A stretch of 51,289 nt of DNA, filler included, from Stramenopiles sp. TOSAG23-6 (taxonomy: Eukaryota), in NCBI GenBank assembly GCA_900128565.1. It is 2 parts of 2 records of this genome, joined end to end, with 100 filler letters (N's around TTAATTAATTAA, not from the genome) between each part and the next. Parts side by side here need not be neighbours in the genome. Positions count along the whole stretch, not along the records: positions 25,723 to 51,289 come from LT635995.1; 1 more part is not named here. The stretch is one strand, 5' to 3'. Positions 1-51,289 of the stretch are shown here, in pieces. The stretch's first letter is position 1. Every line of letters starts with the position of its first letter. Both the position numbers and the translations under genes were made by a program. The notes beneath the pieces were generated by a model. The model searched no databases. It worked only from the letters and a program-made list of their open reading frames with translations, and was not told where the DNA came from.

Positions 1-3000
1 AGCACTTCCATTAGTATAAGATTTTCCTCCTTGAATTTGAATACTTCCAGCATTTTCTTTGCTCGTTCCTGTCTTCAGTATCAAGTCCCCGGAAGGACCA
101 TTTGATGAGTCTCCTGTGAGTAATTTTGTCTTACCACTACGAGAAGCATCAGAACTTAAAATATCAATTGACCCGCTTAATTGATTACCTGTGCCACTAG
201 ACAGTGATACAAATCCACCTCTTATCGTTCCATTTCCTGCTTGTATGAAGACATCACTTCCAACTGAAGTTTTGCTAATTCCTACATTCATCTTTACATG
301 ACCACCATATTTGGAATATAAATTAATACTTCCACTTTTACCATTGGATGCAGTACCAGAAGTAAGAGTAGTAGCTCCACTTGAAGAGTCAGCTGCTGAA
401 GATATGAGAATATCTCCAGATTTAGAGTGTTTGCTTATACCACTTGTGATACTGATAGATCCGCCAGTATATGCTGATGAATTGCCAGAAGCAATATTCA
501 CTTCCCCACCACCAGATACAATACTTGCCTTACCAGCGCTTGCGATATCTGAGGATCCTGATAAAATTACAATAGACCCGCTACTATCCCTACTGCTATC
601 TCCTGTTTGCAATGATAATGAGCCGCTCATCCCTCCATCGGCAGTGGAAAATTGTGTAGTGCCAGTGGCCTGTGTACCACTTCCAGAGACGACACGAATA
701 TTACCTTGAAGTTCAATTCCTCCACCCCGTGTTTTTGAATCTGATGATTCAAGAAGGATAGAATTACCCGTCATTTTTATTTTACCAGATGATCCCTCCG
801 ATGCTCCACCTGAGAGTATTTGGACACTTCCACTCGTTTCAGAACTATTACCAGATGTGATCGAAACTATGCCTTTACTGTTTAATCCAATATTACCACC
901 AATAGAACCACTTGTAGAACCTGCTCTTATGTTGACTACACCTGCATCTTTATCAGANGTACCAGTTTGTATATTAATTGATCCTGCTGTAGCAGATGCG
1001 CTTCCTGTATTGATTGATACATCACCAGATTCATCATTGGTAGAATCGCCTGAAAGAAGATTTATCGTACCGCTAGTTTTTCCAGTATTACTTCTCATAT
1101 TGATATCTCCCCCAGATTCATTTCCTGAACCACTGAATACGGAAATAATACCTCCAGTTGTGGTGCTATTTCCCGACTGAATAGAAATGTATCCTCCAGC
1201 GAAATCATTTGTATACCCTGAATGCACTTGTATGTCACCACCTTTCTGTGAAGATACATTTACAATTCCAGTGACACCATTGGTAGTCGGTCCAGAGCTA
1301 AAGTCAACATCTCCGCTTGAAGAGCCAACCGATGAAGTAACATTAACATCACCAGATTTATATGTTTGACTAACACCACTTAAGACAGTAATATTTGATC
1401 CATTTGAATGCATCGATGAACCACCACTGATTTTTATAACACCCCCTTCATAATATGAGCTACCCACTTCAATATTAATGTTACCAGCCGTAGAATTTTC
1501 TGTGGAACCAGAATGTACATTTATTGCAGCACTACTATGTGTTTCGTGATTACCGGTCTTTAGTGTCAAGTTACCACTGGCATCGCCCTCTGCACTAACG
1601 AATTGTATTTTACCACTAGATTGGCTTCCTGAACCAGATGACATCACAATATTACCATAAAGTTCAACGGAACCACCATGTGTACTTGCTTTTGATGCAT
1701 TGAAAAATACTGAATTTCCATTCACGTTAACTTGACCGGGTGATCCGTTAGATGCACCACCTGACACTATTTGTATACCCCCACTTGATTGGTTACTATT
1801 AGCGGATGTGATAAAAACGTCACGTTCACTATTTAATTCAATCGATCCACCAATAGCTGAATTTGTTGAACCTGCCGTAATTTTCACTGCGGATCCTTCT
1901 GTTTCAGATATACCACTTTCTATTTCAATTGATCCAACCAAATGTTTTGCGGATGCTGTTCCAATAGCAACATTTCCTGATGGACCAATGTTGGCGTCAC
2001 CAGTAGAAAACTTAGTATTTCCCGTATCCCCATTTTCAACACGAGCTGAAAATATATCCAAAGTACCACTAGTTGTATGGGATACCCCAGTAAACACACG
2101 CACATCCCCGCCATTATTTTCAGCATTGCCAGCAGATATGTTTATTGTACTTCCACTTGATCTTTTCGATGTGTTCCCATGAATAAAAACTCCACCTACT
2201 GAAGCTTCATTTGAAGTACTCGTCATAATATGTATATGACCACTGTTGTCATTAGAATTGCTAGTATGTATATCGACTGAACCTGTTGCGGTTGTTGATA
2301 CTGGTGATTGAATACGAACATCACCAGAAGAGATTTTGCTTCTACCACTGATTATTTTTACATCCTGTGCAATCATCCCATCGCCACCTCTAATGATCGA
2401 ATTACCATCATTTCCTGGTATAATAAACGAGTCGCCTTTTGAGTTTAATTTGATATCAGCAGAGTTTGAATGCATATGACCATTCCCCGTTGCTAAACTA
2501 ATACCTCCACTTGTCTCAGCTTCTTGGGATACGACTCTGACATCGCGATTATTTTCACCTAATGTACTTGCACCGGAACTTAAAAAGATATTTGCATCTT
2601 TTAATTTAATATAGCTACCTTTCTCACCATTACGAATGTAAATATTTCCCTTGGATTGACTAGAGTCAATATGTATATTCCTGTCCTGTTCTTTGATACT
2701 CGATGACCCTACATGTATTTTTATTCCATGTGAAATGTCAGTAGTGGTAGAATTTCCCGACGAAATGTGTACGTTTCCAGATGTGCCATTATCTGCATTG
2801 CCCGAGAATACTTGAATATTTCCAGATCTACTTCCTCTAGCTGATTCAACTGTTACAGTATTTTCATTCGCAGCACCACCCTGAATAAACACATTTCCTC
2901 CCATAGATCCAAATTGATTAGTATTGGATCCGGATATTTCGACACTGCCTCCAATAAGATCGGTTTCGTCCGATGATCCTGCCATGATTTGTATATTCTT

Positions 3001-6000
3001 TGTTACATCAATGGAAACAACACCGGATGTGTCAAATGAAGATGCGCCTGAAGAAATAGCAATATTTGCGCTGCTCTTAGATGATTGTGTTGCGATTGAA
3101 ATTTTACCCCCAATTGATGTTTCACCTTCTCCAGTTTCAATAGATATATTTCCACCAGAAGAATGATTTCCAGTAGTATTACCAGCAGATATATCCACAA
3201 CTCCGCCACCATTTCTTTTGGTATGACCAACTGATATAGATATTGATGAGTTGCTATTTAATAGTGAACTTTGACCAGAACGGAGTACTAGAGAACCAGA
3301 AGAACCTTTTGTGGCTGCACCACTATTTATCATAATTTTACTTGTGCTGCTAGAGCCTTCCGAACTTGAGACAATTATATCCCCACTTTTCAAAGAACTT
3401 GCACCACCGCGTATAAATAATTTACCCCCCGGTGCGTTCTGTTTACTACTACCTGATTCAACAATTATATTTGTTTCATTATTTACATTGTTGCTTTCAC
3501 TAGTACTACTATGGATACGTATATGTCCACTGTGAGATTCTTCGGATGCGCCTGTTGTAATACCAATAGATCCGCTACTTTGTTCTGATAAACCTGACTG
3601 AATTAATACATCTCCAGTGATCAGAGAAGACGATGCCGAAGTAAGGAGTATTTCCCCACTTTCTAATTTGCCAGTACCACTGAATAAGTCAATACTACCA
3701 CTTATATTATCAGAGGATCCTGCTGCAAATGAAACACTCCCACCCGAAGTTGTAGTTTCAGTACTTTTACCAACAATAAGTTCGATGGAATTTTCTTCTT
3801 TTCCTGCAGAACTTCCAGTGAAGACTGAAATATTTCCAGTTAATCCAGATATAGAAGTACCAGTAAATATTTTTACGGAGTTACTTTCTACAGATTCTGA
3901 TGTGAAAATGTCCAATTCGCCAGATGTACCCCAAATTTCAGCGTTAGTACTATGCCCTGATTGAATTCGAACAGCACCGTTTTCCTTTTCACTTGACCCA
4001 GAAGTTAATCTCACCAGCCCTCCATTACTTTGGTTTGAGTTACCTCCATTAATACTAACACTTGCAGAATCCTGAAATACGAAATTTCCATCTCCAGCAG
4101 CGATGAAAACTGTTCCGCCGTTATTTTCCTTTGAAGATCCACTCTGAAGAAATAATTTGCCACTTGTGGACCCAACATCCGTATGAATATCAACATCTGC
4201 TCCCTGAACAGTAAAGTTTCCATCAGATCCAGTTTGCTTTGGACTAGTTGACAAGCCCACAGATATTTTTATTGGTTTTCCAGCCCTATTAGATTCCCCT
4301 GTATTTAATAAGATATTTCCTGAATTTAATGTTGAACTGCCAGATTTCACCTCAACTATACCCGACTGACCTTCAGTACTAACACCAGTGGAAATACGCA
4401 CAATACCAGAGCTTCTATTCGCCTCGGGAGTATGTATACTAATATCACCACCATGAGCAGCATTCAATGTAGAGTTGCCACCCATTCCTTTAATTGATTC
4501 ACTTTGATTTTGTTTAATTGAATTTTCACCAGCTATTAAAGTTATATTATTGGCATTTACATTTGACATTCCAGATGAAAATGATATAGAGCCACCCAAT
4601 TTATTATTAGTAGATGACCCGTTACCAGTTGAAAATAGAACACCTCCAGATAATCCATTTAGCGCATTTCCCGTTTTTAACACAGCATCACCAGATGACA
4701 TACCCGAATGTGTGCCTAACGATACACCGCCACTGGGTAACATACCTGAGGACCCAGATGATATTGCAACATTACCATCCATTTTCCAATTTTTAATTTG
4801 ACCTATAGACTCTCCGCCATGAATGCGCACATTACCAGAGATTGCTCTGTTGTGAGCAACACCTGCAGATAAATGAATACTACCTGAATTTCCTGAAACA
4901 GATGTCCCTGAAATTACGTTTACACTTCCTGTAGCCGTGTCTTGGACTGAACCGCTGCCAATACGAATACTACCCGTACGCGAGCTAGTAGAAGAACTAA
5001 TAGAGACAACATCATTTTCAGAAATAAGGCCAACTCCTGCACCAATTCCATCTGATGAATTCCCAGCTGATATTTCTACAGCACCACCCAAGGTATCTAC
5101 TCCTACTTCATTTGATATCTGGGAAGATCCAGAAATATTCAGATTTCCGCCATCATTTTTTTCAGAAGACCCAGGTTTGAGCACAATACCCGAAGTATTT
5201 AATGTCATTTTACTATCACCCGTGGTAATATATATACCCCCAGCTATAGAATGTTGAGTATGATCTGACTCACTCGAGAACGTCACATTTCCAGATACCT
5301 CAAAACCGTCACCACTGGTGAGCTCAAGGGTTCCTCCTTGAGAAAGTGAAGAACTTCCTGTAATAACGTTAATATCAGAGCCTTTCAGAAATCCCATACC
5401 GCTTTTTATTTTCACAGAGCCACCTGAAGAGTTATTGGATGAACCTGACACAATATCAATAGAATTTGATGTTTCTAATTTGATATTTCCAGTATTCAAT
5501 GATGCATTTACAGATGATATAACTACATCACCAGTTTTTTCTGTGTTGCTCTTACCGGCTACTACAGATAAACCACCGCTAGTATTATCAACCGATGAAC
5601 CTATGCGAAATGTAATATTTGCTCCTTCAGTTGTAGAATTACCAGGTAATATAGCTATTTCTCCACTTTCAATAGCACTTTTTGTCTTGATGACAATATC
5701 GCCACTTTGTATTCCAGATTGGGTATTTATTGCAATAACACCTGAATTATTCTCATTATGAAATGTTTTTACGGCAACATTACCACTTTGTCCTGCTGTA
5801 GTACTTCTCAAGTTTATATTGCCTCCTTTTGAATCATTATCTATCCCACGACCACCATCAATTAAGACACTGATATCATCCATGTTTCCACTTGCTTTCA
5901 AAGAAAATGAACCACCAACACTTTTTTCGCCCGATTTACCGCTTATAAGTTCTATGTTACCTGTGCCTTCATCTAATGATGTTCCTGTGCCAATATGTAT

Positions 6001-9000
6001 ATCCCCACTGTCATCTATAGCATTTGGTGATAAAAGCTTTACTTCACCACTTGAATAACCATCTGCACTTGACATGCCAAGAAATCCACCAACATCATTA
6101 ATAGAGTCCCCCGTTGTTACTTCAACGTTACCTCCGAACAATGATGCTGTTTTCGAATTTCTTTCGGAACCTCCAGATATAATAATCGACCCAGCGGAAT
6201 TATTTGAGGAATTTCCAGTGGAGAGGGAAAGTTGACCACTTGATGCACTTGATGTCCCACTTGATAGTACAACATATCCGGTTGAGCCATATTTTGAATC
6301 ACCTGTTGTAACATTAGCAGCTCCAGAATCTATACTCGAAGTATTTGTCTCCAGTGTCATATTTCCACTTGTTTTGCCCTCATGTGTGCTTCCAGATAAA
6401 GCAACAACATCACCGCCTTTACCTGTTGCAGAAAACATTTTCCCTCCAGTTATCGATAATTGGGCACCCTTTTTGAATGTAGACTTTCCTACTCCAATTT
6501 GGATCTCGCCTGAAGATGCATCCATTGAAACTGCTGTTCGAAATGATACAATACCAGAGATTCCTTTCGATGAATCACCTGTGACAATAGACATATTTCC
6601 GGAATTTGTATTCGGAAATGACTCAGAAGATGATAGTGATTCTATTATCATATGTCCACTATTTAAATTTTGAGTACCAGTAGATAAAATAACATTCCCT
6701 CCGTCAGAATTATGCTTCGTTGAAATGCCCCCTTTAATGGACACAGTTCCGGCAGATTCTCCACCTGATTCACCAACAGTAACAAAGATGCCTCCAGAAT
6801 TGTCTCGAACTGATCTACCAGAAAACATTTTTATATCCCCTGATTTGCCCGAGAAAGATGAGCCCGATTGAATATCGATACTTCCGGATATACCATTATG
6901 ATCTACACTTCCTGAAGATGATATACTCACAGTGCCACTTTCATACTCACTACGCCCTGTTTCAAAGTGAAGCGCTCCTCCATACCCATGTCCATTTACA
7001 TTTCCAGCAACCAAAACAATCGAGCCACCATTTTTTCCCTTACTTGAACCAACATTCATTGAAATATCTCCACTATTACCTGAAGAAGAAATGCCTGATT
7101 TCAAAATCACATCTCCGCTTATTCCAGAATTTGTTGAACCAGAGGCAATAAATATGGGACCACTTGATTGATTCGAGGATTTACCCGTCGCAACCGATAT
7201 TTTGCCTGTATCATACACATCAGAATACACAGAAGAAAAGTTGACGTGCCCACTTGTATCTTCATCGCTCATTCCAGAGTAAACAATAATACTGCCACCT
7301 TTCTTCGTCGATTTTGCTGAATTTGACTTTGTACTGCCCCCAACAACTGAAACACTGGCTCCGTTTCCTGATGAAGAAACACCAGCTGAAATATTTATTG
7401 ATGCGGTATCTTTTGAATTACCTGATGTTATTGCTACATCGCCCGAAGCCCCTGTTGGTGCATCGCCAGTAATCAGAGACAACCTACCTGAAAATGTATC
7501 CTGTCTACCTTCAATAACTGCCGATGTTGATACTTTAATGTGTCCACTCTCCATTACCCCAGTACCACTACTCAAACGTAAAGAACCCCCAGTAGATGAT
7601 TTCCCTATTGCTAGACCTCCGCGAATACTTAAGTTCCCTGTAGAAGAGCTGTCTCTACTTATACCGACACCTAAAGTAACATCGCCAGAATTTTCATGTG
7701 CTGAATCGCCAGATAAAATACTTACATTTCCAGAGTCCCCTTTGACCGATGATCCTGTCTGAATAATCGTAGCCCCGGATATTCCATTGGTACCGCCACT
7801 GCCGGAAGACAAGGAAGCACTTCCGCTATTCCTAGGTCCACGACCCGTTTCAAAACGAAGAGCACCTCCATTTCCATCTCCATTTGCATTTCCAGCAACA
7901 ATCGCAATCGATCCACCTCTTGACAAGTCACCTTCTCCAGCACTGATATAAACACTACTTCCTTCGCCAACGGATGAATATCCTGTGCGTACAGATACAC
8001 TTCCACTTGACGAATTATGTGCATCACCAGTCCGAAAAATAATAGGTCCACTGGAACCATCAGCTGACTTCCCTGTTACTATAGACATAATTCCGCTGCT
8101 ACCAGGAGATGTGACACTAGATGATATAGATGTGAAAGAAATGCTACCACTTGAATATTGTTTTCCCTTCCCCGACAAAACAACAACGCTTCCTCCTCGA
8201 GTACCTGTTCTGTGTGCTCCAATCATCTCAACGTCCATGCTTCCAAGATTCATCATACTTCCACGAGATTCAACACTATGACCAGTTGCAATTGATACCG
8301 TACCGGTTCGACGCTCATCAGATGAACCAGATTTTATGTCAACTTTGCCTGAATGGGAATTACTCTTACCTGTGCGCAATTCAACTGACCCACTCTTAAC
8401 ATGATTCCCACTTGCTGTTGATATATCAAATCTTCCAGAATTTAATTCACTTGATGCACCTGTTTTCATTCGAATTTCATATCCTTTAGTAGATTTCTTT
8501 GAGTAGTCTGGTAATGCTTCAATGTGTAGATTTCCTGCCAATAATTCTTCACTACTCCCTATAGAAAGCGTTACATCTCCAGCATTTCCACGATTTGTGT
8601 CATCAGTTTTTATTGTAATGTTGCCAGCTTTCCCAGCACCATGATGTATTCCAGTAGTAAGTGAAATGTTACCACTATAACCGGTGTCGGACTCGCCAGT
8701 ACCCACGAACAATGAACCAGTGTGAGAATTATTCAAATCATCACTGTTGCCTGTTATTATCGATGTTATTCCTGTAGATCTCTCGAAACTACCTGAACTA
8801 GCGTTTAAAGACCCACTCTCGACAATAATGGAACCTCCAATTTTCGAATGGGAAATACCGGATGCAATATTAATTGGTGCGCTAAAATCTAACTTCGAGC
8901 GTCCACTTTTGATATGTATGACTGCACCATCATGGTATTGTGTTGCGCCGACAGATAAAGTCATTGATCCTGAGTTCTCTAGTTTGCTTTTTCCTGTCTT

Positions 9001-12000
9001 AATATGAATGTGCGAACTTGACGATTGTCTTGAATCAGGCGAAAAAACATGAACATCTCCGCTACCCATTCCTTGTTTTTCAGTTAAACCGCCGCTTTGT
9101 ATATCAATTGACCCCCCGTCTGAATTAGTACTTGACCCAGCAGATATATCTAAATGTCCTGACTGAACAATAGCGCTCCCTGTACTAATATTTATATCTC
9201 CACTATCAGAATGATATGTTGCGTCACCAGTTTGAAATTCAATGTGTCCACTGTTGACTGCTGTTTCCGATGATCGAACCAATATCTCACCTGATGTATA
9301 ACCATCACCACTAGATAGTTCAATAGAACCTCCTACATTATTTCCGCTGACAATGTTCGCATCTACATCACCAGCACGAATGATAACACTTCGAGGTGCA
9401 TTATATGCATCCAATATATCTTTTTTTGATTCACTATCATTTTTGGTATTACCAGCGGCAATGTAAATAGACCCAGCAGTTCCGTTTTCCGCAAAAGATC
9501 TACCAGAGTTGATTGTTATATTACCAGATCTGTCTTTTATACTATTTCCTGTTTTAAAAGTAATTCTACCACTGGCACCTTTAATCCCACCTTCCCAATA
9601 TTCTGTTGCATTATCAGAAGAAATAGATAGACTGGCACTTTGTCCTGGAGTGTTCGGACCTATATTGAGCCTTCTTTGAACAGACTGAAGCGCCGAAAGA
9701 AGATCCATAGTAATTGCAATTTTGTCAACTTCATGAAAGTTATCACGGGAAAAATTTGTGTTTGATAGTCGAAACTTTTCAGTTGTATAAACATGTTCTG
9801 GGAAAATAGATTTTACTTGCTGGGCGATAATTCCTCTAACTTGATGTTTTACCCCATAGTCACCAGAGTCGAGGTGTCGTACTCTAGCCCAATCAGGGGT
9901 ATATCTATACTTTTTCATTTTTAGATCTTGAAGTCTTTGTAATATGCTATCTACATCTTGGTTTTCAATATTTTTTTTAATTCTCTCATCTGAAACATCT
10001 TGTGGATAAATCTGCGCAGGGACATGCATGAGTACTTTGTCTTTCCATACTCTAAACACTGTTGTTCCTTGTTTAGATTTATCTGTACCACCCTCAGAAC
10101 GCTCACCCCCGGCATTAACGTTTGCAAGTTCGTGACGAACACTGAACTCTCCGGTGGACTCTACAAGGTTTAGCGACACATCGAAACCACTATATATTCT
10201 AACATCATGACTATCTGTATTTGTAGACAGAGATAATGCACCTCTACCTGATAATTTCATAAAACTACCAGACTTATTACCTTTTAATTCGATATTTCCA
10301 TATTCCTCGTTTGAATCTCCGTGGCCTTTTCCCGGTTGCACGGTAACACTACCACCAACGGAAGTCAAAGAATCCCCCCCAAAAATTTTGATGGAACTGC
10401 TACTGCAAATACCACAAGCTTGTCGGCAGTTTAGAAGAATATCATTTTGACCAATATCAGAATATCCATATAGAGATTTTGCATTTTTGCATGAACGACT
10501 ATTCCAAGATAAGCATTTGTCACCTTTTTCATCGGTGAAATCAATTGTGTCGCAACATTCGCCAGTTCCGCAAATACCAACGGATGTTCCCGTCGAAAGG
10601 ACAATACTACCGCTCTTACCTTTATTGTTATTAGCAGTTTCAACTGTAAACCCCCCACTAAGATGTGTAGATTCCCCAGTCAGTATGTCAATTTTACCAC
10701 CTTGTTCAAAATCAGAGTTTGTTTGGCCAGCAATTACGGTAATATTTCCACCGTTTTCGATATCAACGGAACCACCTGAAAATGTGATGTTTCCAGCAGT
10801 ATTACTGGCAGCTGCTGTTTCAATATAGATACTACCAGGTACTGAAGACGTTGAATCTCCAGTCTCCAGAATTATGTTTCCTCCTGCAAAAGTCCTACCA
10901 ACTAAAGAACCACTCAAAACAGGACTATCGCCAGTGGCGATTGAGATAGACCCACCTTTGTCACTGGTCGAAATTCCGGCAAAAATATTTACATCTGATC
11001 CCGTATAGGTATCTGTGTTACCGCCGGAAAGATTGATATCACCACCTGTGGGAGTTTCAATGATTATTGGTGCAGATGAATCGGAGCTTGCTAATCCTGT
11101 CTTAATTTTTAAATCATTACTTTTACCATTGAAAATACCATCACCTGTTTGTATCATTATACCGCCACTTTTATCTATGTCCTTTGAGTCTAATGTCGTT
11201 GTGCCACTCTTAATACTAATGGAACCTCCTTTTGTATTCTTAGTAATAGCAGCACCGGATTTTAGGATAATCGAACCGCCACTTAAATTTGGTGTTGTGA
11301 TCGATTCCCCAATAGATAAACCGGTAGCAATCGAAATGCTCCCGCCTGAGCCTCTTGCAGACGACCCACTAACAAGAGATACATAGCTAGAGTTTAATGT
11401 TTCTTCAAAAGAATCTCCTGTCACTAGCTCGATATTTCCTGTGGATAATGCGCCTTCTTCTGGTGATGTAAATGCAGAATACCCTGTTTTAACTTCAATA
11501 GACCCGGTTGATGTTGTAATCGGATCAAGATTCCTTACTGATTCACCAGAACCTTTTCCAGTTGACACATTAATTTCACCAGATGCAGCAGAGTACGGAA
11601 CTACAATTTTTACTTTTCCAGATTGCAAATAACTCTCCCCTGTTGATATCAACGTGTCCCCACCGAGTTTAGCAGATTGTGAAGTTACAGTTGCTTCACC
11701 AGCTGAAAACTCAATGCTTCCACCATTTCCAAATGTAGTACTAGCACCTATACCCGAAGTTAAAACTTGATCCCATGGCTTGTTGGGCACAGTTCCACTT
11801 GCAAAGATAATATCTCCACTAAAGTCACCAGCAGCGCCACCAGTAGAAATCGACATACTTCCTACGGTAGTCCAATTAGATCCTGCATTTAAACATTCTT
11901 TCTTTGTTTTATAATTATTGTTTTCACAAACACCACTTCTAGCGCCATTATCCTTTAAAATATCCTTATTTGAACCAGTCTGAATTACAAGAGAACCAGA

Positions 12001-15000
12001 CATTGAAGATTTTGCCGTGTTTACCGTAATGTCACCAGAAATTCCAACATCTTCATCAGATGTAAAATAAGTTTTACCAGATACAATATCGATATCTCCT
12101 CCCACATGATCGAACAAATCCTCAGTTTCTACCATAATACTCCCTGCAAAAATATCGACATTGCCTGTGGAAACTCCACCAGCTTCTTTCTCTGACAGTG
12201 CGTCACCTACTTTTATGCTCATTGAGTTGCCACCCGGCGAACTTTTATTTGATCCCGTATTCATGGAAATACTACCTGAGCGTGTCCATGTATACCCCGC
12301 GGTAATGCATTCATCTTTATCAAGGATATTAACATCTAAACATCTACCCATAACACTATTCGGAGAGGAAGCAGATGTTTCAAATACAATTGAACCCGAG
12401 GTAAAATCATCAGAAGTATCAATATTTATGCTTCCACTAGCAGCCTTTTCTGTATTACTAATACCTGTCGATAATATAATATCACCACCAGTTCCTACAT
12501 TTTTATTATCTCGATTTCTTGTTTCCCCAGCTTCTATACTTATATTTGAAGAAGTTTCTCCAAGTCCACCTTTCATCCTAAATTCTCCAGCTTTTGTATT
12601 TGCATTTCCAGTTTTCAGTAAAACACTTCCTACAGAAACATTTTGCCTAGATGGTGAAATGACATTACCAGAAGATATTCGAAAAGCACCGGATTCACCC
12701 CCAGTCACCGTCTGTTGTTTTGTTTCTAGTTTGACATCCCCACTTGTACCAGAGGATACACCCTTCCCAGTTTTTACATGAATATACCCACCAGACATTT
12801 TTTGAGCTTTACTACGCCCTCCACCTATAAAAAGTTCCCCAATAGATGTACTACTCGTACCTGTACGAAATAAAATACCAGCAGCTTGGCCAGAATGAGC
12901 ATGTCCAGTATGCAATGTAATATTACCTGAATTAGATGCAAAGCCTTTACCAGTAGAAATACCAAATGACCCGGATACTCTCGAAGTAGATGTAGTCATA
13001 CTTATTCCACCACTATGACCAGTATTCCCAATACCCGAAGCTAACTTAAATGAGCCACCTTGAAAACCATCATCAATTGATACACTATTTCCTGCAACGA
13101 AGGAAACGCGGCCTCCTTTTGTAGAAGCACTTCCAGTACTTAGTGAAATCGAACCTGAATTTGTTTCACTAGAAATACCATTACCCGTTTCAATATCCAA
13201 ACTTCCGGACATTCCCTTATTTGCGGCACCCGAGTAAAGCGAAATAACACCTGATTTACCTAAAACTCCACTATCTGGTGTTTTTATATCCAGATTTCCA
13301 CTACTAGATTTTTTGTTCATTCCAGATGTTACTTTCGTATTTCCACCATGAACATTACCAGCACTTGAAATATCACCAGCAGAAATTTTTATTCCGGCAC
13401 CGATAAGCTTTTTAGCTACACCTCCAGAAATATGTATTGAACCAGCAGCACTAGTTGATGATACCGTGTTGCCCGTTGCAAATACTAAATGACCTGTATT
13501 TGTATTTTCGTGCACACTATTTCCAGTGGCGATAGAAATCAGTCCACTGGAGCCCATACTTCCTCCATTAACGGTGATTAATTTAATATCTCCACTTGAA
13601 CTCTTGGCACTAAATCCAGACAATACATTAACATTACCTCCAGATGCAATCGAATTTGAATTGCCAGCATCAAAAGACAAATATCCACCTTCTTCGCCGT
13701 TTTCGTTAGCTCCAACTAAAACATTTATACTACCACTAGAGCCGTAAGTTGCCTTACCAGTATGTAAAGTAATTTTACCAGAATTTCCACCTTTTGCTTT
13801 ACCTGTATGAAGAGATATGCTGCCGCTATTACCTAATATACCCCCTTGTGATGATACAACAGAGATTAATCCAGATGTACCCTTTGATGAAACATTCCCC
13901 GTATATATACCGACTTCTCCACCAATGTATTGTCCGTTGACGCTTCCAGCACCAATAAAAAGTTTCCCACTCATTTTACCTTCATTTGTTGTAGCGTCTC
14001 CGACAAAAACATTTACATCACCTGCTTTATCACCCATTGCATTTTCAGTGTTAACGGTAATATCACCAGCATTGCCCTGTACAGAATTTCCAGTATAAAC
14101 GTCCAAATGACCACTTTTTCCATTTTCCCCATCAATATCAGATGTTGCGAATACGACATTGCCACTTCCAGATTTGTATGTTGACCCACTTTGTAATAAT
14201 ACTCCGCCACCATTTCCATTTTTGGATTTTCCTGCTGTAATCAAGATATCCCCAGTTTCTTTATCCTTTATCTCTTTACCAACTTGTAACGTAATATTAG
14301 ACGGGATGCGAGACACATCTGTTTTCAATATGATACTCCCACTCGCTCCTTTTTCAGCATGACTTGTTTCAATAGTAATTTTTCCCGACATTCCACTTGT
14401 ACCGCTATTTTGAGAAAGAATCTTAATATTTCCACTGGACGTTTTTGTAGCATACCCTGAGATGAAGTTCACATATCCACCAGATGATGCCATTTCAGAC
14501 ACTGTATTAGTTTTTGCACCACCTTTAATGCTGACATGTCCTCCGCTTAGTGGGCCAGATCCCAACCCGGATTGAATGAAAATATTACCGCCTTTACCAG
14601 ATGAAGCGATATATGAATTTAAACGAATGTCACCCGAAATACCGTTTGATGAAGTTCCTGTAGAAATGTTCAAACTTCCACTAACTCCAGAGTTTTTTCC
14701 TGGGCTTTCAGAATATACATTTAGTATTCCACTTGTTGCCCCATTCCCTAAACCTTCGCCGGTATGAAGTGTAACTACACCCCCAGTACTTTCATCATTA
14801 GTACTACCTGCACTAATGACGATATTACCTCCAGATGTATCACTATCAACGCCGATTTCATTCATTCCAACTTGAATTGTCAAATCTCCAGACTTTCCAA
14901 TTTTCGCGAGTCCTGTTTCTAACTTAATATTACCACTATTTTTCTGGTGACCTACGCCTGTCATCATAGTCATAGAACCACTCACACCGGAGACGCCTGA

Positions 15001-18000
15001 GTTTGGTATATTGATCGAAATGTCCCCACTTGATGTCAACGCACCAAAACCAGTACTTAGTTGTAGTTTCCCACCAGATAAACTTCCGTTTCCTGACTGA
15101 ATAAGCACATCTCCACCATTGCCTTTATTATTTACTCCTGTGGCAACCAGAATAGAACTTCCTTGGTCCATGTCTGAATTCCCTGTCTTGAAATGAATAG
15201 ACCCGGAATAACTTTCACTTGACAAACCAGTCTTTAAAGTTAATGTGCCCGATGCAGTAGATATTTTACCTGTACCTGCACCTGATTTCATTGATGAAAT
15301 AAAAATATCGCCACTATTCGTCTCTTGGCCTAGACCAGATATAACCGCAATTTCACCACCCGTAGAGGAACTCTTTGTATTTCCACTTCTAATATCAACG
15401 TTGCCTTCTTGTACAGTTGAACTTTCACCACTCCCAACAACGATGCTGATAGATCCGGATACTTCTGAAGATGATGATAGACCTGACTTCAGTAGAATAT
15501 TTCCACCACTCCCATTCATTTGATTCGATTTTCCACTCTGGAGTGAGATATTTCCAGTAGCTCCTGCTTCTACATCTGTATTTGATGTTTCAATAATCAA
15601 GTTTCCACTGGATTCTTGCATACCTTGACCACTGTGTAGTTGTATATTACCCCCGGAGGACGAAGTCGAAGTTCCAGCATGAATGGCTACATTAGCACCA
15701 TATTGCATCCCATTTCCAGCTTTCACACTTATGGGACTACTTTTTCCATAAGCAGGACTATCCGAAGTTGCTATTAATATAGATCCAGAGTGTGGCCCTC
15801 CTTCGACCTTACCAGTATTAATTTGAATTGTTCCACTATTTCCTTTGATACCTGCTTGTTTTGTCATGATGTCAAAGTTTCCACTTGATGTGTTTGAACC
15901 GACACCAGTGTTTAGCAGTATCGTTCCACCACTTTGCAGAGTGGAGCTTCCTCCATTAAGAGCAATCGTACCCTTAGGATTTGAATGCGAGCCAGAAGAT
16001 GAACCAGCATCCAAAATGATTTGGCCTCCTCTACCGGTGATTGCTTTGCTCGTAGCTACATATATATGACCACTAGATAATTTACCACTTTTAACTTTCC
16101 CTGTATTAATGCTTATAGTGCCACTGTTTGCGTTGCCACCAGAACCAGCGGTGGGTGACATCACAGTCACAGCACCACTTGACGAAGCATTACCTTTTCC
16201 ACTTTTTACTACAACTTCACCACCACGCTGTGCTTCAGTATTTCCTGATGAAATTAAAACACTACCACCAGAAGAATATAATTTATTGGATTCCCCGACA
16301 GTCACTTCAATATCTCCTGATTTCCCTTTTATTGTTTTTCCTGTCATGAGGGCAATCCCCGTTTTTGAAGAAGTTGTTGAAAGAGAATGTTTTCCAGTTT
16401 GAATTACAATATTGCCACTTATACCAGCTGCATCTGCTTTTGGAGTACTCATAGTTAGATTCCCACTGGTAGACCCCTTATCTATGCTTTTTCCTGTTTC
16501 AATTTCAATATTTCCAGAAACCGAATTTTCTGCAGAAGTTGATCCAGATTGAACCTTTACTACATTTGCATTTCTTTCAGTTCCGCCAGATACTGAAATA
16601 GTTATATTACCACTCAAGCCCTCTGAAGATGAACCCGTTTGGATCAAAACATTCGAAGAAAAACCAGATGCTGTATTTCCTGAAGTTATTTTAACATCTC
16701 CTGTATGTCCTCTATCAAGACTAGTTGCACTACCCAGTTTCAGGTCACCTGAATTTTTCAGATCTCTATCAATATTTGAATCTATTCTTGGAGAAGAAGA
16801 AATTACGACATTACCACCATTTGCCGAAGTTTCCTCTGTAATACCAGCAATCATTTGTAAACTACCACCATCTTTATTTACAAAACCATCGCCCGACTGT
16901 ACAATAATATTACCAGTTGATGATGAACTTGCTCCTATGGGAGCACTAGATACTATAATATCAATTGCATTAGAATGACCTGATATTGTATTTCCAGTAG
17001 TCAGTGTTGTATCCCCACTCGCCCCTTTTTGTCCGCCATTTGCCGACGACATTTGAATATTGCCGCTAGTTGAGTCTTCACCTCCACTAAGACCACTCTT
17101 TATATCGATAGTTCCACCATAACTATTCGAACCACTTGACCCGACTACTTTACCAGATTCTATAGTTAAAGAATTGCCTGTGCCTGTATTTCCATTTCCG
17201 GCACTTGCAGTGATGTTTCCACCAGATCCATTTGTAGAATTACCACTAAATAATGAAACATGACCAGAATCTAAAGCATTGCCACTGCGGAGAACAATAT
17301 TTCCAGAGGGAACCTTGGTTGTAGCAGAAACCCTTTTTTCGGTATTTGAAGAAGCAATGAGCAGATCCCCACTATTCAAGGAATACGAACTTCCTGTCTG
17401 TAACAGAGCTTCACCAGATGGGTCGCGATTGAAACTTTGGCCTGTACCAATTTGAATTTTCCCACTTCTCCCATATATACCAGCTGAAGAACTTTTTATA
17501 ACCATCATACCACTCGAAGTCGACCGACTCAAACCAGTCTGCATAACTACAGATCCTCCAGATAGTGACTCGTCATCTGATATTGCACCAGCCTTCATGC
17601 TGAAAGTGGCACCGTTTTTTGTATCACCCGCACCAACCTGGTACATAATACTACCGGCTGATCCTACAGTAGCACTTCCTGTTGATATTTGCAAGGTCCC
17701 AGTATTTCCATTTGTCGTATTACCTGAGTATATATTTACATAACCACTATTTTCTCCATCGTTGTCTCGGTGATTTGAATTTAGAATAACATTTTTCTCG
17801 CCATTAAATCGAAGAGTTCCTGCTTGTATCTCTAATGTTGACTTTTCATCAAATGCTGAATCAAGAAGAATATTCCCTCCTTCAAGTGTTACCTTGCCGC
17901 GCCGTCGAGTTGAAGATGCAGCCTGGCCAGTCATAATTTGGATACCACCCGAGTCTTTCATTGCAATTCCATCTCCTGTATGAAATATAATTTCACCACT

Positions 18001-21000
18001 AATACCAGCTGTCCCAGAGTCTTCTGTTTTAACCTGTATATCCCCACTTGATGACATCAAACTTTTCCCAGTAGTTAATGAAATATCACCCCCCTTTCTC
18101 CTCCTATCAATCATTGGAATGTCGCCAGCATTTATTGTAAAGTTTCCTCCGAATGTGTCAACTAGTTTACCTTTACCAACATACAATTCAATGCTATTAG
18201 GGGGCTTATTTATAAAGACATCTTTCTTTGACTTCTGACTATCTCCCGTTTCAAGTAAAATATTTCCACTACTTCCACCACGAGTTGATTCATCTGATTT
18301 CACAGAAACTCCTGTCATGAGCTCAATTTTTCCACTTGAACCTACTGTAGCTGCCCCAGATTTAATAGTAATCGTCCCACTAGCATTGCCATCAGCAAAT
18401 CCATATTTTCCAGAATTCTCTGTGTGTAAAATGATGCTTCCACTACTTGTTCCTTTTGAAAATCCAGAATTTAATTGAACACGACCTCCACTAGAATTCT
18501 CTCTATCAGTTGCGACGCCAGCTACTACGGTGAAGCTACCACCTTTTACAGATTCTTTGTTTCCACCACCTACAATTAAGTGAATGTCACCCGCTTTAGG
18601 AGAGTCAGATTCAAATATTAATCTCTCCATATCCGTAGACCCAGTTGAGAGTGAGAGTGACCCAGACGATGATTCCTTTTTAGTTGATGAACCGGTTGCA
18701 ATTTGAACGAAACCCGAAACTCCTTCACTTGATTTTAATGCATTTCTTGTTGCAATAGAAATGTTTCCACTTGAAGTTTTCTGTGACATTCCTGATACAA
18801 GTCTTATTGAACCCCCAGATACACCACCAAGTCCAGTATTACCCCCAGCAAGTTTTAAGGCACCTGCAGAACTAAGATGACTATCACCAGCAGAAATTGC
18901 CACTTTTCCTGCTGTACCTAGGATTGAATTTCCAGTGACAAAAGACAAAAGACCAGAGCTTCCTTTACTTGAAGTTCCCGTACTTATCATAATATTACCG
19001 GATTCGCCATTTTTTCCAGAATTTACCGTTGTAAGGCTAATATTACCCGACGAGCTACTTTCGCTGTAACCTGCTTCTAAAGAAACTTGTCCACCTGTTT
19101 CTCCATATGACGTGTCTACCGAACCTTGGATTTGACCCGCTTTCACTATTATGTCGCCTCCCCTTTTTTTTAAACCCTTTCCTACGGTTATTGAAATATT
19201 ACCACCAACGTGAGAAGCGGAGCCAGAATACATTAATAATGATCCAGAATCTTCATTGGGTGCTTCACCAGTACTTATAGAAATATCCCCGCTACTTCCA
19301 GATGTACCTGAATTGGCCGTTTGTACATGAAACGAGCCACTACTTGAAAGTATTTGTGTCCCCGTAGTTATATCAATTGCACCACCGTTCTTTGTAAGCG
19401 ATGTGCTATCTTTAGTATGCCCAGCACTTATAGAGACTTTTCCCCCGTCACCACTTTTATTAAGAGAAGTGCCAACATTGAGCAAAATATCTCCTCCAGC
19501 GCCTTTTGCTGCAGTATTGGTCTCAAGAGAAATTATACCACTACCTCTGGTCTTGGTGGAACCAGTGGATATTGTTGCGTCACCACTTACTCCTTGTTTA
19601 CCTGCATTTGCAGTATTTAAAAATAAAGTTCCACTGTGCAATTCGTCAGAGAAACCCGTCGTCACTTTAATCAACCCACCGACTGAATTACCCTTAGTAT
19701 CTGTATCTCCTGCTGAAATGTTCAAAAATCCGCCCTCGTTTTTGTGTGATATTCCAACAGCCACGCGTTGGTCGCCACCTTTACCATCAGCTGAGGTTCC
19801 AGTTGATAGTAAAAGATCCCCAGATGATGCATGTGCATCACCAGTGTAGATATTTATACTACCACTACCACCTTTATGACCAGATGGCGCGGTTTCTAAT
19901 GTTATTTCACCGCTAGACCTTTTAGAAGAATATCCTGAAATCATTTCAACTAATCCACCTCTACTACTAGTTTTTATATTACCTGCATTCAATTCGATGC
20001 GCCCCCCTTCTTTTGCGGATGCGCTACCGACAGATGCAAGAATATCACCCGCATGACCAAGCTGAGATGAATCACTCAAAATTGATATCTTGCCGCTTGG
20101 ACCATTTTTAGAAGATTTGCTACCTATGCGAATCGATCCACTCTCGCCACTTTTTGTCAAATGCAATGCACCGTTTTGTGTTGCAAGGATAACTTCCCCA
20201 CTCGATGTAGTGAAACTTTTGCCAGATATTACATTTAATTCACCACCTCTAGTATGACTATTTGATGTACCACCTGTGAGAAATAAATCGCCGCCTACGT
20301 CAGCGATTTTATCAAGACTACCATATGTATTACCCGCACGAAAGTGTACCGAACCTCCAACAGCATTTCCGATATCTTTGGTGCTCAATGTATTACCACC
20401 TTGAATAGCGATTTTACCTCCTACAGCTGCTTCCGCGGTAGTGTCTCCAGCATTGCCAACAATTTCACCACCTTCATTTGTGTCCCCTTTTCCCAAAGTG
20501 ACAGAGTAGTCACCACCGTGCCCATTGACACTAGTACCACTTGTAAACTTCATTAATCCAGTTGGACCCAGAGAAGAACTTCCAGTCGTGATGTGAATTG
20601 TACCAGACACGCCTTTTTCTCCAGCATGGGTAGTGTCAATGTATATGTTGCCAGAGTGCCGTTGGACTCCAGAACCTGAGGTTAAACTGATATCACCACC
20701 GGACCTGGCTTTGCTTGTTGTATTTCCGGCATTCATGGTAATAATTCCACCTGATTTTGTGTCACCAGAGCCAACAATTACATCAATATCTCCAGCATGT
20801 TTATCTGTAGAATCACCAGTAGTAAATACAATATAACCAGAATTACCGTTTGATGAAGTTCCTGTGCGTAAATGTATATGTCCAGATACACCTTTATCTC
20901 CTGAATTTACAGTCGATAGAATAATAGAACCGCTTGTTGAAGCTTTCCCAGTACCAGATAAAAGTGTTATCTCTCCCCCAGTTCCTCCAGCAGATTTTCC

Positions 21001-24000
21001 AGGCTCCAAATTAATGATGCCCCCTTGGTTGTCTCTCTTTGTACTATATCCATGTCCCCCAGATAAGATGACATCACCACCAGAACTTTTATAATCATCA
21101 GCAAGACCATGTCCTCCACTCACTTTAACATCTCCTCCTTTAATGCGTTTATTAAACAAAGCTTTATTCGTGTCACCAGCTTGGATATTTACTTGCTGTC
21201 CTGTCTTTTGCCCTTGATTTACAGTAAGAGAAATCGCACCAGAAAATCCATATTTAGCTTCCGATGTGTGAATTCGAATGCTTCCACTATCCTTCGATTT
21301 CTTCAGAGATGCAGATCCAGTTGATATTTGTATTTGACCACTATTTCCTCCGCGGTCATAGCCTGCATTTCTAGTAGATATTATAAGTGGTCCACTATCA
21401 GCCTTTGTGGCATACCCAGTGATTAACGCAATATGACCTCCTGTTCCTTGTACGGCATTGGCAGCAGAGAGTAAAATACTACCCCCTTTTTCGTTGCGAG
21501 AAGTGCCACTAGCAACCCCACCATCAATCGTTACAGTACCTCCACCACCACCTTTTAGCTTACTCAGGGAGCCCATACCACCTCTTATATTAATGTCACC
21601 ACCAAATCCTTTGGGTGATTCTGTATTTCCTGCTTCTAGATAAAATTTACCACCCTCATCACTATTACCATCGCCAACTAGAAGAACAATTGAACCTCCA
21701 TTACCCTTATTTGCTTCACCAGTGACTGTTTTTATTGAACCGGAAGTTCCACCTGTTGCAAATCCAGTATTAATTCCAACAAGTCCACTAGAGCCTTGTA
21801 TTCCCCCAGTGTCAGTTCCAAAACTGACATCACCTGACGAAACAGTCCTGGATGATCCAGATGTTAACGATATTTTCCCACCTTGACCTTTTTTATCAGA
21901 AACGATACCACCAGATAATATTTGAATCATTCCACCAATATCGCCATCATTACTATCACCAACAATAGCACTTATGCTACCACCATGGTTACCTTTAGCC
22001 TTGCCAGTGCTAAGTCGCACATATCCTGATGCTCCAAGTGAAGCATCACCAGTTGTGATATTAATACGATTGCTGCTACCTTTTTGTCCACTACTAACAG
22101 TCAATAATTCAATGTGGCCACTTGATGTATCGGCACCATATCCACTAAGGAATATCATACTACCACCTGAGCCATTTGCAGCAGCTCCACCATTTAATTG
22201 CAATGACCCACCAATGTCTCTTGTTGGATTAGGACTTTGACCCTTTGCAATACCTGCAGTAAAAATGATATCTCCACCATTGCCTCCATCAATATATGAT
22301 TCTGATATCCCTGATCCACCGATAATTTGTACTTTTCCGCCAGTTTTTTTTGAAGAAGAAGTCTCACCAGCAACAAACACGGCACTACCTCCGTCTTTGT
22401 CACTATTTCCAATGGTCAACGTAAAACCCCCACCAGCACCATTATTTGCTTTACCAGTTTGCATTGAAAATTTCCCTGTAGTACCAGCACTGGATGTTCC
22501 TGTGGTTATACTAATTGCTCCACTCCCACCACCTTTCACTCCAGAAACACCACCAGAACCCGAATTTGTATTTTCACCTGCATTAGGTGTAGATATAAAG
22601 ATATTACCGGATGATGTGTAACTAGAATAACCCACATTTAAAGTAATTTCTCCACCAGTATTATGATCGAAAATATTTCCACTTTTTATAGATATGTGTC
22701 CACCTTCAGCAAACGAACCCTTTCCTACTTGAACTTGTACATACCCTGCAGCTCCTCCAGTGGATTGACCTGTACTCATGTATATTTGACCAGAAGAGCC
22801 AGCAGTAGTTGTGCCAGTCTCGAGGTTCATTGTACCAGAAATACCTTGTACACCCGCATTTCCTGTAGCAAATGCAAACACACCAGAGTTTTTCTCAGTA
22901 CTAACACCCGATGCCATTAATAATGATCCACCGTAACCCATGAAAGATTTACCACCTTTGATATCAGTATTTCCAGCATTGTCATCGTTTGTGGAACCTT
23001 TGGCATTTCCACCAATAATTTCAATAATTCCACCATCTCCACCATCGTAAGTGTGTGTACTACTACCTACACCTCCAAATAATGCAATATTTCCGCCAAT
23101 ACCTTCATCACCACTTGCAGTACCTGCTCGATAAATGATACTATCACCTACTGATGACATTCCGTCACCAACGGCAAAAGTCAAGTCCCCTCCACGACCA
23201 TCTTTGGCGAATCCTGTTTGTAACATTATTGCACCTGAATTTGAACTCGAATTTGTACCCGTTGACAATGATATTAAACCAGTGGACTTTACCGAATCTG
23301 CAGTAAAAAGATCAATATTTCCTCCAACTCTGTCTCTGCTTTCCCCGGACTTCATACGGATAGTCCCGGATTGACCATATGAAGCGGTGCCACCTTGGAC
23401 AATCAAAGTACCACCATTATCTCCAACATATGATCCTCGCGAAATACCAGAAGTCAGTTTAACAACTCCTCCACGCCCACCACTATAACCGTCTGTGTAT
23501 AAAGTTTCATCACTTGCACCTTCACCACCATCGAGTAAAATAGCCCCACCAGATGTGGATACTGCAGAAGAATCACCAGCTGATATTGTGACTTCATTAC
23601 CATTTGTTATATCTGCAGCCCCTACTCGCATTTCTATAGTACCTGATTTGCCGTCCCGACTGAAACCTGTAGCTATATTTATAGTACCGGTACTTCCACC
23701 AGTAGATTTCCCAGTCAGGACACCCAATGTGCCACTTGATCCAATGATGCCAGCGTCATTTGAAGCAATCACAACTCTACCGCTAGAAGTAGCGGTACCT
23801 TCTCCAGAGCGCAAAATAATCGAGCCACTAGCACCCATCTCATTTGTACCTGCATCTATTTGAATTCCACCAGCGACACCATCAGTAGAACTTCCAGCAA
23901 TGGCAACTACATTACCTCCTTTACCAAATCCCGCTGAACTTTCTGCTTTGCCACCCGAAACAACAACTTTCCCACCAACACTTGAATTATCAGCACCTCC

Positions 24001-25622
24001 AACACCCCCTACAATACTGATTTTACCCCCACTTTGTGAGTTCACAGTTCCTTTACCAGAGTTTACAAAGACATTACCACCTTCACGACTACCCGGCCCA
24101 GGTTGTAATTCGATATCACCTGGTCTACCTGTAACTGCATCACCTGTATTAAATATAATGTTACCCGAGTCACCTAAAATAGTCTTACCAGTAAATAACT
24201 TAGTAGCACCAGACGCAGACACAGCAACATTTGATTCAATAGATATAGTACCACTTGAAGTTGTGACAGATTTACCAGATGTTAGTGAAACTTTTCCACC
24301 AGATGATGAGTGAGATAATTGACTTGTTGTAGCACCTGCTTTCAAATATATTGAGGATCCTCCATTGATGTGAACATTCCCTCCTTTTACAGTACCTGAA
24401 TTTCCAGAGATAATGGATATTTTCCCTGTATCATATGAACTTGTACTATCACCAGAGAAAATTGATAGTGTACCAGAATCAGTGTCTTCAAGTGCATCCG
24501 CTGAAGATACGACTACGTCGTTGCTGCCATCATCGATTCCATTACCAGAAAATATGTTAATCGCACCACCTTTGCCTTTTGTTGCTCCACCTCCTTCAAT
24601 ATTGATCGCACCTCCATTATCTGTGACTGATGAACCATGAGACCGACCTCCTTGTATATTAGTCGTACCACCAGAGGATGAACCTCCAGCTTTTATAGAA
24701 AGCATTCCACCAATTGCTCCTTTTGCATACGCATTACCTGGCTTGAGATTTATTTCTCCACCCATTTTTGCAAAACTTACTTGAAGGGAAATATTCCCAG
24801 ATTGAGAAAAAATACCGTTACCAGTGCGTATATGTATACCCCCACCTTTGTTTTCAGTAGATGATGAATTTCCCGATATCACTTCAATTGAACCACTNNN
24901 NNNNNNNNNNNNNNNNNNNNNNNNNNNNNNNNNNNNNNNNNNNNNNNNNNNNNNGAACCTCCAGAGAGTAATAGTATACTTCCACCTACTGCATTTGATG
25001 CTTCACTGAATGTACGACCACCTGTAAATTCTATATTGCTTCCAATTGTGTTACTATCTCCACTTTTTAAATATATATCTCCTGACTTATTGATAGAATT
25101 TGAGATATTTCCTGTACGAAAAGTAAGATTTCCAGATGAATCTGATTTTGAAGTACCTGTCGAGAAAGACACTGTACCACTGGTAGTATTAGCAGAAGCA
25201 GATTCTATTAGTATATCTCCACTTGAAGTAGAAAGTCCAAGTCCACCAATCATAACAATCTTACCACCTCTTCCATTTTTAGCATTAGTTATTCCACCAC
25301 GAAATAAAATTTCTCCACCAATACCATCACCTTTTGCTTCGCCAGCTTGAACGAGGATTTCACCACCATTTCCAGCGTCTTGTTCATTAGAACTTCCATA
25401 TCCTTTCCCAGCTCTAATATGCACACTACCGCTAGATCCTCTATCAGCATGCATACCACTTCCAGCACGCATAATGACATCACTAGCAATCGTTTTATCA
25501 AGTTGAATATTTCCAGCAGATAGATCAATATCACCTGCTGACTCCAAGCCAAATGCAAAATTGTCAAGACGCATTTCGAATGTTTCACTGCTAACTGTAT
25601 CTGACTCAGTTTTTGATCCAGC
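1..25622 (-). CDS. Giant Gly/Ser/Thr/Ile repeat protein (>8,500 aa, partial at both ends), predicted beta-helical fibre with an internal Peptidase_S74 domain
   Basis: The minus frame with codons starting at positions divisible by 3 reads coherently wherever I translated it between 24897 and 1 (8,299 codons). The ORF track reports no stop-bounded ORF in that frame, and the Pro-rich plus-strand shadow ORFs keep one frame throughout. The same repeat continues at 24955-25622 in another frame across a 57-N gap. Example: GGKISLTSGSSRTVSSGDVSFGTDTGGIQGSSGLVGINTGFATGGTSG. Confidence 0.9.
9670..9996 (-). other. Peptidase_S74 / intramolecular chaperone autocleavage (ICA) domain inside the giant CDS
   Basis: Translation VSDERIKKNIENQDVDSILQRLQDLKMKKYRYTPDW...RGIIAQQVKSIFPEHV...EVDKIAITMDLLSALQSV matches the S-D-x-R-x-K-x-N-I, Y-x-Y, G-x-I-A-Q-x-V-x-x-x-x-P-E-x-V and terminal helix pattern of phage tailspike chaperones and MYRF. 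The putative catalytic Ser codon is at 9993-9991. Confidence 0.88.
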
Positions 25623-25722
25623 NNNNNNNNNNNNNNNNNNNNNNNNNNNNNNNNNNNNNNNNNNNNTTAATTAATTAANNNNNNNNNNNNNNNNNNNNNN
25701 NNNNNNNNNNNNNNNNNNNNNN
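25623..25722. other. Artificial contig-joining spacer
   Basis: Exactly 44 N + TTAATTAATTAA (stops in all six frames) + 44 N = 100 bp. Confidence 0.95.
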
Positions 25723-25777
25723 TTTTGTACCTAACAAATTTAAGTTTTTTTTTTTCAAATATTTTTCCAAAATACAT
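25723..25777 (+). other. GT-AT family intron 1 (5' end truncated by contig edge)
   Basis: TTTTGTACCTAAC...ATATTTTTCCAAAATACAT, followed by an open frame that runs into ORF 25835-26308. An AG 4 nt further downstream cannot be excluded as the acceptor. Confidence 0.7.
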
Positions 25778-26308
25778 ATAGCTTTTGAAGGGGAAGTAGC
25801 AATAACCTCTAATAGTAATGAATCTAACCCTAATTTGAGAAAAAGTAGCTTGAAACGTCGTATTAGCGCGGTTCAAGATGCTGTCGGAGGATCACTTTCG
25901 AGTCCGATATTAGGTCCAGCCTCGCTAGCGAGAAGCCTTGCACAAATTGGAACGCCTGGCAATAGTGAAGGTAGTAAAAGCACTGAAGGTACGGAAGGTA
26001 GTGAACAAGAAAAAGATAATTTTATGCTGTCAGACAGTTCTACATCTAAAGATAAAATGGATGAAGCTTTACATATCCTTGGTAAGAAAAGAAAACATAT
26101 GCTTGAAGATGAATGTGCTAGTAGCCAACAAACTATTGGTGGAGACTTAGAGAAAACTCTTTCCCCTAGAAACAGTATGAAAAGATTAAAAAGTGATGAT
26201 ACCAATCATTCGTTAGGTACAAAATTTAGTCCTAAAAAATATTTATTTGAAAATAGCCCAACAAAGAAACCAAAACTAAGAAAGATGAGATCGTGGTCAA
26301 TTCCGTGA
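25778..26308 (+). CDS. Terminal exon of an unknown Ser/Lys-rich protein (partial)
   Basis: Open frame from the intron end (IAFEGEVAITSNSNESNPNLRKSSLKRR...) to TGA at 26308. No family recognised. Confidence 0.55.
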   Translation: MAFEGEVAITSNSNESNPNLRKSSLKRRISAVQDAVGGSLSSPILGPASLARSLAQIGTPGNSEGSKSTEGTEGSEQEKDNFMLSDSSTSKDKMDEALHILGKKRKHMLEDECASSQQTIGGDLEKTLSPRNSMKRLKSDDTNHSLGTKFSPKKYLFENSPTKKPKLRKMRSWSIP

Positions 26309-26621
26309 AATGTTTGCATGGATAAGCTTTCCAAGTACTCCAAGATGACCCTTCCGTTAATATTCAAGTAAATTGGAATATTTGTGACTGGCAGATTGTC
26401 CAAAATACATATATTGCTTTTTTATAGCTCCTTGATGACACCTGCATATATAATATAATCCGGATAAAGTCTTTAGTTAGAATTAAGAAACTACGACTTT
26501 TATTATAACAAAAAGCTCTACTTATTACGCTTCTTACTAGTAAATTAAAAAAAAAATAATAATTAAAAAACAAAATGAATCCGAATAAATTTATTTTTTA
26601 AAAAAAGGTGAAGATAAAGTC

Positions 26622-26724
26622 AGAATGTGTCATTTCACTCCGTTTACTATTGTTTTGCTTACTTTTGTAATGAAGAATGTGTCATTTCACTCCGTTTACT
26701 ATTGGTTTGCTTACTTTTGTAATG
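26622..26724. repeat. 52-bp tandem duplication in a convergent intergenic / 3' UTR region
   Basis: AGAATGTGTCATTTCACTCCGTTTACTATTGkTTTGCTTACTTTTGTAATG occurs twice, at 26622 and 26674. Confidence 0.9.
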
Positions 26725-26755
26725 TATTGACTTTGTTTTTATGAGTTTTATGAGT

Positions 26756-28748
26756 TCACTTGAACTTTCTTCTTTCAATTTCATTTACAGCAGATATTGC
26801 CGCTGCTGTATCTAATCTGTAATCGCTTTTATTTCCAATACCATTTTTTCCTTCTTGAGTTGCATCATTGTTAAAACTTTCATACACTGCTTCAATAGCA
26901 TCTGCAGTAGATGGTCGATAATCCGAATTTGTGAACTGATTTGTTCCATCTGTATGAGTCGTTGACGTAACATTGTTAAAATGCTGGTTTTCCATAAAAG
27001 CAGACCACAATGTGAAAAGAACATGGAGACCTTCGACAGTTCCGTTTCCTGGCCCTCCACCTTTTCTACTTGGGCTTTTGCCTCCATTTGATTTTCCATT
27101 TCGTTGATGTACCGGAATATCCAACAGTGCACATGCCATCCTACTCATTTGAGTCAAATCTAAATCAAGGTCAGCAAGTTTTGGAAATTTTGTTTTCACT
27201 AAAGTTTCTTCAAATTTTGCAGGCCATACTTGCATTAGTGTATCAATATCTGGCATTGGACCACTATAATGAACAGTTGGGCGTGGTTTAGTGCGATGCA
27301 TTTTTTCCACATTTTCTATCCATTGAGCAAGTTTCGCAGCACCTTCAGTATCTGCGCGTTCAATGGAATCGACGCGTAAGTCTTCCAATTGTTTTCTATG
27401 AGTTTTTGATTGAGAGCGCAGTTGCATGGATAGAACGGCAGAATCAGATTGTGCTGTCGCAGGTTCATCAAGTACACAAAATCCAGGTAATGCGCCTGTC
27501 AGACGTTTCCTCTCTTCTATAACAGTATTGGCTTCAACATCTCTAGGATTTCCTGAATTTGATGAAGATTTTCCCTCCTTAACCTTTTCCTCATCTCCAG
27601 ACTTATCTGATTGATCTTCTGTCAAAATTTGGGGTAGCCTTGGTTTGACAAAACAATCAATCTCTCCTATCGTTGGAATAAAATCTGGAACGAAACATTT
27701 GAGAGAAGATTCTAAAGCTACTTTTGGAGGCTTATACACCGTAATATATGAAAACAATTCTTTGATTTCAGCGGATACTTGAAGTTTTGCGTATGCTTCA
27801 GGGTTATATAAGAGACTTTTGTCAATTCCTGCATCATGACCCTTTTTTCCTTCGTTTTCATCGGATGAAGAGAGCGAGTCATCGGAAAGACCAGAAGATC
27901 CTGAAGTGGACGCAGATTCCGAGGAGATATGTATTGTGAAAAAAAACAAAATAAAAAATTGTTAGGTACAAAATTTGGTACGCAAAAAACTAAAATTAAA
28001 ATTCATGATGAAAACGTACATTTACACCTTGTCTCTTTTCTTTTTTACTTAATCCAGCCGACATTTTCAGTTTATTATCCAATTGACCAGATTTTACACG
28101 AAAATTGTTGGATCCACCTTTTGTGCTGATATTAGAATTATTTTTTTCACGAGAACCTAGTGGGGTCTCTACACTCATCATGCTTTCGGACATACTCCCA
28201 TCAAGAGACGCCGCTTCATCGTACTTATTATTTTTTATCTTTCGATTTCCGCCTTTACTCGATTTATCTCCTCCACTGAGACTACTACCACTAGAATGCT
28301 CATCATCGGAGGATGATATATGCTCCTTTCCTTCTCCTAATGAGCTCATACGCATACCAGTAGCGTTGGTTGCCATAGTGGAGGAAGATAATTCTAGAGC
28401 CTCATCAAAGTGTTGATTCCTAATAATTCCTCCTGTATCATTTTTACCTTCCATGCCAATACTATTTTTATTTCTTTTTGGAGAATTCATCGTATTCGTT
28501 GTAAGCATTGTCGATGAAGAAAGCTCAAGCGCTTCGTCATACTGTTGGTTTTGTACAGAAGTTGATTTGGTTTCAGCTATTTCCGGTTCAACTTTTGTTT
28601 TTGCTTCGGTAAAAGACTCCTCGAAACCGAATTCGTTGTCACTACTACCGCTACTGTCACTACTAAAGCCTAGCCCGCCACGATCGTTGACTCCAATAGG
28701 ATCATCACCTAATCCAGAGCTACTACTATCACTACTATCATCACTCAT
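26756..28748 (-). CDS. IFT46: Intraflagellar transport protein 46 (exons 28748-28020, 27928-26756; 633 aa)
   Basis: YNPEAYAKLQVSAEIKELFSYI, LKCFVPDFIPTIGEIDCFVK, VLDEPATAQSDSAVL, VHYSGPMPDIDTLMQVWP and LHVLFTLWSAFMENQHF match the IFT46 core. The N-terminus is acidic and Ser-rich. Confidence 0.92.
27929..28019 (-). other. GT-AT family intron 2 (91 nt)
   Basis: AAT|GTACGTTTTC...TTTTGTACCTAAC...TTCACAATACAT|ATC joins the two IFT46 ORFs in frame. Confidence 0.85.
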
Positions 28749-28964
28749 CTTTATAGTATAAGTATCAACAAACAAAAAAAACATATCCTTTCTCTCTTTT
28801 GAAAAGTAACCGACGGATCAAAAAATCGATTTTTCGTGTTTTTGTTGCCAGCATCGGCATCAATCCATCACGTGATCTTAGCTAGATCAGATTCTTTGCT
28901 GCTATATATATGCTTGCTTAGCAAGCATGACTTGAACCAAACGGTTATCTTTGTATATTGCTGA

Positions 28965-29826
28965 ATGATATTTCAAGGATTTGGTCGTCGACGCCTTTTT
29001 CACATTCTTTTCACAGCATTGAGTTCAGTGGTTATACTGATTTTCTTTGTGAGGGAACCAACTATAGAAACTTTACTTTATAAATCGCGTGAACTTCAGG
29101 GAGCTATGGCTGAAATAACTGAAGATGACAGTTATTGGAAAGCAACCGAGGAAATCATGAGCGCCCTCAAAACACAGGAAGCATTCTCTTATGGCGAAGG
29201 ATTGAATATGCTTGAGCATGCGCTTCAAGCTGCATTCAAGGCTAAACAAGCAGGAGAACCTAATGACGTTCAACTTGCATGCCTATGCCACGATGTTGGA
29301 AATTCACCACAAGCAAGAGCACATTGGGTTCATATAGGTAACGATGAACCTGAGTTGATAATTTCTAAAGCTGATACCTCTATTGGCTATCAAAATCATG
29401 ATATAATCGGAGGCTCATACTTAGCATCGCTAGGGTTTTCGATAGAAGTGTCTGGTGTACGTTTTCAAAATTGCCTTAATTTTTTTTTATACGAATTTTA
29501 AACTTAACAAAACATTTGACTTAAAATATTTTTTTACAATACCTGCGGCTAAGTTACACGTAGAAGCTAAAAGAGCACTTGTATTCATTGATAAGTCTTA
29601 TATGAAAAAACTCTCTCAAGCAAGCAAAGATACACTTATTGCGCAGGGAGGTCCCCTTAATTCAAATGAACTAGATGAATTTCTCAAAATGCCTGGAGCT
29701 AAAGTAGCTTTACGATTGAGGAAGTATGACGATCAAGGCAAAGATATAAATGGAGTTTCTATGAATTCTCTTGTATCTTTTAAGCAAAATATTTACGATC
29801 ATTTACGAAATCAAAGGACCAGTTGA
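28965..29826 (+). CDS. PhnZ/TmpB-like HD-domain diiron oxygenase or phosphohydrolase with an N-terminal membrane anchor (exons 28965-29456, 29545-29826; 257 aa)
   Basis: Motifs YGEGLNMLEHALQAA, CLCHDVG, NHDIIGG, LHVEAKR, LSQASKDTLIAQGGP and ALRLRKYDDQGK. Confidence 0.82.
29457..29544 (+). other. Family intron 3 (88 nt, GT...CT)
   Basis: GGT|GTACGTTTTC...AAACTTAAC...TTTTACAATACCT|GCG gives GFSIEVSGAAKLHVEAKR, with PhnZ-like spacing. An in-frame AG 9 nt later would shorten the helix by 3 aa. Confidence 0.7.
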
Positions 29827-29961
29827 AGAATGTTTTTTCTATATTTATTAATAAAACATATGAATTCCAAAATTTCTAAAAACGGCAACCTTAACCCTAA
29901 CCCTAACAATGTCCTACCATTTTTTGTTCGTCATTTTATTGCTATGTGCTACCTTCCCATA

Positions 29962-30039
29962 TAATATACAAATATATCATAATGTACCCTTCAGTGTGTA
30001 ATATACAAATATATCATAATGCACCCTTCAGTGTGTAAT
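29962..30039. repeat. 37-bp tandem duplication overlapping the transporter stop codon
   Basis: TAATATACAAATATATCATAATGyACCCTTCAGTGTG occurs twice, at 29962 and 29999. Confidence 0.9.
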
Positions 30040-31741
30040 AAGCCCCGACAATGCCGGAAAATGATCCAAAAAAGAGAACAAGTGCTGCAAAAATGAATTT
30101 TAAGGAGATGAAGTTTTCCTTTGGGTCGTAAAGTTTTAGATATGTGGCGGTGGGAAAGACAAAGGCTATGAAAGTACTACCTATTCCCCCAGTAAGTTGT
30201 AAAACTAATCCGAGTCCCTGACCATTACCTCCCATTTGAAGTGCTAAAATTGCAGTAGTTAAAGAACAGCCAAACATACACTGTGACGAGATAATTTTTA
30301 GATTTTTTTTGTTAGGTACAAAATTTTCATACAAAAAAACAATTGAAATGAATAATGAACACAAACATTATCGTGGTGAATAGTAGGTGCTGAAATAAAG
30401 GAAGATTTGAAGAATCAATCTTTTCATTTGCATCATGTATTGTGAAAAAATATTTTTTCTTTTTTTTGGACAAAAATCGTTAAGTACGGAATTTCGTATG
30501 AAAAACAAATGATAAAAAATTCAACTTTGAAAACTTACATTATTACTATTATTTGACACAATTCCATCGTGAAGCAGTTGTTGTGTAGGTAGATTATCAC
30601 ATGCAAAATTTTGATGACAGAATCGTTTCCATATCGTATAAACAGTATGTCTAATTACGAAAAAATCCAAAGGAAACGTTAGAAACATTGTCGAGGAAAG
30701 AACAAGTCTAGTACAATTTGCCAAAATATCATGATTGCCCAAATTATCAAGAATATTAGGCAATGCTTTATAACCAAATGCAAAGAAACCAAACACTCCA
30801 AGTAATGCAGAAGCTAAGAATGCACCACTTACCCCACCCAGAGACACACATGCCCATCGTTGAGGTGTTGGATTTTTAAGTGTATTGAAGACAAAGAAAG
30901 AATATTGTTGACAACCGAAAGCAAAGGCAATAGTACCAATTGCAGGAAGCCATTGGTCAGATATTGAAAAAAGGATATTTGGATTTTGTTGTAAGGCTGA
31001 TTTTCCAGATAAATTTAGATCTATGAAATTGTACACAATAGCTGTAGTCATAGTTAAGACGGCAACTAAAGACAAAAACGACCATTTTTCTAAATGTGAG
31101 ACGTCGCATGTATTGCGAAAAAATAAGTCAATTTTTTTTCGTTAGGTACGAAATTTTCTATAAAAAAATAAATGTAGATAAAAATTCAATTATGAAAACA
31201 TACGATACAGACAAAGAGGTAAAAGAATTAGTACAGTGAGCAGTACAGTCAAGACGACTTTGTCACCTAGTGGCTCAAATACCGAAGCAATTCCCCAATG
31301 TTGTAGTACACGGGGGACTGTTTCAGCAATGATTAGAATATAGGCGACACAAGCACCAAAAGAATTTGCAATTTGAAACACTGAAAGAGAGTAAAATCCG
31401 AGAGTCCCAAAAGCTGCTTCACACAACCCTTCATATGTCGAAACACCATTTACCCGACCAAGTTGTATCATCAATGTAACAGTATAATGTGTTAGAATTG
31501 CAACAAGTAATAATAAACTAGTGCCAAGAGCAAAACCGGCCTGTGACATTGCAAAAGGAAGACCGATAATACCAGCTCCGACTATGCCATTTGCAAGGTT
31601 AAATGTAGTTCCTGGTAAACCACTCATTTGCTCCTTCATTTCACAAACTCTAGAGCTCGCAATTGCTGGTGGGGTAGTCGCTTGCCGAGCAGTTGGATCT
31701 GCAACTTGTTCATATTGATGAGGGGTCATTGAAGAATGCAC
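30014..31741 (-). CDS. Amino acid transporter, Aa_trans / SLC38-like (exons 31741-31204, 31107-30539, 30434-30367, 30275-30014; 478 aa)
   Basis: Motifs FNLANGIVGAGIIGLPFAM, YEGLCEAAFG, LPLCLYRDVSHL, IAFAFGCQ, FLTFPLDFFVIR and LVLQLTGGIGSTFIAFVFP, plus multiple TM helices. Confidence 0.9.
30276..30366 (-). other. GT-AT family intron 4 (91 nt)
   Basis: AT|GTTTGTG...TTTTGTACCTAAC...GTCACAGTGTAT|G gives TIMFGCS. An alternative canonical GT..CAG pairing is also in frame. Confidence 0.65.
30435..30538 (-). other. GT-AT family intron 5 (104 nt)
   Basis: AAT|GTAAGTTTTC...CCGTACTTAAC...TTTTCACAATACAT|GAT opens a 68-nt exon (DANEKIDSSNLPLFQHLLFTTI). Confidence 0.85.
31108..31203 (-). other. GT-AT family intron 6 (96 nt)
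   Basis: TAT C|GTATGTTTTC...TTTCGTACCTAAC...TTCGCAATACAT|GC GAC restores PLCLY-R-DVSHL. Shifting both ends 2 nt upstream creates TAA. Confidence 0.9.
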
Positions 31742-32021
31742 TTATAAAAGAACAAGTCGAAGAGCAGATTTACTTAATACTAGTATACTTCGGAGAGGAG
31801 CAACGGAAGCAACTTCTCAAACTTGTCTTCTTTGACTTCTAAAAAGCAGCTGAGCGTTATAAATTCGGAAATTGGAAATATATTTTCATACAAAAAATTG
31901 GTACAGACTATAATATACAGACAGAAAGATTTTTTTGACCTCGACTGGACAACAGGAGGGAAAAGAGAAGAAGTGTCGGATATTTGTGTGCCTCGGAAAC
32001 GGGTGTTTGGATTTCTTCAAG

Positions 32022-34236
32022 ATGCGGCCAATTGTAGTGTTATTTTTGTACCTGACCACTGCTATTACTGCTGAAATAATAGTTACACCGAAAGTTGATG
32101 AAAAAACTAAATTAGCTGAAAAATCTGAAGTACTTCACGCGAATACAGAAATTTCCATTGACCCAATGCGTAACGACAACCCAAAAAGCGCTCGCTACGC
32201 TTATGCCACAATTCACTACGAAGGTACGAATGCCGATGACTTTTACTTGCTAGGTGTTCGCACTATGCATCAGAGTATTAAGCGGAGTGGCACGAAATAT
32301 CCTTTTGTAGTTTTGGTTTCCCCTGAAGTTCGTCAATCAACCCGCGACACCTTGATTAGTGACGGAGCAATTCTTAAGGATGTGGAAAATGTTTTTAATC
32401 CTTTTACCGGGCATGTCAAAAAGCATTTTACAAAGACACTCAATAAAATTCATTTGTGGGGTATGACTGAGTATGACAGAGTTGTTTACCTTGATGCTGA
32501 TAATATTGTTTTGGAAAACGCTGACGAATTGTTTCAATGTGGTCACTTCTGTGCTGTGTACATGAACCCTATTAACTTTCATACTGGTCTTCTTGTACTA
32601 AAGCCAGATAAAACTATACTTACTCAAATGTTAGATGACCTTAGACGACCTTCAACGGCTTCATATGATGGGGCAGACCAAGGTTTTTTGTCACATTTTT
32701 TTGGTTTCAAACAAATGCAGGAGTCGCCTGTCTTTGTCCCGATGGACGTACAGCCAATCGCGGCGAAGTCGTTATCTGAGGGGCCATCTAGCGATCTTGT
32801 ACTATCCGAAGCAGCGATCATCATGGATTCAAACTTTGTCAGTCCGAGATATGAAGCCCCACGTATGCGTCTTCCTCCTTGGTACAACCTTAATTCTTTT
32901 TGGTTCTACGAAAAAGGCCACTGGGGACATTGGAAAAATCCGGAAAGTGGTCGCTTTTATCAAAAAACAATTCCAGGCTTAACACTTTGTTGGCCTGTGC
33001 CTTCTTTTCTCAAGCCATGGTTTTGGAGTTCTCATATTTTTATGGATCATTTGTGGGATTTATGGAATGATGTTCGTATGAAAATAGATCATCCTTATAA
33101 TACTTTTTCGTTTCTATTTTCGTGCGGTTTTAGTGTTTTCGTATACATCGCTGTAGATGTAGTGATTCGAGTTTTGGCTTACAACCGCCAAGAAAATAAT
33201 GTCGAATATTTTAACCTCCCCGTAACCGACTTAAAAGGTTCTTCATCATCTCTAAGCAGCAGACGGCGTAAGTTATCGCACGAACTTAAAGATATGAAAT
33301 CGAAACGTAGGAAGAGACTTGGGCTGGTGGAGAGAGTTTCGAAGACATGTGGTATGCATCCTGCTCTGCATAATCTTTTTTTGAATGCTGTGCCAACCGT
33401 TGTTCTGACTTTTGTTGGCGCACTTTTTCTTACAAATGCGTTAATATCGCCAATAGCACCTCCACAACTAGCATGGCCTCTTTGGATATTTATCGATTCC
33501 GCCTGTTTTTGTAGTGTTGTAAATATTTGCAGGTACAAACTTCATGTACGTTTTCATCATTCATTTTTTATGTACTTTATTTTTTTGTACCAAATTTTGT
33601 ACCTAACAAACAATTAAAAGTATTTGGCGTATTTTTTTTCAATACATGGAACTGTAAATGCTTCAATATTTCGTTCATTTGCGATGTTAATTCCTGACAT
33701 ATTGATACATGGGGTATATTGGTTTATTTCATACACACAATGTACATTTTCATCATTAACTTTAAAAGTTTGTTTTTCGTTAAAAAAAAACAATTTTCCC
33801 TAACAAAAAAATGTTTTCTAACAAAAAAAAAATATTTTTCACATGAAAGGGTATCCTAGAATGACAGTTCATTTTACAAAACTTGCTTTATTATGTGTAT
33901 GGGTAAATGTTCTCCTTGGTGCCAGAGTAGTACGTTTTCAAATTTATTTTATTTTTCCTTTTTGTTTTTCATACGGAATGTAGTACTTAACAAAAAAACG
34001 AATTAGCATATTTTTTCTAAATACATGTCACATTTTTTTCCGTGGTGTCGGTCGATCGAAAAGTTATTAAATCTCGAAAGAGAACAACGTCTGGGACAAG
34101 TCCCTTAGATTTACAACTTACACATGAAAGAACGAGTAGTAATAGACTTTCCTCGTCTAGATTGAGGAATTTATTATCTCAGGGGGAGGATAGTGGCTCT
34201 GGAACGCTCAAGGTGACTAGACAACAATCTGGGTAA
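32022..34236 (+). CDS. Glycosyltransferase family 8 (glycogenin-like, resembling plant PGSIP7/8) with a signal peptide and C-terminal TM helices (exons 32022-33545, 33648-33741, 33850-33929, 34027-34236; 635 aa)
   Basis: Motifs AYATIHY, TLNKIHLW, YDRVVYLDAD (DxD), DELFQCGHFCAVYMNPINFHTGLLVLKP, YDGADQGFL and KPWFW. Confidence 0.85.
33546..33647 (+). other. GT-AT family intron 7 (102 nt)
   Basis: CAT|GTACGTTTTC...TTTTGTACCTAAC...TTTTCAATACAT|GGA. An in-frame AG at 33620 is a canonical alternative. Confidence 0.7.
33742..33849 (+). other. Family intron 8 (108 nt), ending in AG at the family position
   Basis: T|GTACATTTTC...CCCTAAC...ATATTTTTCACATGAAAG|GG gives TQWYPRM. Using the internal CAT as acceptor would give TGA. 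Confidence 0.75.
33930..34026 (+). other. GT-AT family intron 9 (97 nt)
   Basis: GTA|GTACGTTTTC...GTACTTAAC...TTTTCTAAATACAT|GTC is in frame with ORF 34042-34236. Confidence 0.82.
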
Positions 34237-34361
34237 AGAAAATATTTTACATACAGAGAAAACGTACTTAAAATAAATGATTTACAAAAATACATTTTTC
34301 TGACGCTGTTTGATTGTATTAATAGTGTTATACTGTTCTTTTATTAATATATAATAACCTG

Positions 34362-34863
34362 TCAAGATGTTTTGATGAAAAGAAGATGAAGAGATACGGC
34401 TATACAACCAAATGCTATGACAGGACTACAACGCTCTCCAACTCTCGCAGCTTTCCAAAATATTCCCATGGGGCCTGTGCGATTGTCATCAAGGAGAGAT
34501 GGCCGAATTGTGTGTATGAAAGTACACATGCATATAAAAAGTAAAAGTATTGTAAGGGTCCCTGCGAAATCAAAAATTGCTGACTATGCCGTGTGAAAGA
34601 TTAAAAGTGCCAAAAATAAATACAATGAACACTTTACAAAGAAATATGTTGGGTGATAATACAAAGATGTCATCAAAACTAGTTTCATTCAAAAGTCGTG
34701 AACGAACATGCCACTCACATGTGTCAAACGCAGTGAGGAGTTGAGCGTTTTCAGCCATTGAAAAAATAAGTGAGTGAATAGTTTCAAACAGTGGACTCTA
34801 CCGATGAAAACTATACCATTTCATAATGTCTCAGTACTTTATTTTTGAAGCTAAACTTACCAT
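34362..34863 (-). CDS. TMEM167: Protein kish (exons 34863-34861 = ATG only, 34583-34362; 74 aa); absent from the ORF track
   Basis: M|SAIFDFAGTLTILLLFICMCTFIHTIRPSLLDDNRTGPMGIFWKAARVGERCSPVIAFGCIAVSLHLLFIKTS matches kish/TMEM167 (SAIFNF...LLLICTC...GIFWKCARIGERxSP). Confidence 0.9.
34584..34860 (-). other. Canonical GT-AG spliceosomal intron (277 nt) directly after the kish start codon
   Basis: ATG|GTAAGT...GGCATAG|TCA GCA. It lacks the family GTACCTAAC block and is far longer than the family introns. Confidence 0.82.
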
Positions 34864-35198
34864 ATTCAATTTATGTACAATTTGTTAATTCGAATACACA
34901 AGAGAATTTTTTGCCCGTTATCAGTTCTTCTTTTACAATAGTAGCTATACCTGTTGTTTCGCGTCTTGGATCTAACTCAAGACTCAAGAGTCAAGACATC
35001 AGTCAATAATTCCGATAATTCAATCTTTAGGTTAGGGTTAGGGTTTAGCTGAAAATTTAAACTGGAAAAGTTTCGTTCCACTGTTATGTTTTTAAACTAA
35101 ACGGTATCAATAGTACCTGTATCATCCTCCTGATATAAAGAAATTTTCTATTGTATTTATTGTCCAACTAGTGTGCAGAAAGGCAAACTATATATGAA

Positions 35199-35990
35199 AT
35201 GGACGATTTCGATTATGATTTGTACCAAGCTCAGCGAAATATTGAATATTGCTATCCAGAAAGCTTTCTTCAAAGTTTGGCAACAAGAGTGACGAATACC
35301 ACTTATCGGCAGCTTTCATTAAAAGAGTGTAGCGAAGCAAATTATTTTACACGATGCGTTTATTTTTCAATGATGGTTGTAGTGACTACTGTAATTGCAT
35401 GTCAAGTATTCATATTATTAATAGTTTTCGCTGGATATAGGATATTTCCGGTAAAACTTTGGAAAATACAAAGTACTAAAGAAAAAAAGAGCAAACTTTC
35501 AATAAGATCTTCTAAATGGGCAAAAGCAAGCACTGAAGAAAAAAAGAGCAAAGTTCTGCATCACGTTAACCCTGGGAAACTTAAGCGAAGACAAGTTGAA
35601 CAAAAGAAGGAAATGGCAAAAGCAAGCACTGAAGAAAAAAAGAGCAAAGTTCTGCATCACGTTAAACCTGGGAAACTTAAGCGAAGACAAGTTGAACAAA
35701 AGAAGGAAATGGCTACCACCGGAGAAGGAAAAAGAGTTATATCCACGGGTGGTAAAAGATTTATATCTCATGAAACTACAACAATTTCCCGTTCACGCCA
35801 GCCAAGATCTAATACTGAACAAAAAAAGGAAATGGCTACCACCGGAGAAGGAAAAAGAGTTATATCCACGGGTGGTAAAAGATTTATATCTCATGAAACT
35901 ATAACAATTTCCCGTTCACGCCAGCCAAGATCTAATACTGCTAACAAAACAGAGCCTACAAAATTAAGGAGAGCAAGACATTACCTCTAA
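35199..35990 (+). CDS. Orphan single-TM protein with a Lys-rich, tandemly duplicated tail
   Basis: 263-aa ORF with a hydrophobic segment (MMVVVTTVIACQVFILLIVFAGY). Its 32-aa and 41-aa in-frame duplications both preserve the frame. Confidence 0.65.
   Translation: MDDFDYDLYQAQRNIEYCYPESFLQSLATRVTNTTYRQLSLKECSEANYFTRCVYFSMMVVVTTVIACQVFILLIVFAGYRIFPVKLWKIQSTKEKKSKLSIRSSKWAKASTEEKKSKVLHHVNPGKLKRRQVEQKKEMAKASTEEKKSKVLHHVKPGKLKRRQVEQKKEMATTGEGKRVISTGGKRFISHETTTISRSRQPRSNTEQKKEMATTGEGKRVISTGGKRFISHETITISRSRQPRSNTANKTEPTKLRRARHYL
35519..35940 (+). repeat. Two consecutive near-perfect tandem duplications (96-bp and 123-bp periods)
   Basis: Units start at 35519/35615 and at 35694/35817. Confidence 0.92.
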
Positions 35991-36088
35991 ATAAACTAAT
36001 AAAATTCATTGAAAAACAGAAATTTATTGAAATACAAACTTTGAAGACAAAACTCAGGGGTAGATAATACAGATGTAATGGCCTCATT

Positions 36089-37503
36089 TCAGTTGTCCAG
36101 CTTTCTCTTGTATATCGCTTTTTGTTCTCTTACAGTTTTGAGGATTGCATTATCTCTTTTCACTGGTACCAGTGTCAAATACTTCTCAATTTCATTTTTG
36201 GTGAGTACGGAATGAGTTGATGTTGCTGTTTCTTTTTGTGCAACTGGTTCTCCCTCATTCTCAGTAGGAAGATAAAACATGGAAGCCCATCTCAAATATG
36301 GATCTCCTGATCTTTGTCCAACACGTCGTAGTGGATGCATCAAATTTGTCATTGCATTTAAAAAAATGTCTCCAAGAAGTGCGGTTTTTACACCTTCCAA
36401 TTGCTCTTGATTAGAAATTGTTGATTTAGTATTAAAAATACCTGACTTTGACTTAAATGATTTTTCTATCCATGTTTTAAACGTTGTTGGTGTAAACCCT
36501 TTAAATACCCACTGGATTTGCCGTGGTCCATACTTTTTTACTTCAGATTGTTCGATATAGTTTAGGCATTCTAATATAGTCACTCCAAATGTCCACCAAT
36601 CCCAACCGTGCGCATATGCTAAATTTTTTTTTGACTCATTGTACAGTTTCTTGAAGAATGTATTGTGAAACAATATTCTAAAATTTGATGCTTATGTTAG
36701 GTACAAAATTTGGTACAAAAAAATAAATTCAGTTTTGAAAACGTACAGTGTGATTTCGATTTATCCGATTTGTTACGTAGATTTTCATAAGCTATTACAC
36801 CTTCAGGTGGTAGCATATGAAAAGTACCTTTAGGTTCTAAAATATATTTAGACGTTTGCGAGAATAACTCAAAATCAATTAAAAAGGCTCTTTTATGATC
36901 TTTGCTCAGTACAACATTCTCTGGCTTTAAATCACGTACGGTTATGCCAATATAATGTAAACATTTGACTGCTATCGCAATTTGTGGTAATATGTTGAAG
37001 ATAATATTTTCAATATCCCTCGAGGAAGAAGTAATATACGTAAATAAATCACCCCCTGAATGATATTCAGTGAACATAATTGGTGTTGTTTTGCCCTTAG
37101 CTGCATAGCTATAATCTTCCTCAGGTGTTGTGGCAAGTCGAACTACATGAGGACACTTTTCAGCTTCACGCAACAGCGCGATCTCTTTCAACATCTTTAT
37201 GACTCTATCAAGCCTACGTTCCTCTGTATCACCAGACCTAAAAATAATTTGTTTCATTGCTACATATTTTGATTCAGTTTTGTCATACATAAGATCAACT
37301 GTGCCATGCGAACCTTTCATGATGTGTTTTACATGGGTCACATCCAAACCTAATCGTCGTCCGTGAATGTATTTTCGATTGTATTTTTCGTCGGTCAGTT
37401 TGTTTAGCCCTTTAATGAAAGTAAATCTTTTATCAAAATCTATATGACCATGTACACAACATGCCATGCCAAAGGTAAATAAAAGTAAAATACCCGGAAT
37501 CAT
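36089..37503 (-). CDS. Divergent Ser/Thr protein kinase with a predicted signal peptide (exons 37503-36747, 36657-36089; 441 aa)
   Basis: Motifs KGSHGTV, VAMK, EYHSGGDLF, VRDLKPENV, IDFE, GTFHMLPPE and DWWTFG. N-terminus MIPGILLLFTFGMACCVHG. Confidence 0.85.
36658..36746 (-). other. GT-AT family intron 10 (89 nt)
   Basis: CAC T|GTACGTTTTC...TTTTGTACCTAAC...TTTCACAATACAT|TC joins kinase subdomains VIII and IX in frame. Confidence 0.85.
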
Positions 37504-37975
37504 TGGTAAGAATACCTTTGAGGAACAGGATGCACTATCTTTAAATTGTTTCAGCTATTTGTACGTACTAGAAATCGACTAGAAAAAGAGATTTATTGAA
37601 TCAACCGATTGAGTGGTCGAGAAGACTTAGTGCTGACTTTTTTTCCGGCTTTTTCTTGTTTTATGCAACAATAGCAGCTTTGTTCCAATATCATTTCTTC
37701 TTCTTTCTGGCCACAATGTCATCATATACACAGTTTGTTCTTGTATGCTTTCCAAGCTTAGAACAGATGGCGAATTTCCACCCGATATACTTTTTGTTTC
37801 AAAATGTGCAGGTGCTGAACTTCGTGAACTTCATACCTCGAATCTTTGAGGAACAATCGTACTATCCTCATTTTTTTTCGTCCGGATTGTGTTACTAAAA
37901 CCTCCATGATTTCGTGCGTATATTCTATGTTGTAATAATTTCCTTTCATTTTTGACCCAAATTCATCTTTTGGTA

Positions 37976-40638
37976 TTAAATTTTGGTTATTTTCTTTGAT
38001 ATCCTAGGCTGCTTTTTAGATTTGTTTTTTTTATTCTTCAGTAGTGTTGATCTATTGTTGTGTTTTCTTCTGCTGTGTTTGTTCTTTCCTTTCCTGATAT
38101 TTATTGAACATTTTCGCATACCGTTGATCTTTTCTTTCCTGATATCTATTGAACATTTTCGCATACCGTGTTTATTTTGTCGACCTTCAATATCTGCTTG
38201 AAGAGAATAATTATTGTTCAGAAATATATTTGGTGTTAATGCTCTTCGTACTCCATTATTATCTCGAATACCATCAAGCATTGCAAGCTTTTGCCGTCCT
38301 TTCACACTCTTCAAACCTAACTTGCTACGCTGTTCTTTCGAATACGACGTAGATATTGGGCGATTCCGAAATGAATTTAACTCAAGTCCCCCAGATAAGG
38401 AAAATAAACTTCTCTTTCTTTGTTTATATGCAACTTCCCAAGCATATTCATCTTTATTTTTTAGATTTCTATCTCTTTTTGATTTAGATTTTTGTTTCTC
38501 AAAAGATAATGAAGAGGTAATACTGCTAAATGCATGTAATTCCTTTTTCATGATCAAGCGTGAGTAATTAATTTTCCCACGACTTGCAATTATACGTTGA
38601 TTATTTATAGCTTGTTTACTCTGAATTCTTAGGGCGCGACTGAACACACCTCCAGGTTCGACTGACATTGGTCTATGACCTAAATTATTACGCAATTCTG
38701 ACGCTTTTATGTCTTTAATGAACGGAAGCTTTGCCAACATAAATCGAATAAGCACCTCATCGCCAGAAGCAAAACAGTAGTGTAAAGGAGTATTTCCGTC
38801 ATCATCTCTGGAGTAAGCATCAACTTTATACTTTAACAACTCACTAACTACAAGTAATTTGCCTGATGCAGCTGCGAGACTCAAAGCGCAACGTCCATGA
38901 ATATGTATGATGAAAAAANATTTNAAAAAAAAAANCTAANTTNGTTAGGTACAAAATTTCGTACGAAAAAACATTTGGACAAAAAATTAAAATGAAAACG
39001 TACATCTCGACTATTCACAAGTTTTACGACATTTCTATTGAACTTTTGCAAAGTATCATTGCGGTGTATATTCTCGTCTAGGTCTTTTCTGTTCGCATTA
39101 GCAATCGCAAATTGAACTGCGGATAAATCGCCCTTGATACAAGACTTAAGAAAAGATTGCGTTGGTTTAATTATAGGCTTGCTTCTATGAGTACATGACC
39201 GGGATTTTCCAAATGATTTTCGCCAAGCATTCCAGTTAGCTGCATGATTATTTCTGGACTCTGCAGAAGCCTTTATGCACTGCATCTTAGATAAAATTAT
39301 GCTACGTAATATAGGCTGTCTTCTATTGAATACTGAAGAAATTGCAGAGACGTTTGCTGTTGCGCCTGATGCCCTCGATGCCAATGCTGCTAGCCTTGCA
39401 ACTTGAGCTGCAATAGCATTCGCCTCCCTACATCGTGTTTCTTCCGAAGAAACTGTCTTGCGTATTGCCGTATTCAGATGAAATAATTTTCTATATTTTG
39501 CTTTAATAGGTTCTGGGTCAGAGACAACTACTTTAGCTCTTTTTTTTTTCTTTTGATTAATTCTCCTAGCATACTTTTTCTTATTCTCATCTCTTTTCTT
39601 TTGCATAAAAATAAGCAATTCACGCCGTTTGCGCAAGCGTGTTATTCTATCTTTTCTTGCGATAGCAATCCACATACGTGCAAAACTTCCAAGCATAATT
39701 GCGGCATCTTTCATCTCGTCAGTATGCAAAGATGATAGCTCATCGTCTGAAAGAGGTGGAGCAAAAGAAAGCGACATTTTTTCCAAATGATGCGATTTTG
39801 TCCAAAATCGTCTGTTTTTTTGTAGTCTCTTTATATCACCAAATAGGTATTTGTCTACAGCAATTGAATCGATATGGGTAAGAAAGTATCCTTTTCTAAC
39901 GCCAGCAAGCTGTACTGGAGACTTTCTGTCAGTCAATGTAAATCCATCACAGATTGCGCCTATTTGAAAACCCCCCAATAGAGTTGCAGGTTTAAGTCGA
40001 ACAATGGAGCGAGTATTACTATCATCAGGGCTTATATGGATACAAATTGGTTTTACTAAACAAGGGCGCCGGGTATAATAACCACGATATATTTTTTGTA
40101 TTTTAGTAGCACTTGGATCATACACAACATTTCTTTTCACTTTTTGAAAGTGTTTTCTACCGAACGTGCCTCGCACAAGACATTGAATTTTTACGGCAGC
40201 ATCTATTCGAAGTTTCTGCTTCTGTGCTACGAGTATATCTCTTGCCTTTTGGCAAGCCTCGCTTGCTTGTTTCTTTGCTAGTATTGCTGTCTGATTATTC
40301 CTTTTCTTTGTGTGGGAATCCTGATTTTTCAACTTTTCTGACCTGATTCGCTGAAGTTCTTTTTTTCTGGTAGCTTTCGCCTTTTCCATTGCTTCAATGC
40401 GAGCATTTTCCTTTTCTCTCAACAATTCAGCTTCGCGCTCCTTTTTCTTCAATGCCAAGGCTGTTGCTTTAGCAGATATTTCTTCCATCTTTTTTTGTTT
40501 TGCTATGATAGCCGCTTGCTTTTCCGCAGCTCTCTGCGCTACAGCATTCTCAATGGCGTCTTTCGCAGCAGCTTTTACATCCATGTAGCTTCCTCCATTA
40601 CCTAATAATTCCTGTGCTTCATCGTTATTAAAAGGCAT
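37976..40638 (-). CDS. Coiled-coil / IQ-motif / PDZ-like / ankyrin-repeat protein (exons 40638-39004, 38902-37976; 853 aa)
   Basis: IQ motifs AVKIQCLVRGTFGRK and ATKIQKIYRGYYTRR. Ankyrin repeats VNSRDIHGRCALSLAAASG (spliced) and SRDDDGNTPLHYC. Confidence 0.8.
38903..39003 (-). other. GT-AT family intron 11 (101 nt)
   Basis: GAT|GTACGTTTTC...GTACGAAATTTTGTACCTAAC...TTCATCATACAT|ATT CAT GGA restores ankyrin D-x-x-G-x-x-A-L spacing. The next two AGs are out of frame. Confidence 0.9.
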
Positions 40639-41044
40639 CTCTCTTATTTGTAAATACTATAACGCCGCATTCTAGCAGTATCTCTTTTTGAAGGTCATTA
40701 TTGATCTTGATCTTGAGAAAGATTTGTACTCGGAGGTGGCCTCGGAACACACACGTAGGCCTTTTCGATGCCTAGTATTAGGGTATATGGATCGGGATAT
40801 GCCCGGATAAACCCCGCTAATGAAACCGTCGAGAAACCGTCCAAAAAAAAATAATATTGACACCACCATCATCGAAATCTCGTGGTACACGGTACACTTC
40901 CTAAGAAGTGGTCCAAAGAACGTGAAAGTCTCTCAATATTAATAGTATTTGACATCACTAGAGTGTTTATTTCGTTCCAACGCTGCCAAAGTGTACCTTA
41001 CGTTATATACAAGCGACAAAATATTAACCAAACAATAGTATAGA

Positions 41045-41347
41045 ATGTCAAGTACTGATGAGACTACGTATGTCAAAATAAAAAGTGCAGAGGGGCATGA
41101 GTTTATCGTCTCGAGAGAGGCTGCTTTGGTATCCGGAACTATGAAGGCGATGCTTTCAGGTGATTTCGCTGAGTCAAGAGGTGAAATGTCATTTCCTGAG
41201 ATATCTACTGATGTTATGGAGAAAGTAATTCGATACCTTTATCATAAACACAAATATTCAAATTCTACGAGTACTGTTCCGGAGTTTGAAGTAAAGCCAC
41301 AAGATGCCCTTGAACTCTTAATGGCAAGCAATTACTTGGACTGTTAG
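41045..41347 (+). CDS. ELOC: Elongin C (intronless, 100 aa)
   Basis: YVKIKSAEGHEFIV...SGTMKAML...FPEISTDVMEKVIRYL...PEFEVKPQDALELLMASNYLDC. Confidence 0.95.
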   Translation: MSSTDETTYVKIKSAEGHEFIVSREAALVSGTMKAMLSGDFAESRGEMSFPEISTDVMEKVIRYLYHKHKYSNSTSTVPEFEVKPQDALELLMASNYLDC

Positions 41348-41447
41348 ATAAAATGATTGTGCTGGTATAGCGAGGTTTATAACAATTTTTATAATATATA
41401 CGTCGCGATTATCTACTTTTGTATATTTCTTTTTTTAAATCAAAAAG

Positions 41448-41559
41448 ATAATTTGTTGTAACTTTAATCAAAGTCAATTTATTTGATAATTTGTTNTTTG
41501 TTTAATCAAAGTCAATTTATTTGATAATTTGTTGAACTTTAATCAAAGTCAATTTATTT
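41448..41559. repeat. ~37-bp imperfect tandem repeat (about 3 copies) between convergent genes
   Basis: TTTAATCAAAGTCAATTTATTTGATAATTTGTT recurs. Confidence 0.85.
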
Positions 41560-41617
41560 AATGTTTCAATTCAATGACACCACATGGTTCTGGACCTCAC
41601 AATAAAAGTCATTCGCA

Positions 41618-42439
41618 TCACCCAGTAGAAAATTGTTTACAAATATTGAAAGAATATTTCGATTTAAAGATAGAGGTCTCATATATTGTGAAAAATATTT
41701 TTTTTTTTTTTTAGTAAAAATAAAAAAACTCGTTAGGTACACAATTTCGTATGAAAAAATACATTTAGGTAAAATATTTATGATGTAAACGAACATGATC
41801 CTGGCAAAAGAATTCCATTACAGCTTTCCATTTTCCACGAAACATTAACCCTTTCGGAGCTTGTGCCCAGTCACAACGAGGATATTCAAAAACGTGAGGC
41901 TCGCTGGAAGGCCCGTAACAGCCAAGCATACAGGATTCCACTTCATTCTTCACTTTTGACCTGACTGTATTTTTAAACTGTAAGCCCACTACGATTTCCC
42001 TGTTTACAGTGAACGAAATTCGAAACTTGTACAAAGAACCTTGCTTTATGTCAAATGCTTTGGTTTTTAGTTCATGCAAACCTTCTGGAGTTGAAAGTTT
42101 ATACACTACATCCTTGCCAGGTCTACCTTCAAATATTATTCGAAATTCTTCGATAACTACGCGAGGGAGTTCCGCATCCGCCGCAAGGTATCCACCCACT
42201 GCTGCGTCCCCTAGTAAGTCTCTTTTATATTTCTCTAAACTTGCATCACCTTGGTGCTTGGCTAAAATTGATGATAAAGCAGCCTTTGGCGGAGCTTTGT
42301 ACATTCCAGATGATCTGCGCCTTGGACGTTGTGGTTCAACTTCATTTGTTGAGTTTACATTCTCTTTTGAAGTAGTTGTTTCTGAATTTCTATCAATCTT
42401 CTCTACACAGTCATCTAGAATTTCTTCTGTAGCTACCAT
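41618..42439 (-). CDS. ARHGDI: Rho GDP-dissociation inhibitor (exons 42439-41795, 41680-41618; 235 aa)
   Basis: Motifs DASLEKYKRDLLG, IKQGSLYKFRISFTVNREIVVGL, MLGCYGP and APKGLMFRGKW. The spliced C-terminus FCQDHETSIFKSKYSFNICKQF aligns with [22 protein letters not shown]. Confidence 0.9.
41681..41794 (-). other. GT-AT family intron 12 (114 nt)
   Basis: CAT|GTTCGTTTAC...TGTGTACCTAAC...TTTTCACAATATAT|GAG supplies the missing RhoGDI C-terminal strand. Confidence 0.85.
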
Positions 42440-42707
42440 AGTAATTCTCTGGGGTTCTTGATGTTCGATGCTAAAATTAGTTTGATCTCTGACTGAATGA
42501 AACTATCAGTATAAGATTAATTCGAACAAAGACTCCACACTCTTCCTATCTTCGACTGTGTCGACATTAGAAACGCTTGCTTGCGCTTGACCCGTAAAAA
42601 ATAGCAAATCGAAATGAAATCACGAAAACTAATTTTAAATTTTTACGGGCAATTTATAAAATAAAATAAAAAAAGCAAACAAATTCTTAAGTTTTTTTTT
42701 TCAAATT

Positions 42708-45700
42708 TTAAATTTCCTCCTCTGCACTTTCTTCAACATAATCTGATGCATATAGAGCTCTATTTAATTGAGGCTTCCACATCTCAGGAAATTCTGGTAA
42801 TGGAAAAGTCGCCCAGGCATATTTTGTGAAAAAATATTTTTTTTGTTTTGTAAAATTCGTTAGATACAAAATTTACTACAAAAAAAAAAAAGTAAAAAAT
42901 TCAATTTTGAAAACGTACACATTTTGCCTTTTCAAATGAATCCAATGGTATGGGTTTGCAAAACCAAATATCGCCACCACCATGCTGCCTTTCATTTCTA
43001 AATCCTAAATTGTATTCTTTTCTATCACCATCTTGATATAAGCAAGTATGAGTTTTTCTTGCACTGTTGTACGCAACTAAAATACATTCGTATCGACGAG
43101 TTTTCCATTTTGTACTCAAAAAACGACCAATAATCGATTCATGTTTTGTGAAAAAATATTTTTTTTGGTAAAAAACAATTGTTAGGTACAAAATCCCGTA
43201 TGAAAAAAAAAAATGAAATCCATAATAAAAACGTACAGGTTCATCGTCAGAGTCATATTCCATTTCCTTGCATACTTCAAATGATATTTTTTCTCTTTCA
43301 AGCATCTTATTATTATCATCCTTATCACAAATATCATTACTATTAACTACGGAATTACATTTTCGTTCAGCTATATCCAACATGACTAATTTGTCATGTA
43401 ACGCCGCACAATCATTTCTTAAGAAACGCTTGTCATCATGACCATGATTGTAGTTATAAAAACTCGAACTGGCTCCATTCATAGAGGTCATCTGACTTGG
43501 CTTCCAGTCTCGTTTCATTAATAAATCTTTCCCATTTGCCACTGCAGCATCATAGCGACCTGGATCATTTGCACGAAATACAGGCATTGGTGATGTTCCT
43601 TGAGTATTTGGTCGGTCAAAATACATATCAAATCTAAACTTTTTACAAAACTGTTTCGATTCTATACGAAAATCTTTAGCTTTTGACGATGAAAGCCATG
43701 ATGCTATTATAAAATTTCTCTTGGCGAGTCGCATCACATATTCTAGACAAAACTCAGTACACCGTAAAATATTACTATGTGAAGTTGATGCCTCCAAAAC
43801 ATCCGGCATTAAGTCATCAATACATCGTCGTAGAAATGAATTCGGTTTCTTTCTACTATTAGAAATGTCTGCAGGTTTTAACATTAAATCAATTAATCTA
43901 AAAACACCCTTCACCTGATCATGAAAGCTTTCTTTGATTAGATTACAGCAATTCTTTACAAAAATATTTATAATTTTTGGGTTCCCCGTTGTGGTACTTT
44001 CAACTTCACTCATACGATATGATAAAGACTTGATAATTTTAGCCACTAGATCAACAATAAGCGTTTCAGTCTCTGAAGATCCAAGACGATCATCAACAAT
44101 AATCAACTTTGAAAAAGATTTCACCGCATTTGGGGAGGAGAGTAACACAAAGTCAGCAAGGTCTACTATATCAATCAGAGTGCTAAGAGTTCGAAGAATT
44201 GGTGTGACTTTTTTACAGTTAATTTGGGCAAAAGTATGACCAGAACAAATTTCATTCAATCTCTCCAGAGCCTGTGATATTATGCCACTGCATGTAACCG
44301 GTATTGGATTCTTATAGTCCATATATAAATTATCATTATTAGGAAGAGTTAACAAATACTTTCGTATTGCAGTGCCAGAAGGACTAGAAACTCCGGACAG
44401 CTCCGACAGAAGTGACCACGTGAACATCCACGGTTGTGTTGGAAGTAAAGATCGATTCCAAGATTTTTCAATAATACGACAAAATACAGGCCGTTTTGAT
44501 AGAGATTCTTCATATGTATCGTGTAGTGTTTTAATAGTCTTTGAATCGCAAATCGCTACTTCTTCTGAGTCTTGAACACTGCCATCATATGGAACTGTAA
44601 ATGAAAGCTGAGCCGCTGGTTTATTTGGACAACGAGATTTTGGACAACGGTTATTTGAAATATAACCATCTGTAAAATATTTTATGACCCATTCGCCCTC
44701 ACAGTCTGGAGACCAGTATTGTCCAAACCTCACAACAATTGTTGTTGTTTCATCGATACCAGAGAGTCCGTCTTTTTTACTATTTGTACCAAATTCTGTA
44801 CCAACATTTTCTGTACTGTCTATATCGTGAGAGACGACGTGGGAACTCAATATAGCCTCGTAACAACGCCCTCTGTTACCCGCACGATCGTAAGGTAATT
44901 CATCAGTATCATCACTAGATTTGTACAATCCGATCCAACTTCCATGTATTTTGGAAAAATATTTCAAAAAAAAATCGTTAGGTACAAAATTCGGTACAAA
45001 AAAAAAATCAAATTTTAAAAAAAATAAAACATACATTTATAAAGGTCCCAGGTATCTTCACCGTAACTGTAAAATCCTCATTGACATTAACTGCCGATAC
45101 ACTAAGCTTTGCAACAGGATACGGAGGGAGCAATAATGCAGAATTTGAGGCTAGCTCATCACTAGACATGGCACGAGCTTGAGTTTTCATTGCAAGTACA
45201 ATCAATTCTTTAGCGATTTGCTGTCGAATAACTCTTACGGATCGACCCACAATATTTTCTGACCCTGAAGCAAACACGAGATATTTCATTACTTCAGAGT
45301 TTTTGCACAACCAATCAAGTAACCATGAAGAAGCTGGAGGAGCAAGAAGCAAACGTTTCAATGCACACAAAACATCAGGCATTAGTTCTTCTCGTGTTGA
45401 CGTATCCGTAGAAGTGACAAAAGAACCGAACAAAAACGAAACTCCCACGCGTGTTGCCAATTCTAATGATGAAGTTATATCAGACTTCTCCGACTTCTTC
45501 ATCACGGTGCTGCTGATATCACTGGCAATTGAACTAAAAAGAGACGTTAAAAACTTATAGTATTCTTCGTCTTGGAGTACTTGATTTTTCCATAATTCCA
45601 TATTCGACTCCATAATTTCTGTCATTATCGCAGGTGGAACCCTACCTCTCTGCAATTGCTGTATTCGACGTTCAGCATTAGCAACTGAAAGTTTTCGAGC

Positions 45701-48700
45701 GAATCCACCGGCAACGGTGGCAGCAAAAACTGTATTTAAATTATTTACTTCTTTAACTCCTGACTTTTTGTCTGGATCTTCTACTAGGTTACTATTTTCA
45801 TTCGTTTTACTCACGTCTGCATTGTTTTGAACATCTCTAGAAGGCCATTCAGAAGAATGCAATCGATCATATACAATAACATAGGCACTCTGAGCTCTGC
45901 GACCTCCACCAAAACAATCTCCTGGAATTCTCGCTGGGTCATATTTTTGTGTTAAACTATCGTTAAATTCAACCCAAGTTGAATTAGAATTTGATGTTGG
46001 ATTTTCGCTTTCTCTAGTTTTGCAATAAGAAAAATAATGACCACTGTTGAAGGCGCCACGATGTATTTGAATGCCAGACAACTTATATTGATAATATTCA
46101 GGGGGATGTTCCGTAGAATATTTTGTACCAGATTTATCATCGTCATCCGAGAGTGATCCATCGCCATTATTTTCATTTTTCGCTTCAAATTGTTTCTTTA
46201 AATAGCATTCTAGACTATAATTATACATATTCAATTCATTCGGAAAACGAAGTTCATCGTTGTGCTTCACCATAGTTGCAGGAACTGTTGACCAATCTGC
46301 TTCAAACCTTTTCAATACAAACATTAAATATCTTGGCATTTTGTTCATAAACGGGCGAAGGCGAGTTTTTACACGTTCTTCTTTTTCTTCGCCGTCATGC
46401 CATCTGAACTCAGCTTCATTTCCATCAAAAAACTGTTTTAAACTAGCTTCAAGGGTATCATGTCCTTTCACATCAACAGTCAAGTATAACTCTCCTTCAC
46501 CTGGTGCATTGCCTAGTTCTCTTAATTTTGTCCCTGGAAACTTTACACTATCTGCTTCTTTCAATCTTGACATTGGAATACGAAAACAATCGTCAATAAC
46601 AGCTTTTGCATCGACGGAAGATTCTAATCGATTGATAATAGAAGTAAGATATTCAGTCGAATCTTGTTGGACAGATACATTCACTGGATTCCCATCATAA
46701 TCTTGTAATGCAGTACATAAACCATCGCTACGAAAATCCTGCAATCGAGATTCCTGAAGATGGGCCAATAACCTTTGAAATTGCCATAAAACACTTTCCT
46801 CCCGAGCAGTTAAATTACCTCGATCAGGTAGATCTTCCGATTCTTCGGCACTAATAACTGCTAAAATACCTTTTCGGAAACGAGGCATCATGAATAATTG
46901 CTGATTTGTGCTATTCATATAGCAAATACAACATGGGTTATGAAGACCAACGTAACCAGCGCTGCTTCGACCTTGTGCGAAAATGGCAGGATCTTGAGCA
47001 GATCTTTTCTCCCAATAGGAATTTACAACAGAAACATTTGCATTGCCACCCGTAGGATAAGCAGGAGGAGCACGTTCTTCTTTCTTTTCTAAATATTCAA
47101 TACTTGGCATTTCATGATGAGCAGCAACTAAAACACAAAGCTGCTCCCAATTTTTACGACAGCCTTTCGCTAATTCAGCCAACACAGATAATGCAAATTT
47201 TCGGGTTACGGGATTTTTACATTTTGGAGGCTCTAGATGAGATGCACTGACATTAGGTACACAAAAAAGCCCGGTATCAAATAATTCTTCTACTAAACCT
47301 CTACCATTTAGTTGTGCTGCCTCTGTTGACATTTGACCAACATATTCTTTCAATTCAGGACCACCGAGCGGTGCTATTTCTTCTACCGTTTCCGTTTTAA
47401 TTTCTAAATTATTGAATAATTCTGGAAGATCGTGATGCTTTCCTTCTTCTGTTACTGAAGGTCCACCACAACGCAGTAACAAAGCAAGCATCAACGATAA
47501 TAACCCTTGTAAAATTTTATCTTGAGGGGCATTTTCATCAGAACTCGTTTCCGTAACTGGATGTTGTATGTATTTTGGAAAGATATTTCAAAAAAAAAAA
47601 CTAAGATTTGTTAGGTACAAAATTTTTATAAAAAAAAATCGATTTTTTTGTGAAAAAAAAAATAAAACATACATTATCATTTGAGATACTTTCATGAGGA
47701 GTCGTTTCATTGGCCATTGAGCTGGTAAAGACGACGCTGATAGAAATAGTTTCCGTAATAAAGTGACTAATTCGTGACACCTTTCGTAACATTTATATGT
47801 ATAGTGGAAAATATTTCTAAAGTTCGAAATTGGTCAAAACAAATGTTATAAAAAAAATCGAAAATTGGTAAAAAATTATGAAAAAAACGTACATAAACTC
47901 CCCAAGGCATTTTCTCCCAACAACAAAGATAACATGAAAGAATCTAAATTTTGTTCAGTTTGTTCCGTTTCGTGAGAAATATTTGAATCTCCATTTCCCA
48001 AAGATATTTCGCGTAGCTGTACGCACAACCGATACAAACCAGACGAAACTTCCGATCTCACAGCTTTTTGGTGGGACTGCAACAGAGGAAATAAAATAGC
48101 ATTATCAACAGCTTCATATGAGAACAACGAAGATAATAACGCGGGTTCTTGGAGAAGAGTGATCACTAAAAGATTGATAGTAAAACGCGCAACATCAGGT
48201 CTAGTGGATAATCCTCCTCCTTGGGTTGTTGACTCATTATCGATAACACTAACTATGTCTTCTTGATTATCAGCATGAGAGACCTCGGCAATTGGAATGT
48301 CTTCTTCTACAGCATTACATTCGTCTACTGGAGATTCATTAGAAATATTGGGTGTATTACCTGGAGAAGTTGCTGCAACTTTCAAAATATCGAGAAGTCG
48401 TACCACGCCTTCTGCGCCAAATTTGGCATTTTCACTACCAGAATAAACATCACTAGAAAAGTGGATCGTCACACGTAAAAGAGTCGCTGCACATGTAATT
48501 CCTAGAGGATTTTCTAATAAAGTAACAGGATCTAATGCTAAAAGTACAGAGTGTAAATGCACGACTCCTCCTGATTTAATAAAATTTTGACCCCAAACAA
48601 TAGCTTCTTTTTGTTCCTGTATACTGCGCTCGCCGCGAGGAATTACAATTTGTTCAACAATTTGAAGGCAATATAATAACTTCAACATATTATCAGGATC

Positions 48701-51209
48701 TAATAAGTCACACCAAGGAACCTCCACACAGGTTTGCTCCTGATCATTATGGGGAGCAAACCCCCCTAATGTCACGATTTCTTCACGAAGTGCGGCATTA
48801 GTTTCAATTCGCATCAGTAATTTCCACGCTAATGCAACCACGCCTTGCTTTGGTGAAGATAATAATCGAAACAATTCTGTAAAATATTCCTGATTCTTCG
48901 ACAACTCACGATTACCGAATTTACGTTCCATGTATTGTAGAAAAATATNTTTTTTTGATTTGTTTTTGTTAGGTACAAAATTTGGTATGAAAAAAATATT
49001 TTACATTCAATTTTGAAAACATACATCGATGGTATCGGAGGTAGAGCAACAAAAACAGCTACATGCCGTCTTGTGTCTTTGTTGGGTCTTGACATTAACG
49101 AAGCCTTCAAATCCCAGAATGCATCCGGAGTTCCTACGATTGAACCTAAAGACCTGTGATCATACGAACGAACAGACACGTCAATTTCATTGCGAAATCG
49201 CCCACACCCCACAGGCTGAGCCGTGAATCTAACACAAGAACCACCCTTAGGATGCCATATACCATACAGACGTCCAAAATCTGCAGCAACACGATCACGA
49301 AGTTCAGCGATAGTACAACTCTTGAGCATATAGTAGTGTAACTCCCGAGGTTCCCCATAGTTGCTCATTGCACCTTGAGGTGAATTATCTCCACCATTAG
49401 TTGGACTTCCGGTGGTGTTACCAATAGCATCAAAAGTTTCAGACGACATTTTCGGATTAGGTGGGACTAATTTCACTGCTACAAGATGTTCACGATTATA
49501 TTGAAAATCAGATTTCCACTGACCAGCAGGCATACCTCCACCTGTAGCTTGGCGAGGATTTGATAAGTCAGAAAGAAATAAACTTAATGCACAGAGAGCT
49601 CGCTCAACTGTTGTTTCAGTACCAACATATCCCAATCTGACCGAAGGAAGACGACTCAATCTTCGTTTCTTTGCATTTTTTTCTGAGCGGTCGGCGGCAG
49701 GATGATTTTCCCCAGAGAAGACTAGAACCCGCTTCCCTGGCGATCCATTTTCAGCAATATTATGAAGTTGCTCATCTCGCATTTTCTGTGCTTTTTCCTT
49801 CTTTTTCCTTTCACGACGACGTTCAAAATATCCTAGCATGCCTTTCTTTACCTTTTTACCCTTTGTATCATTATATACAATATCGTCTTTCGTGTGAGCC
49901 ATTTCTATAACATCTTCACGTAAAGTTTCTTGTTCCGCTGCGTTTTCGGCATCTTCTGCCCATGTCAAAGCACGATCATCTGATTCCCGAATAAATTTTG
50001 CAGCATCTTTACTCGAACACTTCCATATATCATCTCGGCCTTCTAACTGAACTAGAGACATTCCTACTGTTATACCTGCTACATCGAAAATTGATCCAGG
50101 TTGGACATATTGTACTGACAAACCGCGCGAACTATACCCGGCACAAAAACGGAGTCCTTGTCCCTGTATGCTTCCATCTGAAGCAGCGACAGCAACTTTT
50201 ACTATTACATAACTAGAACTCGAACGGAGACGCATTGGAGTTGGTGGAATTAAATTATTCTTTTCTTCGCCATTGGCAACAGATCTAATGAGTGTTTCAT
50301 TAGTAGAAGTTCCATTCAATAAATTATCAACCCCACCCATCATTCCATAAGCATTTTCGACACTACCACAATTTCCTCCACTCGCTTCAAACATAGCTCG
50401 TGCAATGAAGGATGACCATGCCTTATGCTTTACTGAAATTGGCATGTCTCTAGACAACCGCAAATGAAGAGAAGTAAGAAACGCACAAGCTCTAGTAGCC
50501 ACTTTTGCCTCAGGTGCACACAGACATAACTCCCATAATTTTTCTATTCCCAATAATGTAGATGGTAAATCAGTGACAACATAAGACGAATTTGATGCAG
50601 ACAATAATCGAGGGGAGGGTTGTCTATTCCATTTTTCTACAGACTTTTCATCATTTGAAATGTCTTGTTTATTGTTCTCATCAACCATGGACGACTCTCC
50701 ATCATTTTCGTGAATATCCATGATGCAAACGCTACTATCATTCATAGTTTCTACACTTTTATTCTTGTCTTTCATTGTAAATGGGCCTGTTTCGCCATTA
50801 ATGTAGCGCATATATTGTTCCAAACACTGATACCCTTCCACTGAAAAACGATCAGCAGGAGTCCGTAATAATAATCTAGAGTATACATGTTCTATAGTAG
50901 CAGAAGATGCAAAGGAAGAGCAAGACGATTTTACTGCTCCAGCGCTTTCACGGATTTCACGGGCTGCATACCGTCTATTTACTTTCAATAAATCTGAGAG
51001 CCATTTCGATACTTCTTCAGCTTCCTCATTACACAAAGGTGCAACCCAACATTCTTCGTATATCGATTCAGCTGTCCGAAAGTCAACTGTCGCAGCACCA
51101 CAGTGCATTACAGCATATTTGATAAACGCAAGTCTGGATCCAATATGCTCCTTATGAGATGCTTTAGAACCAATAGAATCAGCAAGAGGCAAATCTTGCC
51201 ATACAGAAG
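42708..51209 (-). CDS. USP9/USP24/USP34-like ubiquitin-specific protease, 5'-partial (exons 51209-49025, 48929-47893, 47796-47673, 47567-45035, 44943-43237, 43140-42919, 42818-42708; ~2,640 aa seen)
   Basis: Cys box GYVGLHNPCCICYMNS, QQDSTEYL, LMFVLKRFE, His box IHRGAFNSGHYFSY, WVEFND and AWKLLMRIET. All six complete family introns splice into one continuous frame. Confidence 0.9.
42819..42918 (-). other. GT-AT family intron 13 (100 nt)
   Basis: TGT|GTACGTTTTC...TTTTGTATCTAAC...TTTTCACAAAATAT|GCC opens a 37-codon last exon. Confidence 0.78.
43141..43236 (-). other. GT-AT family intron 14 (96 nt, stop-free, read through in the ORF track)
   Basis: CCT|GTACGTTTTT...TTTTGTACCTAAC...TTTTCACAAAACAT|GAA. 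Confidence 0.82.
44944..45034 (-). other. GT-AT family intron 15 (91 nt)
   Basis: AAT|GTATGTTTT...TTTTGTACCTAAC...TTTCCAAAATACAT|GGA gives PGTFINGSWIGLY. Confidence 0.87.
47568..47672 (-). other. GT-AT family intron 16 (105 nt)
   Basis: AT|GTATGTTTT...TTTTGTACCTAAC...TTTCCAAAATACAT|A gives MIIQHPVTE. Confidence 0.87.
47797..47892 (-). other. GT-AT family intron 17 (96 nt, degenerate branch motif)
   Basis: T|GTACGTTTT...ATATTTTCCACTATACAT|AT opens a stop-free 124-nt exon, phase-compatible with intron 16. Confidence 0.82.
48930..49024 (-). other. GT-AT family intron 18 (95 nt)
   Basis: AT|GTATGTTTTC...TTTTGTACCTAAC...TTCTACAATACAT|G gives PIPSMERKFG. Confidence 0.87.
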
Positions 51210-51289
51210 ACGTATTGTGAAAAAATAAAAAATAAAAAAATCGTTAGGTACGAAATTTCGTATGAAAAAAAAATTAAATTAGAAATTCA
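51210..51289 (-). other. Family intron 19 (5' end outside the window; apparent 3' end ...CACAATACGT)
   Basis: TACGAAATTTCGTACCTAAC...TTTTTCACAATACGT lies immediately upstream of the USP coding frame. The exact acceptor is inferred by analogy. Confidence 0.7.

What the first reader, a model, noticed from the sequence alone, without database searches (positions are those of the whole stretch)
9670..10020. Self-cleaving S74 chaperone domain in the middle of the fibre: a possible autoprocessing polyprotein
Established: Peptidase_S74/ICA domains drive trimerisation of the upstream beta-helix and then self-cleave through a Ser-Lys dyad in S-D-x-R-x-K; in phage tailspikes they are C-terminal. Seen: here the motif is intact (SDERIKK), with more than 5,100 aa of repeats upstream and more than 3,200 aa of the same repeats downstream. 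Inference: the protein trimerises and cuts itself into two giant fibres, a phage-tail-like assembly mechanism in what appears to be a eukaryotic gene.
Basis: partly seen in the sequence, partly recalled or inferred. Interest (0 to 1): 0.75.

Follow-up and report, generated by a model that had tools for sequence, protein, structure and literature searches.

The report
Giant protist fibre with internal cutter
A marine single-celled eukaryote encodes a repeat protein of more than 8,500 residues with a phage-tail-type trimerising, self-cutting domain in its middle, a layout shared by a wide, little-studied protein family that probably makes long surface fibres by cutting one precursor into pieces.

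Summary
SDERIKK (window 9993-9973, minus strand) opens a true Peptidase_S74/ICA domain (Pfam 47.2 bits, cut-off 22; best solved match MYRF ICA). About 5,200 residues of 15-residue Gly/Ser repeats lie upstream and at least 3,220 downstream. The gene is eukaryotic, and an independent metagenome contig confirms the join. The layout is a family trait: 31 of 31 dereplicated relatives with enough sequence have repeats on both sides; named ones are oomycetes. Some carry two or three S74 domains. The catalytic Lys is kept in 74 of 74 Ser-bearing copies but in only 10 of 23 Ser-less ones, which points to selected catalysis plus dead structural copies. A trimer model passes (0.86, best control 0.00), perhaps from memory of solved ICA trimers. 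Best reading (0.6): a secreted polyprotein that trimerises and cuts itself into two beta-fibres. Cleavage is unshown, and this copy has an atypical Val before the Ser. Mid-chain ICA (MYRF) and protist fibres with C-terminal ICA (TLP-12 candidates) are published; this layout was not found in ten searches. The scan noted the same layout earlier on another piece of this genome. New variant; interest 0.62.

The parts
1..24897 (-). Giant open reading frame, 8,299 codons without a stop, running off the window's left edge (C-terminus not in the window)
   Evidence: the repeated-intron motif of the neighbouring genes occurs 0 times inside it and 14 times outside
24955..25622 (-). Upstream 222-residue piece of the same repeats, in frame with the main ORF; probably near the start of the repeat region; the true N-terminus is lost in the N gaps at 25623-25722
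   Evidence: gap bridged by 70 letters in runs X2 and X3; translation; resemblance to homologue start-of-repeat regions, ranked first of 424 blocks for 1 of 3 homologue queries
10363..24897 (-). Upstream Gly/Ser-rich 15-residue repeat region (predicted first fibre)
   Evidence: period 15 for hydrophobic residues, 7/8/15 for Gly; no Pfam family above cut-off; no PHROGs or NCBIfam family in the sampled parts
12307..12342 (-). Small two-cysteine insert (residues 4221-4232); a second like it at 11893-11928
   Evidence: no match among fetched relatives
10405..10572 (-). Eight-cysteine insert (residues 4811-4866) shortly before the stalk; suggests an oxidising, extracellular setting (inference)
9994..10302 (-). 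Beta-stranded neck or stalk just before the cut site (residues 4901-5003), conserved in the family; predicted intertwined between chains
   Evidence: alignment A1; strands; residues 2-59 and 79-103 of the construct in the trimer interface
9973..9993 (-). SDERIKK motif: Ser5004, Arg5007, Lys5009; predicted scissile bond Val5003|Ser5004
   Evidence: equivalence to MYRF S587/R590/K592
9670..9993 (-). Peptidase_S74 / ICA domain (residues 5004-5111), ending in a short helix of about 18 residues that runs straight into the next repeats
1..9660 (-). Downstream Gly/Ser-rich 15-residue repeat region, at least 3,220 residues (predicted second fibre); no further S74 and no membrane helix within the window
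   Evidence: highest 19-residue Kyte-Doolittle mean 1.24

Best explanation
The gene encodes the precursor of a secreted, trimeric beta-fibre of a marine flagellate, as a polyprotein. Steps: (1) a signal peptide and PSI-like cysteine modules lead the chain into the secretory pathway (seen by eye in homologues, inferred for this copy, whose N-terminus is missing); (2) three chains meet at the S74/ICA domain, which nucleates an intertwined triple beta structure in the stalk and upstream repeats (domain shown, trimer predicted, fold of the repeats inferred); (3) once trimeric, the Ser5004-Lys5009 dyad cuts before Ser5004 (residues shown, cleavage inferred from MYRF, endoNF and Bd3182); (4) this frees an N-terminal fibre of about 5,400 residues, roughly 250-320 nm if the rise is 0.8-1.0 nm per repeat as in TLP-12, and leaves a second piece of at least 3,330 residues capped by the spent ICA trimer, whose short helix registers the three downstream chains (inferred). 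In relatives with several S74 domains, live copies set cut points and Ser-less copies stay as internal trimerisation nodes (inferred).
For: Domain identity. Active site: residues equivalent to MYRF S587, R590, K592, Y615, Y617, I637, Q639, E647, F666, V669 and K671 are all present (numbering counted by me along the alignment; roles from PMC8326128 passages; positions). Co-decay among 97 dereplicated family domains: Lys+5 in 74 of 74 Ser copies against 10 of 23 Ser-less; Y615 equivalent 71/74 against 9/23; K671 equivalent 70/74 against 9/23; while Asp+1 (71/74, 23/23), Trp (73/74, 21/22) and the Arg of RG[VI]IAQ (73/74, 23/23) stay. This copy keeps all of them on a long branch (0.77). Layout: 31 of 31 dereplicated family domains with at least 120 residues before and 100 after have repeats on both sides; L003, P0001 have three domains, L024-type loci two. 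Trimer model: score 0.86, best of 3 controls 0.00, runs agree in at least 89% of contacts, pLDDT at least 77; Lys5009 touches the Y615 equivalent of another chain. The mark was reached by 21 of 30 solved homo-pairs and 0 of 23 single chains; in eukaryotes by 17 of 29, but 1 of 7 without an older solved relative, so the pass may be from memory of MYRF and phage ICA trimers. Secretion: hydrophobic N-termini, a shared first exon ending in YW, then PSI-like modules in L004, L009/L011, L010. Join confirmed by one contig of another study over 5700-10359, no gaps. Precedent: giant dinoflagellate Gly/Ser repeat proteins with a C-terminal ICA proposed as the source of the trimeric glycofibril TLP-12 (bioRxiv 10.1101/2025.09.30.679562, section 7).
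Against: No cleavage data exist for any member. The residue before the Ser is Val; Ser-bearing relatives have Ser (41) or Pro (29) of 74, and a kink from Thr or Pro there is proposed to help the cut (PMC3828593 section 15). The post-ICA helix is about half as long as in MYRF-like proteins, where it is the main trimerising force (PMC8326128 abstract). Ser-less copies cluster on the tree (10 changes for 19 rows), so the Fisher p values overstate independence. The single-chain model of the repeats is poor (pLDDT 47) and looks like a one-chain beta-solenoid, so a triple-chain fold of the repeats is not shown. PSI hits are below cut-off (22.9 and 17.0 bits against 23.1) and signal peptides were judged by eye. 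RNA evidence is weak: contigs of one sample, possible DNA carry-over, one of two RNA runs with no depth in the domain's bin.
Confidence: 0.6

Rival explanations
1. In this copy the domain is a non-cutting (or slowly cutting) internal trimerisation node: it restarts triple-chain folding in the middle of one continuous fibre of more than 8,500 residues.
For: 23 of 97 family domains lack the Ser yet keep the fold residues, so the family tolerates no cleavage. This copy has Val before the Ser (1 of 74) and is one residue shorter just upstream.
Against: Copies that lose the Ser often lose Lys, the Y615 and the K671 equivalents; this one keeps them all despite a long branch. The residue before the Ser differs between endoNF and MRF proteins, and both cut.
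Confidence: 0.2
2. The domain cuts, but the outcome is not two free fibres: the downstream part is a tether, stalk or disposable pro-region (as the MYRF C-terminal trimer stays in the ER), or the pieces remain bound, or the repeats are single-chain beta-solenoids joined only at the stalk.
For: The C-terminus was not seen in the window or in any of the 35 metagenome loci. The monomer model of the repeats resembles single-chain solenoids (best Z 13.4, rmsd 3.7, 243 aligned, SufB/D-type; low-confidence model). ICA domains are known to fold what lies before them, not after (PMC3742443 passages).
Against: The downstream repeats share period and core motif with the upstream ones and can be longer than the upstream segment in relatives (L024-type loci); no membrane helix in 3,220 residues.
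Confidence: 0.15
3. The gene is a viral insertion (giant virus, polinton-like virus or phage tail gene) or an assembly chimera that joined two repeat genes at an S74 domain.
For: S74 fibre genes are common in polinton-like viruses and present in a giant virus of a stramenopile (passages); PHROGs tail-fibre families match the domain; the gene is intronless over 25 kb and borders N gaps.
Against: Eukaryotic neighbours; an independent contig spans the domain without gaps; relatives are intron-containing genes with a shared exon boundary; family domains form one branch (98 rows, 96/89) apart from viral and bacterial rows; no tblastn match in 50,697 phage records; 2 viral loci found, both weak and without the repeat layout; none of 36 candidate stretches in prokaryote genomes confirmed.
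Confidence: 0.04

Closest known systems
MYRF / MrfA ICA domain (PDB 7dc3; PMC8326128, PMC3742443, PMC3828593)
   Same: Eukaryotic, internal S74/ICA domain; same S-D-x-R-x-K dyad and accessory residues; best sequence and fold match among solved structures; cut yields two trimeric halves.
   Different: No Ndt80 DNA-binding domain, no PF13887 long coiled coil, no membrane helix after the domain; flanks are thousands of residues of repeats; predicted secreted, not cytosolic; separate branch in the tree, although a shared origin is not rejected (p-AU 0.498).
TLP-12 glycofibril and its candidate Amoebophrya proteins (for example A0A8J1ZHD7; bioRxiv 10.1101/2025.09.30.679562)
   Same: Giant protist Gly/Ser repeat protein with an ICA domain, proposed to form an interwoven trimeric beta fibre; Ser/Thr-rich (25-28% here), so O-glycosylation is plausible.
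   Different: 12-residue GSxxSx7 repeat there, 15-residue repeat here (0 tandem GSxxSx7); ICA C-terminal there, internal and often multiple here; alveolates there, oomycetes and other probable stramenopiles here.
Phage tailspike and tail-fibre chaperones (endoNF 3gw6, GA-1 neck appendage 3gud); PLV and giant-virus S74 fibres
   Same: Same fold and dyad; beta-rich stalk before the cut site.
   Different: There the domain is terminal and discarded; here at least 3,220 residues follow; identities in the fold matches are 11-20%; no viral context.
Bdellovibrio MAT fibres (PMC10769870)
   Same: Cellular, signal-peptide-bearing trimeric surface fibres; S74 self-cleavage shown for Bd3182, blocked by Ser-to-Ala (passages).
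   Different: Bacterial, about 1,000 residues, 13 members terminate in the S74 domain; no downstream fibre.

Membership tests
Peptidase S74 / ICA domain (PF13884) | Profile match above the curated cut-off | tested here: met
   47.2 bits against 22, E 2.7e-12, profile 1-58 of 58
Peptidase S74 / ICA domain (PF13884) | Ser-Lys dyad in S-D-x-x-x-K at the domain's N-terminus | tested here: met
   Ser5004, Asp5005, Arg5007, Lys5009
Peptidase S74 / ICA domain (PF13884) | ICA fold with C-terminal helix; accessory active-site residues | tested here: met
   Foldseek 7dc3 E 1.1e-7, 3gud, 3gw6; equivalents of MYRF Y615, Y617, K671, I637, Q639, F666, V669 present
Peptidase S74 / ICA domain (PF13884) | Homotrimer with an intertwined upstream beta stalk | tested here: inconclusive
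   Model passes (0.86 against 0.00; 21 of 30 and 0 of 23 in calibration; 1 of 7 for eukaryotic chains without a solved relative), possibly from memory of solved ICA trimers
Peptidase S74 / ICA domain (PF13884) | Self-cleavage before the Ser | not testable with these tools
   Indirect only: co-decay of catalytic residues; atypical Val before the Ser, a position that is not fixed between endoNF and MRFs
MYRF/MrfA transcription factors | Ndt80/PhoG DNA-binding domain before the ICA | tested here: not met
   No such Pfam hit in the scanned ORF pieces
MYRF/MrfA transcription factors | Long coiled coil (PF13887) and membrane helix after the ICA | tested here: not met
   No PF13887 hit; helix of 18 residues; highest hydropathy 1.24
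Phage or viral S74 tail fibres | S74 domain at the C-terminus | tested here: not met
   At least 3,220 residues follow
Phage or viral S74 tail fibres | Viral gene context or close viral relatives | tested here: not met
   Eukaryotic neighbours; no phage tblastn match; viral contigs gave 2 weak loci without the layout
TLP-12-type Amoebophrya fibre proteins | Tandem GSxxSx7 dodecapeptide repeats | tested here: not met
   0 tandem pairs (0.27 in shuffles), 20 GSxxS against 47 expected; period 15
TLP-12-type Amoebophrya fibre proteins | C-terminal ICA domain | tested here: inconclusive
   This domain is internal; the C-terminus lies outside the window and could hold another
TLP-12-type Amoebophrya fibre proteins | Interwoven trimeric beta ribbon with O-glycan shell | not testable with these tools
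   Monomer model of the repeats pLDDT 47
Stramenopile mastigoneme proteins (Mas/Ocm) | Signal peptide plus 3-4 EGF-like domains, about 60 kDa | tested here: not met
   No EGF-like Pfam hit in the scanned ORF; description from PMC12223298 passages

The most novel reading that the evidence does not exclude
This family is the unrecognised precursor of thin stramenopile surface filaments, such as the terminal filaments of tripartite flagellar hairs or the thin non-tubular hairs, whose proteins are not among the three known shaft proteins. One giant chain would be a length ruler: live S74 domains cut it into trimeric beta-fibres of fixed, unequal lengths, and dead S74 copies restart folding so that fibres can reach hundreds of nanometres. 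Fits: secreted homologues, a flagellate host (IFT46 next door), all four named eukaryotic homologues from zoosporic oomycete genera, predicted lengths of 0.2-0.5 micrometres. Untested: no localisation or stage-specific expression could be read.
Probability: 0.15. Interest if true: 0.88.

Novelty: new variant of a known kind. Interest (0 to 1): 0.62.

Why it matters
ICA domains were known as discarded C-terminal chaperones of viral and bacterial fibres, as the internal switch of MYRF, and (predicted) at the end of giant dinoflagellate fibre proteins. Here the module sits between two giant fibre segments, in one to three copies per stretch seen, some live and some naturally dead, across a broad protist family that includes oomycetes. 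If it cuts, eukaryotes use phage-style quality-controlled folding to build micrometre-scale secreted fibres from polyproteins. The family gives sequence candidates for unassigned environmental fibrils and protist surface hairs, and the natural live/dead pairs separate the chaperone role from the protease role. The key test is a cheap two-construct gel.

Tried and rejected
Word-indexed protein searches found little: 0 hits among 254 candidates of 4,388-13,964 residues, 2 among 1,979 shorter ones, 1 among 8,000 with the alignment; no full-length homologue was obtained. No whole genome is held for the window and five metagenome loci tried are not held as records, so the C-terminus stayed unseen. 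Prokaryote genomes: 0 of 36 candidate stretches confirmed. Phage records: no match. Repeat region: no Pfam, NCBIfam or PHROGs family; ESM Atlas look-alikes score 0.98 but with low recognition (958) and no family; the monomer model (pLDDT 47) and its fold matches were not used as evidence of kinship. Flagellar link: PITG_01491 and five neighbouring ids in no main text, not in the P. infestans flagellar candidate table; absent from the held part of the life-stage RNA-seq table, which is cut before those ids, with another file too large to read; no S74 term in the held P. parasitica zoospore proteome supplements, where an unannotated entry would be missed. These blanks are no evidence either way. 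Origin: family plus MYRF as one clade is neither found nor rejected. Runs X6-X9 with small word shares give no habitat evidence. The L024 period row was out of frame and was redone (period 15). TLP-12 membership, MYRF membership, viral origin and chimera were considered and rejected as above.
Full report
1. The observation. One minus-strand frame is open from window 24897 to the left edge, 8,299 codons. SDERIK is residue 5004 of the frame counted from 25002 (window 9993). The motif alone would arise in 6.8% of 2,000 shuffles, but the domain is secure: Pfam Peptidase_S74 47.2 bits against a cut-off of 22, five PHROGs tail-fibre families, MYRF ICA as best PDB sequence match (E 3.2e-6), and an AlphaFold2 model from 35 sequences (pLDDT 76) whose best Foldseek hits are MYRF ICA 7dc3 (E 1.1e-7) and then the phage chaperones 3gud and 3gw6. 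A family HMM finds only this copy in the ORF. Both flanks are Gly/Ser-rich with a 15-residue period and a G-x-I-x-I-x-[TS]-G core.

2. Is the layout real? Four runs were laid on 5700-25622. A contig of DNA run X2, from another study than the possible source run, covers 5700-10359 with 28 differing letters and no gap, so the domain, 113 codons before the finding's upper edge and about 1,300 after are joined independently; the next contig starts at 10361. X2 and X3 bridge the N gap at 24898-24954 with 70 letters, which puts the 222-residue piece at 24957-25622 in frame (my arithmetic; the letters were not printed). That gives about 5,214 residues before the Ser and 3,331 from it to the edge. Of 40 listed differences I classed the 38 in the main ORF: 19 silent, 19 not, 0 stops (98 more were not shown). 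RNA contigs (X5, X6, one sample) fall on both sides with no intron joint; X6 has depth in the domain's bin and X5 none; DNA carry-over is possible, so expression is only hinted. The neighbours are eukaryotic, including IFT46; holders are seawater runs. An earlier unchecked note (e1-7135442) calls the genome MAST-3-type; I did not test that.

3. The family. An exhaustive phmmer search gave 172 clusters at E up to 0.001, 150 listed; a metagenome scan gave 35 loci. Of 216 domains found in these sets, 54 had at least 120 residues before and 100 after, and 50 of the 54 had repeats on both sides (one of the 50 is a bacterial protein matched by chance). After removing 102 short or over-85%-identical rows, 114 went into a tree: 98 form one branch (96/89, 123 columns only) apart from two MYRF-like and 14 other S74 rows. 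Among the 97 rows of that branch that I had labelled as family beforehand, 31 of 31 with room have repeats on both sides. Many loci are giant genes with introns; L003 and P0001 carry three domains, L024-type loci two; the period is 14-15 in L003, L004, L016 and L024. Of 30 proteins looked up, 5 carried an organism name: Phytophthora infestans PITG_01491, Aphanomyces astaci, A. euteiches, Achlya hypogyna, and one archaeal MAG label that is probably a binning error. An ESM Atlas neighbour cluster is mostly oomycete. In L004, L009/L011 and L010 the gene start was caught: a hydrophobic N-terminus (judged by eye), a first exon ending in YW in all, then PSI-like cysteine modules (22.9 and 17.0 bits, cut-off 23.1; none for L010) and the repeats. 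The window's 5'-most piece aligns with that start of repeats, but ranked first of 424 blocks for only 1 of 3 queries. No C-terminus was seen anywhere.

4. Is the cutter live? Counting along the alignment, this copy has equivalents of MYRF S587, R590, K592, Y615, Y617, I637, Q639, E647, F666, V669 and K671; in MYRF, S587A and K592A abolish cleavage, Y615/Y617 matter, and K671 lies by the site (PMC8326128 passages). Across the 97 domains, 74 have the Ser and 23 do not (18 Ala). The Lys is in 74 of 74 against 10 of 23, the Y615 equivalent in 71/74 against 9/23, the K671 equivalent in 70/74 against 9/23, whereas Asp+1, the Trp, the Arg of RG[VI]IAQ and the F666 equivalent are kept in both groups. 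Catalytic residues thus decay together while fold residues stay, as expected if Ser copies are selected for chemistry and Ser-less copies for structure. The Ser-less rows are clustered (10 changes for 19 rows), so independent events are few. Against this copy: Val precedes the Ser (1 of 74; Ser 41, Pro 29), and a kink from Thr or Pro at that place is proposed to aid cleavage (PMC3828593 section 15); the helix after the domain is about 18 residues, half that of MYRF-like proteins.

5. Trimer. Three copies of window 9583-10302 scored 0.86 against a best control of 0.00, with at least 89% of contacts shared between runs and pLDDT at least 77; my alignment was not used. The interface takes in most of the upstream strands, as for an intertwined stalk, and Lys5009 meets the Y615 equivalent of another chain. 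The mark was reached by 21 of 30 solved homo-pairs and 0 of 23 single chains; among eukaryotic chains by 17 of 29, and 1 of 7 without an older solved relative. ICA trimers are solved, so the pass may be from memory, and the calibration held two copies. The repeats themselves gave only a poor single-chain model (pLDDT 47) resembling beta-solenoids; their true fold is open.

6. Mechanism. Best reading (0.6): a secreted polyprotein; the ICA trimerises three chains, guides the upstream triple beta fibre, cuts before Ser5004, and remains as the cap of a second fibre. With a rise of 0.8-1.0 nm per repeat borrowed from TLP-12 (the preprint gives 9.6 A per repeat and 14 nm for 18 repeats), the pieces would be about 250-320 nm and at least 170-200 nm (inference). 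Rivals: an uncut internal folding node (0.2); a cut that leaves a tether, pro-region or single-chain solenoids (0.15); viral insertion or chimera (0.04). The last is disfavoured. The origin of the domain is unresolved: family plus MYRF as one clade is not rejected (p-AU 0.498, 40 rows).

7. Known systems. An internal ICA that splits a eukaryotic protein is known from MYRF and MrfA (PMC3742443, PMC3828593; passages and one section read). S74 fibres are known in polinton-like viruses, a giant virus of Heterosigma, and Bdellovibrio, described as terminal where position is given (PMC12220804, PMC13659346, PMC10769870; passages). The nearest functional precedent is TLP-12, a trimeric beta-ribbon glycofibril whose candidates are Amoebophrya proteins of about 20,000 residues with a C-terminal ICA (bioRxiv 10.1101/2025.09.30.679562; first fifth of the text, passages and section 7 read; its supplementary figure S5, which shows the domain layout, could not be seen). 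This protein fails that repeat test. It is a member of the S74/ICA domain family, not of MYRF, phage fibres or TLP-12 candidates. Ten full-text searches (mostly listings and abstract starts seen) found no description of a repeat-S74-repeat protein in stramenopiles; the library lacks most subscription journals, and databases already label fragments 'Peptidase S74 domain-containing protein'. For flagellar hairs I read passages of PMC3471859, PMC12223298 and bioRxiv 10.64898/2026.09.11.750887 (supplements closed) and searched held supplements of PMC3471859, PMC12223298 and PMC5322657 without a usable result.

8. Earlier notes. After forming my reading I found that the scan had reported the same layout on another piece of this genome (e1-7133471), probably a paralogue since sequence look-ups found no look-alike; it is an AI note and not independent support.

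9. Verdict. Observation confirmed; interpretation partly supported. New variant of a known kind. Interest 0.62: a broad, apparently undescribed family with live and dead chaperone-proteases between giant fibre segments, testable with one gel. The boldest open reading, that these are precursors of stramenopile surface or flagellar-hair filaments cut to set lengths, has probability about 0.15 and interest 0.88.

Noticed in passing
L006 1-6652 and L008 1-11334, + strand frame 1: Two homologue loci read through in one frame broken only by TAG (10 in 2,217 codons; 25 in 3,778), never TAA or TGA, with repeats and the S74 domain continuing across them: probably an organism that reads TAG as an amino acid.
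   Followed up: partly
L003 2-11755: Three S74 domains in 3,918 residues, live-dead-live; copies 1 and 3 and long flanking blocks are near-identical, so recent tandem duplication or an assembly effect.
   Followed up: partly
L024-L031, L033: Nearly the same gene in nine marine metagenome contigs, with two intact S74 domains about 1,900 residues apart in one exon where the contig reaches that far; host not identified.
   Followed up: partly
window 25727-51243: A repeated intron motif (GTACCTAAC, either strand) occurs 14 times among the neighbouring genes and never in the 25-kb ORF; earlier notes describe these as GT-AT introns.
   Followed up: no
window 25623-25722: Two N gaps with 12 letters between them separate the giant gene's 5' part from a plus-strand exon with an intron acceptor; the scaffold join may hide the first exons.
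   Followed up: partly
P0102 (RYE85057.1): A family member filed under an archaeal MAG as 'tail fiber domain-containing protein'; it sits inside the family branch, probably a eukaryotic contig in the bin (inference).
   Followed up: no
P0009 (PITG_01491): The 392-residue Phytophthora infestans model has repeats running to both ends, so it is probably a fragment of a much larger mis-split gene; the same holds for the Aphanomyces and Achlya entries (inference).
   Followed up: no
window 7046, 17233, 18260-18777, 24278: Run X2 holds other contigs that match short parts of the repeats and then diverge: paralogues or related species.
   Followed up: no
window 26756-51243: Neighbouring genes: IFT46, HD-domain protein, amino-acid transporter, GT8-like glycosyltransferase, kinase, IQ-motif protein, Skp1/POZ (Elongin C-like by recall), RhoGDI, large ubiquitin hydrolase.
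   Followed up: no

Follow-up and report, generated by a model that had tools for sequence, protein, structure and literature searches.

A high-copy family of GT...AT introns and a U1 arm that fits its donor in Stramenopiles sp. TOSAG23-6

Intron 6 of an amino-acid transporter gene in Stramenopiles sp. TOSAG23-6 belongs to a family of look-alike inserts that start with GT and mostly end with AT, and the U1 gene predicted in the same assembly carries a pairing arm that fits the donor of this family. We regard it as quite probable that intron 6 and its relatives are one multiplied element, removed from GT to AT by the U2-type spliceosome. According to this explanation, all of them would be copies of a single short, recently multiplied element, which the major (U2-type) spliceosome would excise between GT and a constant point that lies two bases beyond ...AATAC, mostly after AT. 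The cut at GT would be set by U1 together with the standard ACAGAGA box of U6, CTAAC would be paired by U2, the 3' end would be delivered by long U tracts, and the first G of the intron would dock a terminal U instead of a G, as proposed for the HAU sites of yeast.

Materials and methods

The window, that is, the whole stretch of DNA that was analysed, comprises 51,289 nt of Stramenopiles sp. TOSAG23-6 (GCA_900128565.1), of which positions 25,723-51,289 are LT635995.1. Its other part contains a Gly/Ser-rich repeat frame of more than 8,300 codons (1-25670, minus strand), which is open at the left end of the window and has no family copies inside. Family copies were collected from the window and the first 10 kb of each of 80 of the 6,236 contigs (851 kb). 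This sample gave 344 core matches, of which 158 copies were kept (both ends above threshold, duplicates removed) and 186 were discarded for weak ends or duplication. The end models omitted both flanking dinucleotides, one directly ahead of GT and the other at the very end of the intron. The frame test was applied to the 125 of the 158 copies that had clean flanks and recorded whether a frame stayed open through the joint; cuts that differ by 3 or 6 nt look alike in it (114-121 of 125 copies at those moves). Ten seawater metatranscriptome runs from three studies, each with small parts of the region, served as the source of RNA, and contigs of four of them were placed on 25730-38910 at 90% likeness, a stretch with nine whole copies.

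Intron 6 and its host gene

The relevant features of the transporter gene are as follows (a slash marks a splice border):

31204..31729, minus strand: Aa_trans exon 1 (amino-acid transporter), Pfam PF01490 positions 8-145
31196..31206, minus strand: 5' splice-site region of intron 6, ATC/GTATGTTT, which pairs with the U1 arm
31108..31203, minus strand: intron 6, a 96-nt family copy, GT...AT, with exon TC before and GC after, GTATGTTTTC ... CGCAATACAT
31141..31149, minus strand: branch-point-like motif of intron 6, GTACCTAAC
30539..31107, minus strand: Aa_trans exon 2, Pfam PF01490 positions 145-315
30435..30538, minus strand: family copy, AT/GT...AT, 104 nt, located within an unconserved loop
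30276..30366, minus strand: family copy, AT/GT...AT, 91 nt
30014..30275, minus strand: final Aa_trans exon, Pfam PF01490 positions 310-406

The exon before intron 6 ends ...CTG TAT C at 31204 on the minus strand and the next one opens GC GAC, and the match to PF01490 stops at profile position 145 before the intron and restarts at 145 after it. A retained intron 6 introduces an in-frame stop, and its branch A is probably at 31142. The initial annotation had placed the borders at GT...AT and excluded an AT-AC reading from the codons formed here, and its arithmetic was reproduced in full: a cut shifted by -2, the AT-AC cut, starts with TC and makes TAA, a shift of -1 gives Cys and GT..AT gives Tyr-Arg-Asp with the expected Arg, whereas the first AG past the branch motif lies 18 nt downstream and yields YQKW with six residues lost. 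The alignment with orthologues that it proposed as a check agreed, as YR[DN]xSxLEKWS was found in 8 of 8 homologues with zero gaps at the junction. Its view that the protein fixes the register held in one direction only: shifts of -1 and -2 are excluded, but shifts of +1 to +3 fit as well, the first giving an identical mRNA, the second (AT..GC) YRD, and the third YRN, which occurs in 4 of the 8 homologues. As far as the alignment goes, homology at intron 6 fixes the length removed and excludes leftward shifts only.

None of the RNA contigs of the four runs placed on 25730-38910 bridges intron 6. A protein search for the spliced product across it had as its sole match the unspliced, truncated form, a public Logan protein (97% identical) that ends YRMFS inside the intron and that illustrates how gene callers truncate such genes. 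This ending implies that a second contig has the intron 6 insert at the identical place.

Sequence, number and ends of the intron family

About 20 look-alike inserts lie within the gene-dense half of the window. Their layout is GTAYGTTTT, a U-rich stretch, TTYGTACCTAAC, a second U tract, a terminal motif of 8 bases (type CACAATAC) and two further bases. The 13-nt core has 7,547 exact matches in the 21-Mb assembly compared with one for a control, a count that is somewhat too high for distinct loci because mirror-image and duplicated contigs (C2, C4, C13 and C14 of G000) point to assembly redundancy; N-flanked palindromes at 25623-25722 of the window point the same way. The branch motif CTAAC is found 33-60 nt upstream of the intron end, although its presence is not independent, since the copies were located by it. 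In some copies (contig L017, plus strand at about 2900-3100 and minus strand at about 4300) the core motif is repeated in tandem, which results in several branch-like motifs per intron.

Start and end differ in how uniform they are. The GT start was found in 154 of the 158 copies, a figure that is partly built in as the 5' end model included GT itself, and GTA at the start (143 copies) and TAC at the end (125) both fall within the end models as well. The last dinucleotide was AT in 127 copies, followed by AG (10), TT (8), GT (6), AC (3), TG (2), AA (1) and CT (1). The final base was T in 142 copies, G in 12 and C or A in 4, and the intron ended with CAT or TAT in 125. On the exon side, AT preceded GT in 102 copies (background frequency of AT, 0.099); 32 of the 56 copies without it nonetheless ended with AT. 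Other copies of the window to which we refer, and one ordinary intron, are:

29457..29544, plus strand: family copy GT/GT...CT, a non-AT end, with an in-frame AG 9 nt downstream
33546..33647, plus strand: family copy with CATG on both sides, register ambiguous; skipped in RNA in two runs of one sample
33742..33849, plus strand: family-like copy, GT..AG, with AG at the usual place of AT; skipped in RNA
33930..34026, plus strand: family copy with TA before GT, ending with AT (intron 9 of the initial annotation); skipped in RNA in one contig of one run
34584..34860, minus strand: ordinary GT-AG intron, not a family member; its skipping in RNA is a positive control for spliced mRNA
36658..36746, minus strand: family copy CT/GT...AT in a protein kinase gene
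42819..42918, minus strand: family copy GT/GT...AT
43141..43236, minus strand: family copy CT/GT...AT

Introns 9, 10, 13 and 14 had been put forward as copies that lack AT before GT (TA, CT, GT and CT, respectively) and yet end with AT, and all four do. The broader idea that copies always end with AT applies to 127 of 158, and others differ, for example 29457-29544 (CT) and 33742-33849 (AG). AT is thus favoured as the end without being a constant component of the repeat.

The frame test bears on both orientation and length. The sense joint kept an open frame in 121 of 125 copies, and only 33-51 stayed open when the 3' cut was moved by 1, 2, 4 or 5 nt, 23 when the copy was left unspliced and 32 in the antisense orientation. 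On the basis of this test, the copies lie in the sense orientation and must be removed at exactly the family length. Use of the first downstream AG retained the frame in 42 of 111 copies, as against 108 at the family end; a downstream AG was in frame in 27 of 111 copies and an inner AG in 12 of 37.

RNA joints

The RNA contigs skipped three of the nine whole copies, and intron 6 is not one of the three. The joint 33542>33645, seen in two runs of one sample, permits five registers, AT..AC among them. By contrast, the joint 33929>34027 (one contig from one run, depth 3.8, related strain) is compatible solely with GT..AT, TA..TG or AC..GT. This joint crosses intron 9, one of the introns at which sequencing of cDNA had been proposed; it agrees with GT..AT as expected there, without singling it out from the two other registers. 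A third joint, 33741>33850, is in the same contig, reads as GT..AG (or +1) and keeps the upstream AT in the exon. An AT-AC cut is excluded by the last two joints, and the three joints combined make a single frame of 634 residues. The ordinary GT-AG intron at 34584-34860 was skipped in the same RNA runs. It belongs to a small membrane-protein gene (34362-34863, minus strand) whose first exon is ATG alone and which we take to resemble Kish/TMEM167. Joints 25766>31142, 27950>36694 and 35606>35826 connect repeat copies and were set aside.

It should be noted that these joints are stronger evidence for the borders than for splicing, because they come from low-depth single contigs of a related strain with no matching DNA run. 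An allele without the insert would give the same joined contig, and where a G follows the intron, RNA cannot separate GT..AT from TA..TG. Of the four runs, only X3 was not poly(A)-selected; in it, contigs matching the family reached summed depths of hundreds to 2,000 in bins of the window that contain family copies, against 1-6 for exons. RNA left unspliced, introns after their excision, or DNA contributed by thousands of loci could account for this.

The possibility that the copies are not spliced at all has to be considered at this point. They might be a small transposon that is polymorphic or eliminated from DNA, with the joined RNA coming from alleles or somatic DNA that lack it. The arrangement AT/GTA...TAC/AT does resemble an excisable unit, a matching DNA run is lacking for the related strains that gave the joints, and element-bearing contigs are plentiful in the RNA runs. 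We nevertheless find this very improbable, as orientation matters (121 of 125 frames open in sense, 32 in antisense), which DNA excision would not require, the U1 match and the branch motif lie on the same strand, the 7,547 exact cores would leave thousands of genes broken, and intron 6 is in place on the second contig.

Slightly less credit is due to the view that the cut is made at GT but a nearby AG serves as acceptor, which at intron 6 would be the one 18 nt downstream. Its use there keeps the frame, 10 of the 158 copies end with AG, one of them was seen in RNA, and the same runs contain a spliced GT-AG intron of the ordinary kind. On the other hand, use of this AG would cost six residues that are present in 8 of 8 homologues, in-frame downstream AGs are not enriched (27 of 111), and the joint 33929>34027 is not at an AG. 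Likewise, the copy at 30276-30366 has a CAG 5 nt ahead of its AT end whose use would cause a frameshift and a truncated protein. We regard a nearby AG as very unlikely to be the acceptor.

U1 and the other spliceosomal RNAs

The U1 gene was predicted by the Rfam model (E 7.5e-12) with 54.1 bits, below the gathering score of 69.5. Its arm, aligned in register with the model, is AAACGUACAUG and is changed at positions 2, 5 and 9, which face intron position +7, intron position +4 and the last exon base. Among the 158 copies, the bases facing these changes were T at +7 in 157, C or T at +4 in 155 and T as the last exon base in 136, and the three changes complement CAT/GTAYGTTT in the GT register. 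The chance that three changes would fit is 1/27 to 4/27 if any change were allowed. Mean pairing reached 9.1 of 11 Watson-Crick pairs at the GT register compared with at most 3.8 at the other shifts from -3 to +3, and the organism's arm outpaired the consensus arm at 156 of 158 sites; at the donor of intron 6 it forms 7 Watson-Crick pairs and one G-U pair, and the Rfam consensus arm forms 6. The donor of the ordinary intron in the 34362-34863 gene pairs about equally with both (7 pairs with the changed arm, 8 with the standard one). The fit of the U1 arm to CAT/GT thus gives independent support for the cut at GT, and it offers an explanation for the frequency of AT before GT.

No second U1 was found by family search, by DNA search or by an Rfam scan of the 24 places in the assembly that carry the standard arm (a control pattern occurs at 21). 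Scans of metagenomes with snRNA motifs for the U1 of relatives gave zero matches. A family element inserted backward was considered as the source of the arm and rejected, as the two resemble each other over no more than about 9 bases and 23 nt separate U1 from U2.

U5, U2, U1 and U4 lie head to tail in one cluster (L004:9-645; G000:C1146) with spacers of 2, 23 and 5 nt, and this tight arrangement suggests that they may be made as one precursor transcript. The branch arm of U2 (GUAGUA), loop I of U5 and the ACAGAGA box of U6 are all standard. U6 lies apart from the cluster (L003:953-1056, minus strand) and has an insertion and changes directly before the intact ACAGAGA box, in the part lying along intron positions beyond +6. 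Neither U12 nor U6atac had a match in the assembly, which is incomplete, and the control genomes gave none either.

These data also bear on the choice between GT...AT and the two remaining placements of the cut. The first is that the copies are AT-AC introns, of U12 or U2 type, cut two bases to the left. AT..AC can be read in 94 of the 158 copies and the joint 33542>33645 is compatible with it, but intron 6 would start with TC and make a stop, joints 33929>34027 and 33741>33850 rule it out at their copies, AT is missing in 56 of 158 copies, and the RTATCC start of U12-type introns occurs in 0 of 158. With the pairing peak of U1 at GT in addition, the preference of the initial annotation for GT...AT over AT-AC is well borne out, and we give the AT-AC alternative almost no weight. 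The second is that the length is correct and the cut lies further right (TA..TG, or AT..GC at intron 6), made by a shifted spliceosome or another enzyme. At intron 6 the protein stays acceptable with a shift of +1, +2 or +3. In the 83 of 158 copies that are followed by G, a shift of +1 leaves the mRNA unchanged, and both informative RNA joints are compatible with it. However, the ends are most uniform at the unshifted register (GT..AT in 123 of 158 copies, TA..TG in 69 and any +2 pair in at most 18), U1 pairing is at its maximum there, and +2 is excluded by the joint 33741>33850. A rightward cut is thus about as unlikely as a nearby AG acceptor, and GT...AT remains the favoured register.

Spliceosomal proteins

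The core of Prp8 aligns over human positions 1163-1811 with the most conserved blocks unchanged; it appears to be as in human, so the cause of AT acceptance is not visible there. There is one divergent U2AF2-like gene (L104:667-2628, minus strand), whose match to human U2AF65 is weak (E 4e-16) and whose product has two RRM1-like domains ahead of the last domain, and a duplication of U2AF was not seen in the assembly. U2AF1 was not found among the 15 zf-CCCH matches, and Prp18 had zero matches, in an assembly that also misses two of nine control genes. The only match of PF08799 is in a frame of 516 residues, which was taken for Prp4 by its size. Seven of the nine control genes were present (Slu7, Cwc15, Isy1, Prp38, FAM32A, Prp8 and the U2AF2-like gene); Yju2 and Luc7 were not found, which may reflect the incompleteness of the assembly. 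Luc7 contacts the exon side of the U1 duplex. Because two of the nine control genes are missing too, the non-detection of U2AF1 and Prp18 is a lead only.

Origin of the terminal AT

The initial annotation had assigned the AT to the intron's 3' end. This assignment is correct for splicing, in which the AT leaves together with the intron, and at intron 6 it is correct for origin too. In many copies, however, the terminal pair repeats the last two exon bases in the manner of a 2-bp duplication. The flanking dinucleotides were equal in 109 of 158 copies and unequal in 49, intron 6 included. Matched flanks other than AT were found in 14 copies (TT 6, GT 5, AC 2, CT 1) compared with 1.45 expected, the maximum in 50,000 permutations being 7. 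This excess is the signature of an element GTA...TAC that duplicates 2 bp of its target, so that the terminal AT is in part duplicated target sequence. Around the AT target, the base before was C in 49 and A in 40 of the 158 copies, and the base after was G in 83 and T in 24.

With regard to the unequal copies, silent drift of an exon AT was examined as the cause and found no support. Turning the exon side to AT would be silent in only 4 of 29 cases, which is not above the random share of 0.20 (p 0.49), and at intron 6 an exon AT makes a stop within the conserved Tyr-Arg. Since a drifted exon AT should be silent, and given the stop at intron 6, it is the intron side and not the exon side that departs from the target in copies with another pair before GT...AT. 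The exon ended with C or A in 17 copies, and the intron end kept that base in only two of them. Divergence was slightly greater in the unequal copies than in AT/AT copies (p 0.03) and not greater than in matched non-AT copies (p 0.15). In a piggyBac-like route, letters of the donor flank are said to substitute for a mismatched target on one side.

We therefore lean, by a small measure, towards the view that the element is a DNA transposon of small size (GTA...TAC) whose insertion duplicates two target bases, in most cases AT. For non-AT targets, the intron-side copy would then have become AT or AG, either at insertion or later by selection, with the exon codon kept. The terminal inverted repeats amount to 3 bases only, and the intron folded no better than shuffled sequences (z -1.19). 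A search for an autonomous partner in one transposase family (PF13359) gave two distinct elements, neither with the ends of the family. A PIF/Harbinger-like transposon (L111:502-3610; G000:C2432) has two genes, inverted ends of 28 nt and a transposase (Plant_tran, DDE_Tnp_4) that seems intact, and a partial family copy lies inside it, right after its second gene. This two-gene element was rejected as the source of the transposase of the family, as its ends differ.

Comparison with known systems

We class the family as introner-derived, non-canonical U2-type introns. It fits neither introners nor the introns of Fritillaria as these are described in the texts available, because introners end with AG and Fritillaria introns mostly start with AG and keep U1. 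Our literature survey, to which most subscription journals were beyond scope, found no report of such a GT-AT family with a matching U1.

AT is the commonest 3' end in Fritillaria according to the available text, with 34% in F. borealis and 44% in F. pellucida (PMC13326754). YAY precedes the 5' site and closes the intron in both systems (here CAT/GT...CAT), and the major spliceosome is involved there, as it probably is here (PMC13326754); the transposon origin with TIRs and TSDs that is outlined elsewhere (PMC11282704) may be shared too. As far as that account of F. borealis extends, its main classes start with AG (AG/AC and AG/AT) and are diverse, the 5' end of U1 is strictly kept and the U2AF subunits are duplicated, whereas here a single family starts with GT and the U1 arm is changed (PMC13326754). 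The resemblance to the introners of Micromonas pusilla and Aureococcus lies in thousands of look-alike short introns and in an element that brings the donor while the duplicated target gives the acceptor, so that removal restores the exon (PMC11282704). In Micromonas the duplications described are 3 bp and yield AG, but here they are 2 bp and yield AT or other NT ends (PMC11282704). Unlike those introners as described, the present family has inverted repeats of only 3 bases and unequal flanks in 49 of 158 copies (about a third).

An altered U1 arm that suits an atypical donor has been described in Entamoeba and Mastigamoeba balamuthi, the U1 of Mastigamoeba sharing the ACGUAC core and that of Entamoeba the extra A facing +7 (10.1101/2022.06.08.495308). 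In the portion of that report available to us, neither a change opposite the last exon base nor an acceptor other than AG is mentioned (10.1101/2022.06.08.495308); here, in contrast, U1 position 9 is changed as well, so that AT/GT is read instead of AG/GT, and the genome is full of a repeat that targets AT. As for acceptors, yeast without Prp18 uses HAU sites behind strong poly(U) tracts, and it was proposed that G+1 fits U-1 and clashes with C or A, as far as the accessible sections show (PMC10711555). The order of last bases in our family (T > G >> C, A) is the order of non-AG ends in yeast, and the rarity with which exon ends C or A are kept at the intron end (2 of 17) fits this proposal; however, non-AG ends in yeast appear there as minor errors of a mutant, and here they are the main end (PMC10711555).

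Amoebophrya, another marine protist, likewise has repeated non-canonical introns with direct repeats across their borders (PMC7789003). In the parts of that report at hand, its ends vary greatly, its inverted repeats measure 8-20 nt and a U1 is apparently absent, whereas here the ends are uniform and U1 is present and fitted (PMC7789003). A 2-bp AT target duplication is also a property of ISL2EU DNA transposons, but their target is given as A/AT/T, and here the flanks favour C (49 of 158) and G (83 of 158) (PMC4482050, available in part). The two DDE_Tnp_4 elements of the assembly lack the family ends.

Implications for the evolution of splicing

The AG of the intron end and the pairing arm of U1 are among the most conserved features of gene expression. 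Known cases bend them separately, with AT ends in fritillariids (U1 unchanged) and altered U1 arms in Entamoeba and Mastigamoeba, and here both occur together. What is new is the two RNA joints that exclude AT-AC, the U1 arm that matches the donor of the family and the two-part account of the terminal AT. Moreover, the AT ends and the U1 change are tied to one high-copy family, and what the changed U1 faces is precisely the pair of bases duplicated by the element. The combination suggests a mutual adjustment between the splicing machinery and an intron family as it spread.

Two questions become testable in this organism. One is whether bursts of introners drive change of the spliceosome or exploit it. 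The other is which proteins enforce AG, for which the yeast work predicts loss or change of Prp18 or U2AF1. A bolder scenario, which we put forward tentatively and hold to be doubtful at present, is that an AT-targeting transposon rewrote the splicing code at both ends, with the single U1 coming to read CAT/GT in place of CAG/GT, the AG-checking factors U2AF1 and Prp18 lost or disarmed, and CAT becoming the default acceptor. If true, a spliceosome found in nature would have exchanged the AG rule for another one genome-wide, with its catalytic core unchanged, and CAT would be located by its distance from the U tract.
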